A stretch of DNA of 64,000 nucleotides from Cycas panzhihuaensis. Its lineage: Eukaryota > Plantae > Cycadophyta. The stretch covers positions 172,801,741 to 172,865,740 of the forward strand of contig CM041465.1 in the NCBI GenBank assembly GCA_023213395.1, given 5' to 3'. A program made the position numbers and the translations under genes. Shown piece after piece: positions 1 to 64,000 of the stretch (the first letter of the stretch is position 1; each line of letters opens with the position of its first letter). Below the pieces are notes generated by a model. That model was given only the letters and a program-made list of their open reading frames with translations, was not told where the DNA came from and ran no database searches.

Positions 1-2303
1 AAAGACATATTGGAGATGGTAGGAGGTAAAGAAATGTATTAATTTATAAATGGATTTAGTGGATATAATCAGGTTTAGATTATTCTAGAGGATTATGCAA
101 AAATAACTTTTGTAATTAGAATGGGGGACATATGCCCATATCACTACACCCTTTGGTTAACCAATGTGCCAATAACATTTCAATGCATTGCAATCAATTT
201 CTTTAGGAAGATGATAAGGGATAAAGTGGTATTATTCCTAAATGATTAGACTTTATGGAATTATAAAGAATCACATGAAAATTTAAGAGAAATATTACAA
301 ACATAAAGAGCAACTAATCTCTACTTAAATCTAAGTAAAGAAGGCTTATTGATAGATCTACCAAAAGTGTTTACATCTTACATTTTTCAACTCTAGCAAT
401 ACAAAAGTAATTAAAAGGAATTTTGGGACTGATTAGATATTATAAAAAAAATTTCAAGGGATATTCATACATATTAAGAACTTTAGAGGATCTACTGAGG
501 AAAGATATAGAATAAGAATGGGGAGTATAGTAATAACAATCATTTGAGTCCTTAAAGCAAGTAATAACATCTTGACCTATTCTTTAATTCTCTAGTTGGA
601 ATAAGATATTTCATTTGTATGTGGATACTTCATAGTATGCCATTGGGTACATACTAAAACAACTAAAGGAAAGAAATATTGATCATCCTATATATTTTGC
701 AAGTAGAAATTTAATAAGAGCCAAACAAAATTTTATAATAACTAAGAGAGAAGGCCTATGGATGGTATATTCCTTATAAAAATTTTGAGATTATCTATTA
801 TCAAATCTATTTATTTTCTATACAGACCACTAGACATTTATGTATCTTGTGAATAAGCCAATATTGAGAGCATGCATTAGTAAGTGGCTAATGTTGTTTT
901 AGGAATATATATTTAAGATCATGGTAAAACATAGAAAAGCACATGTACTTCTTAACTAATTATTTAGAATTAAAAATAGGGAAAAAGCCATAAGAATACC
1001 TGCTAATTTCTTAGATGTAACATTATACTGTATAGAAACAATTTCAACTAAGTGGTATGAAGGGATTCTAGAATATTTAGTAACATGGGAGTTTCTACTA
1101 AAATTAGATAAAATAGAAAGAAGATAAATAGTATTAAAAGCAAAATACTATGAACTAATTCAAGGCAAATTCTATTGCTTAAGACTAGATAATGTGTTAC
1201 GTCATTACATAAAGCCACATTAGATAAAATAAATAATAATCTAAGCCTATGAAGGAGTGACATGAGGACATATAGGCAAATAAGCAACATGGAGGATAAT
1301 ATTGATAGCCAAATTTTAGTAGCCAACAACGTTCAAAGATATAAAGAATTGAACAAAAAAATATAACTTCCATTAGAGAATAGGAAAAATAAGTTAGTAA
1401 GATGTTTAGTCATTAAATTCAATATTACCCTTAACAACATTTAAGAAGTGGGCTCTTGATTTTATTGGGCCTATTCGACCAATAGTTTAACAATATCAAG
1501 CTAGATATATATTAGTATTCACATATTACATGACCAAATGGGTAGAAGTAAGACCGCTAAGAAAAGAAGATGCAGATAGCACAACAAGTTTTTTACATGA
1601 AGTAATCATAATACGATATGGTTACCCCTTAGAAATAATAAGTGATTAATGATCATATTTTTTGAATTAAGTGATGGAAGAGTCAATGTCAAAATTTCTA
1701 ATCAGTCACTACAAATCCACATCTTACTACCCTAAAGCCAACAAATAAGCAAAAGAATTGAATTAGATTATTAAGAATTATTTACAAAAGATTTATGGTA
1801 TGGGAAGATTAAACTAGGAAAAAAAGCTACCATCAATATTATGGGATTTTCGTATAACTTATAAATGGGAAACAAGACAAAAACCATTCTAATTAGTTTA
1901 TGGGATAGAAGGAATCATTTTAATTGAATTTGAGATTCCAAGCCTTTAAGTGGCTATGACTTGTTAATTAAATGATATAGATTCACTACATAAATGATTA
2001 CGACACTTATTATAATTAGAAGAAACTCAATATAAAGTAAAGTAGATATAAAATATCAAGAAAATATGACAAAAAGTATGTAATGACCACTACTTAAAGA
2101 CACCCCAATTCAAGGAAGAAGACTAAGTATTGCTATATGATAATAAGTTTCATACAAACCTCAAAATATTGAAGAAGAGGTGGCATGGGCCATATATTAT
2201 GGATAAGATTTTTACTAATGGTTTAGTCTAATTAAGGAAGATTAATGGATTGCAATTACTAATAGTGATAAATGGCAATTAATTGAAACCCTACCATAAC
2301 TAA
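1..2303 (+). mobile_element. Degenerate Ty3/Gypsy (Athila/Tat-like, non-chromovirus) pol remnant: RT-RNaseH-integrase, runs off the window start
   Basis: Manual translation through stops gives 'DILEMVGGKEMY*FINGFSGYNQV' (RT), an RNase H region with 'HPIYFASRNL' and 'TKREGLWMVYSL', integrase 'KWALDFIGPI' and 'YMTKWVEV', and the terminal 'NGN*LKPYHN*' typical of Athila-type integrases. Many stops and frameshifts. Confidence 0.88.
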
Positions 2304-2469
2304 TATAGAAAAAATCTACCAAGGGAATTAATTTATTATATCATAACATATTGTTTAAAGTTGGAGATAACCAAGGTTGTCTTGATGCTAGAATATGATT
2401 CTAGTCTAATACATAAAAATAAAAATACAAAAAAAATTAGAAAAAAAGATCATAACTCAAGTCATATAT

Positions 2470-5400
2470 GACTAGAGATAGAAATCCAGGGCTCTTTGGT
2501 TGGTAGAAGGTGACAGGAATACAAAAATTTTCCATATAACTACAGTTAAACATAGAGCTAGCAATGGAATTACTAGTCTTCAAAAGGAAGATGGCTCGGT
2601 TGTTAACTCGACTGAAGGAATGAAGGAGTTGGCCAGTGACTACTTCAAGGATCTATTCACTGAACCCCAGGATGGGGACATGGATAGCAGAAGAGACTTC
2701 CAAAACAACATCCCCAGGCTGGTGAATGAAGCTCAAAATGCGTAGCTGACTGCTCCGTTCACTCTGGAGGAAGTCAGGGTGGCTCTCTTCGGCATGAAAA
2801 AAGATAAAGCTCCTGGCCCTGATGGTTTTCCTATGGGTTTCTTCCAAGAGTATTGGGATATTATTAAAGGATACTTAATGGAAGCTTTGTAGGAGTTCTA
2901 TGCAAATAAAAAAATACTGCAGGAATGGCAGACTACATTCCTTGTCCTCATTCCTAAAAAAGAAAGAGTGAAAAGGATGGAAGAGTTTCGTCCCATCAGT
3001 CTTTGTAATGTTAAATACAAGATTTTAACCAAGGTCCTGGTCAATAGACTGAAGAGAATTATACCAAACATTATCTCCCACAACTAGGATGGGTTCCTTC
3101 GAGACAGGCAGATTTATGATGGATATATTGTTGTCCATGAAATAATTCACTCAGCTACTGAAAGGAAGGAGCCTGCGATGCTCATCAAGATTGATCTCAC
3201 GAAGGCCTTCAATAGAGTCTCCTGGGAATGCCTGATAAATTGCCTAGAGGCATTTGGCTTTGGGGAACCTTGGCGGTCTTAGATTAAGCTATGTATTGGC
3301 AATCCTCAATTCTCTGTTATTATCAACGGTTCATCTTCGAGGTTCTTCCCCGGATTTAGGGGGTTGAGGCAAGGAGATCCCCTTTCTCCCTTCTTATTCA
3401 TCACGATGGTCGAAGGTCGAAAGCGTAACCCTGGAGTCCGCTAGGAGGCTTGGGTTCTTAAACGGCATCAAACTAACATCAGGGGTGGATAATGTGGTTC
3501 ACCATCAATTTGTAGACGACAATATCTTTCTTGGGAAAGTGACTATAAGGGAGGCTTCCATATTTAAAGAGATCCTGGGGCTTTTTGAGAAGGCCACGAA
3601 CTAGAAGATAAGTCTTAAGAAGAGCAACGTCTTTTTCTTAAATACCCTGGGATATATCCAAGGCAGGATTAGTAGAATCTTAGAATGGACATCAAAAAGC
3701 TTCCCACAATTTATCTAGGTTTGCCCCTTTTTGTCGGTAAGATGTCCAAAGATATGTGGAACCCTCTTATAGATAGGATGCAAAGAAAGTTATCGGGTTG
3801 GAAAGGTGCCCTCCTAAGCCTAGCTAGAAAACTCTAGCTAGTTGCTTCTACCCTTCAAAGCATCCCAGTGTTTTGGATGTCCATCTTTAAGGTTCTACCT
3901 GGTATCTTAGACATTATTGAATCAATCCAAAAAAGTTTTCTTTAGTATGGGATATAAAGTAGAGACATGATTCATTTGGTGAGTTGGAGCAAAGTATGCA
4001 CTTCGAAATGGGTCGGTGGTCTCAATTTGCGAAGGCTCCCTCTCTTCAATGTCACCCTTGGGGCAAAGCTTAGGTGGAGATTACTCAAAGGTGGGGAAAG
4101 ACTTTGGGAGAGGATCCTTTCTAGAAAATACATTCAGGGGGGCTCCCTTTTGGATAGTAGTGTATCATTGGTTGGCTCTACCATCTGGAGGAGCATCCTT
4201 AAAGCTTGGGTAGTTATCAGGGATGGCTTAAAATGGAGACTGGGTGATGGCAATTCCATCAGATTCTGGGAAGATGTGTGGTGTTGTGGCAAGCCTCTAA
4301 AGGAGTTTCCAGACCTGGTGCCTTTAATGGGACCTTATGTTAGGCAATATAGCAAAATGATTAAAGATTACTGGTCTGGGAGAGAAGGGAGCAGGACCTG
4401 GAGGAATTTTGAAGATATCCATGGGATAGGCAGCCTGTAGGAGGGTCTTAATAAGATTAAAAGGTTTCTAGGGAAGAGTTATATCCCTAGAACTCCTTCG
4501 CAGGATTCAATGGTGTGGCCCTTGAGCTCGTCAGGGGAGTACACAGTGCAACAGGGTTACCAGTACTTATGCTTGAAAAGAGGGGACAAGAAAAACCCAT
4601 TGCTGGAAGGCGTCTGGAGGCTCCCCCTCATTCCGAAAATAACTCTCTTCTGGTGGACCTGTCTTATGAACAAAATTCTCACTGTAGATAACCTACAAAA
4701 GTGAGGCTTTATGTTGGCTAACAGATGTATTTTATGCTGTAAAGGAGAGGAATCCATTGATCACATCATCCTTGAGTGCCCTTTCACAAGGGAAGTATGG
4801 AGGATGTTGCTTGGAAAGTTGGAAGTGTGCTGGACATTCTTGCAAAAGACAGCTGACCTCTGGCTTACTTGGCAAAGCCCATTCAAAAGTAATACTCTCA
4901 GCTGCATCTAGAAGAATATGCTCCCAATTTTGGCATGGAATACCTGGAAAGAAAGGAACAGTAGAATTTTCCAGGGAAAAGAGAAGGACCAGATGGCCGT
5001 CTATAATAAAATCTATTCGGACATCAGAGAAAACGTTGGAAACGTTAAAGAAAAATGCATATCCCTGACAGAGAGTAGGATTTTGCTCAAATGGGGCATA
5101 GAACCTAAATTCGTGGAGTCTAAGCCCAGAAGTACTAGATGGATCCCTCCAGAGGAGCCCTGGATCAAAATTAATTTTGACGGGGCAGCGAAAGTGAACC
5201 CATGTGAAGTCGGGGGTGGGGGAATCTATAGGGATAGCAAAGGCTCTCCCATTTGGGCCTTTGCGGATTATTATGAGAACCAAACGAACAACTATGCGAA
5301 AATGCATGCCATGCTTAAAGCCCTCGACTTAGCCTGCATAGGGGGCATTCAGAGGTTGGTGATTGAGGGGGATTCAGAGGTTGTTTTAAACTCGCTAAAA

Positions 5401-5785
5401 GGTGAGGCCCTTCCGAATTTGAGATTTCAGGCCATAATCAAAGATGCCAAAGAGATCATTAAAGGTTTGCCGGACATCTGTATAAGACACACTCTGAGAG
5501 AAGGCAGTAAAGTAACAGATTTTTTAGTAAATTGGGGGGTGAGGAACAAGAGGAGTCAAGTGTGGAGATGTGATTTCCCTAGGGACCTTCTGGCTCTAGT
5601 TGACAAGGATTTGATCTGTAGTAGCTAGCTATGGGGCTTGTCCCAGCATTCTAGTCCTCTTGCCTAAACCGTGGGGTTGTCACAGTTAACTTTGAGTTGC
5701 CATTTTATTTACTTTTTGATGTACTAGGTTGTGGGATCCTGTTTTCAAACCCACTTTAATTCATTTTATTTTACCAAAAAAAAAA
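2470..5785 (+). mobile_element. 5'-truncated L1 LINE (ORF2: RT, zf-RVT, C-terminal RNase H) with poly(A) tail and TSD
   Basis: Motifs KSRALWLVEGDRNTK, KAPGPDGF, FRPISLCNVKYKI, GLRQGDPLSPFLF, FVDD, C-C-ESIDHI..C and WIKINFDGA..EGDS..H.LREG. A10 at 5776-5785. TSD aagtcatatat at 2459-2469 and 5784-5794. Confidence 0.95.
4918..5628 (+). pseudogene. Still-open 236-aa C-terminal segment of L1 ORF2 containing the RNase H-like (RVT_3) domain
   Basis: ORF track shows WNTWKERNSRIF, WIPPEEPWIKINFDGA, LVIEGDSEVV and HTLREGSKVTDFL; the upstream part of ORF2 is broken. Confidence 0.85.
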
Positions 5786-5861
5786 GTCATATATCTAAAT
5801 AAAATTATCATATAGTAAAATATTAAAAAACAAAAAGGAAAAGGGAGAAAATTTATTTAAA

Positions 5862-5884
5862 AGAGAGAGAGAGAGAGGTGGGGG

Positions 5885-5979
<95 letters not shown>

Positions 5980-6000
5980 TGTATGTATGTATGTATGTAT
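5862..6000. repeat. Compound microsatellite (AG)n, (AT)33, (GTAT)12
   Basis: Directly visible: AG run ~5862-5877, AT run 5887-5952, GTAT run 5953-6000. Confidence 0.98.
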
Positions 6001-6419
6001 GAGGCAAGTTTTGAAGTAAATTTTCTTTCAAAATACATTATACATTCCAAAAGGAATGATATCGAGAACACACAAAATAAAGGAATGCAGAGTGTAATTT
6101 TACACTATATGTTCCTGTGAGAATTTGAATGGGAATACATATGAAGATTAAAGGCAAATACCTAACTCAAATTTTCTTATTTCAATAAGAGCAAGTTCTA
6201 AAGTGATCAACATAACCATGTAAAAGTATTTTAAGCAAATTAGTAAGGAGTAAAGCATCTAAATTAACATACATTCTAAAGGCAAACACATGAAATATAT
6301 GTCAATTCTTTTTGCTAATAAACCCTTATTTTTATGTTTTATCTCATTAGTGTTAGATATTGCTTATTATTTTTTCCACTCTATCTAATATAAGAATCAT
6401 AGAATACTAGGTAAATTAT

Positions 6420-7790
6420 CTACTAAAATTAAGGGTCAAATTAAATAGATTGTTAACATCTTTTAGGGCCAAAGTTTAATAGGTATGTTAGGAAGAATAT
6501 ATTTATTTGGCTCCACTATATTGGGACCCATAATTAGTGGAACATATATTATTGGAATTGAAGAAAAATATAAGGTGGATTTAACTAAATAATAATATTA
6601 TGCATTCACTCATAGGACTTCCCAAGGAAGGGGGCATTCCAATTAATATCAAAATTTTAGAGGTTGTTTGAGAGATTTAGGTTTTTGAAATATACAAAGA
6701 ATATACCTAAATATTTTCTAATGGAATTTAAATTATAGACATCAAGAATGCGAGGCTACAATGGGTGGCAAAAGTAATTGTCACCTAATTCTTATCTAAA
6801 TAGAAGTATATCTACATTCTAAGGGGAATGATGTCTATAATTGCATAAGTCCATGAGGAAGTTTAATTGAATTGGTTTAAAATTCTAGTAATGAATATGA
6901 AGAAATAAAGTATATGAATAACCATTCCTTCCTTCCAACATCCTTCATTACTTTTAGCCATCCTTTTACATCAATGCCTATGAGCACAACTAATATAATA
7001 ACCCATTTAACAAGATGGTCCATTAATAAAATAATAGGTGCCAACATTTCCAAAAATATTTAGGATATAGATATAAAATAAAAAGTGAAAAAATAGATGA
7101 CAAAGGTACTTAAATGGCTATCAAAAGAACCAAGTATCCCTATTCATTATTACTCCAAATAGGTGATGAAAAAGAGTACTAAATAAAGACGTGAGGTAAC
7201 ATAGGAGGAAGAAATAGAATCAAAGTCCTCATTGGAGGAAGGGGCACTAGTAAAGGAAAAATTTCCTCCAATCATAAAACCAAGAGAGATATTCTCTTAG
7301 TAATAATTTTCTATGAAGGGAAAAAATCTATAAATCATTTAAATGCTGGAAGGATTAGAGGTGGATTACAAAGTAGAGATTCCAACTCGTAAAAAAAAAT
7401 TAAAAAATAAAGATGTTATCATTACCACCCTCACATAAATTAATGAAGACATATTGAAGGACAATGAAATTAAGAGAGATATAGTGTAGTAGGAGTAACT
7501 TTGATTTAGAGTAGGAGGGAGAAAGAAAAAGCGAAAGTTTTAAATTTTAAGTAAGAATGCTCAACTATTTTTGTTGACCCAAGATAAATATTGGGGTAAA
7601 ATCTAGTGCCTATATACCTAGACATTGGAAATTTAACAAAATATATCTAGCATAACCTAATGAGTGTAAGAATGCATCAACTAAGGATTGTATAGAAGAA
7701 TGCATGATAAAATCCAAAGGAAATTATTGAAAGAGAGCTCTTAGAGAATTCTTAATAAGGTGTATTCTAGAATGGAATATAATATGACCC
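6420..7790 (+). pseudogene. Relic of an extra (env-like/PMD-like) ORF downstream of the Gypsy pol; boundaries approximate
   Basis: Reads 'IMHSLIGLPKEG' (~6600) and 'IDIKNARLQWVAKVIVT*FLSK*KYIYILRGMMSIIA*VHEEV*LNWFKILV' (6735-6890) with stops at Q-like codons, then a charged low-complexity stretch. The position 3' of integrase fits Athila/Tat extra ORFs. Confidence 0.45.
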
Positions 7791-8585
7791 AAAACACACA
7801 TGGAATGCATCTCAAAGAATGCATGGAACATGCAAATCAATTGAAAAGATACATTTTCAGATTTACTGATGTCATTAATGGATATGCATTTGTGTAGTTA
7901 TACAATTAAAACATTATAGTAAGAGGCATAATTAATGAGTTATTATGAAAAGGTATGTTTTGTTATAGAAAGAAATGATTGTGACCATCAATCATAACCA
8001 TTCCTTAAAAGGCATGTATTTAGCTATTTATTGGTCATTTCTCTATCATTTCGATATGAGAGGCAAGCAATTGAGTCTTGTGTTTTATTCTCAATGATAT
8101 AAAAGCCAAGTATATTGTAATGGTGATAATGCTCTAGTGAGAAGAAGTTATATTATGATGTATAATTAACCTAAACAATGATATTGCTTAATGAAATTGA
8201 GAGTTATGTGGAAACAATGTATATTGTATATGATTATGATTGATGTATGATATCATACTTGATGTTATGATTAATGATAAAGTTATGATATTGTGATTAT
8301 GTTATATAAATGGAATTGTGAGTAGATATAGTGGGTGTAGATATATTATGAGATTGATATGTTAACTAAACCTTGGATAGACTATTAGAAGTGGCCCTTA
8401 ATAAGTGTACTCTTTAAGAGGGAGAAAGTTAAGTCAACAATAATCACAAAATAATGAAAGGATTATTAATAACTTTATTGCACCTTTATTTGATCAATAT
8501 GAAGATGTTTTTCTCTAAGACTTACTAAAGAATTTACCTATTCACAAGCAAGTTGATCATAAGTAAATATTATAAGAGGGGCCAA

Positions 8586-8918
8586 TGTTAAGAATAATAT
8601 TTACTTCAAGTATTTAGTATTTATAAAGGTGTATTTTCTCACATATGTATGAGCATGTAACCCCCATTCTTAAGTATTATGACTCCCATGTACTTTATAA
8701 CTCCTTTCTATTTTTATATGTTCTCTTTGTGATCGTGAGTATTGATCATATATAAATTTATATCATAGTTATTTATATTTATTAATGATAATTAAAAATT
8801 CATTCAAGTTTTGACCATATACTTGCATACTTTGTAATTGATGTAGTTGTCTCTATGTTTGTGTTATTACTCTATCAAAATTATGATAGTGTATGTTTTT
8901 TAATTCAAGTTTCTAACA
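8586..8918 (+). repeat. 5' LTR of Copia-1
   Basis: TGTTA...TAACA, followed by a PBS-like sequence; aligns to 26386-26713 at roughly three-quarters identity by eye. Confidence 0.9.
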
Positions 8919-11900
8919 TGGTATTTGAGAAATGATGTTTTTGCAATTGTGTAAGTTTAAAAAGGGTAAACATTTACTATTTGTGTCTGTAAGAGTGTGA
9001 CAGTTCTCGATGCCATCTAACACTTAATTTTTCTAGTAGTTCAAAGTTGAAGAAAGGAGAATGAGATACATTGCCAAAATTCATGAGTATTGTTATTTCA
9101 TATCATGTAATTCATCTTTATTCCTTGTTTGAAGATTGCTTTTCTAGTTTTGATAGCATTAGCCATGCTTTTATGTACTTAGAACCTTATTTTTTAAGAA
9201 TTATTTGCTTTTCAAGGATGTTCTCTATGTTATCTATTAAGGTTTTGTACACAAGTCTATTCTATATTTTTACTGAGTACAAACTCAATGGGGCACTTGA
9301 TCTCTAAGTTGCGCACTACTTTCAGATGTGATAAGATTATTGGGTGATTTTGAGATCATTTCTTGAGTTTTATAGTTTATAATTAATCCTAAACACTTTG
9401 TAAATTCTTTGGCATACTATTCTCTCTCTATTCAGAGCATTTTTGAAGTGAAATTTTAAATTTTAACAGCCTTACATAGTCGCATACTTCAACCCATAAC
9501 AATAGTAATTTATTCATTAAATTTAATTTTTTTGATGGAAAATTTTATTGTGATTTTTATTTAATCATACAAGTTGTGTTGTGTAGATTTTTTAACATAG
9601 ATCTAAGCTTAAATTTACCTCTCGAAGCTTCAATTGATCAATTTAATCAAATTTTCATTCAAAACAATAGGGTGGATTTGTAAAAGATTAATGCAAGTTG
9701 ATTTATATTTGATAAATCATTTATGTTGTAGAGTTTTTAAGAAATTTAACTAAAATATATTATGTTTGAAGTCTGCACCTTCTAAGATCTCAACCCCTAG
9801 TTTTGTGGTGGCCGCACATGATTCTATCTTAGCAAAAAAGGAGCTAAACCCTACAACTTACCTTTTTTATTATTTTTCTAATATTTTTAAGACTACAAAT
9901 TATAGAGGATCACTTCAACATTTTATTTCTTGATTAGGCAGTCTAATTTGTACATTTTAAATCCATGTTAATTTAAACCTACATTAAAATTAAAATTCTA
10001 AAAGTCTTTCTATAGTCTTTTTACACATAAATTCCATTTCTAACTCCTTGTGAGATAACCAACAACTTTAACTTCTTTGATCCCCTACATGTTGTCCAAA
10101 TTTATATAAAATTTGCTTTAAATTTACTCCTTCTGTGGTGACCAATACACATTTCTTATTTTATTAAATGACAAGTGTAAGCATCTTTAGGTTTATGTTA
10201 CTAAATACCCATAAGTGGAATGGATAGAATTATGTAAGTTGGAAATTTAAGGTTTACAAAATCTTAATAGTAAGAAATATAATTAAAGTAGTTAATGGGA
10301 TAAGGGCACTTAAGCATTAACAAATCAAGATTAACTCAAGGAATTTCAAGAGAAGGACTAAGAAACACAAGGAATCATTGAGATATATATCTCAAATGAC
10401 TTCATTATTCATGTACAAGGGGAAACCACATCTTAAGAGGCTTGGCAAATTTTACAATTTTTGTATGAGTTAAATAATATGAACTATGACTTATATCTTA
10501 GAAACGAATTATATTCCTCAAGATAGGATCCACAATGTTTATAACTCAATATGTCAAAAAATTAAAAAAAAATTAAAGATCAATTAATAGTTATAGGAGA
10601 GGAGGTCACTAATGAAGAGTTTTATTTATCACCCTAAATAGTTTAGATTACGAGTTTTATGTATTTGTAACAAGTTTGATTATGGTAGAAAGAACTTTAC
10701 TAATATCATTTGAACAGTTGTGGGTTGTTGTTATATGAAGTATAATGAACATCTTTCTATGATGATAGAGATGATGTAGCCTTGAAAGCAAAAGCTAAGG
10801 GCAAGTGGACACAAAAAAGACATATTTACTAAGACTCTTATACTTCACCTTCTTTTTATCATAAAGCATATGGGAAAAATAAATCTAAATAAAAAAATAT
10901 TTAACACTTGCACTTACAACTACATTATCAACAATAATAAAAGAAATCCGCTTATTTTTATTGCAGTAAATAAGGATAGATTGTTAATAGTTTCTTTAAA
11001 AGGGAAGTTGATAAGAGTTTTAAAGAATAGCAAGGAACTTGTCTTTTGAAGAAGATAAGGAAATCTATTTAGTCTTTATGGTTATTGTGCCTAAGATAAA
11101 AGAGGGAGAGACTTAGTTGCTAGATGTAGAGACAAATAAACACATATTCATTAGACAAACTAGTTTTAGAAGATAGATAGTCATAATTGGATGGTCTTAT
11201 TAGTGTACAATTACAAGCATTGAGTTGAAGGATAAGGTAGTGTCCTTTTGAAGACTAGTGATGGGTTCTAGAAATAAAGAATATTCTATATATCCCCATA
11301 TTAAAAATAACTTATTATTTGCTAATCAAATAACCAAAATAGACCTTAAGGTTGAATTTGTCAAAAATATTGTATACTTGTAGGGAGTTTTCATGTGTGA
11401 AGCATTGAGAAGAATTTTTGGAAGCAGTAAGCTAAGGTTTACCGATCGACAAGGGGTGACAGATAACAAGATTTCAACCCAGGTCAAAGGTGGTCTCAGG
11501 GGAGAAGCATGACACCCCAACTCGCATGATGGAGTAGGCCAGAAAGGAGCTAGTTACAACCTCAAACATAGGGATTGATCTAAATGTTCAAAGGAGAAAT
11601 AGTGATTCTTAATCCAGGCTCAAGACGAGGTTAGGGTTCTAGTATGTTTATGTTTCATCATTTATTTATTTCCTAGAGGAGAATCTCGTGGGTTTGGCTA
11701 TAGAGGAAGAAAGATTGGGAGGAAGCCCTATTCATGGGGGAGACATGAAGGATCTAAAGGATGTAAAACACACAGACTTTGTATGCCAGTGTGATCTCTT
11801 ATCAGAGAATAAACAGACATCGAGACAACTATTAGGAGGAGAAAAGGTTAAAGGCAGGGCTAGAAGGATGATAGAACATAAAGTTTTACCATATTATCTA

Positions 11901-14900
11901 TGGAATGTTGTAGTGTATTAGAGAAGATTTATTTCAAATAGACCTTCCTCCATGGCAAGACTATTGGTATCCTAGATTTCTGTTGTGATTGGTGTTGTAG
12001 TTTCTTTTGATTATTAGGAGCAATGAAAAATATTATAGCAATGATGGAAATGGTGGAAAAGAAATCATGTAACCAATCCTATAATATACCTTTTGGGAAG
12101 ACATACCTACAAGCCCTAAGAAATAAGGAAATATAAACTTTTAATATAAACCCCATCTTTCAGGAAGAGCTGATAAAAATACCCATACCAAAGAGGTTGT
12201 CTGAATGCACTGAAAAATATTGGGAGCATAGCTTGGTAGGGAGATTGTCTGGGCTAAGACCAGGACTAGACCCTATAAGGAAATGGGTAGCAAATAAGTG
12301 GAAGCTCAAGAGCCTTATGGAGGTCATGGCTCTTCCTAAAGGCTATATTCTCTCTAAATTTTTGAACTAGGAGGACTTGGTAAATATTTTACTAAAATTC
12401 CCCTAGATTATGGGTAGGAAAGCTATATTCCTAAAAAAGTGGCACCCAAACTTTGATATGTTTGTATCTTCTATAAAGCAAGTCCTGTTATGGGTGTAAC
12501 TACCAGGGTTTCTACTTCAAGTTTAGGATACAAATACGATAAAAAGGGTGGAAAAAGCCATAAGACCCTTATTGGCTATTGATTTAGCCATGAAGAATAG
12601 AAGTAAGCAAATAAATGCAAGATTTTGCATGCTGGCCATATTGGATAGAGCTCTACCAGAGCAGGTGAGGATAGAGGCTGAGAAATGGAGTAAGGACCAA
12701 AGCGTAATTTATAAGTATGAGAATGTTAGGTGTACAACTTATAAGTGGTATGGCCATGGTTCCCAAAAGTGCCTTGGGATGATGATAAAGGAAGGGGAAG
12801 GGATTCCAAAAGAGACCAAGGATACCAACAGGCAAGCTTGAACATTTGGGGAATTAAAGGAGCTAGGGGAGGCCACAGGGGATTTTAATTTAGACTCGGA
12901 GGGCACCCTTTTTAAGGAAGGGAAGGAGTATATAATGGAAAAGAAAGGGATAAAGGACACTTAAGTTCAGAATCAAATTCAAGAGAGTGTAGAAGGGGAG
13001 GGAGAAAGCTTAGATCCTATTGAGGAGAGGGAGGGGTATTAACCACAAGTAGAGGCCTTATCCTCAACAAGATATAAGGGGTAGGGAAGCATTGAGAGGG
13101 TCTAGAAGAGAAGGGAGAAGGAGCCCTAGGAAGATCTAAAGGAATCAAGTTAGGGTAGAGGCCTAGACTTGGGGAATGAAAAAAGGATTAGAAGACCTAC
13201 TCTGAAGATGGTTAGAGAAAGGGAGGCAACTTCTTAGATTGATCAGGGTAGCCAACGTACCCTCAAGGAGGGAGGGGGTCATGGCCTAAGACTAAGAAAC
13301 AAAAGATGATGGGGTGCTCTAAGGGGTGGAGGTGAGGAGTAAGATAAAGATCGCCTCTTAGAATACTCAGGGTATAAATGCTACATCAAAGTAGAGAATT
13401 GTGAAAGACCTTCAGTTGAATTTAAACCTGGACTTAATTCTGCTTTAGGAAACGAAGCTGCGAGTGGATAACATGGATGTGGTTAAGAATAAGATTTGGA
13501 GGGGGATAGAGATGGTATCCAAGGATGGCCGTTAGGGTTTAGGTGGGTTATCCATTCTCTAGAATCTGAAGGAGTGGGTGGGGGAAGTTTGTGTTATGGA
13601 GGATAATTTTATCTTCTTGTGGGTAACTTATAGAAAGTCAAATCTTTGGAGGTTGATTACTAATATTTATGCCCCCTTAACTCAAGAATGGAGGAAATCT
13701 CTCTAGGATAAGATCCTATAGTGTCATAGAGACTAGAGGGGTCCCTGGCTGATTACGAGTAATTTTAATACTACCCTGACCCTTAAAGAAAAACAATAGG
13801 GGTCGAGAGGGGTGGATGACAAGTATGATAGACGCAAGAGGCTTTCTCTAAAAAGGAGGTTTAATGGATGTCTATATTAAAGGGCCCAAGTACACATGGT
13901 CAAATAGGAGACTAGGAAAATATCACATTCAAGTAAGGCTGGATAGAGTGTTGATAACTATGCACGGGCTAGTTATCATAATGATGTAAGGCTAGAAGCC
14001 CTACCCAAGATGGCTTTAGATCACTCTCCTTTGCTGTTAGAGTTTGATGACAACAAGAAGAATTAGGTTACTCCCTTCCATTTTGAGTTAATATGGAAAA
14101 AGCATCTAGGGCTTACAGACTTGATAGCTGAGTGGTGGCAGACATCGGTAGAGGGGTGTGCTATGCATAGGTTTTTAAAGAAGTTGAACTAGGTGAAAAG
14201 ATAGGTTAAAGATTGGAACAAGAAAATCCATCAGAATATTTTCAAAGTAAAAGACCAAATAGTTGGGAAGTTGAAAGACATGGAGATGAAAATTTAAGAG
14301 GAAGGGAGATCTCGGACCCTAAACTAGTATGAGAGAGGTCTCTTAAGGAATTTGGAGGAAGTTTTGATCAAGGAAGAGATCCACGAGTAGTAGAAATCGA
14401 GGGCTCTATGGTTGAAGGAAGGTGATAGGAATACAAAGTTCTTCCACTTGACGATGTTAAAACATAGATCTGCAATTGTATCAACATCCTTTTAAATAGA
14501 GAAGAAGAGGAAATTTTTAGAGAGGGAGAAATAAAAAATGTTACAGTGGAATATTTTAAGGACATGTTTATAAGCCTAGTTCTCAAGATGATATAACTAG
14601 GGGAGAGCTTATGAATCTGATCCCTAGTCTGGTATATGAGGAGCAAAATAGGGCCCTAAGTTCCCCATCCTCCTTGGAAGAAGTTAAGAAGGCAATCTTT
14701 GGAATGAAGAAAGATAAAGTACTAGGTTTGGATGGTTTCCCCCTAGGATCCTTTCAGGAATAGTAGGACATTATTAAAGAAGATTGAATGAAGGCATTGG
14801 GAGAGTTTCATGAGAATAAAAGAATTCATAGGGAGTGGCAAGCCACTTTTATTATTTTAATTTTAAAGAAGGAAGGGGCGAAGCAGATTGAGGATTTTAG

Positions 14901-16192
14901 ACTTATTAGCCTCTACAATGTTAAATACAAAATTCTGGCTAAGGTATTGGAAAACAGGTTAAAAAGGATCCTTCCATTGATCATCTCTTTTAATCAAAAT
15001 GGATTTGTCAAGGGGAGGTAGATCCTAGATGGCATTATTATCATTCATGAGATGATTCATTCAACTTACCAAAGGAAGGATCTAGGGATGATCATTAAGA
15101 TTGACCTCTTCAAAGCCTATGATAGGGTGTCTTGGAATTACCTTCTAGAATGCATTCAATGGTTTAGCTTTAGAGACTTATAGAAGGAATAGGTGGAAAG
15201 CTACATTTTGAAGCCCAGATTCTTGGTCATAATCAATGGTACCTCAACTACGTTTTTCCCTAGATACATAGGTCTATGTTAAGGGGACCCCTTATCCCCT
15301 TATCTATTTATAATCATGGTGAAGCTTCTAGGGAAGGAGATGGAAGAGGCTAGGAGGAAGGGAAAGGTTAAATGAATTAAGCCTACCTTAAGCATTGACA
15401 ATATTATCTACCATCAGTTTGTGGATGGTAATATTTTATTAGCAAAGGTAGTCCTTAGAGAGGCCCATGCCTTTAATGAAGAGCTTAAGAATTTTGAGTG
15501 AGTTACAAACCTGAAGATAAACCTGAATAAGAACAGTGTCTTCTTTATGAATACAAAAGATATAACCTAAAGGAGGATTAATAGAATCTTGGAAATGCCC
15601 ACCTAAAAGTTTTCTACTATTTATTTAAGGATGTCTCTTTGTATAGGTAAGATGTCAAAGGATCTATGGAATTATATCATAGATCAGATGTAGAGAAAAC
15701 TTGCTGGGTGGAAGGGTTCTTTGTTAAGGCAGGCGAGAAAGGTCTAATTATTATCTACCTCTCTTCAGAGTATATCAGTACATATGATGTCAATTGTTAG
15801 GATTCTAGTGAGAGTTATTTCCATCTTGGAAGCCATCCAAAAAAGATTCTTATGGTCTTGTGTTGAGGAAAGGGAAAGAAATTACCTAGTGGCTTGGGAG
15901 AAGGTCTGCCTACCCAAGTGGGCTAAAGGGTTGAACATCTAGAGCATGGCTTCTTTTAACAAGGCCCTAGTAGCAAACTTAGAGTGGAGATTGACCAAGA
16001 ATAAAGGAGGTATATGGGAGAGAATTATAGCTCAAAAATACCTTCAAGGGAAGTAATCCTTAAAAGATAATATCATGGTATTATTTGGATCTATAATTTG
16101 GAGAATCATTCTTCAAGTGAGAAAGATGCTTATATCAGGAGTGCAATGGAAGTTGGGGGATGGAGCTTTCATAAAATTTTGGAAAGACATTT

Positions 16193-16548
16193 TGTTTGGG
16201 AATATAAAATCATACACAAATGTTCCCATCTACAGGATCTTTAACCATACACAATAAGCAAACAAGAGTACACACAGAAAATAGATGCATAGTACATAAG
16301 ATTTATGTGGGAAAACCCTTTTGGGAAAAAACCCATCACAAAAGGATCCTTGATGGATCACATTGATTATTGCATTATTGCTTGATACATTGAATACACA
16401 AGAGCTCAAGGCTTTTATACTATTCCAAGAGGTGTCACCTGATTAGGGTTGTGACCCTTCAAATAAGTTTCACCTTTTTGCTTAATCACCTTAGTTAAAC
16501 CACATTAATATAAACATAGTGGCTTAATAATTAACTACCACGTTAACA
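16193..16548 (-). repeat. 3' LTR of Copia-2
   Basis: Direct repeat of 22112-22467; adjacent to the PPT (ccccccctca on +). Confidence 0.95.
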
Positions 16549-19500
16549 CCCCCCCTCAATGTGAATGTGGGGAGCCTGCCAACTATAATAATTATGTTAT
16601 CATGAAGGCTAGGACTATCCTGTAACTTCTTTACCCTTGTTGATACACCCCCCCCAAGGATAACATTGGTGAGTCCTAGTCCAGTACACATCTTCATTAG
16701 TTAATCTTCAATGAGTGGCTTGGTGAATACGTCTGCAAGCTAGAATTCACTTAGATAATAGTCAACCTATAGCTTCCCAGACTTGATCTATTCATGAATA
16801 TCATAGTGCTGAATCTCTATATGCTCTGTATGTGCATGAAATTCTAGATTCCTCGATAGATGAATAAAACTATGATTATTTACAAAGATAATTAGATGCC
16901 CATTTGAAACTTCAAGAAACTTCAAGAGACCTTGTAACCATACTGCTTCCTTTGCATCAGTACTGAATCCTTGATATTCAATCTCTATAGAAGATAGTAC
17001 CACTATCTATTGCTTCTTTAAATGCCATGAAACAAATCTATTACGAATACTAAATAGGTATCTAGCAGTGGACTTTCAATCATCAAAGTATCCTCCCTAA
17101 TTAGCATTCATATAGCCATGCAACCTTATCTCTTCACCTCGATAGTATTTGAGAGCAAGATTGATTGTCCCCTTTAGATACTTCAAAATCTATTTTACTG
17201 CAACCAAATGAAGCTCCTGAGAATTCTACATATAGCAGGAAACTAATCCAACAGTGTATGTGATATTTGGCCTACTATGAGTTAAATAGATTAGACTCCC
17301 TACCAATTGGCAATGCTTTATGGCATTTATAAAGAGTTTGGACATATCCTTCTATAACTTTATGCCTTTTATATATGGTGTTGTAATTGGTTTATAATTC
17401 TACATTCTAAATTTCTCTAGTAAGTTCTTCACATATTGTGACTACAACAACATGATCTTATCATCCATTTGCCTGATCTGAATGCCCAAGAAGTAATGAA
17501 GTCTCCTGAGGTCTGTCATGTCAAATAAAGCTCTTAGATTAGATTTGACTTTAGAAATAGCCTTGCCATAGTTATTGCCGATAATTAAATCATCCATATA
17601 CATCATGCAAACAACTATTAAAGTTCCTTTTCTCTTCACATACAGGTTTGGGTTAAGTTTTGAAATCTCGAAACCTTCATCTTTCAACTTAGGATCTATC
17701 TTTTCATACCACGAATAGGGTGCTTATTTCAAGCTATAGATTGACTTCTTTAAATGGAAAACAATATGCTCCTAGCCATCCTTAACAAATCCTAGAGGTT
17801 GTGATACATATATCTCCTCCTTTAGATCTCCATTGAGGAACACTGACTTGAAGTCCATCTAGTGTAACTCCCAACCATAAGTAGCTACTAAGGAAATGAG
17901 AAATTAGATCATTATCATTCTCGAGATTGGTGTAAATATCTCCTCATAGTCAATTCCTTCTTTTTACTTGAATCTCAATACAATAAGTCTAGCCGTGTAC
18001 TTGTCCACCTCTCCATTAGTGTGGAACTTTGTCTTATAGACCCACTTGTATCCAACAAGGTTCTTCATTTGAGGGAGTGGAACTAAATCCCATGTATCAT
18101 TCTTCATCAGGGAACCATACTCCTCCTCCATCGCAACTCTGCAACGTGGATCTCCTTTCACCTCATCAAATGAATTAAGATTATTGGAGTTATTAGGATC
18201 TACTAGCAGAGTTCAATTGGCATATCAACTTCTTATTCTTTTATCATCAATTAGGGTTCACATTGCCACACTAGAATCTTTGATAGTCTCCCTTTCCCAT
18301 AAAGGTATAGAAGGACCTGTTACTGGAGGTACTTCTTCTCGTGGTGGCTCCTTACTATTATGCATCCCACTTGGTCCTACTTCCTCAAGTGTTTTAGCGA
18401 TTGGCTCATTGTCCTCTTTGCTTGTTGAATCTAGGAATGGGAGAAGTGGGGGATAAAAAGCTTTTTTGATGATCTTTCAGCATGATACATCCATGACTCA
18501 ACAAATTTTACATCCTGACTAACTACAATCTTCTTCCCCTATGGATCCCATAGTTTGTAGGCTTTATTCTCAGTGCAATACCCCATGAATATGCACTTCA
18601 AACTCTTCTGATCCAACTTCTTGCAAGTATCATCTGGGATGTGGGCATATGCAATACACCCAAAAGTTCTTAAATGGCTAATAATAGGCTTTTAACTAGT
18701 CCATTTATTTTTAGGAGTCATGTTGTGAACTAATTGAGTGGGTACCTAGTTTAAAATATAAACAACAATCGCCATAACTTCTGCCTAAAACTTCAGTGGC
18801 AGGTTTTTAACATGCACCATATACCTTGCCATCTCCATCATGGTATAGTTTTTCCTTTCAGTAACTCTATTTTGTTGTAGGGTATATAGGACCATTAATT
18901 CTTATTTTATACCATGATCACAGAAGAACTGATTGAACACATGGTTGTCATATTCTTTGCCATTATTACTTCTTAAAGAATTTATCTTCTTATCACATTT
19001 ATTTTCCACCATCGCTTTCTAATCACGGAAGCGATCAAACACATCTGACTTATTCTTAAGAAAGTAGACCCTGGCCTTCCTAGTGTAATCATCCACAAGT
19101 ACAAGGGTATACCAAGCTCCTGATATTGAAGGGTTAGGGAGTGATCCCATTATATCTGAGTGTACAAGCTCAAGCTTCTCCTTGGTTCTCTAGGCATTAT
19201 CTCGAGCAAAAGGGTAGCAGTGATGCTTGCCATAGATATACCCTTCTTAAATACCATATGAGCAGGAAACCGATGGCAATCCTTCCACCATCTTCAACCT
19301 CTTTAGTAATACAATGCTCCTGTAATTAAGATATCCAAGGTGATTGTGCCATAGTTTATTCACTTCATCTGCACTGGCAACAAAGGCATATGACTTCTTC
19401 TGAGATTAAAATTTTTTAAACACCCAGAAGTTATCCCTAACTTTCCCAGTAGTAATGATAGTAAAGTTATACTTTAGATTCTTAATCAAGTATTTATAAT

Positions 19501-22111
19501 CATAGAGCTCTACCTTGAAGCCCTGTTTGCAGATTTCCTGGGTTGAAAGAAGGTTTAACTACATCTGGTTACATAGCATACGCTGATAAACTTACCTCTT
19601 GCATGGATACTTTGTCGATACCTTCCACTGGTAAGACGCAAGCATCTCTAAGGATAATTTCAACACCACTTTGATTTTTTGTCATTGTATCAAAGTTTTA
19701 CATCTGGTAAGAGATATGCTTCTATGCTCCAGAGTAATCTCTTTGATCTGACTCAGTTGATAAGGTTTATGCTTTGATATAATGAGCAATAATACTCTTC
19801 CCTTTATTATCTTGGTTAACTTTGTGCTTGTCACAACACTTGAACCAATAGTTCTTTTTGTGGTGACCATCCTTCTTGTAGTAATTGCATTTTCAATTAA
19901 ACTTTTTCTTATCTTATGAACTTTCTCCTGATCTCTATATGATCTTCTCCTCCTTAGTAGCCTCCTTCCTCTGAGTTTTCATGGCTAGGGCCTGACTTGA
20001 ATCAAAACCTCCAAGCATTCCATGATGTTTAAGCTTGGAATCCTCCACTAGAATTAGGTTTTTAAGCTCGTTAAATATTTCTGCTTCTATCACTTTGTCT
20101 ATACCATAAATGGTTTGGAAAGTAACAAACGTAGCTGACAGCTTTGACATGATTATTGCAAATAATAACGTATCATCAACTGAGTTCTGCTTAAGTTCTT
20201 CTAACTTATTCTTCAAGTCTATTATTTTATTAAAGTAGGAGTTGATGTTATTATTATCTTCCACATCTAAATTGACCAACTCCAACATTAGGACAAGATG
20301 TCTATTTATCTTCTTCTTTTTAAATGTTTTACACAACTTCATCTAAATTTTGTCTAGTTTGTCTAGATTGTAAACCAAAGCTCTCTGGTCCAGCATCATG
20401 ATAGTTTCAATAGTCCCATGGCCATAAATTTCTTCTCTTTGAGATGAACACACTCTTTATGGTCTAGTGGAATCACGCCCACCTTCGTCTTAGTGATATC
20501 CCATAGTTGATTCACCATCAAAATTAGCTCCATATTAGTCTTCCACTTGCTAAAATTATTACTGTTGAAGATAACCTTAGGTATAATGTGCTCTATCTAG
20601 AGAAATATACTTCAATATGAGTTAAACAACACTAAAACAAATATCTTTAGGACAAAAATGCACCCTTATGTCCTCCTTTAACTCAATGGTGCACAGTGGA
20701 GGGTGCCAAACACTGACTATACATGCGTTGAGTGAGTCACTGATTGTTTTCCTTTACAAATAGCCAACAAATGCCTTTGAATACCCTTAGAAAAGTAAAA
20801 AAAATGATCCTTAAGGCACTTAAAATGGTGCTCCAAGTACAAAGGATGGCTCCACAAGGTAAAAATACACGATCTCTAAGTCAAAACATTGAAAATTATT
20901 CTCGATTCATGCTTAAAATAGTTCACAAGGGCACAAATACAATATATTATGATAAAATATGATGAACCAATGGTATAAGGGTCCTTTTATAATGTTATAT
21001 TATAAGGAGAATATGCCAAAGGGTATATTCCAAAGTTTACGACTTTTTATTAAAGATCTGCCTCTCTTCAGTTAACGTACATGTCAAAAATTAATAAAGA
21101 TGTGCCAAATATATTAAAGATATACTAAGGTCTCCATTAAGGGTAATATATATCTTATAATATCTCAAAAAACTCTTCTACTTCATTCTTTATAATATGC
21201 AGCAATCATATAGGGATGAGACAACTGTGGACGTGCACCTCTTTAAATGGACTAGATGTAGGTCTCCACACATAGAACAACTAGCAAGCAGCCCAAATAA
21301 GAGTAAACGCACTCCAAGAATGCTCGATTAATGTAAAAAGTACCTAACCAACATAAACTAGTGTCCAACCAATCTAAATAGCACCCAGTCAATATAAATT
21401 CAGCCTAACCATCATTTAAGGGAGCCAAAACTACCTCTACATGGGCCAACTAACTTTCAAACATGCTTAGACATGTAAATAAGTACCTGGCCAACCTCTA
21501 TATGGTTGTTCTAGGCTCTATTTATGCACATGGGTCTCTAATACTCTAAAAAATACATAGACATTTAATAAAACACCCTTCTACTGCTGTAAATTTCAAT
21601 CCAACACTTATAGTCAGACATAAAACTGTTAATACTAGCTTCAATCATGTCCATAGGTGCTACACAAAGGTTTGGCAATAAGCAGTACATAAAAATAGCC
21701 TTGTTTTATCAAAATTTTTGATATTTTAATAGGAAGTATAAAGGACTTACTTGTACACAGACGTGGCTATCCTTAAAGTCACCGAATTACCATCAGTACG
21801 TGCTCTGCTAGCTTAAATCTTTACAACAAATCTTTAATCAACTTCGGATGGCCCCTAACGAGGTAACTCATACCATAAACGCAGTCTTCATGCCTAATTA
21901 TTAACTCTAATAAACCCTTATTCTCCATTGAATAGTTATTTTCACTGCTTCAACCACTACTGATTCACTTGTACTTGCTTCTGCATGTTGCTAGAGTTGA
22001 TGGACCCTTAAGACAAGTTTGGGTTTGACAGCTTCACCCGGCAACCAATGATCTCACTGCTTCGCTCAATGTCAGGCTTCAACTATGTAGGAACCTATGA
22101 CTCTGATACCA

Positions 22112-22467
22112 TATTTGGGAACATGAAATTATACACTAATGTCCCCATTTATAGAATCTTTAACCATACATAGTAAGCAAATAAGAGTACACACAGAAAA
22201 TAGATGCAAAGTACACCAGATTTACGTGGGAAAACCCTTTTGGAAAAAAACCCACCACAAAAGGATCCTTGATGGATTACATTGATTATTGTACAATTGC
22301 TTGATACATTGAATACACAAGGGCTCAAGACTTTTATACTCTTCTAAGAGGTGTCACCTGATTAGGATTATGACCCTCTAAATAAGTCACACTTTTTTGG
22401 TTAATCACCTTAGTTAAACTATATTAACATTAATATAGTGGCTTAACAATTAATTGCCATGTTAACA
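22112..22467 (-). repeat. 5' LTR of Copia-2
   Basis: Direct repeat of 16193-16548; abuts the tRNA-iMet PBS (ctctgatacca on +). Confidence 0.95.
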
Positions 22468-25400
22468 CATTTGGTACAATCATACTCAGTTGAATAGAAG
22501 ACCTGATTTAAGCCCCATTTAAGATATATATGAAAGAACCTATGGTTTTAAGGTAAAGGATTACTGGGAGATTTGAGATTAGAATAGGAGTTAGAGATCA
22601 TTTTAGGAGTTTCTTAGAGATCAAGGAATGAGGGACCAAGTTGAAGCCCTAAAAAAAGAGTTAACACATTGCTATATTCTAAAAAGACTTGAGGTAGATT
22701 CTTTGGTTTGGCCTTTATCCCCATTGGGTGAGTAATCAGTGAAACATGGGTACCTTTTCTTATGCCAAGAAAAGGGGGCCCTTAAGAACTCGATGTTGGA
22801 AGGGGTGTGGAGATTAGGCCTGATCCCCAAAGTTATAGTCTTCTGGTGGTTGTTCTTAAAGAACAAAATCTTAACATTGGATAATCTAAGCAAGAGGGGT
22901 TATAAGTTGGCTAATATATATGCCTTATGTCAGGAAGTAGAGGAATTAAATGACCATATTCTTTTACATTGCTCATTTGCTAAAAAGGTTTGGAAGCTCA
23001 TTTGGGCCTAATTCAGGGTTGAGTGGGTGGCCCCTAGGACTATAGAGGAGTAAACGCTAGCATGGAAGATCCCCTTTAGATGTAGGACTCTGGGATACCT
23101 GTGGCTAATCTCCCTACCCATGGTGATGTGGGATTTGTGGAAGGAAAGGAATAGAAGAATTTTTCAAGATAAGCAGATGGATGAAGTTAAAATCTATGGA
23201 TTTATCTACACCGTGTTGGGAGAGATAGTAGAGGTTAAAGATAAGAAATTCATTCCAAAATTAGAGGAATCTATCTTAAAGAATTAGGGGATTAAGAGGC
23301 CTAATACCATCTTGGGTTCAAAAAGGAAATATAATTGCCCCCCCCACCCTCCTAAAAGTTAGGTTAAAATTAATTTTGATGGGGTAGCTAAAGGTAACCT
23401 TGGAGAAGCAGGTTGGGGGCAGGGGGTATTTATAGAAATTTGAAAGGGGAAACTGTTTGGGCCTTTACTAAATATTACATATGCCAAACAAACCATAGAA
23501 TGGAGTTGGCAGTTATATAGAGGACAACATATATGGTTTCAAAGGAAGACTATGACAGAGTGATTTTACAAAGGAATTTTCTAAATATGATAAAGATGGT
23601 CAAAGGTAAGTCAGATCCTGATTAGAAAGTTACAACTATGATTATAGATACCTAAGAGACTCTAAAGAGTATAGACAATCTCTAGGTATGGCACATGTAT
23701 AGAGAAGGAAATAGGGTAGTAGATAAATTGGCTAACTGGGGAGTATTCCATAAAAGAAACGAGATTTGGAAAGAGGAAATACTAGAAGAGATTATAAGCT
23801 TGGTTAAGGAAGACATGGAAGCCATTTCTTAGGTAGGGTTTTAGAGCTAACCACTAAGCTTGTCATGGCAAGGAGATTAGATAGGGATTATAGGTAAGAG
23901 TTTAGCTAAGTCGTGGGCTTTCATTGTAGTTGTAGTTAGCTGAAAACTTTTGTAATAGGGTTAGGGCCCTTTTAAAACCCCTTTATTATTTAACCAAATA
24001 AAAAAAAAGATTGTGGAAAAAATTTACAAAATTAGGAATAAGGATAATGTCATCACTGAAGGGAGAGAAAATAATGGGTTATATGAGTTAATCCATATAC
24101 TTAAGCATGGGCTTATCACTGAGAAAATAATCTTTTGTGGTGTGACTAATAGGGTTATCTCAATTATTTTGACTTCGCATTATATAGAGAATTAAACATG
24201 GTAATTGGACTTTTATAAGTGCAAAAGGATGATGGGATTTATAAAGCTTTTGCACTTAGCAAACAATATAGAGAAAAAATTATGAAGAATCAATTGAGAA
24301 TAAAGGAAAAGATAGAGTTAGTCTAAGTGACTTATGTGGACCATTTTTCATAGAATCCTTTGGTAGCACTTATCACTTCATGACCTTCACTAGTGACTTT
24401 ACTATGAAAATATAGATATATTTCCTAAAGTACAAGTCTTAAGCTTTTTATACCTTCAAATAATTCAAGGCTAAACAAAGATACTTCTCAGGATTAAAGA
24501 TTAAAACCTTAAGAAGTTATAGTAGTGGGAAGTATAAGTTCAAAGGGTTTATATAGTTTTATAATAAGGCAAATATCAAGAGATAATTCACTATTATTTA
24601 TACACCGTAACATAATAAATTGTAGAAACAAAAATTATAAGTATAGTAGAGATGCCCAATGCATAATAAAGTCCAAATACCTATTTCTTGGTTATTAGGG
24701 TGAAGTGGTCACCACTATAGTGTACTTGTTAAATAAAATTCCCTCCAAATCAATTAGGGACATGACATTTGAGAAATCTTGGACTAAATGGAAATTATTT
24801 ATGAGTCACCTTCATATTTTTAGAAGCACTGCCTATGCCCATATTCCAATATAAATAAGGAAGAAGCTAGATGATAAAAGTAGAAAATATATACTTATGG
24901 ATTATGAAGATAATTCCAAAGCCTATAAAACATTTGATCCCTCAAATAGAGAGATTATAATTAGCAAGGATGTTATATTTTATAAACATGATCATAAAAA
25001 TGATAAAGTTGAAGTTAAGGACAAAATTATAAGTCCGAGTATAGGTATAAATATTGATATACCTGAGTCATATTCTAGAGGATAAAATGTAGGTGCATAG
25101 ACTTTAAGGCCTCCAAGCCCATCACTTGTTAAATTGTTATAAGTGTCTTCATGCAAATCACTTAAGTGGTATAAACAAACTAATAAAGACTTATTAATTA
25201 GAGATATAAATATTAATGAAGGGGTGAAGACTGGGTGCAAAAGCGACAAGAGTCTTGCTTTACCTTTATATCTAATGTGTCGAGCCTAGAAGAGCCAATT
25301 TTCTTTAAGGAAGCAAAGGACAAAGTTAAATGGTAGAATGATATGGATGAGGAGTATAATGTAGTTGTGAAAAATAACACATAGAACTTAATCAAACTTC

Positions 25401-26385
25401 CTATTAATAAAAAACTAATTAGTTACAGATGGGTGTACAAAATTAATTTTTATCTAAATATAAAGCTAAACTTGTCGCAAAATAGTATGCTCAAGTATAA
25501 GGGATAGACTTCAAGAAGATCTTTGCTCCAATAGTAAAGATGACTACAATTAGATTATTAGTTAGCACATCAACTTTGTTTGATTAAAAAGTATATGGAA
25601 TGAATGTAAAAAGTGCCTTCTTAAATGACAATCTAAAAGATGAAGTCTACATTAAGCAATCATAAGGATTTGAGCAAGTTGAGAATAAACACTTGGTCTA
25701 CATTTCAAAAAGACCTTATATGGCTTAAAGTAAGCACTAAGAATTTGGTATATTCAGATTAATGATTGTTTTTTAACCTAGAGATGTATTAGTTGTGACT
25801 CTGACCACAACTTACGTGTGAAAATGGATAAAGGACATAAACTCATTATTGTCACATATATAGATAATTTGATCATCATAGGTAATAACACCAATTATAT
25901 TACAAGGTAACAATCAAAAGCCTTTGAGATGATAAATTTAGGGCTTTTATGCTACTATCTTAGGATTGAGATATGGCTGAAGCGAGGCAACATGTTCATG
26001 TCACATTCCAACTAAGCATAAGTATCATTGCCTTTTATAGAGACAAAGTATAAGGCAATAATTATGACTATATATGAGGCAATTCAACTAAGGAGGATAC
26101 TTAGCCATATTTACTTTTTTCAAGAGAATATCATAGTTTTATTTAGCGACAATTAGAGTATTATTCATCTCTCAAAGAACCTAGTATTCATGCCAAAAGT
26201 GAATATATTAAGATCCACTATCATTTCATTTGGGTGTAGGTATAAAACGAGATAATGTAGTTAGTGCATTATTTAACTAATGACCAAATTGTAGGCATGC
26301 TAATATAAACATTAAGTAGATACATATTTGAAAAGTTTAAAGAAATTCTGGGTGTTAGAGATACTAGAGTAAACATTATGGGGGG

Positions 26386-26713
26386 TGTTAGGAATACTGT
26401 TTACTTTAAATATTTAGTATTTAGTGAAGTGTATTTTCTCACATATGTATGGGGATGTAACTCCTATTCTTAGGTTTTAAGCTTCCAAGTACTTATAACT
26501 CCCTCATATTTTGGTAATTTCTCTTTATAACCATCAATATAGCTCATGCATAAATTTATATCATAGCTACTTATATTAGTTAATGAGAATTGAGAGTTCA
26601 TTGAGAATTTGTTAATATATGTGTACTTTATAATTGATGTGATTATGTCTTTATGTGTCATTATTTTGTTGAAATCATGATAACTTATGTACCTTTTATT
26701 CAAATTTCTAATA
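26386..26713 (+). repeat. 3' LTR of Copia-1
   Basis: Follows the PPT; homologous to 8586-8918. Confidence 0.9.
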
Positions 26714-29700
26714 GTTAAGGCCCAAAAGTAGAGTACCTTATTAACTAAACCATGAAGAGAAGGAAGAGGTTGAGAAGAAAATCAAGGAATTATTAGAGAG
26801 CAAATTTATTAAACCCTCTAAATCCTATTTTAGAACTCTAGTTTTACTTATAAGGAAGAAAAATAGAATAATGCAAATATTCATTGATTATGGAGCCTTG
26901 AGTAAGATAATAACTTATGATAAACGTTATATTCCTAGGGCAGATGATCTATTAGATATGTTAAAAAGAAGTGTATATTTTTTTGAAATAGATTTAAAAA
27001 ATAATTACCATCAAATACAAATTTACAAAGTTAATGTTGAAAAGATAAATTTCACTACAACAGATGTACATTATGAATATTTAGTAATCTCTTTTAGTAT
27101 GGAAAATGCTCCTGCATATCCTTTAAGAGGATGGAATATTATTTTCATACAACACTTTATCAAATTTATGATTTTCATTCTTGATGATATTTTGGTTTTA
27201 AGAAAAAGCCATAATGAGCATGCTAAACATTTAAAAACAATACTCAATATCTTAAGAAAAGAAAAATTATACATAAATTCTCTAAGTATCAAAATTTCAA
27301 AGAAGAAACCAAGCATTTATAACATACAATATCTTCAAAAGGCATTGTGGTCAATCTTAAAAAACTTAAAGCAATTAAGGAGTGGAAGACTCCACTAAAT
27401 ATCCACAAAGTAAGAAGCTTCCTTAGGTTAACAAGCTTTTATAGGAAATTTGTCCATAACTTTTCACAAATAGCAAATTCTTTAACGGAGTTACTTAAGA
27501 AAAATAAAAGGTTCAAGTGAACAAAAGAAATGCCAAGAAAGCTTGCAAACATTAAAAGATGAGTTAACTTTAGCCTTAAGATTAATACTATCAAATTTAA
27601 CAAAACTGTTCAAACTTTATACTAATACAAGTGGATTTACTATTAGAGCAGTGTTAATGTAAGATGGGGAAGTTATAGTTTAGAAAAGTCATAAACTAAA
27701 CATTGTAGAACGTATATATCTTATCTTTGATAAATAAACACTTGCAATAATATATATATGTAATAAAAATTTGGAAGCACTATTTAGAGGAAAATCAATT
27801 CAAAGTGATTATAAATCATAAGCCACTCCAAAGTTTTCTACCTAAAAAGGTATTATGTATAAGGCAATACAAATGAACCATGATTATTCAAGAATTCTCC
27901 TAAAAAATGATGTATCAATTCAAAAAAGAAAATATGGTTGTAGATGCTCTATTAAGAGCTCAATTTATTAAAAACACATAAATCATAATAAGAAAGCTAC
28001 GAGAATCCATATTGGAAGCACGATGATAAGACCCTTTATGTGTAAAAATGAAGGAATCTCTTTAAAAATTAGAAACTAATTTCAAGGATTTCACCATCAA
28101 GGAAAATAGGTTATGAAAAATGATGTGATAGTTGTACTCAGTATTATGGATCTTAAGTATAAGATACTATATAAACTCCATAATGTGCCCCTTGCTAGCC
28201 ATAGTGGAACTGAAAAGTTCATAAATAATAAGAAGATATGCATATTAGAAAAATATAAATCATGAGATAGTTGATTACATAAAAACTTGTGAATAATATT
28301 AGGTAAATAAAACATAAAAGGGGTAAATGGGTAAGTTTGTTAATACCATTACCCAGTGTAGAGAGAAAATGGAAAAATATTTCCACGAATTTTATCACTA
28401 AATTACTAAAAACACATAAACAAAATGATCAAGTTTTAGATGTGGTTGACATATTAATTAAAATGGCAAGATTTATTCCATGTAAAATGACACATAAGGG
28501 AGTCACATAGTAAAAATCCTTTAAAATGAAGGTTTCTCGAAATTCAAATTCCTAATGACAATTGTTAGTGATAGAGATATAAAATCCATAAGTAATCTTT
28601 GGTGAGAGCTATTTAAGACATTTAAAATATATTTATAGTTCAACAATAGAGATTATGAGCAAATAGATGGACAAATAGAACAAGTAAATCAATTATTGAA
28701 AACATATTAAAATCACATGTAATAGATAAACATACATAATGAAAAGAAACCTTTCCATACGTAGATTTTTCTATGACAATAGCAAACATTTCTGAATAGG
28801 AATGATACCATTTAGAGCTATGCATGGGTATGATCCCATCATTTCCCTTAGAGTTGGACTTATACGCTTACATAAGAAAATCACAACTTTAAATAGAAAT
28901 GCCTTAAGAAATTAAATAAGAACTTGAGTTATGTAGGTAAAATGTTGAAAGGACATAGTAAGACATTAGTATATGTAGACAAAAGTAGGACTCCTAGAAT
29001 AATTAATGTTAAGGATAAAGTATATTTAAGAGTATAACCTAATTCTACACTAAAATTATCCCCACGATATTGTGGTTCATTTGAAGTCTTAAAAAGATTA
29101 ATGGGGTTGCTTATAGATTATAATTATCATAGTGAATCAAAATACATAATGTTTTTCATGTCAGTTTCCTAAAGTAAGAACTATTAAGATTTGATAATAA
29201 GCTACTTATGTATGCTAATGTTTAACAAGTTGAATAAGTGTTTAATGATTTAGTTGAAATACCAGGCACTAGAACAAGAAAATTGAGAAACAAAGAAATA
29301 AAAGAATATTTGATTAAATGGTAAAACAACCCCATTGAAAAGGCAACATAAAATTCTAATACTTTTATAAGAGAAGTATGCCTCATCAATGGTGATGAAT
29401 TCCCAAAAGGAGAGAGAGATATCATAAGAGAGGATCCTATTTTAATGTATTAGATCCTCAACTTTAAAATATTTAATCATAAAGTATGATGAACATGCCT
29501 TAAAAAATTGTACAAAAGAGGTGGTTATGAAAAATAATGCAAAAAATATGGTTTCTAATTGTAGAAACAAGAGTCTATCTTTATAAAGAAGAGTCCTCTA
29601 TGTCTCTAAGAGAAGACTCCTCTATAATTTATTTTTATATAAAGACTTGATGAGATGAGTAAATTAACATATTATCTCTTTGCTGGTGGATAATATCAAG

Positions 29701-30100
29701 CCAAGGGAATGGAGAGTGAGTGAAGATAGTGGTATATATAGAAGCACTCCATCAAGGATCAACATCAATATCATAGAGGGCCCTAGGGTTCATGTAAGGA
29801 GGGCTAAGGTACCATTTTTGCATCATTCATTGTATTTAAAATTTCTATTTTTTTCTATTAAAAACCTTCAATGAAGAAAGAACCATACAAATTCTCCTTT
29901 GATCATAATAAAGAATTATTATTATTTTTATATAAGAGAGCGATGATGGTTAGAGTTTGAATTTATACATCATTTGTACAATTGTATAACTCTTTTCAAA
30001 ACTATACAAATTTCTCCTAAACCACATTAACACCTTAAGAATATACTAATAATGGTATAGTTAAATTTTTATTTTTCTATCAAGTTTTCTTGGTGGAAAA

Positions 30101-33100
30101 TGTTAGAGTGGTATTATAACCACTTACCAATTAATGTAAATGGGTGGATATATTGAGCAAATAATATTGATGTAATATTATGATATTATGGGCTGATAGT
30201 TGTAAATTTGAATGCTAATATTTGAGGTACTTATGAATTATAAATATAGATAAAAGTCTATTGTATTGTAATATCCAGATTTATAAAAAATATAATAATA
30301 TATTTTTATGGTGAAAGGGTTCCCACGTTAAATTTGTTTATCTTATGTGCTTGTTTTATACATAAACGATTCTGTCATCCTATTTATATATTTGGTATTT
30401 TTAAACATGGTATCAAAGTACCACGAGGTACACAAGTAGACAAATATTAGATGGATTATTTGATCATTGGTTGCAAAGTCATGTTGGCTCTCCCTTTGAG
30501 GATTGACTTATTCAACAATCGAAAGAACAACCACAGTGATATAATGATTAAATACAGATCCTAGTGTCTTTTGTTTTCTATTTTGTAGGGATTCTATAGT
30601 CTTTATAGGTGTATGAATGAGTAGAATATGTTGTTTTAATTTATACAAGTGCTAGTGCCCTTGTTCTCAAATTTGTAACCCATAACTACTCTCTTGTTGA
30701 TCATTATGTTAGTTTTAAGTATATTAAAAGTGTTAAATCTAATTATTTAAAGTGCCACTAAGTTATAATGAGACATTTACTAATTTATATGCAACTGGCT
30801 CATGATTATAGAGGTTGGGAGACAACACATATGTACACAATTGTATTAATGTTACGTAGAAAATTGTGTTCATTATATTATACAAGTTTGCTATGACAAT
30901 CATACGCTAGATACCATAGGTATGAGATTACAGACTCAAGAAAATGTGACTGATTTATAGACTTAGAAGAGATGCAATGTACGTACTTACAAATTACAAC
31001 CGTGCGTGAAATAGTTACAGTCGCAAAGAAGGATTTGTAGGTGCTGTTTGAGTTTATAAATCACCATGGATATTTACACTGCATGTTGGATGTGCAGTGC
31101 CATAAAATCCATGTGAAGAGATGCAAAATTTGTAGCTAAGTCACTAGAAATATACTCAGGCTGTCATAATAATTACAGTAATATTAAGGTACTTTGATCA
31201 CATTTGATTAAATAATGTCACTGCGTTGAATATATACAACCGCCATGAATGAGATACTTCATCGCCATCGTAGGCATTTTATTTATTGGCCCATTCCATT
31301 ATTTAAATTATTCATTTGTTGGGCATTGAATAAATAAAGTTGCGTTTCAAAAATTAAACTTTGATCGCCGTTGCATTTTCCTATGATATATTAAGTTGAA
31401 TTCGATTAATATATTCGGTTGCCAATTAATATTTGCTATTGTCGTATCAATAAAGTTTCTCACATGATAAATATTTACCATTGATATATTTTGTCGTTTG
31501 TTGATTTATTTTAATTGCATAATACTATAGTTTGAATGCCATATATCAAGTCACTTAATTATCAAAGTTTTTTTTTTATTATTTTCATCATTTGCCCTTT
31601 GATTGAAGGATTTATTGATGGGCATACATCAAGAGTCACATTCATAATTGTTGTGTTTAAATAAGATTAAGATCAATGTGGATTTTAATATAATGATTGG
31701 TTAACATCATCATTCTTGATTACCATTCATTGTTGAGTATGATATAATGCTTTGATCAAGTGAGCATATTGTTGTGATTATCAAAATGGTGTAAATATAT
31801 AGAAAATGTTTTATTTTGATGTGATGATAATATGTAGTTAATGACGATATTTATGATATGATGGTGAAGTGAGTGCTTTAGACACACTCTATTGATGACT
31901 GTTTAGTGATATGAGTCAACGGTATACTCTTTTTTGTTTGTATTTATATGAGAGAGTGTGTTGGGTGAGTTAGCTATCAATGTTAGTGTATTTTCATTGA
32001 TTGATACAAGGGAAAGAATGGGTGAATTTTATGGAGATACTAAGTTGCAAGATGAGTAAAACTATGGTGTGGTAATTGGTCATTACATATTTATTCAAAG
32101 GTGTGGCTTATTTAATAAAAAGTAGTGTGTTTATTCAATTATATCAGTGTTTTTACATCAGATGTATGAGTGAAAGTGGTTTAGAATTGTTATTTATTGG
32201 CTTGTTTATATAAGTGGTTATTAATTTATGGTGGAACATTATACTTTAGGTGGTTGAATTTAAGTTAGCATGAGGCATATAACCTGTTAGATGTTAGTTC
32301 AATGTGTGTGCATATCTGAACAAGTCAGATGTATATTCAATTATATATTTGTAATAAAATTGAAGTGTGAATGGAAAGGTATATGACTAGATTGCTTTAA
32401 AATTCAGTTCTCCCTTGATCATGGTATAAAATGGGAATTGGCTATCTCGTGTACCCCAGTAAGATTATGTTACAGATGTATAATGGTACCATGATGTAGA
32501 TGTGGAGGTGCTTGATGTAGGGTAAGATTTTACCTCCCATATTTTTAGGTAGAAGTTGTTGTGATAATTGTTTTATGAGGTCTCTATTAGGACTATTTGT
32601 GGCATATCCTTTGAATTGTGTTAGATCAATTAGAAGCCTTCAATTATGTATTTGAGGTGCATTGAAATGCACACATCTTAGACAAAGATTGCAACAGTAA
32701 GATCATAAGAGTTCAAAGTATATTTATATGGGATTTGTGTTTAAAACAAAGCTTACAAATAGTATAATCTACATGGGAATTACATTGTGATTAGTCTAGA
32801 TGTCAATTTGAAAAGTTATTAACGTATCATACTAGGGTGTCACATGAATATAGGTTTTATCCTTTATTTCTTCCATTTTTCAAGCTATTGTTCAGTAGGT
32901 GTAGAGGTTTGTGTACCTAACATTGTGTTTGAGATGGAAGTAGGACCTAGTGGAAGTGATGATGAGGATTTATTGTATGAAGAAGCTTGGACTTCAACCT
33001 TGTGTTCTATTATGGACTAGGAGGACCATTGAGAACTCTAGTAAGACGGTTGAAGACTTAGAAGATGATTGAAGAATGAGGATCAACATGCCAGTCAGAC

Positions 33101-34087
33101 TCATGATAGCCATTAACGATTCTAACGAGTGGAGATTCATAATGGAGAGCTACTATATAGGAGGAGTATTATGTGGGATTTAGGTCGCTTACCTCCCTTA
33201 AAGAACTTGGTTAATTTGTAAGTTGGAAAAGCTTATTACACAAAATTTCATGTTGAAAGAAGGATTCAATTATAAGAAGACATTTACACTAATCTTTATG
33301 ATGTTATTAGTCTAATTGGTCCTTACTTTAGTAGCTACAAATAGGTGGGAGTCATATCATGTCAGTATTCCTTAATAAAGACTTGAAGAAGAGATCCTCT
33401 TAGTTTAGTGAAGGAACATGTTGAATATTATGGACTAAGTATTGGTGCTAGAGAGAGTTATATGGTTGCAAGGACTATTAGAGTATTTCTAAAGAATCAC
33501 GTATATATGAGACATATCACCATTACGTCTGAGAGTAGATCAGATTAGGGAAGATGTAGGTTGAGTTTTGTCTAAGTGAAGATCAACTTGAGGACATGTT
33601 CACCAAGCTCTTATTAAAGATCGTTTCATCAATGTTTATGCATATTTAGGATTTAACGAGGTTATCCTTGAGGGGGGATCTATCAACAAGGATAAAGAGA
33701 GATAGACAAATCCTTCGGAAGGTTTTAAGATCTCACATTTATATTAAGAGGGGATATTAAAGTGGTATTATAACCACTTATGGACTAATATAAATAAGTG
33801 GATATATTATGCAGATAATATTGATGTAATATTATGATATTATGGGCCAATGGATGTAAACTTGAATGTTGATATTTGAGGCACTTATGATCTATAAATA
33901 TAGATCAAAGTCCATTATATTATAACATTTAGATTTGTCAAAAATGTGATAATATATTTTTATAGTGGGTTTTTCCTGAAAAGGTTCTCACATTAAATCT
34001 GTTTGTCGCACATACTTATTTTATTCGAGTCCTCTATATACATAAATAATTTTATCATCTTATTTGCCTATTTGATGTTTCCTAATA
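30101..34087 (+). mobile_element. Copia-3: ~4-kb internally deleted, non-autonomous Copia derivative
   Basis: LTRs 30101-30407 and 33755-34087; TSD gaaaa/gaaaa; PBS tggtatcaaag at 30408; PPT aagagggga at 33746-33754. Only patches of INT ('DHGIKWELAISCTP'), RT ('EGFNYKKTF') and RH ('DMFTK') remain. Confidence 0.9.
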
Positions 34088-34244
34088 GAAAACATTTTTT
34101 TTTTAGTGTTTTGGGAGGCATATGAGTATGTATATGATGGAATCAAAGAGTAACAAGAAGACAAAACCCATAAAGAGACCAATGAATTTGAGAGGAAATG
34201 GTGGTATTAACAAACACCAGGGTCTTCGAATCCCGTGAATATAT

Positions 34245-36650
34245 AAGTGGGGTTGAGGATATATTAGCACACGCCTCAAGGTCTATTATTGCTTAACATT
34301 GATAAATATTGAATAATTTGATAATAAAATATTTAGAAATAGCCCCAATATAAGTATTACCTAATATTTCTCCCCCATAATCTATATTTGGGAAGACTCC
34401 AAGCTTATCTCTAAATTTATTAAATTTTATTTTGTTAAGTGCCTTTATGAAAATGTCTACCACATGATCCTTTGTGCTCCTTTCACCTTACTATACTAGC
34501 TCTATAATGAAGTGATATTATATTTCAATGTGCTTAGTCTTGCCATGAAACATTAGATCATAGTCATTTGAATTATACTTTGGTTATCACAAAATAATTA
34601 TGTGGGACTAATTTATTCCTCCTATAAATCCTAAAATAACGTTCTAAGCCAAACTATCTCACAAGCTCTTATTACAACTACCTTATAATAAGCTTCTACA
34701 GTAGAAAGAGATATTGTTGTCTATTTCTTTGAACTCCATGATACTATTATTGAACTAAACTGAATGTATAACCTGAAATAGACTTCTTGTTACCTATGTA
34801 ACCTACCCAATCTAAGTTTATATTGCTAATTAACTTGTGATCACTTGATGACCTATGACATAATCCATACTTAATAGTGCCTCTAAGATATATAAGAATT
34901 CTTTTGCTTTCTTTCTAATGTTTTACCTTAGGCTTATGTAGAAACTTTAAAATTACATTGACTAAATACATAATGTTTGGTCAAGTTGAAGTCAAGTAAA
35001 TAAGGCTCCCGCTTAACTACTTGTAAAGAGTATAGTCAATTGATCCAAACCTCTCAAACTCAGACAATTTCAACCCAACTTCTACTAGTATTGTAAGTGG
35101 CTTGTAACTATCCATATTAAATTTATATAATATATTGTAATATAAATATTCTCTTTTTATCTTGCCATACTTCAATGCCTAAGAAATAATATATAAGTCT
35201 TAAATTTGTCATTTCAAGATCCTTGCATATCTTTCTTAAATTTTTAGTATAATTAATCATAATTTCTAATGTATACAAGGTCATCAACATATAAACTTAC
35301 AATCAATATTGAACTTTCTTTTATCTTAATATACAAGTTGGGGTCTAATTGGCTCCTTAGGAATCCTTTATCCTTAAAGTATGTATTAATCCTAGAGTAA
35401 TGTGCTATAGGTACAATTTGAACCCATATGATATTTTTTTGAGTTTATAGACCTTATCATCATTACTTTTCATCTTAAAATCTTTAAGTTGTTGGACATA
35501 TATCTCCTCATCAATATATTTATTTAAGAATACACTCTTCACATCCATCTTATGGATTATCCAACTATATTATATAACTAAGGTTATAATTAATTTAATT
35601 ATTTTTAATCTTGTTATATGTAAAAATGTTTCATTATAATCTATGCCTTTAACTTGAGCATAACCCTTTACAATTAGTCATACCTTATACTTGTCAATTA
35701 AGCCATCTAACTTATATTTAACCTTAGATATTAATTTTGTCCTAATGATAATTTTCTTTAGTGGTAAAGTACCTAAATCCCAAGTGTCATTCTTTCTAAA
35801 GCATTATATTCCTCTTTCATTGTTATCTTCCATTCATCTTGACTATTTATCTTTTCAAAGTTTTAAGGCTCATTTATTTTTATAACTTGTATCACTAATG
35901 TAAAGTTTACCCTTTGAGATCTAGTTATCATTTTCTTAAAGTTTATATCTAAGATGTCTTAAGGGGTATGACTCCTTTACACTCATTTTAGAACTTTTTG
36001 ATTTGAAGTAGATGGTCTTGCTCCATTTATACTAGCTAATATAAGTACGTTTGTACTATTTATGTTATGTTCCACATAAACCATAATACTTTTGCCTTTA
36101 TCATTTTCATCAACCTCTTCTTGATAGAATCAATCTTTATTGAAGATGGCATCCTTGCTCATGATGATTCTTTTCCCCTTAGGATTATACAATTTATAAG
36201 AACTTGATGTATTACTATAGCTTATAAATATGCACTTATAATTTTTTTTCATTTAACTTAGTCCTTCTTTGTTTTGAAACATGTGCATATGCTATGCACC
36301 AAAAAACCCTTAAGTATTTAATGTTTGGCTTATACCTTATCTAACCCTCTTCAAGTGTGATCCATCTAACTATTTTTGTTATATATTTATTCAATAAGTA
36401 AATAACTATATAAATAACTTATGCCCAAAACTCATTACTAAGGTGTTTATCCTTCAGCATACTCCTTATCATCTCAAAACCTATCTCATTTTTTCTTTTT
36501 GCTACTGTATTTTATTAAGGGATGTAAGGATTAGTTAATTACTTTCTTATTCCATAATACTTGAAATAGTCCTTAAATCAATTTGAATTAAATTCTCCCC
36601 TATTATCTAATATAAGAATTAATATTTTATAACCACTTTGTCTTCTCCAA
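34245..36650 (-). mobile_element. Copia-4: 3' half only (INT C-terminal part, RT, RNase H, PPT, partial 3' LTR)
   Basis: Minus strand reads 'QSGYKILILILDNRGEF' from ~36640, RT 'KMDVKSVFLN' and 'SLYVDDLVY', RH 'TKHIEI..HF..DIFIKAL'. PPT tgggggagaaa, then LTR starting at 34366; LTR end approximate. Confidence 0.85.
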
Positions 36651-37590
36651 AAAATCTTCTATCTGTGGGACAGATGATGGAACAAGACTATAAGGTTGTA
36701 TTTGATAATAGTGATTGCACTATTAAGGACAAAAAGAAGAACAAAGCTATTATTACAAAAGAAAAAAAGACTAAAGATAGATTTTTCAAGTTAGTTATAA
36801 CTCCTTCAGACAACTATGTATTGAAGACAACAATCAAGATAGATAACAACATGTGGTATAAAAGGTTTAGCCACCCAAATTATGGAAGTTTAGCCCTTAT
36901 GAAGAGAATGAATATGGTTGAAGCACTACCATAAATTGAAGCTGACAATGATATTTGTGAGGGTTGCCTTTTAGGCAAGCAATATAGAGAAAGTTTTTTT
37001 GATGGAAGCTATAGAGTAAAGAACCACTTCAATTAATCTACACAGATCTTTATGGTCTAATGGATGTCCCATCTCTAGTTGGTGCAAAGTATTTTCTCAC
37101 CTTCATTGATGATTATACAAGAAAGACATGGGTCTATTTTCTAAAATTCAAGCAAGATGCATTTCAATACCTTGTAGACTTCAAAATCTTTGTGAAGAAG
37201 CAAAGTGGACACAAGATACTTTCCCTAAGATCAGATAATAAGGGAGAGTTTATTTCTAATGAATTTAATACTTATTATATATACTATGGTATTATAAGGT
37301 AATACAAAAACCCCTATACTCAACAACAAAATGAGATTGTTGAACGAAAAAATCATACCATAGTTGAAATAGCTAGGTGCATGCTTAAATATAAGAAATT
37401 TGGACACGAATTTTAGGTAGAAGTTGTCCATACTATAGTTTACCTCCTAAAGAGGTGTACCACCAAGGCCCTTAGGTGGATGACACCAGAAAAAACATAG
37501 ATAAATTATAAATGTAGCATTCATCACGTGAGAATCTTTAGATACCTAGCCTATGTCGATGTTCCAGAACAAAAATAGATTAAACTTGAT

Positions 37591-38057
37591 TATTAGGAAT
37601 ATTAATGTTAGCTTTATATTATTGTTAGTTTTATGTTAATATTATCTTTTGATCACATGTGTAAATATAAATTTAAGTGATGTAAAGTTCTTTTTATATA
37701 AGCTAATGTTAATTATTAATTATTATATGAAGGTCATTGAAATGTGTAACTGCCCATTTTAACGAATCTTTCATTCTTTAAATAGCCTCTTATAGATTCT
37801 AGGAATTGGTTCCAGGAATCTAAGAGGCTGTCATAAGCCTATTTTGAAGGCTGGTTTCCGTATGTAGAGGGTATTCTTATCAAAGTTTTATGTAAGGTTT
37901 CCAAGTCAATAAATTTTAAACTTAGAGAGGTGTTTTCTCTTCCCCAGAAGGGGTTTTCCACCTGCCACATCATGTGTACATGTGCAATGCCAAATTTTCA
38001 CCTGTGTATGTTTGTTTATTTGATCCTGTGATATTGTACATACTACCTATCTTTACA
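37591..38057 (+). repeat. 5' LTR of Copia-6
   Basis: Direct repeat of 44505-44968; begins TA, ends CA, followed by the PBS. Confidence 0.96.
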
Positions 38058-38069
38058 TGGTATTAGAGT
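38058..38069 (+). promoter_or_regulatory. tRNA-iMet primer-binding site of Copia-6 (decayed TGGTATCAGAGC), overlapping the end of the FY fragment
   Basis: tggtattagagt directly after the LTR terminal CA; two CAG-context C>T changes from consensus. Confidence 0.9.
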
Positions 38070-38616
38070 AGGAGTAGAATTTTAAGTCTGTTCTAGAGAA
38101 ACTCAAGTCTTAGACAGCTTCCCTATGAGCTGACTTGTTTGCTTTGATATTATTCATATTGGTTTGCTAGTACTTGATAGAGCCACCATCATCACTAATG
38201 ACCATCCAATTTTTATTATGGCTCCATACTATGGACTTGATTGCCTGATCATGAGCCTAAAGAATCATTTCAAAATTGAATGACTCCCCATTCCAAAGAG
38301 TGAACTCTCCACTCTACAAGCCTGTGATTAGACGCTGTCTTGTTGGCATCCACAAGACTTTGTTAATGGAGCAATGATTTGTATTCATAGATGCATGCAC
38401 AAATTTAGCAACAAAGCTTGTTAATGGATTATCTGGATAAGCACTTGATCGCAACATATCTACAACTACAACTGGTGTAAGGTGCAAAATTGTACTATCC
38501 CTTACATCTCGTTGCCACATCCAAATCTGCATGTACCAGATAACTGTGCGTGTATAATCAACTGTTCGAAGATGTATATGCTTTCTGACCCTTCTAGCTG
38601 AGATCCCATCTCCATG
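38062..38616 (-). pseudogene. FY: Captured, uninterrupted fragment of FY (WDR33/Pfs2 orthologue, WD40 polyadenylation factor), N-terminal region and first WD40 repeats
   Basis: 185 codons with no frameshift and 4 decay-type stops: [40 protein letters not shown]...[18 protein letters not shown]...[100 protein letters not shown]. This matches plant FY as I recall it ([66 protein letters not shown]). Confidence 0.95.
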
Positions 38617-39112
38617 TTCTCGAGCCTTCAAGGAATCCATACGATGTAGGCTGATTCCAAGAACTTCCTGTTGCCCTTCGAACTTGCTATCACCGATGAT
38701 GATAATCTTTGCGGTGATTTGTACATTCGAGTGAGCAGAGCTCCTGACCAGTCTTTTGAGAACTGATGTATCATAGTGGGTAGCAGTGCGATGGTGTTCG
38801 TACAAAACTTGGCAGTGCGAAGGTGTTCCTCCCAGTGGCCTATTGATGCTTGCTCCCCACCGTGGCCCGCTGTCAAAGAACTGATCCTGCAACATTGAGA
38901 CATCTCCATAACTGACATGGATCCTCACCTCAACAAGCCGTCTCTCCTACAAACCATACGAAGATCGACCTGCAACAAACCTTCGTCGCCATGGAGAAGC
39001 GTAACATGTAGGGTTTCTCTCTTTCCCTCCTCTCGGATCCCAAATTACATCTTAAATCAATTTTCTTTTATAAAAATAATAATTCCATCTGGTCCACGTC
39101 TCCCTAACCCCC

Positions 39113-39116
<4 letters not shown>

Positions 39117-39176
<60 letters not shown>
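39117..39176. repeat. (AT)30 microsatellite inside the Copia-6 leader
   Basis: Directly visible. Confidence 0.98.
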
Positions 39177-39178
<2 letters not shown>

Positions 39179-41176
39179 CAAATCAAACCTAATCAACCTT
39201 AGGTTAATTAAAATTAACCTTCCCCTTATTATATTTGATTTATAAATCAACATTATCCCCTTTATTACTTTTATTATTACAATATCCCCCCCTTATATTT
39301 TATTATTTACCCCTATTTATTATATTTATTATTACATTAGCACCCCCCCCCCCCCTACATTTTATTATTAAAATTAACCCTCCCTAACTACATTTTTAAT
39401 GTTAAAATTAACCCCCTCTATTACACTTTAATATTAAAAATAGTGCCCTCCCTATTACATTTATAAATTAACAAAATACCCCCTCATTGCTTTAGTGTAT
39501 TAATATCTTTTTTAATTAAACCTTCATTTTTAATCAATAAAATCTAGCTATTACCCCCCCATTAAATATTTGGATATTAAACCCCTTTCCACACTTAATT
39601 TATAGATTTTAATTATGCCATTTAACTTTTTGATTCACAATAAATAAAATCAATAAAATATTTTTTTTTTAAATCAAATTAATATATCTTTAAATAAAAC
39701 TACATATATTTTTTTTTGCATTTTAACTCATTATTATTTTTCTAAAATTGTGGAAGATCTATAATAATCTTTACAAACTATTATTTGTTATAAAACTCGT
39801 TAATTATTAACAGTTAGTCAAAAGTTTTTTTTAATAACTTATTCATATCTGTTGTCTTCTTAAAATAATCAAAAGGGAATCTAAATACTCTTAATTATTA
39901 GTTTGTAAAGTTTTTTTTTTAAGTCTTTAAATAAACACTTAGCCTTTTTTACTTGTGATTGAATAAATAATTTATTCTTTAACAACAATAAGGGGGACTA
40001 TTAACATATTTTTTCTCAGAAAAGGGGAATATTTAATTCTTTTGCTCTAGGGGAAGGGTATCCAAATTTAATAACTATGGTTTTCAGTTTCTTATCATTC
40101 GATTAAACATGTTACTCTGATGTTTAGTAATTTCAATATAACTATTATCACTTATACTTATTCATCTAAATTTTCTAAATCTTTTGACTCAAACAGACTT
40201 CTAATCAGCATTTATAATTCCTAATATGGCACTAATACCAGGGACAATCACTTGCGTTATGATTCCAGTTCTAACTGGCTCAAACTATGCTGACTGGAGG
40301 AATTACATTTCCCATCAGCTTAAACAATAGAAGATATGGTGATATGTAATAGGTGAATTCAAAAACCAAAAGACGCAACTTTAGAAAGCTATATGGTATA
40401 TCTGATGAACTCTGATTCATCTCTAGGCCCCATCCTATTGTCACTCTCACCATAAATCAATCGACAGTTCTATGATACAAATGATCTAGCCACTGTCTGG
40501 AATACTCTTAAGGAAAAATATGATAAGGTCGACACACAACAATTGGCTGTCCTAGAACAACAATTGTATAACCTTAATTATGATGATTTTTTTAAAGTCG
40601 AAGACTTTTTATCCAAAATTTAACTAATTAATAAAGATCTAAACAACTGTATTAAAACTATAATTAAAGTAGGTGATGTAGAACAAATAGTCATACATGC
40701 TAAAGATGACGATACGCTCGTATATCTTGCGATAAACAAACTACTAAAATATTTTAATCTTTTCAAGACTGTTAGACAACAAGCTGGTATTCCTCTGATA
40801 ACTTATAATCAGTTGACAAACCAACTAATTGAACATCAAACGATATTAATTCAAATAGGAAAATTGAAAGATCCTTCTCAGGCTTTCTTTTCTAAATCAA
40901 AGCCTCAAAATAAAACCAAACATCAGAACAACTTTAATAGTAATCCAAAATTCAAAAAACCTCATAAAGGTCCACCTCCTAGTTTTCAAAATAATACTAA
41001 GTATTTTGGTCCACCTAAATATCAGAATACTTCCAAACAGTCTTTTTCAAATCAGAACTTTGTTAATCCTTCTCAGAGCATTAGTTGTGCCTACTGCCAT
41101 AAAAAAGACCCCACTATTGACGTTTGCAGAAGTATAATAACTTCAGAAGCCTGGAAAGCTTTTAAGGGATTGCAAC

Positions 41177-41226
41177 CCTGACCACAATCCTGACCACAAT
41201 CCTGACCACAAACTCGACCACAATCT
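41177..41226 (+). repeat. 12-bp tandem repeat (cctgaccacaat) x4 between gag and protease of Copia-6
   Basis: Directly visible; encodes (R/*)PQS units. Confidence 0.9.
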
Positions 41227-44200
41227 CATAATCACTCTTTAACGGTAATAACTTCTATATTTATTGCTCCATCTAATCAATCACCTCAATGGATCCTTGA
41301 CTCTGGTGCTTCCTATCACATGATAAGACGCTAGAAAAATTTATCTACTTATCAATATGATACTAACTCTGAAGAAGAGATTTCTTTTGGAAGTAGATCC
41401 TAACTCAAAGTAAAAGGATAAGGTGATGTCACTTTGAAAGATGATTCAATCAAGGATGTCTTCTACATGCCAGATTTGTTACCAAACCTTTTCTCTGTCT
41501 ACCAAATCTACTAGAAAGACCTTGTTGTTGAATTCTGAAAAGATAAATTTATTATTAAAAAACCATTAAATAAATTCAAACCTATTTCCTCTAGACATGT
41601 TGATCATAAAATAAGTCTCTATAGCCTAACTAGTTTATAAAATACCAAAACAAAGTCCTTTAGTGCCTTCATAGTCAAATTTGATCCAATCAGTAAACTA
41701 TGGCATGCACGATTTAACCATACTAGTTATGGAAAACTTTAGTACCTAAAAAGACATGACATGGTTCATGGTCTTCCACCTTTAAATACTGTTTATGGTA
41801 TCTACGAAGCCTGCGTAATAGGTAAGCAACACATAGATCCTTTTTCACATCAAACTCAATTCAGAGTGAAAGTTCCACTTGAACTTGTTCACTCTGATAT
41901 ATGTGGACCATTCCATGTAACTTCATATTCTAGCAGTCGTTATTTTGTCACGTTTATTGATGATTTTTCGAGAAAATATTGGGTGTACACACTTAAGACT
42001 CGTAATCAAGTGTTTGACATCTTCACTGAATTCAAAACACTTGTAAAAAATTAATCAAAATCGAAAATAAAAAAATTTAGATCTAATAATGGCAAATAAT
42101 ATCTAAGTGATAAATTCACTTTCTTTTGTAAGAAGCACAAAATTTAATTTCAGTATTCTGTTGCCTAGAATCCCCAGTAAAATGGTGTTGCTAAATGCAA
42201 AAACCGTACTCTTGTTGAAATGACTCGATGTATGCTACATATAAAGAGTCTTGACTTAAAGTTGTGGGCAGAAGCAATTTCCTGTTCCAACTATCTTTTA
42301 AACCGTTTACCTAGTAAATTTTTACAAAATGTTACTCTAGAACAAAAGTGGTCTAGACGAAAACCCTCAATTAAACATCTGAGACTTTTTAGAAGTATTG
42401 TGTGGGGACATATTTCCAAAGAAAAACATAAGAAACTCGATCCTAAAAGTCAAAAATATATCTTCATTGGATACAACGAAAAGAACAAAGCTTACAGACT
42501 TTTGGATCCAGTTACACACAAAATATCAATTTTACGTGATGTAATATTTGATGAAGAAGGATCCTCTTCAACTTCTACTTATGCAGAACTTCCTATTGAG
42601 AATCTATTAATCAATACCTATTTGGTTGACTCATCTGGAAAATAAATTAACCTTGAGACTATAGAATCATTACCCACACAAGTTCAGAATTAGACTCTAT
42701 CTGAACCAACCGTAATAGAGCCTTCTTCTCAAGCTAGCTCCTCATCTCAACCTATGACTACAGAAACAATCATAAACAAACAACCTGTATGGGTAAAGAA
42801 AACACTTTTTGACACTAGATCTAATGTAGGTAATCTTGTAGATACTAGGAGAACATATGCTCAAAAATTACATTCTAACTATATATTAATGGTTAAAATA
42901 ATGGCCAATAATGATCCTAAAACTTTTAAATAAGTTAGCAAAAATCTTGTATGGCAGGAAGCCATGCAAGTTGAATTTGATACTTTAAACAAGAATTTAA
43001 CTTGGGATCTTATTCCATCTTCACCAGGGAAAAATATAGTTGATTATAAATGGGTTTATCGAACTAAATACAATTCAACATGCGCAGTTGAAAAGCATAA
43101 AGCTCGCCTAGTTGTGAAAGGATTTCTCAAATCGATGGGATAGATTATAATGAAACCTTTGTCCCTATTGCAAAGATGAATACCATTAAAACTATTATTT
43201 CTCTAGCAACTAAATTCAACTGGGAAATCCATCAAATGGATGTCAAAAGCACGTTCCTAAATGGTGATCTTTAAGAAGAAATCTACATGTCTCAACCGCT
43301 TAGTTTTATTGATAACCTTAATTTAGTTTGTAAACTAAAAAAATCCATTTATGGATTAAAGCAAGCTCCTCGAGCTTGTACATAAAAGTAAATAATTATC
43401 TTACTCGAAACAGATACACTAGATATATCAGTGATCTAAATCTCTATTTTAAACGTGAAAACAAGAATCTTACTATATTAATCCTGTATGTCGATGATAT
43501 CATCATTACATGATCTTTAAAGAATAACATTCATAAACTAAAAATAATCTTAATGAATAAATTTGAAATGACCAATCTAAGTTTTCTACACTATTTTCTC
43601 GAATTACAAATTTACCAACACGATTAAAAAATAACCATATCTCAACCAAAATATATTTTAGACCTAATCAAATGGTTTAACATGGAAAATACTAAACTGG
43701 TTTCTAATCCTTTACAATCAGGAGTAAAATTATCTACTGATTATTCTGCACCCTTGTGTGATCCAACTTTATATAGGCAGCTTATTGGCAGCCTTATTTA
43801 TTTAACACATACCTGACCTGATATATCCTATGCTATTGCTTTATGTTCGTGTTATATGCAAAAACTACATGAATCACACTGGAAAGCTGCTAAACGTATT
43901 CTTCGATATCTTCAAAATACTATTTTTTATAGTCTAACTTATAATTCTTGCAGTAAACCTCTAACCTTAATAGGGTATATTGATTCAGATTGGGTAGGTG
44001 ACTCAAATGACTGTAAGTCCACATCAGGTTATGTATTTTTTATAGATTCCTCACCTATCATATGGTCTAGTAAAAAATGTAAGTCTTAGCTCTATCAACA
44101 ACTGAAGCTAAATATCGAGCACTTGTTGAAGTAAGCAAAGAAGCACTTTGGATCAAATCTCTCTTAAATAAAATTTGTCTGTTTCCTAACTCTTTTATAT

Positions 44201-44504
44201 AAATTAAAGTTGATAATCAAGGTGCGATTACTATTGCTACAAATCCAATTGCTCATTATAGAACTAAACACATAGAATTGTATCAGTATTTTATTCATAA
44301 TCTTGTTACTGATAATATTATTCATTTATCTTATTGTCCTACAGATCTACATGTTGTTGATATTCTTATCAAGTCATTGACTGAAGTCAAGTTTAAACCT
44401 GCGAGATTTGTTAAAGATAAAAGAAGTCTCCATCAAAGGGGGATCAATATGATGAAGACCTTCTTTATCTTCTATATTGTATAAAAGCTAACATTAAAGG
44501 GGGA

Positions 44505-44968
44505 TATTAGGAATATTAATATTAGCTTTATATTATTGTTAGTTTTATGTTAATGCTATTTTTTAATCACATATATAAATATAAATTTAAGTGATGTAAA
44601 GTTTTTTTTTATATAAGCTAATGTTAATTATTAATTATTATGTGAAGGTCGTTGAAATGCGCAACTGCTGATTTCAGCGAACCTCTCATTCTTCAAATAG
44701 CCTCTCATAGATTCTAGGAATTGGTTCCATGAATCTAGGAGGCTATCATAAGCCTATTTTGAAGGCTGGTTTCCGTATGTAGAGGGTATTCTTATCAAAG
44801 TTTTATGTAAGGTTTCCAAGTCAATAAATTTTAAACTTAGAGAGGTGGTTTTTCTTCTCCAAAAGGGGTTTTCCACCTGCCACATCATGTGTACATGTGC
44901 ATTATCAAATTTTCACTTATGTATGTTTATTTGATCCTGTGATATTGTACATGCTACCTATTTTTACA
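44505..44968 (+). repeat. 3' LTR of Copia-6
   Basis: Follows the PPT; followed by TSD ttgat. Confidence 0.96.
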
Positions 44969-47900
44969 TTGATGATAAGAGCACTAAGTGCATATTTATT
45001 GGGTATAGTGATGTGTCAAAATCATATAAGGTGTATGACCTAAATGAAAGAAAGGTTATGGTTAGTAGAGATATTGTATTTAAAGAATATGACTACTATC
45101 AATTAGATTATGTCTAAGATAAAGGCAAGAACATTATGATTAACTTTGATTCATCTCCCAAGTTCACATATGTGCCACCTAGACAATATTCAAGGTAAAA
45201 TGTTGGTGTATCAAGGCCAAGTGATGAGGGAACCTCTACTCAACCTCAAAGGTTTCTTAAACAGATTTAAAGAAGCCATGACTTGGATAACATATTAGAT
45301 AATAACTTTGACAAGATATTTACTCATTCACATTGAGTTAACTTCGCCCTTATAAGCTAAGTAATGGAAGTCCATGAGCCTCATACTTTTGAAGAGGCAG
45401 ATATTCATGATGAATAGAGATAAGCTATGGGAGATGAATATGATTCTATAGTGAAAAATAATACATGGGAACTCATTCATCTTCCTCCAAATAAAACATC
45501 CATTGGAACCAAATGGGTCTATAAGACCAAGTTTAGATCTTATAGATCTATTGTCAAATATAAAGCTAGACTAGTTGCCAATGGATATATATAAATAGAG
45601 GTATAGATTATAATGAAACCTTTGTTCCTATTGCTCGAATAGAGATGGTTTGTATGATATTGAGTCTAATAACTTAAAAAGATTAGGATGTTAATCAAAT
45701 AGACATTAAAAGCACTTTTCTTAACGGCTACATTAAAGAAGAAATATATGTTCAATAACCTAGAAAATAAAGTGTATAAACTTAAAAAGGCACTTTATGG
45801 TTTGAAACAAGCACCTAGAGCATGGTACTCTAGGATGGATAAATATTTCAGAGATTAAGGATTTGAGAGAACTCAATCGGATCTAAATTTGTATATCAAA
45901 ATCAAAACAGATTCCATATTAATTGTGAGACTTTATATTGATGGCTTGGTCTATATAGGAAATAACTCTCATCTTTCTAAAAGATTCAAGGATGATATGT
46001 ATAAAGAGTTTAAAATGATAGATTTGGGATTAATGCATTACTTCTTAGGATTAGATGTTTGGCAATATGATGATGGTATTTTTATTTCTCAAAGGAAATA
46101 TACTTTGGACTTACTCCAAAAGTTCAAGATAAATGACTGCAAGGCCTTAACCACACCAGTAGAAGTCAAAATCAAACTATCCAAACTTGATGACTCTACT
46201 CCAATTGATCCTATATTATATAGACAATTGATTAGAAGTCAAATATACTTGACATCAACATGACCTGATATCATGCATGCGGTTAGTATTGTATCAAGAT
46301 TTATGCAATATCCTAAATCTACACATTCGCAAGTGGCTAAATATATTGTAAGGTATCTAAAGGGTACGACAGACTAGGGGATACATTACAAACCTTTCTT
46401 AAATTTTAGGTTGATTGGATATAGATTTAGATTGGGCAGGTGATGTTGATGATAGAAAGTCTACTTCTGGATATACCTTTAGTTTAGGCTCAATAGTTAT
46501 AGCATGGAGTACCAAAAAGTAGAATACTGTTTCCTTATCTATAGTTGAAGCAGAATATAAGGCAGCAGTATCAGGTGTATGCGAAACAGTTTAGCTATGT
46601 TGACTACTTCATGATATCTAATTGGAATAGGATAGTCCTATAAAAATATGGTGTGATAATGAGAGAACTATTCAAATGACACGTAATCTAGTCTTTTATA
46701 GAAGAACTAAACACATTGAGATGCAACATCATTTCATTCAAGAAGTTGTCCAAGTAGGAGAAATAGAGTTAGTTTATTACAACACGGAAGATCAGACAAC
46801 AAACATATTTGCAAAGGTACTTAGAAAAGTTAAGTTCTATAAATTCATAGATAAACTTAGAGTTACACAAAATAAACATTATGAGAGAGAATGTTAGCAC
46901 ATATAACATTCATTTTGTTAAAAGTGTGCAATTGGACTTTGGGAATCCATGGGGCCACCTACAACCATCTATAGTTGACTTAAGAAGGGGTAAGTATTAT
47001 TTTATTATTTTTATTTGAAAAAAAATGGTCGATGGAAAACTCCCTCCCAACGTCCCAACTATATATTTGTGGTGAATTATTTATCGATATTATTTAACAC
47101 CACTAACTATTAGAAATTTGTTAATATTTTTCATCAATATGGATTGATACTATTATACTTTGTCCCCGGTTTGTACTTAAAGTTCATCTATATCATTGAA
47201 CTGCCTACATATGTTTAGTGAGAGAGAGAGGTTAAGACGGTGCCCAGGGCTTTATCACAAATCATCAGATAAATCATATAGATATCTGATTTAGTATTAG
47301 AAGGTTTTGTAAACTCTTTAGTTATGTATCGTCAAAAAATTTATTGTATGAACAAGTAAACAATTCCTAAGGGGAAATATTTTAAAGGTTATGATATTTA
47401 TGCCAATTCCCTCTTGATGATTCCATTGGTCTTTTTATGTGAGTTGGTAAAGTAATAAATGAACATATACCTACATATAATGTTAATCCTCTTTAGAGTA
47501 TGATTAAAAGTGGAGTTTATTCTAATTACCTTCTAAATTGCCTTGTGCTTTTCTAAAACTTTGAAGAGAAAATATAATCATAAAAACAATGTATTAACAT
47601 AATTCTAAACCATGCAAAGAATAAATATCATAAACAAACTAAGCACACAACAAAGAACACCAAGAGATTCAGGTCTAAGCATTGACCTTTTATTAATTTG
47701 AGCAATAGTTAAAGAATTACAGAGATGAAAACCCCAACTATTCTCATCGACTCATTAAAGACTCATCCAACATTTTATATGTGCCATTATATAAGAATAT
47801 ATAGATATAATTTTATAAGACACCACCTTACAATTTTACAGTATAATAGGCATAAATGACAAAGGGACTCAGATGTAATGCCTATATTCATGTAACACTT

Positions 47901-48879
47901 GTAAAGTGTTCAACATATCTAATAAACTTGGCTCCTTGGCCCTTAAGTATTGACTCCCTCTCCAATTTACTTTGGTTATCATGGCTTGGTTATGACTAAT
48001 TATTATGTGTTAGGAACACCTATTATAGGATACCTATGATTGGAATCAAGGCACATTAAATTGAAGCTTTGCCATTTAAAATTCTAGCCATCCTCTTTCA
48101 TTTTGTCTTATCTTAATGTTTGATTTCTGTCTTGGTCTTGTTTCAATCTTTTTCTTACTAAATGACTTCATTTTACTCATTTAAAAAAAATTTGATGGAA
48201 TAGGCTTGCCACCATTTTATGGACCCCAATAAGATTGTTATGTGCCTAGCAAAGTAGTTTGATGGTATACTACCAAAATTACAAAAAGCCCTTCAAAATT
48301 TTAGTAGACCGAAATATTCTGTAAAATATTTTGACGATATCTTTAAAATTTTGGTGACACTGCCGTGATTTTGGAAAGGCCATTGTAATTTTAATGGGTT
48401 CACCTTATCAAATTCTTGTCTAAACTTGAATTTAATTTCTTTGAAAAAATCTCAACTTTTTTTACTAATTTACATTTTGTTTTAATTTCTTTATCCTATC
48501 AAATAAAATAATGGGATACCATAGGCATAAAATAAATGGTTTTCTAGTAAAAAATATATTTTAAGAAGCTTATAAATTTTTATAAGCTCATTTGGTAAGG
48601 AAGCCCTTGATTGGTTTTATCGAATTGTTATTGGTTGTGTTTTACCTTAACTTACTTCTTATGTGTCTTGTCTCTCTTATGTATAGGTTTTGAAACTTAT
48701 TATACATCATTGAGGTTACTTTATGGTGGATTTCTTAGTGCTTATTTATTAAAAAAAATATAAATCAATTGCCTCCTAATATTCCATTACTCTGAGACTT
48801 TCTTTCTTCCTTCCACATTGCTTTATTTCACTATTTTTCTCTTTCTAATATTCTAATTTTTAGTAGAAATTAGTCATTC

Positions 48880-51800
48880 TAAGATAATACTTATGACTTA
48901 GCTTATTTGATCTTTCACTTTTCTTTAGCAATGTGCATGTAGGTTGTACATCTAAAAGTTCTAAGGTGTGGGACTGTAGGCTTCTATCTTGACCAAGCCT
49001 CCTCAGGTGTTATATTTTTGATAACTAAAATTGGGCTCTTGTTTGTGAGGTAAGCCACTATAGTAATAGCTTTAGCTTGAAATGAGTCAGCAAGGTTTGC
49101 AACATTAACCATTGTTATTCAAAATATTTAATTCATTCACTCAACAATACCATTTTTTTAAAGAGTACTAGGAATTAAGAACTGACGCTTGATGCCATGT
49201 TCTTTACAAAAATTGGTGAATTAATTTGATATATATTCACCTCCATTATTAGTACAAAGAATCTTGATTACAGTGTTGACTTCATTTTATCTTTAGATTT
49301 AAATTCCTTGAATTTCTTAAAGGCTTCAAATTTGTTCTTTAGAAAGTAGGCTCAAATTTTTCGATAATAATCATCAATGAATGCGATGAAATATAAATTG
49401 TTATTAAGAGAAGGTTTATACAAAGTTCCATAAATATCTAAGCGAATTAAGTCTAATGGTTTAGTTGATTACCAAGCTTTTTTAAAATTAAATGGTTGTC
49501 TGTATTATTTTCTAATAATACAAGCTACATAGAAACTATTATGCTATTTGATATTGGGCAGCCCATGCACCATCTAAAGTCTAAACATGAGGTTGAAACT
49601 GCATATTTAAATGACCAAAGCATTGATGCCATAACTAATCATTGGTATACTTATGAGAAGGTTTCTCCTTAATATGTGAAAATTTAGCTTATATATGAGA
49701 AGATTTAACTTGCATGAAAATAGGTGGGTCTTCTATAACAAGTTACTTTCCATTATCTAACAGAGTAGGATGCACAATGACACTTAGATTATGATTTTAT
49801 GTAGAGGAAAGTGGAATGCCATCAAGCTTGTATAGACTATTAGCATCATGTCTTGTAGCCACTACTTATCCAGTTAAGTAATTTGAAATTGTATAAGTTC
49901 CCTTGCTAAAGAGTACATTAAAGTTCTGCTTATCAATTTAACTAACAGAAAGTAGATTTTGCTTCATACCAAGTATATATAAAACATTGATGATATGGTG
50001 ACATATGTTCAAATCACTTAACACTATGGGAGCTTTCCTAATCTTAGCCACATCATATGTAACATCATCACCAAATATTATTGTCTATGCCTAAATGTGT
50101 TTGTTATTTTTTAAAAGTTTTTTAGTGCATGTCAAATGATGAGTAGCACTAGAATTTATCAACTAGGAGTTGTCTGAATGATTTGAAAACAGAGTGGCAT
50201 ATAATATGTTTTAGGTATTGGCCACTATTTCCTGGTTACAGGGAATGGGTATGGACATGTCGACTTAGGTAAAAGTAGGTATGCTTCTTCCTTTTCGCAT
50301 TTATTTGTTTCTTTGGAAAGGTAGATAGAAGCATTGCCTCATTGCACGATTGACTGCCTCATTTGAGTGATCACCTTGCATCTATTGCTTGATCATGTTA
50401 CTTGTCATATTTTCAACCTATGACGACCCTATGGGACCTACCTTTCTGCAAAGTAGGCATCTCCATGGCGCTCTACAACTCTCTGCGTCACCTCCACGTC
50501 GCCTCAAGCCTCACTCAACTTGTGTGATCTGCTTACACCGTAATCTTACATTCTTTCATAGCATTTCTGGGAACCCTAACTCTTGATGTCTCATTTGGTC
50601 TAGACCACATGTCACCTGGACTATCCCTAGCCGCCTGGACAAGAGGGTCGGCCCCTCCTAGGCCTATCACATCTCCTTCTAGGACTCCCAGAACCTTGGT
50701 CATTGCTATTTAGTATTCTGGTCTCGCACCATTGTAAACTAAGCGGTACCGTGAAGTTTACCGCGGTACTGCAAAGTTTACTGCAGTGTGACTATTGCAC
50801 TTTATTTTTTTAATCCGCTGTGGTAATTCTTGTTTTTTTCGCGAAATTGCCACGTGGATAAGTGACCAACTCAGCCCTACCCGAACCCTAATCGCTCAAT
50901 TAGGGTTAGGATGGGTATATATCCCGAAAAATACTTCATTTCACATCTCTTGGCTCTTAAACAATACGTTCAACTGCTGTAATTTTGCTCTCTTCCTCCT
51001 CTCTTTCACAGGTATGCCTGCAACACTGCATTTTCTGCCATTCTAGCCTAAGATCCGCCTCCAACAGCTCTGTCACGTGGCAGGAAACTCTCCTCCAAGC
51101 ATTTCCAAGCAAGATCTCCACGTTTCTCCTTTAGTTTCGCCCAGCAAGTGTCTTCCACAGCTCTACTTTGGGAAATACCCTACAAACCTTACAAGACCTG
51201 CACTCTTCCGCTATTTGCAGGGGTAGGTCTGCCCTTAACTCAGCCCAACAGGTACCCCTTACTTTGTTTTTTTGTTTTAGCACATGTTTACTCCATTAGA
51301 GCTTGTTCAAAAGTACATTTTCTTCCCTTTCTTGTCTTTTTGCTGTAAAAGGGATTGCTCTTTCTTGCGTTTAGCTTCAAAGACCTCAATCTCCTTCCCA
51401 TTCTCTACTGGTTTTTCTCAAGAAAGCTGTGGGAGAGGGTCAACAAGGACTGGGTGAAGGGAGTAAGGTGGGATCCGTCCCATTTAGACCTACTCCCCAA
51501 GGGAAAACCCCTTCCCATCCTTCCTCTCTTGCGCCTGTGCTTTTCTTGAGCTAACTAGGAGTGGGTGGAATCCAAGCTTGCGCAGGATATCAGCGTATGC
51601 AGCCCTTGTTACACTGGTTCCAGGCATGCACGCTCTCATTTTGGGCCTTCTTTATGCCCCTAACATTGTTCAGCACCCATTCAGACCTTTGGCTAAGCTT
51701 GCATGGTGATTCACTGCCCATGACGACTCCGCTACTTAGGCATCTCTCCTAGGTCCCGTAACATTCATTCTCATGCTTGTTCGCTGCTCATAGGCTGTCA

Positions 51801-54800
51801 TATACCCTTCATCCTGTTGCATTCTAAGGCTGCGTGAAGATCCATTTGTGGAGGGTTTTGCCATCCTAAGGCTAGCCTCCCTTTCTCGCTTGGTATGCGT
51901 TGTCTTTCTTTTGAGGAGAGCAGAATTGCTTTTAGTAGTAGTTCCACTAATTTAAAATACAAAACTTTAGCATTTATATTATATCTTTGTCTATATAATA
52001 TCTTGCATCTTGGCAGCCCCTTTTTGGAAGAGAAAACCCCTTTGTGGTTGCAAGTTTGCTGCAACACTTGTGAAAGGAAAGAATGCACAACCCCAGCTAA
52101 GTCTTCACCCTTCTTTCCTCTTCCGTCTTTTCGCTTCTTTGCATGATTTTAGCCTTCTTTGCTTTCCTGCTTCGCTTTGTCCTTTGTACGGGGAAGGTAA
52201 GGGAGCCCCTATTTCATTTTTGCTCCAACTTTAGTTACACACCAACTAAGGACGGGAGGGCATACGTTGCATGCAAGTGAGATTCTTCGTCAACCGCTCC
52301 ACTTCTCAGGTACGCATCATCTCTCTCCCTTCACTTCCCACTCTTTTGTGCTCTTATCAAACATATATTATATTTGTATAATAAGCCACATAAAAGTAAA
52401 AAGGGTAATAAACCAACTACTTGTATTTGCCTTATATATGCGTGTTGCGTACTTGTTTTTGTAGAAGAGGGGCATAGTAGGAACTACACTCCTCCCCCCA
52501 TTTTCTTCTACCTAAACTGAAAGCACCCTTAGTTACATTTCACTTAGCTTACATGCTTGAATGCATACGAAACACTTGTTTCCCTTTCTTTCCTCTTTGT
52601 CTTTTATCATTGAAAAGAAAAGAGAGAGAGGGAGAGAAGCTCTTAGTCACCCTTTTTGCCATTCCTTTCCTTGGTTAGATTTGCCTTAGGCTAATTGGCC
52701 TAAGGGAAGCCTGTCCACACTTGTCTTAGGCCCTCTGCCTATTGTACCCAGACTCATGTTCCTTCGCCATAGGAACCCCTCCTTTGAGGGTCTCTCCTCC
52801 TCCCTTCCGGCCATCCAAGGGTGGGAGAACCTTACCATTTGGGATTATCTGAGACACCCTTGTGTGTATCTCTCCTCTCGGAACTGAAAGCAAAAGTTAC
52901 TCCGAGGAAGTTAGGCACCATTCGCGGATCCCGAACTCGCGCTCCGGCGCATGGACGCCCTATGTGGTATTCTCTTCTGCTTATAGGACCCCATCTATAC
53001 CCCATCATTGGTTGTTGAACATCTCAATTCCTACTAAGCGTAGTGACCATCCCGCAGACGCGATTCCAACCACATGGCCTCTTTGTTGTAAATTTCTATT
53101 GTAGTTCTAATTTTAATTTCTTAGTTGATTTTGGTTCCTTTGTTGCCTATTTTGTTGACCACGTATGTTGTTGCGACATTAGTTTTGACCTTGATTTTAG
53201 TCTCCTTGTTGTTTAAGGTTTATTTGTAAAAGCTACAGATTAGATTGCCTCTTTCTATAATTGGGGATAACATGTCCAAGTTTGTCATAATAGAAGTAAG
53301 TAATATTCTATTTTCTCTACTATTTTTTGGTCTATTGTGGTGATTGATTCAAGTTTAACGAACCAAACTATTAGGCGAGAGACTGCTGAATAGGTTGTTT
53401 CCTCCCTCAATTTCTAGTTATACATGTGGAAGCAGTGTTATAAAAAAATATTGTTCCTTGTCAATTTAAGATACCTTCATCCTTCAACAATAGTCCTTCT
53501 AGGGTATGAAAGTCTACGGTAGCAAAGTCATTTGATAAATAAAATATAAAGCTATTATACATAGAAGGAAGAACACTGACAACATTAGAAACAAAGTCAT
53601 TTTCAGAAGGAGCTCCTTCAAGAGTAGTAAGCTAGTTCTTGATGGCTTTAACTTTAGTCGTGTGAAGGTATGGAGCCAATAAAAAATATGGAATATAAGC
53701 ATGCTTTTAGTATGATTACTCTTGAGTCATCCGTTTACTCATAAAGTGAATATTTGATGTCTCATGCCTCATGAGATGCATATATTGTTTTAATGTTTTG
53801 GTCTACATTGTCTTCTATAATTAAGTATATGAAGGATAGAGCAAGATTATCTTTGGCTCTAAGAATAGTAAAGGCAACATGGTCTAGAGAGATTATGTTA
53901 TTTAGATTGGTTGGTCAGGTGTGGGAGCAGGTTTAGGTATGTTACCTAATATATAGGTTCAAAACTCATTCATGATCAAAAGGTGTTTGACTTATTTCTT
54001 TTAAGCAAAAAAATTATTACTCCCAAATAATTTAATTATGTTTGAAATAAGCATTTTTACTACCATTGTGTATTATCTACCTAGTGGTTTATTAAGCTAA
54101 AATACTAAGTTTTAATATCTCTAAAGAAGCCCTCAATTGTTATTCTGTTTAGTGGTACTTGCCAATAGATAACAGTTCATGGAGTTTATATATATTGGTA
54201 CGTAAGCAAGTTAAGCTTGATATACCTCGCTATGTGAGTGTAGAAGGCTTGATTGTCCCTTTAACCCTATGAATCCACTTATGCCAAATTTATCCTAAAT
54301 AAAAGATCTAACAAATGATTGAAACCAAGACAATAACCCCTTCAAATATTAGCTTGGTCTATGAATACCAAAAGAAATGGATTTCATACCGCAATTCGTC
54401 ATTTGATACACCTGATAGCAAGTTGTCCTTTGACTTATTTATTTAGATGAATATAATTTATGTATGTGAGAGTGATTACTTCAAGGGTTCCAACTGTTCC
54501 TGTTACATGATTGGTAGTTTTGTTATTTAATTCAAAATTATCTTGCTTAATATTTCATATTTAAATTTCTATTAAATAGTATTGTTTAAGGTAAAAAGAT
54601 AAAATTTTAATGAATTTCATAAAGGAGATAACTTAAAGCAACAAAACTAAATGAATAAATGACAAAGAAAAGGTGAAGAGTGCAAAGCAAGGAAGGGGTC
54701 ATTATTGAAAAGTAGAAAGTAGGCCTTTCCTGAATAAGAAACACATTTGCATTAACAATGTACCATGCACCATTAGCTAAAAATGAGTGAAAAATATATG

Positions 54801-56250
54801 TAAAATGATAAAAATTCACTTTATATTGTCCTCTATTAAAAAACCCTTTAGAATAGTATAATAAAACTTTCAATTGATGAAAAATAACTTAAGAAAACTT
54901 ATTTTAAACTTAAAAAGGTTCAATTAAAAAGAAAATATAGCTTGGATATGCTAAATTTGATATTCTAAAGCTGATACACTTTAGAAATTGAAAAGATAAA
55001 GTGTATTGTTAAAAAATAGAACATGTAGTGGCAAATTTTTTTATGCTTTAGAGACTGATATCTTATCAATTGAGTAATGGATTTGAATTCCATTAGTTGT
55101 TGTGCATTTGCATCATCAAGAAGACACAAATGAATAGTCATATACTAATGTTTTGTTAAATGAAACAATGTTTAGCATCAAAATTCTCCAAGAGGGACGT
55201 ATGACCTGCCAAAGGAAAAATCGACTTTAGAAATTGATAAAATACTTGAAGCCACAATTAATAGGCCTAGATCGAGTCTTATTAATAGTGCATAGGCTCT
55301 AGAGTTTGAAATGAAGTGAAACGAGGCTTAAATAAACTATGGACAACTATTTATAGTTAAACGGGGTCGTGTGGGTCTATTTGAGTGAAAATGGACCAAC
55401 TGAGCACAAAACAACCACGTTCACTAGCGTATACACATTAGGTCCAAGGGTTTTTACTCTAAAAAGTGTTAGAACGAGCTGTAGAAAAGCCAAGAAGTAA
55501 ATTTCTACTATGGACAATTGGAAAGGAGCTTATAAAATTTGGTAACTGGTTCTAGCAGTTGAATAAAACTTTTACAATAAATAACAAATAATAAGGGAGT
55601 TATTGGCAGTGCCCAGGACTGTGTGGTAACCTGTTACCTGCTTGTAAGATGAGTGTTTGCTAGAGAAAGTAAAAGAAACTAGCTCTGATACTAAATGATA
55701 AAGTTAGAATTAATCTAACTAATGAAAATTAATTTTAATAGGATCTTTATTCTCTTAACCAACATACGATAAACTCATCAACATACAAAGCATATTAAGT
55801 ATATATTAAATGAACACAAGATATAAATAGAGAATTAGAAATTATCTCTAATATAAAAGAATAACCATATCAAATTGATTGATGATTGATACATAACTCT
55901 AGTAGAGTTTGGACTCTCACAAAAAAAAAGTTCACATGAGTGTAGACATGGCCTTAATTTATAGAGAGCGCAATGTTTATCACTTACAATAGGTGGATGT
56001 GGATTGGACCTCATATTACATAGGTTTCAATGGATAGTAATGAGATTTAAAGTGGGGTGTTGACCCTCAACTAAAAATTACAACATCAAGTCATAACTTA
56101 AGTTACAATTGTATTTTATCTAAGCAAAGTGACCAACTTTATAAAAAATTATATGAAGGAGTCATTACATTTTAATAAAGACTACTATAATTCTTAATAT
56201 AAACCCCTAAAACTACTAGACATCTGAAGACACATAGGGTGAACTTACAA
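48880..56250 (-). mobile_element. Copia-7: 5' half (5' LTR, PBS, leader, gag, PR, INT); RT/RH/3' LTR missing; interrupted by a solo LTR; outer limits approximate
   Basis: PBS gctctgatacta at 55682-55693 with LTR from 55696. gag 'KLFGSNNF' ~54030 and UBN2-like 53500-53780; knuckle 'FYYDKLGHV' ~53290; protease 'S*LINSSATHHLT' ~50150; integrase 'TPEEAWS..KPTVPHLRTF' ~48980. Confidence 0.82.
50258..53074 (+). mobile_element. Probable 2.8-kb solo LTR (long Gypsy-type LTR) inserted between the gag knuckle and protease of Copia-7
   Basis: TGTCG...CCACA termini; sharp rise in GC and CpG; TATA-like gggtatatatccc at 50913; no coding motifs; Copia-7 is collinear on both sides. TSD imperfect (tggac[a]/tggcc). 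Confidence 0.65.
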
Positions 56251-57149
56251 CAATAGTACCTCTTGAAGATTAATAAGCATACAAGCAATAATACAATACC
56301 TATATATAAAGCATCGCAACTTCAATTATTCTTGTCCAACCTTCAACCAAAATTCTAAATTCAACACCAGTTGAGTCTATCTCCTAATTTTAGTCCACTT
56401 AATTAAAAAAAAAAAATAGAGAAGGCAAGTAGAGTCTATAGGGCCACTTCAGTGAATACTTTTTTGTTTTTGAGAAAACATGTACCATTAGATTTACAAT
56501 TATTCACGGTAAAAAGATTTACAATTGTACTGATTAGTTTGCACTAGGTTAGTTTTAATAACAATTTTTGGTGAAAATTGCCTATACAGTGCCTACGGAC
56601 TTAATAGTAAAAAAATTCACTTATACCATTTTAATGAGCTTTTCGCATTTGTTCCAATTCAATAGATGATTTCTTTTTACCTATTTTCAAAGTTAATGGG
56701 TTATAGACACCCCATTGCCCCCCCTTTCCCCCCCCCCAACTCTCTCTCTCTCTCTCTCTTCCTTCCCTTAAATATAATCCCCACTTATTAAATCATTCTA
56801 TCTATCTAACCTCGCTTTGGTACATTCCCTTCTATCTTACTCATTTCGTTTTCTTATATCCCCATTTTTAAAATTTTATCCTACTTCCTATAATCCCCTT
56901 CTTTTTACATGATGCCACCTACATCTCAAGCAAAACGTATTTCAATATTATAAACTTTGTTCTTGGAATTTCAAAAGGAAGTAAACGCCAACATATCTTC
57001 TCTTACATCTAAGTTGGATATCATAAAAATACTAAACTAAATAGCTCAGATGTTAGCGTAATCATCTTAGTCAAATTCTTAATTCTCAAGCAGCATGCCT
57101 CCAACATGGCATTCAAGTAACCCTCTTCTATGCTAGTTGCAACTTCACC

Positions 57150-60100
57150 ATAAGATTGATATTCCTACCTTTGATTTGGATCTAAATAAAGACAATGCTC
57201 ACACATAGATAAATAAACTCGAATTCTACTTTTCTCTTAACCCAATGACTAAAGATGAATAACTAACATTTGCATCTATTCATATAGAAGGCCAAACACA
57301 TCATCAGTTCTATTGGCAGCAATAAGAAACCCGCAAAATAGGACATGGATAAATTTCTTTGCATATTTTTTTAATCAGTATGATGCCACTTAGAACCAAT
57401 TTGTTTTCAATCAACTTATAAGACAAAAACAAGTGTCCTTAGTTGAAGTATATATAGATGAGATAATCCTTATAGAATTGTATCTCCTAAAGTTTGGACA
57501 AGCAAACTTAGGTAGACACTTATATTACAAGCTTAAAAGAGTGCATCCAAATGTGCCTAAGAACCATAGAAATCTTAAGTCTTAGAAATAGGATATGAAG
57601 GGTCAAAGCAGTTGAGGTAGAATTTGTAACAGAAAGAACATCTTTCTTCCAAGGAGATACTACATGGTGCTAACGACTGCGATAGGGTAAATTTCCATAT
57701 CAATGACCCCAAGTGAGTGACTCACATGGACCTGCTACAAAACGACTTTAAGAAGAATCCACCAATAAACCAATTCAAGTCCTACCTATAGAGGTACACT
57801 TTTGTATTATAGCTGGCCTCTGTGTCCAATGCTTAGGCAAATAGACCCTTAGACATGATAAAGTTTGTAAAGCCAAGAAAATGATCTTCACAATAGGTTC
57901 TAGCCTGTCCTCGAAAGATGACTCTGACTCTGAACCAGAATTTGATGAAGAACTCCATTAAGAACCCCTCTCAACGTTTGAACCAGAAGCCTCCTTATTT
58001 GGAGTAGCATCCTCTTTATGCTTCAAACCATTACATGTAAAAGGAACACTTAAGAAATACCAATTATTATTCTGATTAACTGTGGTATGTCACTGAGCTT
58101 CATAGATATTTCTTTGGCCAAGCAATTAAATCTTTATATTATCCTAAAGACTAGATTCACATATTCCTTGCTTGACCATTATAAATTTCATTGTGTTGGT
58201 ACTTATAAGTTAACTTTTGACTTTTATGCCTTGTCTATTGGTGGATTATGCACTACTTTTAGAGTTTAGTGGCTCCAAATATTAGGTACATACAACACGA
58301 ATAACTCCCCTACCAATCCACATTAATCTCATTTAAGGACTAGATGGGACAAACCCACAAACTCTATAAAATACAACCCCCCTTAACAAACTAATTTTTC
58401 CAAACCAAATGAGGAAACAATTAAGCAACTAAGTAGGTTATTATACATACCAACAACATCCAAGCCTATACAGACATTCATCTTGACATTCGACACATCC
58501 TTAATAAATATCAAGTTGTTTTTGCCCCCTTATTGGCTGGCCTCCCACCAAATCATTAGTGTTACTATACCATTGGGCTAAAAAATCCCCACAACCCTAT
58601 CAGTCTTCGACCTTATAGAAATTTTTACTTTCAAATGAACGAGATTGAAAAGATTACCAATGAACTAATGAAAATGAGAGTAATTTAACTCAACAAAAGT
58701 TTATATGCTACCCCTATTATGTTAATTTGAAAAAAGGATGGTTCCTTTAGGTTGTGTGTCGATTATTAGGAATTTAATAAATTGATCATAAAAAATAAGT
58801 TTTCCACCCCTAAAATTGACAATACGTTAGATGAGATCCATGGCGCTACAGTCTTTACCAAGTTGGATCTCTAATCTGGATACTATCAAATCCCAATTGC
58901 ACCTAAAGATCGTTATAAACTGTATTTCGTACATACCATGGCCACTTCAAATTTTATATTATACCTTTTGACTTGTATAATGCCTCGATGACGTTTTAAT
59001 TCCTCACGAACAAGATATTTGCCCTGTACCTTAGGAAATTTGTTATTGTCTTCTTTGATAATATCCTCATCTATAGCACAAGCATGACCATTCACACTTA
59101 CCTTTTAGAGAGAGCCTTTAAAATTTCAGCCAAACACCAATTACATTCTAAGCTCTCTAAGTGTGAGTTTGGTAGGTCTGAACTATAACACTCTAGCCAC
59201 ATTATCTCCACAGAAAGTATTCAGGTTGACCTTCACAAGATAATAGTTATTACAAACTAGCCATCTCCAAAAGACCTTATCTAATTATGTGCTTTCTTAA
59301 GGCTCACATAATTTTATAGGTGATTCATCTAGAATTATGCAACCTTAACAACACTATTAATCAATTTACTCTAGAAAGATTCTTTCCAATAATCACCCAC
59401 TGCTGATGATGCCTTTATTTATCTTAAAGAAGTCATGTTCTCCACTTTGATTTTGGCCACACCAGACTTCTCTCAACCATTGCAACTAGAATACGATGCA
59501 TCAGGCTTTGGCTTGGGTGCAGTTCTTATGTAAAATTTACACTCGATTACTTTTGAAAGTCGAAAAATTAAAGACCATGAGTGTAGGTTGACTACCTACC
59601 AAAAAGAAATAAAGGCCATTCTCCATGCCATCAAGAAACGACAACAATATCTCATTAGATTCAAGTTCACCATCTTAATAGATCACCATAGCCTCCATCA
59701 CCTATTAGACTAGTCGATTTTGTCTGAGCAATAGGTTAAATGGTTGGAGCGTCTCCAACTTTTTAATTTCACAATCATTCATAAGAAAGGCCAAAATAAT
59801 GTAGTGGTAGATGCTCTTTCCTACCTTCCAATTAACTCGTCTCTCATTCCTTCTTATGAATTCACCATTCATCCCATCTCTACTCTACATCCCATATGGG
59901 CACAAGACCTGGCTTAAGAAAACCAGTCCCAACTAGATTATTATAAATGGGCTAACAAAGTTCATACTAAAAAAATTGGTCCATATAAAACAATATCATT
60001 CTATATAGAAATCGCATATTCGTCCACCTAACTTTTAACTTTATTCCTCAACTCTTAGTGGAATATCACTATACTCTGTTAGGAGGCCATTCCAGATTCA

Positions 60101-61703
60101 ACAAAAACTATCCACGGATTTATTCTGACTTCTTCTAGCCATACATGAAATCATCCATTCTAACATTTATTTTAGAATGTGATACATGTCAATATGATAA
60201 AGATGACACCAAAGCCCAACCAAGTCTATTACAATCATTATACATTCCACAGGCGAAATAGAAAGATATTGCCATAGACTTATAAAGAGTCACCCTTTAT
60301 CTGTTAGGTATGACTCCATAATAGTGGTCATTGATCACTTGATAAATATGCGTACTTTTTACTACTCTACACTTCATATAAAGCATCACGCATTACATTT
60401 TTGTATCTTCAAATGATATTTTACTTATATGGCTTTCTATCAACCATAGTATATGACTGAGATCCAAAATCCACCAGATCTTTTTGGAAAGAGCTCTTTC
60501 GAACCTCAAGTATATCATTCAATATGAATATTGCTTACCATCCCTAAATAGATGGCTGATCAAAAGTTCTTAATAGAACATTAGAAGCATACTACATGCT
60601 TCTAAATACTAAAAAAGAGTCATTATGGCTAGCCCTAGCAAAATATTGGCATAATTCCTCTAACCACTTAGCCATAGGGATGTCACCATTCATGGCCATT
60701 TATGGGTACCCACCGCCAACCCACCATATATTACCAACTAAACTTCACATTGCGATAATACAATAAAAACTATAATATATGGGTCAAATTCTACACACCC
60801 TTAAGAAAAACCTGGTTGTAGCTTAGAATCGCATAATGTAATTATTAGGTCATCACTGTTTGGATTGCTCCTTTGACATTGATGATCTTACGTTCCTCTG
60901 CCTTCAACCATACAAACAACAATCACTGAAATATCATAGAAATCACAAGCTTAGTCCTTGCTACTATAGCCCTTATAAGGTCCTTTAGCGTGTTGGTGAA
61001 GTAACCTATACTTTGAAACTCCCACTTAATACCAAAATTTATAATGCCGTTTATGTTTCTTACTTCAAGAAATATCTTGGCAAGGGCACAACCCCAAAAA
61101 CACTCCTACCTGTCTTGGATGAAGAGCAAATTTTCACAGCTCCTCCTGAACACATATTAACAAGTAGACAATGCCATCATTGAAATAGGGCAATTACTGA
61201 GTAGTTGGTACAATGGACTAACTTCAAATAAAATGAGGCAACTTGGGAATCAACAGACTTTGTCAAGTAGTATCCGCATCCTATTTGTTTCAAGAATTTA
61301 ACATCTTAAGGGAGGGATTTGTTACATGACCATATACAGCTAACAAAACCAAGACACTAGCACTCATGGCTAAGACACTCCAAGGTTAAGTGCTAGTCAT
61401 TAACTTTTGTATGTAGACCTCTAAAACCACCAATGAAATGTAAGGTCGATTGGCCTGGCAATAGGGTTATAGGGAAAAAAACCACCAATGAAATGTAAGG
61501 TCGATTGGCCTGGCAATAGGGTTATAGGGAAAATGCCATTTTTTATCTACTTAAGGGCCACAAATTGTAAAAGAAAGTTGTTATGTAATCATTTTCTCTT
61601 GAAAGATTGATACTTCAGTACTCTTCAATCCTTTTTTGTGTCCAGTTGTGCCTTTTGGTGTTCTTCAATTTTATAATTAGCTTCTTTTGATAATAATATA
61701 ACA
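57150..61703 (+). mobile_element. Degenerate chromodomain Gypsy (Reina/CRM-like): gag-PR-RT-RH-INT-chromodomain, PPT and 3' LTR; 5' LTR not found
   Basis: gag 'INKLEFYFSLNPMT..FASIHIEG'; PR 'LINCGMSLSFID'; RT 'KKDGSFRLCVDY', 'FTKLDL*SGYYQI', 'VFFDNILIYS'; RH 'EYDASGFGLGAVL'; INT 'AYHP*IDG'; chromodomain 'E*LVQWTN..EATWE'. PPT aagggaggga, LTR from 61320 (end tentative). Confidence 0.88.
61423..61533 (+). repeat. Perfect 55-bp tandem duplication within the Gypsy 3' LTR
   Basis: aaaaccaccaatgaaatgtaaggtcgattggcctggcaatagggttatagggaaa occurs twice, head to tail. Confidence 0.95.
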
Positions 61704-62234
61704 ACTACTTTTTCTTGCTTACTTTTCCATTATCAATTCTATGTGTAAGCAAAACTAAGATAGTCATATCCCACTTGTTGTGGTGTTGACTTTGTAGCTT
61801 TTTGATCTATGAGAGTTTTTTTAATAAAACGTAAATTACAAATTCTTATGTGTAAGGAGCAAAACATTAAATTCATATTAAGAAGATTAAAAATTTTTTT
61901 AAATCAAGAGCTCACCTGAAAGATAATCTCCTTCATTCTTATTTTCTCTTTCTTGTTATTTCTATTTAATTAGTCTGGAAGTTTGCTTGTTTCAAATTTT
62001 CATATAGTTACATACAATTGATAAAAGAGGAAAGCCAAGTATAAGAGTGCTTGGACTTAGATTCTTGGTTTGTTTGTTTCCTTTTTAATAGACTTACTTG
62101 TGAGGATATGCTTGTTTCATTTCTACAAGTTGTCTGCATAATTAATATATAATAGATTTACATGTTGTTTAGTTTATTTGTTTGACTTATTTATATTTAT
62201 TGCTTGTATATGCTTGATCACATTGTCAACCCCT

Positions 62235-63988
62235 TGTAATGGAAACAACATTCATAAAGACTATCACCCCCACATGGACAAAATTGGTTATCAGAACAAT
62301 ATTGACTCATTATAGATGTATTGGATAAGAAGAGTTAAGGAGATACAAGAAGAGCAACAACCTTTTCTTTTAGTTGGAGATATAAGAAGACCCGTAAGAA
62401 TTTCTTGGAGTTGTTAAACAAGGCCCCTAATCGAGAGCTCTCGTCATTAGCTAAGTATGTTTGGTGATAAGTCGGTATGTGAAGTGAGGTGTGACTAAAT
62501 GCCAATTTCCAAACCTTAGACAACACTCATTCAATACCAAGGGGTATAAGATAAGTAGCGGGATTGTATATGTTTTCTTTTTCAATTTCTCTCATCTTCT
62601 TATATCCCTTTTGATTTTTCTCAACAAAAAAAGAAAAAACATTAGAAACAAAGCATGAGTCAAACCTATGTTCATGAAATTTCACTTTAAGTCTCTAGGT
62701 TGCTTATGTTTTACAAGTTGCACGTTGAGTCAACCCTATGTTGTATTTTTTATTGAACCTCTATGGACCTTTTTGTTGTGCAATTGTTTAGTTCTTCCCC
62801 TTCACACCCCCTCTTCCTGTAAGAGGGCTAATTTGCTTGGGACCCCCCAAATCCCAAGCAAACACCTTGATCAAAGGTAGTTGTAGGCCTAAGGTGACTA
62901 ATTGTTGGAGAAAATGGATTCATAAATATAAGTTATACAGGTGGCAAGTGATTCAACTTTTAGGCATCTAAATTTTTGGCTTTAATCTTCTAGATCTCTA
63001 TCTACATATAGGTTAGATGCTCTTATGTATTTTTGAGTATCTATGTCATTTTGGCTCTCTAACATGGTGAATGCATGACAGCATTATAAAACTATAACTA
63101 TCCTACTGAAAGGAATTCTACCATGGTTGATGTGTGGGTATTTTTCCCTAACAATGGTATTGTAGTATTTTATTCCATTATGAGTGTGTGTGAGCTTAGA
63201 TATGGCAACATGCCTGAGACTAATGTAAGCCAATTTTAAACATGGTGAAATTTCGTGCATGATGTGCCATTGCCAGTTCCAGCCTACTATGTTACCATCG
63301 TAGGATACCTTGCTACAATTACTATAGTGTAAATCAAAGTTGCAAAGCTTATGATGATAAGGTTATGCTATGTCTATTTATGCAATTATGGAGCCATAAC
63401 ATTTTTGTTGTTGAACCATAGAGCTCTATATAAATCTTGCATGTTGGAATGGTGATGATCGTTAAGCCACAGTGATAAATCTATGTGCTATACATTTAAT
63501 AATTGTCAAGTTGTCATGTTTGTGTTTTGATGATATGAAAAATGAGATGAGAGTCTAGAGCCTACTAATCAATACTTCTTTGTTTGTTTCCTAGATCTAA
63601 ATTCATGAATGAATTCTCCACAAAAGTTTCCAATTGGTTGAGTGGTGAATACCCACTAAGCAATCTAATTTTTTCCCACATAGATAAGTTCTCATGTTCT
63701 GATTCTATTTGATTACTTTTATGAAGTTATGCAATGGTTTATTAAATTGTATTTAATTACTCTTTTATGAGATGTTTTATGCATTGATGATGATACTGAA
63801 TTATGTATGTATGTTTGTTAGAGAGGGCCTATCATTTGCATTATAGTATCACATAGCTTTCATACATAATCATGTATCTCCAAACTTCTTGAATGACATG
63901 TTGCTTGTTGTTCCTATGATTTCATTGCATTTGTTTTCTTGAGCTCACACAATCATACATGAGTGGTCATTTTAGGTGGTATCAAAGC
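62235..63988 (+). mobile_element. Probable 5' LTR (~1.7 kb) plus tRNA-iMet PBS of an LTR element continuing beyond the window; LTR start tentative
   Basis: tggtatcaaagc at 63977-63988 after ...catttta+gg; candidate start tgtaatg at 62235; non-coding and TG/ATG-rich like Tekay-type U5 regions. Confidence 0.55.
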
Positions 63989-64000
63989 AGCTGTTTTGCT

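Follow-up and report, generated by a model that had tools for sequence, protein, structure and literature searches.

How does an antisense piece of a host gene come to start at an LTR retrotransposon's primer binding site (PBS), sharing bases with it? The question is raised by a copy of part of FY (WDR33) that lies behind the 5′ LTR of an element in the window, by which we mean the whole 64-kb stretch of DNA analyzed here, AT-rich plant DNA built of nested LTR retrotransposons. The answer depends on the anatomy of the element, on the exact bases at the junction, on how much of the FY mRNA was copied, and on which step of reverse transcription could have brought the two together.

The host element and the LTR/PBS/FY junction

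The element is a decayed, once complete Ty1/Copia retrotransposon that was inserted as a single unit, as follows from its pair of LTRs, its target-site duplication (TSD), its polypurine tract, and its gag-pol region in Copia order. The surrounding DNA is the integrase of an outer Copia element, with rve in the left flank and the integrase C terminus in the right flank. The features, in window coordinates, are the following.

37586..37590, no strand: left target-site duplication TTGAT; the identical 5-mer stands at 44969-44973, directly beyond the LTR ends
37591..38057, plus strand: 5′ LTR, starting TATTAGG and ending TTTACA; aligns with 44505-44968
38058..38069, plus strand: PBS for tRNA-iMet, 12 nt with two C>T decays, by match to the consensus
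38062..38069, no strand: 3′ end of the PBS and complement of the FY codons (C)-S-D, an 8-nt overlap, from the tblastn end and the codon table
38062..38616, minus strand: conserved N-terminal part of FY/WDR33 with the first WD40 blades, free of introns, by protein and DNA homology
38617..38998, minus strand: probable FY variable N terminus and 5′ UTR, in the same frame and with weak homology; distal limit 38998 to about 39116
39117..39176, no strand: (TA)30 microsatellite in the leader
39177..40225, plus strand: AT-rich leader, with a 34-nt degenerate minisatellite (39355-39485)
40226..44495, plus strand: decayed gag-pol, integrase before reverse transcriptase, by Pfam domains; gag-like start at 40226
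41761-42051, 42220-42642, and 42964-43140, plus strand: rve, SH3_retrovirus, and RVT_2, respectively, in Copia domain order
44496..44504, plus strand: polypurine tract AAAGGGGGA, adjoining the 3′ LTR on its upstream side
44505..44968, plus strand: 3′ LTR, ending ...TTTTTACA, then the TSD
44969..44973, no strand: right target-site duplication TTGAT, a perfect 5-bp match to the left copy

The two LTRs are 92.6% identical (K2P 0.079) and differ by 30 transitions versus 4 transversions, so that C>T decay is the norm in this element. Both LTRs end in CA and both start in TA, against the expected TG...CA. When the leader (39000-40300) was compared with the rest of the window, the TA microsatellite was the sole similarity, and a scan of 38900-40260 for more host-coding pieces showed none. 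Rfam and tRNA scans of the 64-kb window gave no matches.

At the junction, the plus strand of 38052-38086 reads LTR...TTTACA, then TGGTATTAGAGT, then AGGAGTAGAATTTTAAG, and a spacer is absent on both sides of the PBS. The end of the 5′ LTR is placed at 38057 because the 3′ LTR has the same ...TTTTTACA end, followed by the TSD TTGAT. Compared with the plant tRNA-iMet PBS consensus TGGTATCAGAGC (PMC3852365, PMC4974523), TGGTATTAGAGT matches at 10 of 12 positions, both mismatches being C>T. Complementarity to the tRNA ends after 12 nt in all five Copia PBS of the window. The lack of a spacer between PBS and insert, noted in a preliminary description of this DNA, is thus borne out: the CA of the LTR is followed by the 12-nt PBS, and the base after that opens the minus-strand FY frame, which is unmistakable.

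Read on the minus strand in the FY frame, the junction is ...D L K F Y S Y S N T M *. With plant FY proteins as queries, tblastn aligns without gaps from 38616 to 38062, setting the terminal FYSYSN against FCSCSD, and the alignment extends 8 nt into the PBS (38062-38069). Eighteen plant FY proteins show the motif F-C-S-C-S-D-D without a single change. Three bases differ from those expected (38064, 38069, and 38075), each with T for C in a CAG context, and on the FY strand the differences (Cys>Tyr, Cys>Tyr, and Asp>Asn) are each a single G>A step. Two further claims of the preliminary description therefore hold. It reverted three CAG>TAG decays, and these all fall on invariant residues and follow the dominant transition decay; and it saw the same 8 nt serve both as PBS and as anti-FY sequence, which agrees with a tblastn alignment that ends inside the PBS. 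With T fixed at 38070, an in-frame continuation of the PBS complement as (C)-S-D has a probability of about 1/16 x 6/64 x 2/64 = 1.8e-4; the chance of the 8-nt overlap at the nucleotide level is 1.5e-5, with two of the eight bases reconstructed by reverting C>T decay.

The sister copies available for comparison are contigs from public runs carrying three species labels. Summed read-contig depth is very high over the LTR, 70 to 280 over the PBS-proximal part of FY, and 5 to 50 over the distal part. Two contigs bridge LTR, PBS, and FY with more than 31 nt on each side: X1 record 3 (86% identity) and X2 record 11 (85%, gap-free). Judged by their sequences, these are diverged paralogues, not alleles. 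The preliminary description had raised the case of sister copies whose FY homology stops short of the PBS; these diverged copies instead align in colinear order through the junction, X2 record 11 with no gap at all, and the junction therefore predates amplification, the chimera having transposed after the capture. The intact TSD and the two bridging contigs likewise indicate that the chimera was transposition-competent. An insert-free relative of the element was not recovered among the public-run contigs.

These observations bear on whether the adjacency of PBS and FY is a matter of chance, with FY captured elsewhere in the leader, then moved to the PBS by a deletion, and an overlap that is a coincidence flattered by the reverted bases. 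The age of the element (LTR K2P 0.079), the presence of indels, and the reconstruction of 2/8 overlap bases would all suit such a history. We nevertheless regard it as improbable: it would have to accommodate an invariant C-S-D that runs in frame through the PBS complement (about 1.8e-4), reverted bases that are C>T in CAG in three cases out of three, in an element where this is the dominant decay, and the same junction in diverged sister copies.

Identity, splicing, and extent of the FY fragment

By homology, the insert is an antisense, spliced copy of mRNA from the host gene FY (WDR33), probably of its first ~0.95 kb, part of the 5′ UTR included. Human WDR33 structures (PDB) match it with an E value of 6e-12, and it shows 72% amino acid identity to residues 21-205 of Magnolia sinica FY (185 residues, ungapped); at the DNA level, it matches the plant FY transcript L002 over 547 nt without gaps, with 79% of the bases identical. 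Four in-frame stops (38316, 38259, 38169, and 38112) lie within it. The FY piece is a dead fragment, covering approximately residues 1-205 of about 700, and not a functional gene.

In a genomic plant FY contig (L080), the same residues are split into at least six exons (at least five introns), none of which interrupts the insert. The breakpoint at the PBS falls within an exon of that contig, the one for residues 192-226, and is therefore not a splice artefact. Beyond the conserved part, the FY frame stays open for ~100 more codons, up to an in-frame stop at 38949, and an S-Y-G-D near 38910 resembles the M-Y-G-D start of FY, for which the consensus start is MMYG. The assignment of 38617-38925 to the FY variable N terminus, and of 38926 to about 39000-39116 to the 5′ UTR, is weakly supported by these resemblances. 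On this reading, no second captured transcript is needed to account for the stretch. As to the distal limit, the match to the window breaks off at 38998 in one contig, and a second contig continues to 39084. The preliminary description had depicted an antisense mRNA insert running toward the mRNA 5′ end; the insert is antisense and intron-less, it runs that way and apparently reaches that end, and an origin in reverse transcription at the PBS fits.

LINE-made processed pseudogenes are marked by poly(A), a TSD of their own, and 5′ truncation. The insert resembles them in being an intron-less copy of an mRNA. However, neither poly(A)/poly(T) at the insert ends nor a TSD around the insert was seen, and it is the 3′ 60-70% of the mRNA that is absent while the 5′ part is retained, the reverse of LINE-type truncation. 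Such a pseudogene is one form of a DNA-level origin; another is a fragment of FY cDNA or of an FY retrocopy, joined by microhomology-mediated end joining at a break where PBS and leader of the integrated or an extrachromosomal element meet. Microhomology of 8 nt would be typical of alternative end joining as well, and nested insertions are common in the window, but within a leader of ~1.2-2.2 kb, a break at a random place would hit precisely the final base of the PBS with a chance of ~1e-3, even with the microhomology not yet counted. Taken together with the missing poly(A) and TSD and the reversed truncation, this leaves a DNA-level origin with only a small probability.

As proxies for the donor mRNA, we used a metagenome and metatranscriptome scan that yielded 80 WDR33/FY loci, about nine of them plant-type (FCSCSDD). 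Two of these, the natural transcripts L003 and L004, have the codons TGC TCC TGC TCT GAT at the site, exactly the state implied for the insert, and seven have synonymous alternatives (TCC/TCG, GAC, TGT). Since synonymous codons vary among plants in this way, the 8-nt identity of the donor can be deduced only from the decayed copy and from protein constraint. Across ~2.7 kb, L003 and L004 contain no 7-8-nt match to the 3′ 12-mer of tRNA-iMet other than the 8-mer at the C-S-D codons, so that the junction sits at the sole place that annealing predicts. When duplex energy was scanned along two FY transcripts, the junction site did not stand out. L004 also shows a possible extra ACCA match past a 3-nt bulge.

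It had further been suggested that FY mRNA mimics the 3′ end of tRNA-iMet. This is overstated, as the likeness amounts to 8 contiguous nt; a transcriptome of ~5e7 nt should hold several hundred copies of such an 8-mer, and FY is therefore not special. The extension of the tRNA match through AGG across a 1-nt gap, proposed at the same time, is real, but it is marginal (chance ~0.03-0.05) and has no bearing on a 12-nt primer.

Strong-stop DNA as the proposed primer on FY mRNA

In Ty1 and Ty3, which are primed by tRNA-iMet, plus-strand synthesis is described as stopping after 12 nt of the tRNA, a stop documented for these yeast elements and not for plant Copia, and the first strong-stop DNA as being displaced, with dead-end copies accumulating in the particles (PMC5371799, section 2.2, which cites Lauermann and Boeke 1997). 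In the initiator tRNAs of yeast and wheat germ, position 64, which is the 13th nt counted from the 3′ end, is occupied by a bulky, modified purine (work cited in PMC6269823), and this modification may be linked to the 12-nt stop.

The reading that we favor, and to which we assign somewhat better than an even chance, is that the final 8 nt of plus-strand strong-stop DNA annealed to FY mRNA and that the DNA was then lengthened as far as the 5′ end of the mRNA. The setting would be a reverse-transcription accident within a Copia virus-like particle, in which strong-stop DNA, made up of U3-R-U5 plus the copied final 12 nt of the tRNA-iMet primer, skips the second strand transfer or is displaced as a dead end. 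Its free DNA end ...ATCAGAGC-3′ would pair with GCUCUGAU in a co-packaged spliced FY mRNA, at the Cys-Ser-Asp codons within the first WD40 blades, and reverse transcriptase would copy the mRNA to its cap or nearby, giving LTR-PBS-antisense FY without a spacer. We infer both the strong-stop DNA as the 3′ end and the packaged mRNA as its template. As the insert is antisense, the plus DNA strand is the direct cDNA of the mRNA, and in this model it is run-off toward the cap that would account for the retention of the FY 5′ part up to the start region, with sequence upstream of it.

The chimeric plus strand would then have to rejoin the element downstream by some route. At the distal end of the insert we find no second PBS within 2 mismatches, as an end-to-end jump onto minus-strand DNA would have left, and no recognizable microhomology, which weighs against the model. 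One possible return would have the internal PBS of the chimera pair with the minus-strand 3′ end while the FY tail re-anneals downstream, and replication after integration could resolve the resulting heteroduplex. With its PBS, polypurine tract, LTRs, and gag-pol intact, the product went on to transpose and gave rise to a subfamily with the same junction. The model rests on a single event, which is a clean fossil example and not proof.

In the first of the two routes offered by the preliminary description, the mRNA itself is the primer. A broken FY mRNA ending ...GCUCUGAU-3′ would have bound the element RNA through the inner 8 nt of its PBS and primed the minus strand instead of tRNA-iMet, after which strong-stop synthesis would have copied this RNA primer to its 5′ end. 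The product, LTR-TGGT-8 nt-antisense FY, would be the same and would show the same 8-nt overlap, and an mRNA without a modified base to halt read-through would explain the copying to the 5′ end. On the other hand, the mRNA would need to be cut exactly after the 8-mer, in the middle of an exon, and 8 bp would have to outcompete the packaged tRNA primer. Nor would it account for the position of the boundary at the 12-nt limit of tRNA copying (PMC5371799). Of the earlier mechanism, an origin by reverse transcription at the PBS survives; a cleaved mRNA as primer, which would need a precise 3′ end and for which literature searches turned up no precedent, appears quite unlikely.

A shade less probable again is a minus-strand switch onto an antisense FY RNA (for instance, a copy of the spliced mRNA made by an RNA-dependent RNA polymerase) with plus-strand transfer to a PBS-like site of its cDNA, which involves known steps only (PMC5131818), would also put the junction at a PBS-like 8-mer, and could appeal to the action of RDR6 on plant elements and their RNAs (PMC7197481), but which requires the packaging of an antisense copy of a spliced mRNA, an RNA to which nothing here points, and two more coincidences, namely, a switch into antisense RNA and termination at a pseudo-PBS.

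Known captures and wider occurrence

LTR-mediated retroposition by yeast Ty1 was reportedly described by Derr in 1991 and by Schacherer in 2004. In animals, it proceeds by a minus-strand template switch onto mRNA, with a median microsimilarity of 6 bp (Tan et al. 2016, PMC5131818). The element described here is similar in that a spliced, partial host mRNA lies between both LTRs in a re-transposable chimera, and its fusion point probably has 8 nt of identity at the PBS side (the donor bases being deduced), versus a median of 6 bp (PMC5131818). In LTR-mediated retroposition, however, a sense retrocopy replaces the internal ORFs, whereas here the copy is antisense, anchored at the last PBS base, and accompanied by gag-pol; FY lies on the minus strand and the element on the plus strand, unlike the shared orientation that a minus-strand switch produces. 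Because the junction falls on the last tRNA-copied base of the PBS, with an antisense insert and an 8-nt overlap, it points to a step other than the minus-strand switch, namely, the misuse of strong-stop DNA as a primer on cellular mRNA. Microhomology-guided template-switch capture is well known; as far as literature searches show, the plus-strand, antisense variant is the new part, and these searches found no description of antisense PBS-anchored capture or of strong-stop extension on cellular mRNA.

Lauermann and Boeke are said to have described the plus-strand strong-stop DNA of Ty1/Ty3, in 1994 and 1997, as a by-product without further fate. The likeness of our element to the dead-end strong-stop DNA of Ty1 and Ty3 lies in the same primer, tRNA-iMet, and in the 12-nt stop, which is the boundary where FY starts (for the stop, PMC5371799). 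While strong-stop DNA figures in that literature as a by-product, we propose here its extension on a cellular mRNA and its inheritance.

If this were general, the rule would be an antisense insert that is anchored at the PBS, shares microhomology with its 3′ end, and extends as far as the 5′ end of the mRNA. It would explain antisense cargo in element leaders, give the "dead-end" strong-stop DNA of Ty elements a fate, and provide element-driven antisense RNA directed at host genes. FY is a polyadenylation factor tied to RNA-mediated silencing. It is conceivable, though we think it rather unlikely, that the process recurs, with free strong-stop DNA in this plant regularly priming on packaged host mRNAs that match the PBS 3′ end; elements would then carry a polarized "cargo slot" (PBS, antisense 5′ mRNA segments, gag), and their transcripts, with long antisense host RNA, here FY, could feed back on host gene expression. 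A Pfam search of 30 stop-free pieces from the leaders and internal regions of three other Copia elements in the window gave nothing credible, which is a weak test in decayed DNA.

Among plant elements, host gene capture by maize Bs1 and other LTR elements was reportedly described by Jin and Bennetzen in 1994 and by Elrouby and Bureau in 2001 and 2010. Plant elements carry fragments of host genes in the interval bounded by their LTRs and multiply them along with their own sequence (Baucom 2009, PMC2774510; Jiang and Ramachandran 2013, PMC3726574), as is the case for Bs1, for other plant captures, and for the FY fragment. Transduced genes in LTR elements, including those captured in plants, are usually in sense orientation (PMC7264820), in contrast to the antisense FY. 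Antisense coding-like sequence is a feature that our element shares with Grande (gene23), RIRE2, and Retand. Their antisense ORFs are located between pol and the 3′ LTR, lack a host homologue, and are conserved family-wide (PMC7264820), whereas the sequence described here stands ahead of gag, directly behind the PBS, can clearly be traced to host FY, and has decayed.

Contig coverage along the FY fragment

The FY fragment, an antisense, intron-less piece of host FY/WDR33 mRNA lying directly after the PBS of the focal Copia element, is unevenly covered by contigs assembled from public sequencing runs under three species labels. Summed contig depth over its PBS-proximal ~200 nt (38093-38275) is approximately 5 to 10 times that over the distal part (38400-39000), and 38111-38320 is missing from one contig. 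A short FY stub may be all that many members of the focal element's family carry. We also observe several distal end points. In contigs of ~85% identity from two species labels (X2 record 14 and X4 record 23), the match breaks off at 38799/38800, and in one contig (X1 record 8) it breaks off at 38998. A contig at 96% identity, belonging to the third species label, continues through to 39084. These end points may represent sister subfamilies with differing distal ends, or alternatively the native FY gene.

LTRs of the focal element

Within 37910-37989, a core of ~60 nt in the LTR reaches a summed contig depth of 88,000-128,000 in runs of the three species labels, the remainder of the focal LTR being covered at 1,000-20,000 in the same runs. 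Loose contig ends are concentrated around this core, at 37926/37927 and at 37986-37989. The core looks like a hyper-abundant module common to many LTR families, or to another repeat. Both LTRs start with TA instead of the canonical TG (37591 and 44505), and the TG-to-TA change therefore predates the insertion of this focal copy.

The leader and its inverted PBS-like motif

Immediately 3' of the gag ATG (40226), the + strand reads GCACTAATACCA at 40229-40240. Reverse-complemented, this stretch gives a PBS-like 12-mer that agrees with the focal element's own PBS at 10/12 positions, 2-mismatch matches of this kind being expected by chance ~3.6 times per window. The entire 2.17-kb leader, the stretch from PBS to gag, thus sits between an inverted PBS-like pair. 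Two tandem repeats lie in this leader at 39117-39485: a microsatellite, (TA)30, without interruptions, and a degenerate 34-nt minisatellite containing C-runs. A second long TA array is located at 5886-6004. Long PBS-to-gag leaders (~1.5-1.7 kb) were also found in two other Copia elements (20540-22099 and 54000-55681), and no coding signal was detected in either leader.

Other regions of the window

A GC-rich patch at 50001-54000 (0.40-0.44 versus ~0.30 in the rest of the window) gave no Rfam match, and its ORFs overlap on both strands. Finally, 30100-33967 is delimited by a short LTR pair, 84% identical and 3.65 kb apart, with a tRNA-iMet PBS at 30408. No gag-pol is recognisable between these LTRs, and the element is probably non-autonomous.

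Follow-up and report, generated by a model that had tools for sequence, protein, structure and literature searches.

Gene capture by LTR retrotransposons is known, but the route by which host fragments enter these elements has mostly been guessed. Here, we ask how a fragment of FY, the plant polyadenylation gene, came to lie antisense between the PBS and gag of a Ty1/Copia element, and what, if anything, it does there. The locus keeps a readable junction, in that the captured sequence (hereafter, the cargo) begins inside the PBS and runs antisense toward the 5' end of the FY mRNA, and this junction points to a specific, testable step of reverse transcription, either the transfer of the plus strand or a priming event that uses a cellular mRNA. 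All coordinates refer to the window, i.e., the whole stretch of DNA that was analyzed (64,000 nucleotides).

The element that carries the cargo occupies positions 37591-44968 and is bounded by a perfect 5-bp duplication of TTGAT (Table 1). Its integrase lies upstream of its reverse transcriptase (rve, SH3_retrovirus, and RVT_2 follow one another), which is the order typical of Copia. The two LTRs differ by 30 transitions, 4 transversions, and 5 gap columns (91.7% identity), for a K2P distance of 0.079. Rates of 1.3e-8 and, for gymnosperm-type evolution, 2.2e-9 substitutions/site/year are used for LTR dating; they would place the age of the element at roughly 3 My and roughly 18 My, respectively. 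The PBS departs from the canonical 12-mer at two positions, both of the C>T type, the canonical plant Copia PBS being TGGTATCAGAGC(C), complementary to tRNA-Met (PMC3852365). The gag-pol region is broken by many stops and retains no ORF above 141 aa, leaving the element short of the intact gag-pol that autonomy demands. The FY-carrying copy is now dead.

Table 1. Features of the FY-carrying Copia element and of its cargo, in window coordinates.
Feature	Position	Strand	Basis or remark
Target-site duplication TTGAT, left copy	37586-37590	.	alignment of both LTR flanks
5' LTR, 467 bp, TA...CA	37591-38057	+	pairwise match to 3' LTR
PBS TGGTATTAGAGT	38058-38069	+	directly after 5' LTR; 10/12 vs canonical tRNA-iMet 12-mer
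Shared 8-nt crossover zone	38062-38069	.	PBS positions 5-12 = antisense of FY codons Cys-Ser-Asp
FY/WDR33 fragment, plant FY exons 2 to mid-8	38070-38619	-	no introns, no indels, 4 in-frame stops
In-frame open continuation, ~103-104 codons	38620-38928	-	ORF 38314-38928
5'UTR-like stretch	38929-39116	-	CpG obs/exp 1.14, AAACCCT motif, TATAAAAG at 39064-39071
(AT)30 microsatellite	39117-39176	.	
AT-rich non-coding leader, 1.05 kb, 23% GC	39177-40225	+	~34-bp degenerate repeats, C-runs at 39355-39485
Degenerate gag-pol	40226-44480	+	gag start ~40226; longest ORF 141 aa
rve	41761-42054	+	domain match within gag-pol
SH3_retrovirus	42220-42645	+	domain match within gag-pol
RVT_2	42964-43513	+	domain match within gag-pol
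PPT AAAGGGGGA	44495-44504	+	just before 3' LTR
3' LTR	44505-44968	+	91.7% identical to 5' LTR
Target-site duplication TTGAT, right copy	44969-44973	.	LTR-flank alignment

Nested Copia debris surrounds the element, and when the flanks of the target-site duplication are rejoined they form one older integrase frame (...KLD|DKSTKCIFIGYS). This older Copia, on the plus strand with gag_pre-integrs and rve matches, lies at 36638-37590 and from 44974 onward, split by the FY-carrying element. The leader between the microsatellite and gag contains C-runs of up to 13 within its repeats and has no similarity elsewhere in the 64-kb window; positions 39177-40225 are either the element's own leader or additional cargo. 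Searches of the window for another member of the family, or for a leader module in common, recovered only self-matches and the TA microsatellite. A TA array at 5820-6004 resembles the (AT)30 of the leader. Rfam and tRNA scans returned nothing.

What, then, is the cargo? On the minus strand, positions 38062-38616 contain 185 FY-like codons in a single frame, colinear with FY and free of indels, with 4 stops. Human WDR33 chains in the PDB match the fragment at E 6e-12, plant FY representatives were recovered by exhaustive HMMER search at E 1e-30, and tblastn with a plant FY protein as query (P0002) gave E 1e-88. The closest protein is a Ginkgo FY model (Gb_40875; P0181) at 75% identity, followed by Wollemia FY (P0182) and P0180, both at 73.5%, and by angiosperm FYs at 64-72%. 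At the nucleotide level, the closest match (L003; 547 nt ungapped, 79%) comes from a metagenome sample and is an FY transcript in one contiguous piece; its nearest named relatives are gymnosperm. The host is therefore probably a gymnosperm, perhaps one resembling Ginkgo. The fragment covers the conserved N-terminal region and the first WD repeats, and its last residue corresponds to P0002 position 244; a complete seven-blade WD40 propeller and an open frame are both absent. Judged by these matches, the cargo is a copy of the first third of FY (FY/WDR33/Pfs2, a CPSF subunit). Pfam assigned no family to the cargo ORF, and a protein homologue search with the 204-aa ORF, restricted by a length window and a word index, returned nothing.

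These results bear out much of the initial annotation, which had placed 185 contiguous FY-like codons opposite gag-pol, between the PBS and gag of an element with both LTRs and a perfect target-site duplication, and had expected FY/WDR33 as the best match. Its description of the copy as uninterrupted stands for introns and indels and fails for the reading frame, given the 4 in-frame stops in 185 codons. Its estimate of the insert at ~550 nt was too low: the cargo measures ~0.9-1.05 kb, with the frame open to 38928 and a 5'UTR-like stretch continuing to ~39116.

This longer extent concerns the region upstream of demonstrable FY homology. The homology breaks at ~38620, which corresponds to the exon 1|2 boundary of plant FY genes; FY is variable in exon 1. 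Beyond the break, the frame remains open in phase (Table 1), and the probability of 103 codons without a stop arising by chance is ~0.005. An hhalign comparison of ORF residues 1-102 with plant FY N-termini found no similarity; the resemblances are short only, such as RSSAHSNV against RQPSMMSSNV and MDS...HGDG against MES..HGDG. The CpG observed/expected ratio rises from 0.25 in the WD part through 0.6 to 1.14 in the putative UTR. We consider positions 38620-39116 likely to represent FY exon 1 and the 5'UTR, an assignment that is putative. Within 38929-39071 on the minus strand, there is also a short upstream ORF, along with the AAACCCT motif and, ~135 nt upstream of the main ORF, TATAAAAG. 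The Ginkgo model itself (P0181; eukprot Gb_40875) begins MESNAHGDG, just 5 residues ahead of the conserved block. Conifer FYs have ~43 residues ahead of that block, and P0181 may lack exon 1.

The absence of introns identifies the kind of template. In four plant genomic contigs (L010, L038, L051, and L058), the same residues are split into eight exons, with limits at P0002 residues 1-58, 57-90, 88-113, 111-147, 148-180, 178-207, 207-230, and 231-269. The intervening introns measure 75-775 nt, and 6-7 of them fall inside the cargo span. Aligned as DNA to the window, genomic FY loci match in blocks only, with breaks at ~38527, 38468, 38358, 38257, and 38171; the protein map adds exon breaks at ~38103 and ~38620. 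The loci used here are metagenome contigs, compared exon block by exon block rather than through a joined spliced model. The window is continuous across every one of these break positions. Likewise, truncated FY gene models stop or run into introns (GTN codons) after AAAID, INRVL, MILQ, and SLTG. Because native plant FY genes have introns across the span and the window has none, the spliced-mRNA origin holds; it had been proposed earlier on the grounds that FY is intron-rich, and the 6-7 introns are now seen on real plant loci.

The most informative part of the locus is the join between the PBS and FY. Bases 38058-38061 (TGGT) fit the PBS and not FY, while base 38070 fits FY only, the canonical 13th PBS base being C. 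The eight nucleotides between them belong to both (Table 1), and the cargo consequently ends exactly at the one tRNA-like site of the FY mRNA. Among 21 distinct plant FY sequences, 9 encode Cys-Ser-Asp as TGC TCT GAT, giving GCTCTGAT, the 8-mer with which the tRNA-iMet 3' end (GCTCTGATACCA) begins. This 8-mer occurs in 27 of the 67 FY loci (415 kb searched), nearly always at the Cys-Ser-Asp codon site. Four native FY loci go further: at Cys-Ser-Asp-Asp-Thr they carry GCTCTGATGATACCA (L010:5456, L011:5532, L013:4466, and L041:222). This sequence contains the complete 12-mer, its GAT occurring twice, and mimics the tRNA-iMet 3' end almost perfectly. The second Asp codon is missing from the window, as expected with a crossover inside the 8-mer.

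The microsimilarity at this proximal junction extends to as many as 8 nt, with the FY side judged from the FY sequences of other plants. For the donor, the codons at the breakpoint and the mRNA 5' end are likewise reconstructed from other plants. For a random junction to match six unchanged and two transition-compatible letters, the odds are ~6e-5. The PBS-complement 12-mer, exact or decayed, was found in 0 of the 67 FY loci, among which no parallel capture was thus seen. The tRNA-like site in FY is a conserved coding coincidence, one that may make the gene prone to capture. The join falls at a point of likeness between the FY mRNA and the end of the primer tRNA, so the locus looks like the fossil of a reverse-transcription accident and not like a working weapon.

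We propose that the locus is probably a fossil of LTR-retrotransposon-mediated retroposition, in which FY mRNA was copied from the PBS via the tRNA-iMet-like site and the product then integrated and decayed. Spliced host FY mRNA would have been present during Copia reverse transcription, with its Cys-Ser-Asp(-Asp-Thr) codons mimicking the 3' end of initiator tRNA-Met, the primer of the element. In the element, the plus strand is complementary to FY mRNA, so reverse transcriptase would have copied FY RNA starting at the PBS. This could have occurred in two ways. In the first, plus-strand strong-stop DNA with the 3' end ...ATCAGAGC would anneal to the mimic and be extended to the 5' end of the FY mRNA. 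In the second, a piece of FY RNA with its end at the mimic would prime minus-strand synthesis in place of the tRNA, and this primer could later be copied through because it does not carry the modified base that normally stops reverse transcriptase. The product of either route would be an LTR-PBS-antisense FY molecule whose FY part starts in the middle of exon 8 and extends back through exon 1 into the 5'UTR. This chimeric DNA would re-join the element upstream of gag and integrate into the older Copia with the TTGAT duplication, and the whole element, cargo included, would then decay by transitions of the methyl-cytosine type (C>T/G>A). Both routes account for antisense orientation, a lack of introns, 3' truncation at the mimic, and retention of the 5' part of the mRNA.

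The timing of capture can be approached through the pattern of decay. All 4 in-frame stops are of the C>T/G>A type. Compared with the closest FY transcript (L003), from which ~21% of nucleotides differ, codon positions 1 and 2 show 33 C>T/G>A changes against 6 in reverse (p = 1e-5), while codon position 3 is symmetric (22 against 25). C>T and G>A are equally frequent, as in the deamination of double-stranded methylated DNA, and of the 42 residues at which the cargo departs from the Ginkgo FY model, 28 are explained by a single change of either kind. At residues that plants keep invariant, C>T/G>A is seen at 19 of the 101 C/G sites whose original state could be inferred, compared with changes at 4 of 133 A/T sites. 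The FY copy is a pseudogene with methylation-type decay and without protein-level constraint. In each LTR copy, ~15 of 152 C/G sites have changed, against the 19 of 101 in the cargo (Fisher p = 0.06). Decay of the cargo is thus at least that of the LTRs, which argues that the cargo is not younger than the integration. That the fragment travelled with the element, as the initial annotation supposed, is most likely correct, given this decay and the tRNA-like microhomology to the PBS.

The first alternative is that the cargo never moved with the element. A break at or near the PBS could have been repaired after integration, by microhomology-mediated end joining or synthesis-dependent strand annealing, with an FY cDNA, or an FY retrocopy from elsewhere in the genome, as filler. 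Such repair pathways also use microhomology, as is seen at the junction; the cargo is present as a single copy in a window that contains no other family member; and the distal junction lies in AT-rich, microsatellite-bearing DNA. However, repair would require both a break exactly at the PBS and a filler ending at the only tRNA-like site of FY. The 5' part of the mRNA is kept and the 3' part truncated at that site, as if synthesis began there, and the cargo has decayed at least as far as the LTRs. We regard post-integration repair as unlikely.

A second alternative, which we judge very unlikely, starts from a sense capture: FY would have entered in sense just ahead of gag, through an ordinary minus-strand template switch at a tRNA-like 12-mer at the gag start, and the segment between the two inverted 12-mers (PBS and gag start) would have flipped later. 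An inverted PBS-like 12-mer is indeed present on the minus strand at 40229-40240, within the first gag codons (ATG GCA CTA ATA CCA), such that PBS-like sequences in inverted orientation bracket 38070-40228, and published transduced fragments are mostly sense (PMC7264820). This history would nevertheless require two rare events, and 12-nt repeats are very short for an inversion. The 12-mer at gag agrees at 10/12 positions only, a level at which ~3.6 chance matches are expected per 64 kb, and the other Copias of the window have no PBS-like 12-mer at gag. Its presence here hints that the history of the element was perhaps more complex.

The idea put forward in the initial annotation, that antisense FY transcripts pair with FY mRNA as a counter-defence, either yielding siRNAs that would impair polyadenylation or tying the silencing of the element to that of an essential gene, is extremely improbable. 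Transcripts from the 5' LTR of the newly formed element would have carried ~0.9 kb of anti-FY sequence, as judged from the structure of this one copy, and captured fragments are known to come into epigenetic conflict with their donor genes in maize and gymnosperms (PMC13477047), but the cargo shows no sign of constraint, has the spectrum of methylated junk with ~21% nucleotide divergence and 4 stops in the FY frame, sits in an element whose gag-pol is dead, and owes the choice of FY more simply to the tRNA-like site. Nothing in the sequence supports a present function of the cargo.

Two further origins were considered and rejected. A LINE-type processed pseudogene would share with the cargo the intron-less copying of a spliced mRNA. 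The cargo differs in that it has no poly(A) (the FY 3' end adjoins the PBS without an A/T run), is truncated at the wrong end (3' missing, 5' present, where a LINE copy is 5'-truncated), and lacks a target-site duplication of its own. Read-through transduction of genomic flank fails on the missing introns and on the position of the cargo, which does not lie beyond an LTR end.

Under the favored reading, i.e., copying of FY mRNA from the PBS, the locus resembles several known systems and departs from each of them. Its nearest relatives are the retrocopies formed by microsimilarity-dependent template switching in LTR-mediated retroposition (Tan et al. 2016, PMC5131818), a process with precedents in the yeast Ty1 chimeras of Derr 1991 and Schacherer 2004, as cited in PMC5131818. 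In both cases, an intron-less partial mRNA copy resides in an LTR element, a short sequence is shared at a fusion point (for FY, probably the proximal one), and both LTRs are kept. Unlike those retrocopies, the FY cargo is antisense, is joined to the PBS itself rather than to an arbitrary internal site, reaches the 5' end of the mRNA, and does not replace gag-pol. An antisense, PBS-joined, and 5'-reaching cargo argues for a plus-strand synthesis or priming step rather than a minus-strand template switch.

Similarly, Bs1 of maize and other LTR transductions place host gene fragments between LTRs (PMC13317346, PMC7264820). Bs1, however, is an expressed chimeric ORF, whereas the FY cargo is a decayed antisense relic. 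Antisense coding-like sequence within an LTR element is also a feature of Grande, RIRE2, and Retand, whose additional ORFs are located between pol and the 3' LTR, are conserved across copies, and have no host homologue (PMC7264820). In contrast, the FY cargo is clearly a piece of a host gene, and it is located between the PBS and gag. Finally, massive capture of exon fragments by transposable elements, with epigenetic conflict, is reported for gymnosperms in the available sections of PMC13477047 (Muyle et al. 2021 cited there). The present locus matches that setting in its gymnosperm-like host, its coding fragment within Ty1/Copia, and its heavy methylation signature, but the same sections describe neither a PBS-anchored antisense architecture nor a tRNA-mimic breakpoint. 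Our literature search found no account of PBS-anchored antisense capture, which is not proof of its absence.

Taken alone, the locus holds a dead pseudogene fragment that shows no sign of function. Its wider relevance lies in the mechanism, under which host genes that contain a tRNA-iMet-like site are predicted to be at risk. If the architecture proves recurrent, it would constitute a distinct capture pathway with antisense host sequence in element transcripts as a by-product, and such a by-product would bear on the epigenetic conflict between transposable elements and their hosts. We raise, as a tentative and still doubtful extension, the possibility of a systematic route in which host mRNAs that mimic tRNA-iMet are used at the PBS, either as acceptors for plus-strand strong-stop DNA or as surrogate primers, and are copied to the cap. 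The antisense cargo would then transpose with its Copias and yield anti-donor RNA while young, and FY would be one fossil of many. When antisense segments from the leaders of three other Copias in the window were compared with Pfam, none matched, which is a weak test in that the FY ORF itself is also Pfam-negative.

Other LTR-type features are scattered through the window. One further LTR pair occupies 16195-16494 and 22114-22413, with a minus-strand PBS at 22100; another, at 30100-30313 and 33754-33967 with a PBS at 30408, encloses an internal sequence of only ~3.3 kb. Additional PBS matches are present at 55682-55693 on the minus strand and at 63977-63988 on the plus strand, and a repeat pair at 8586-8821 and 26386-26619 is separated by 17.8 kb.
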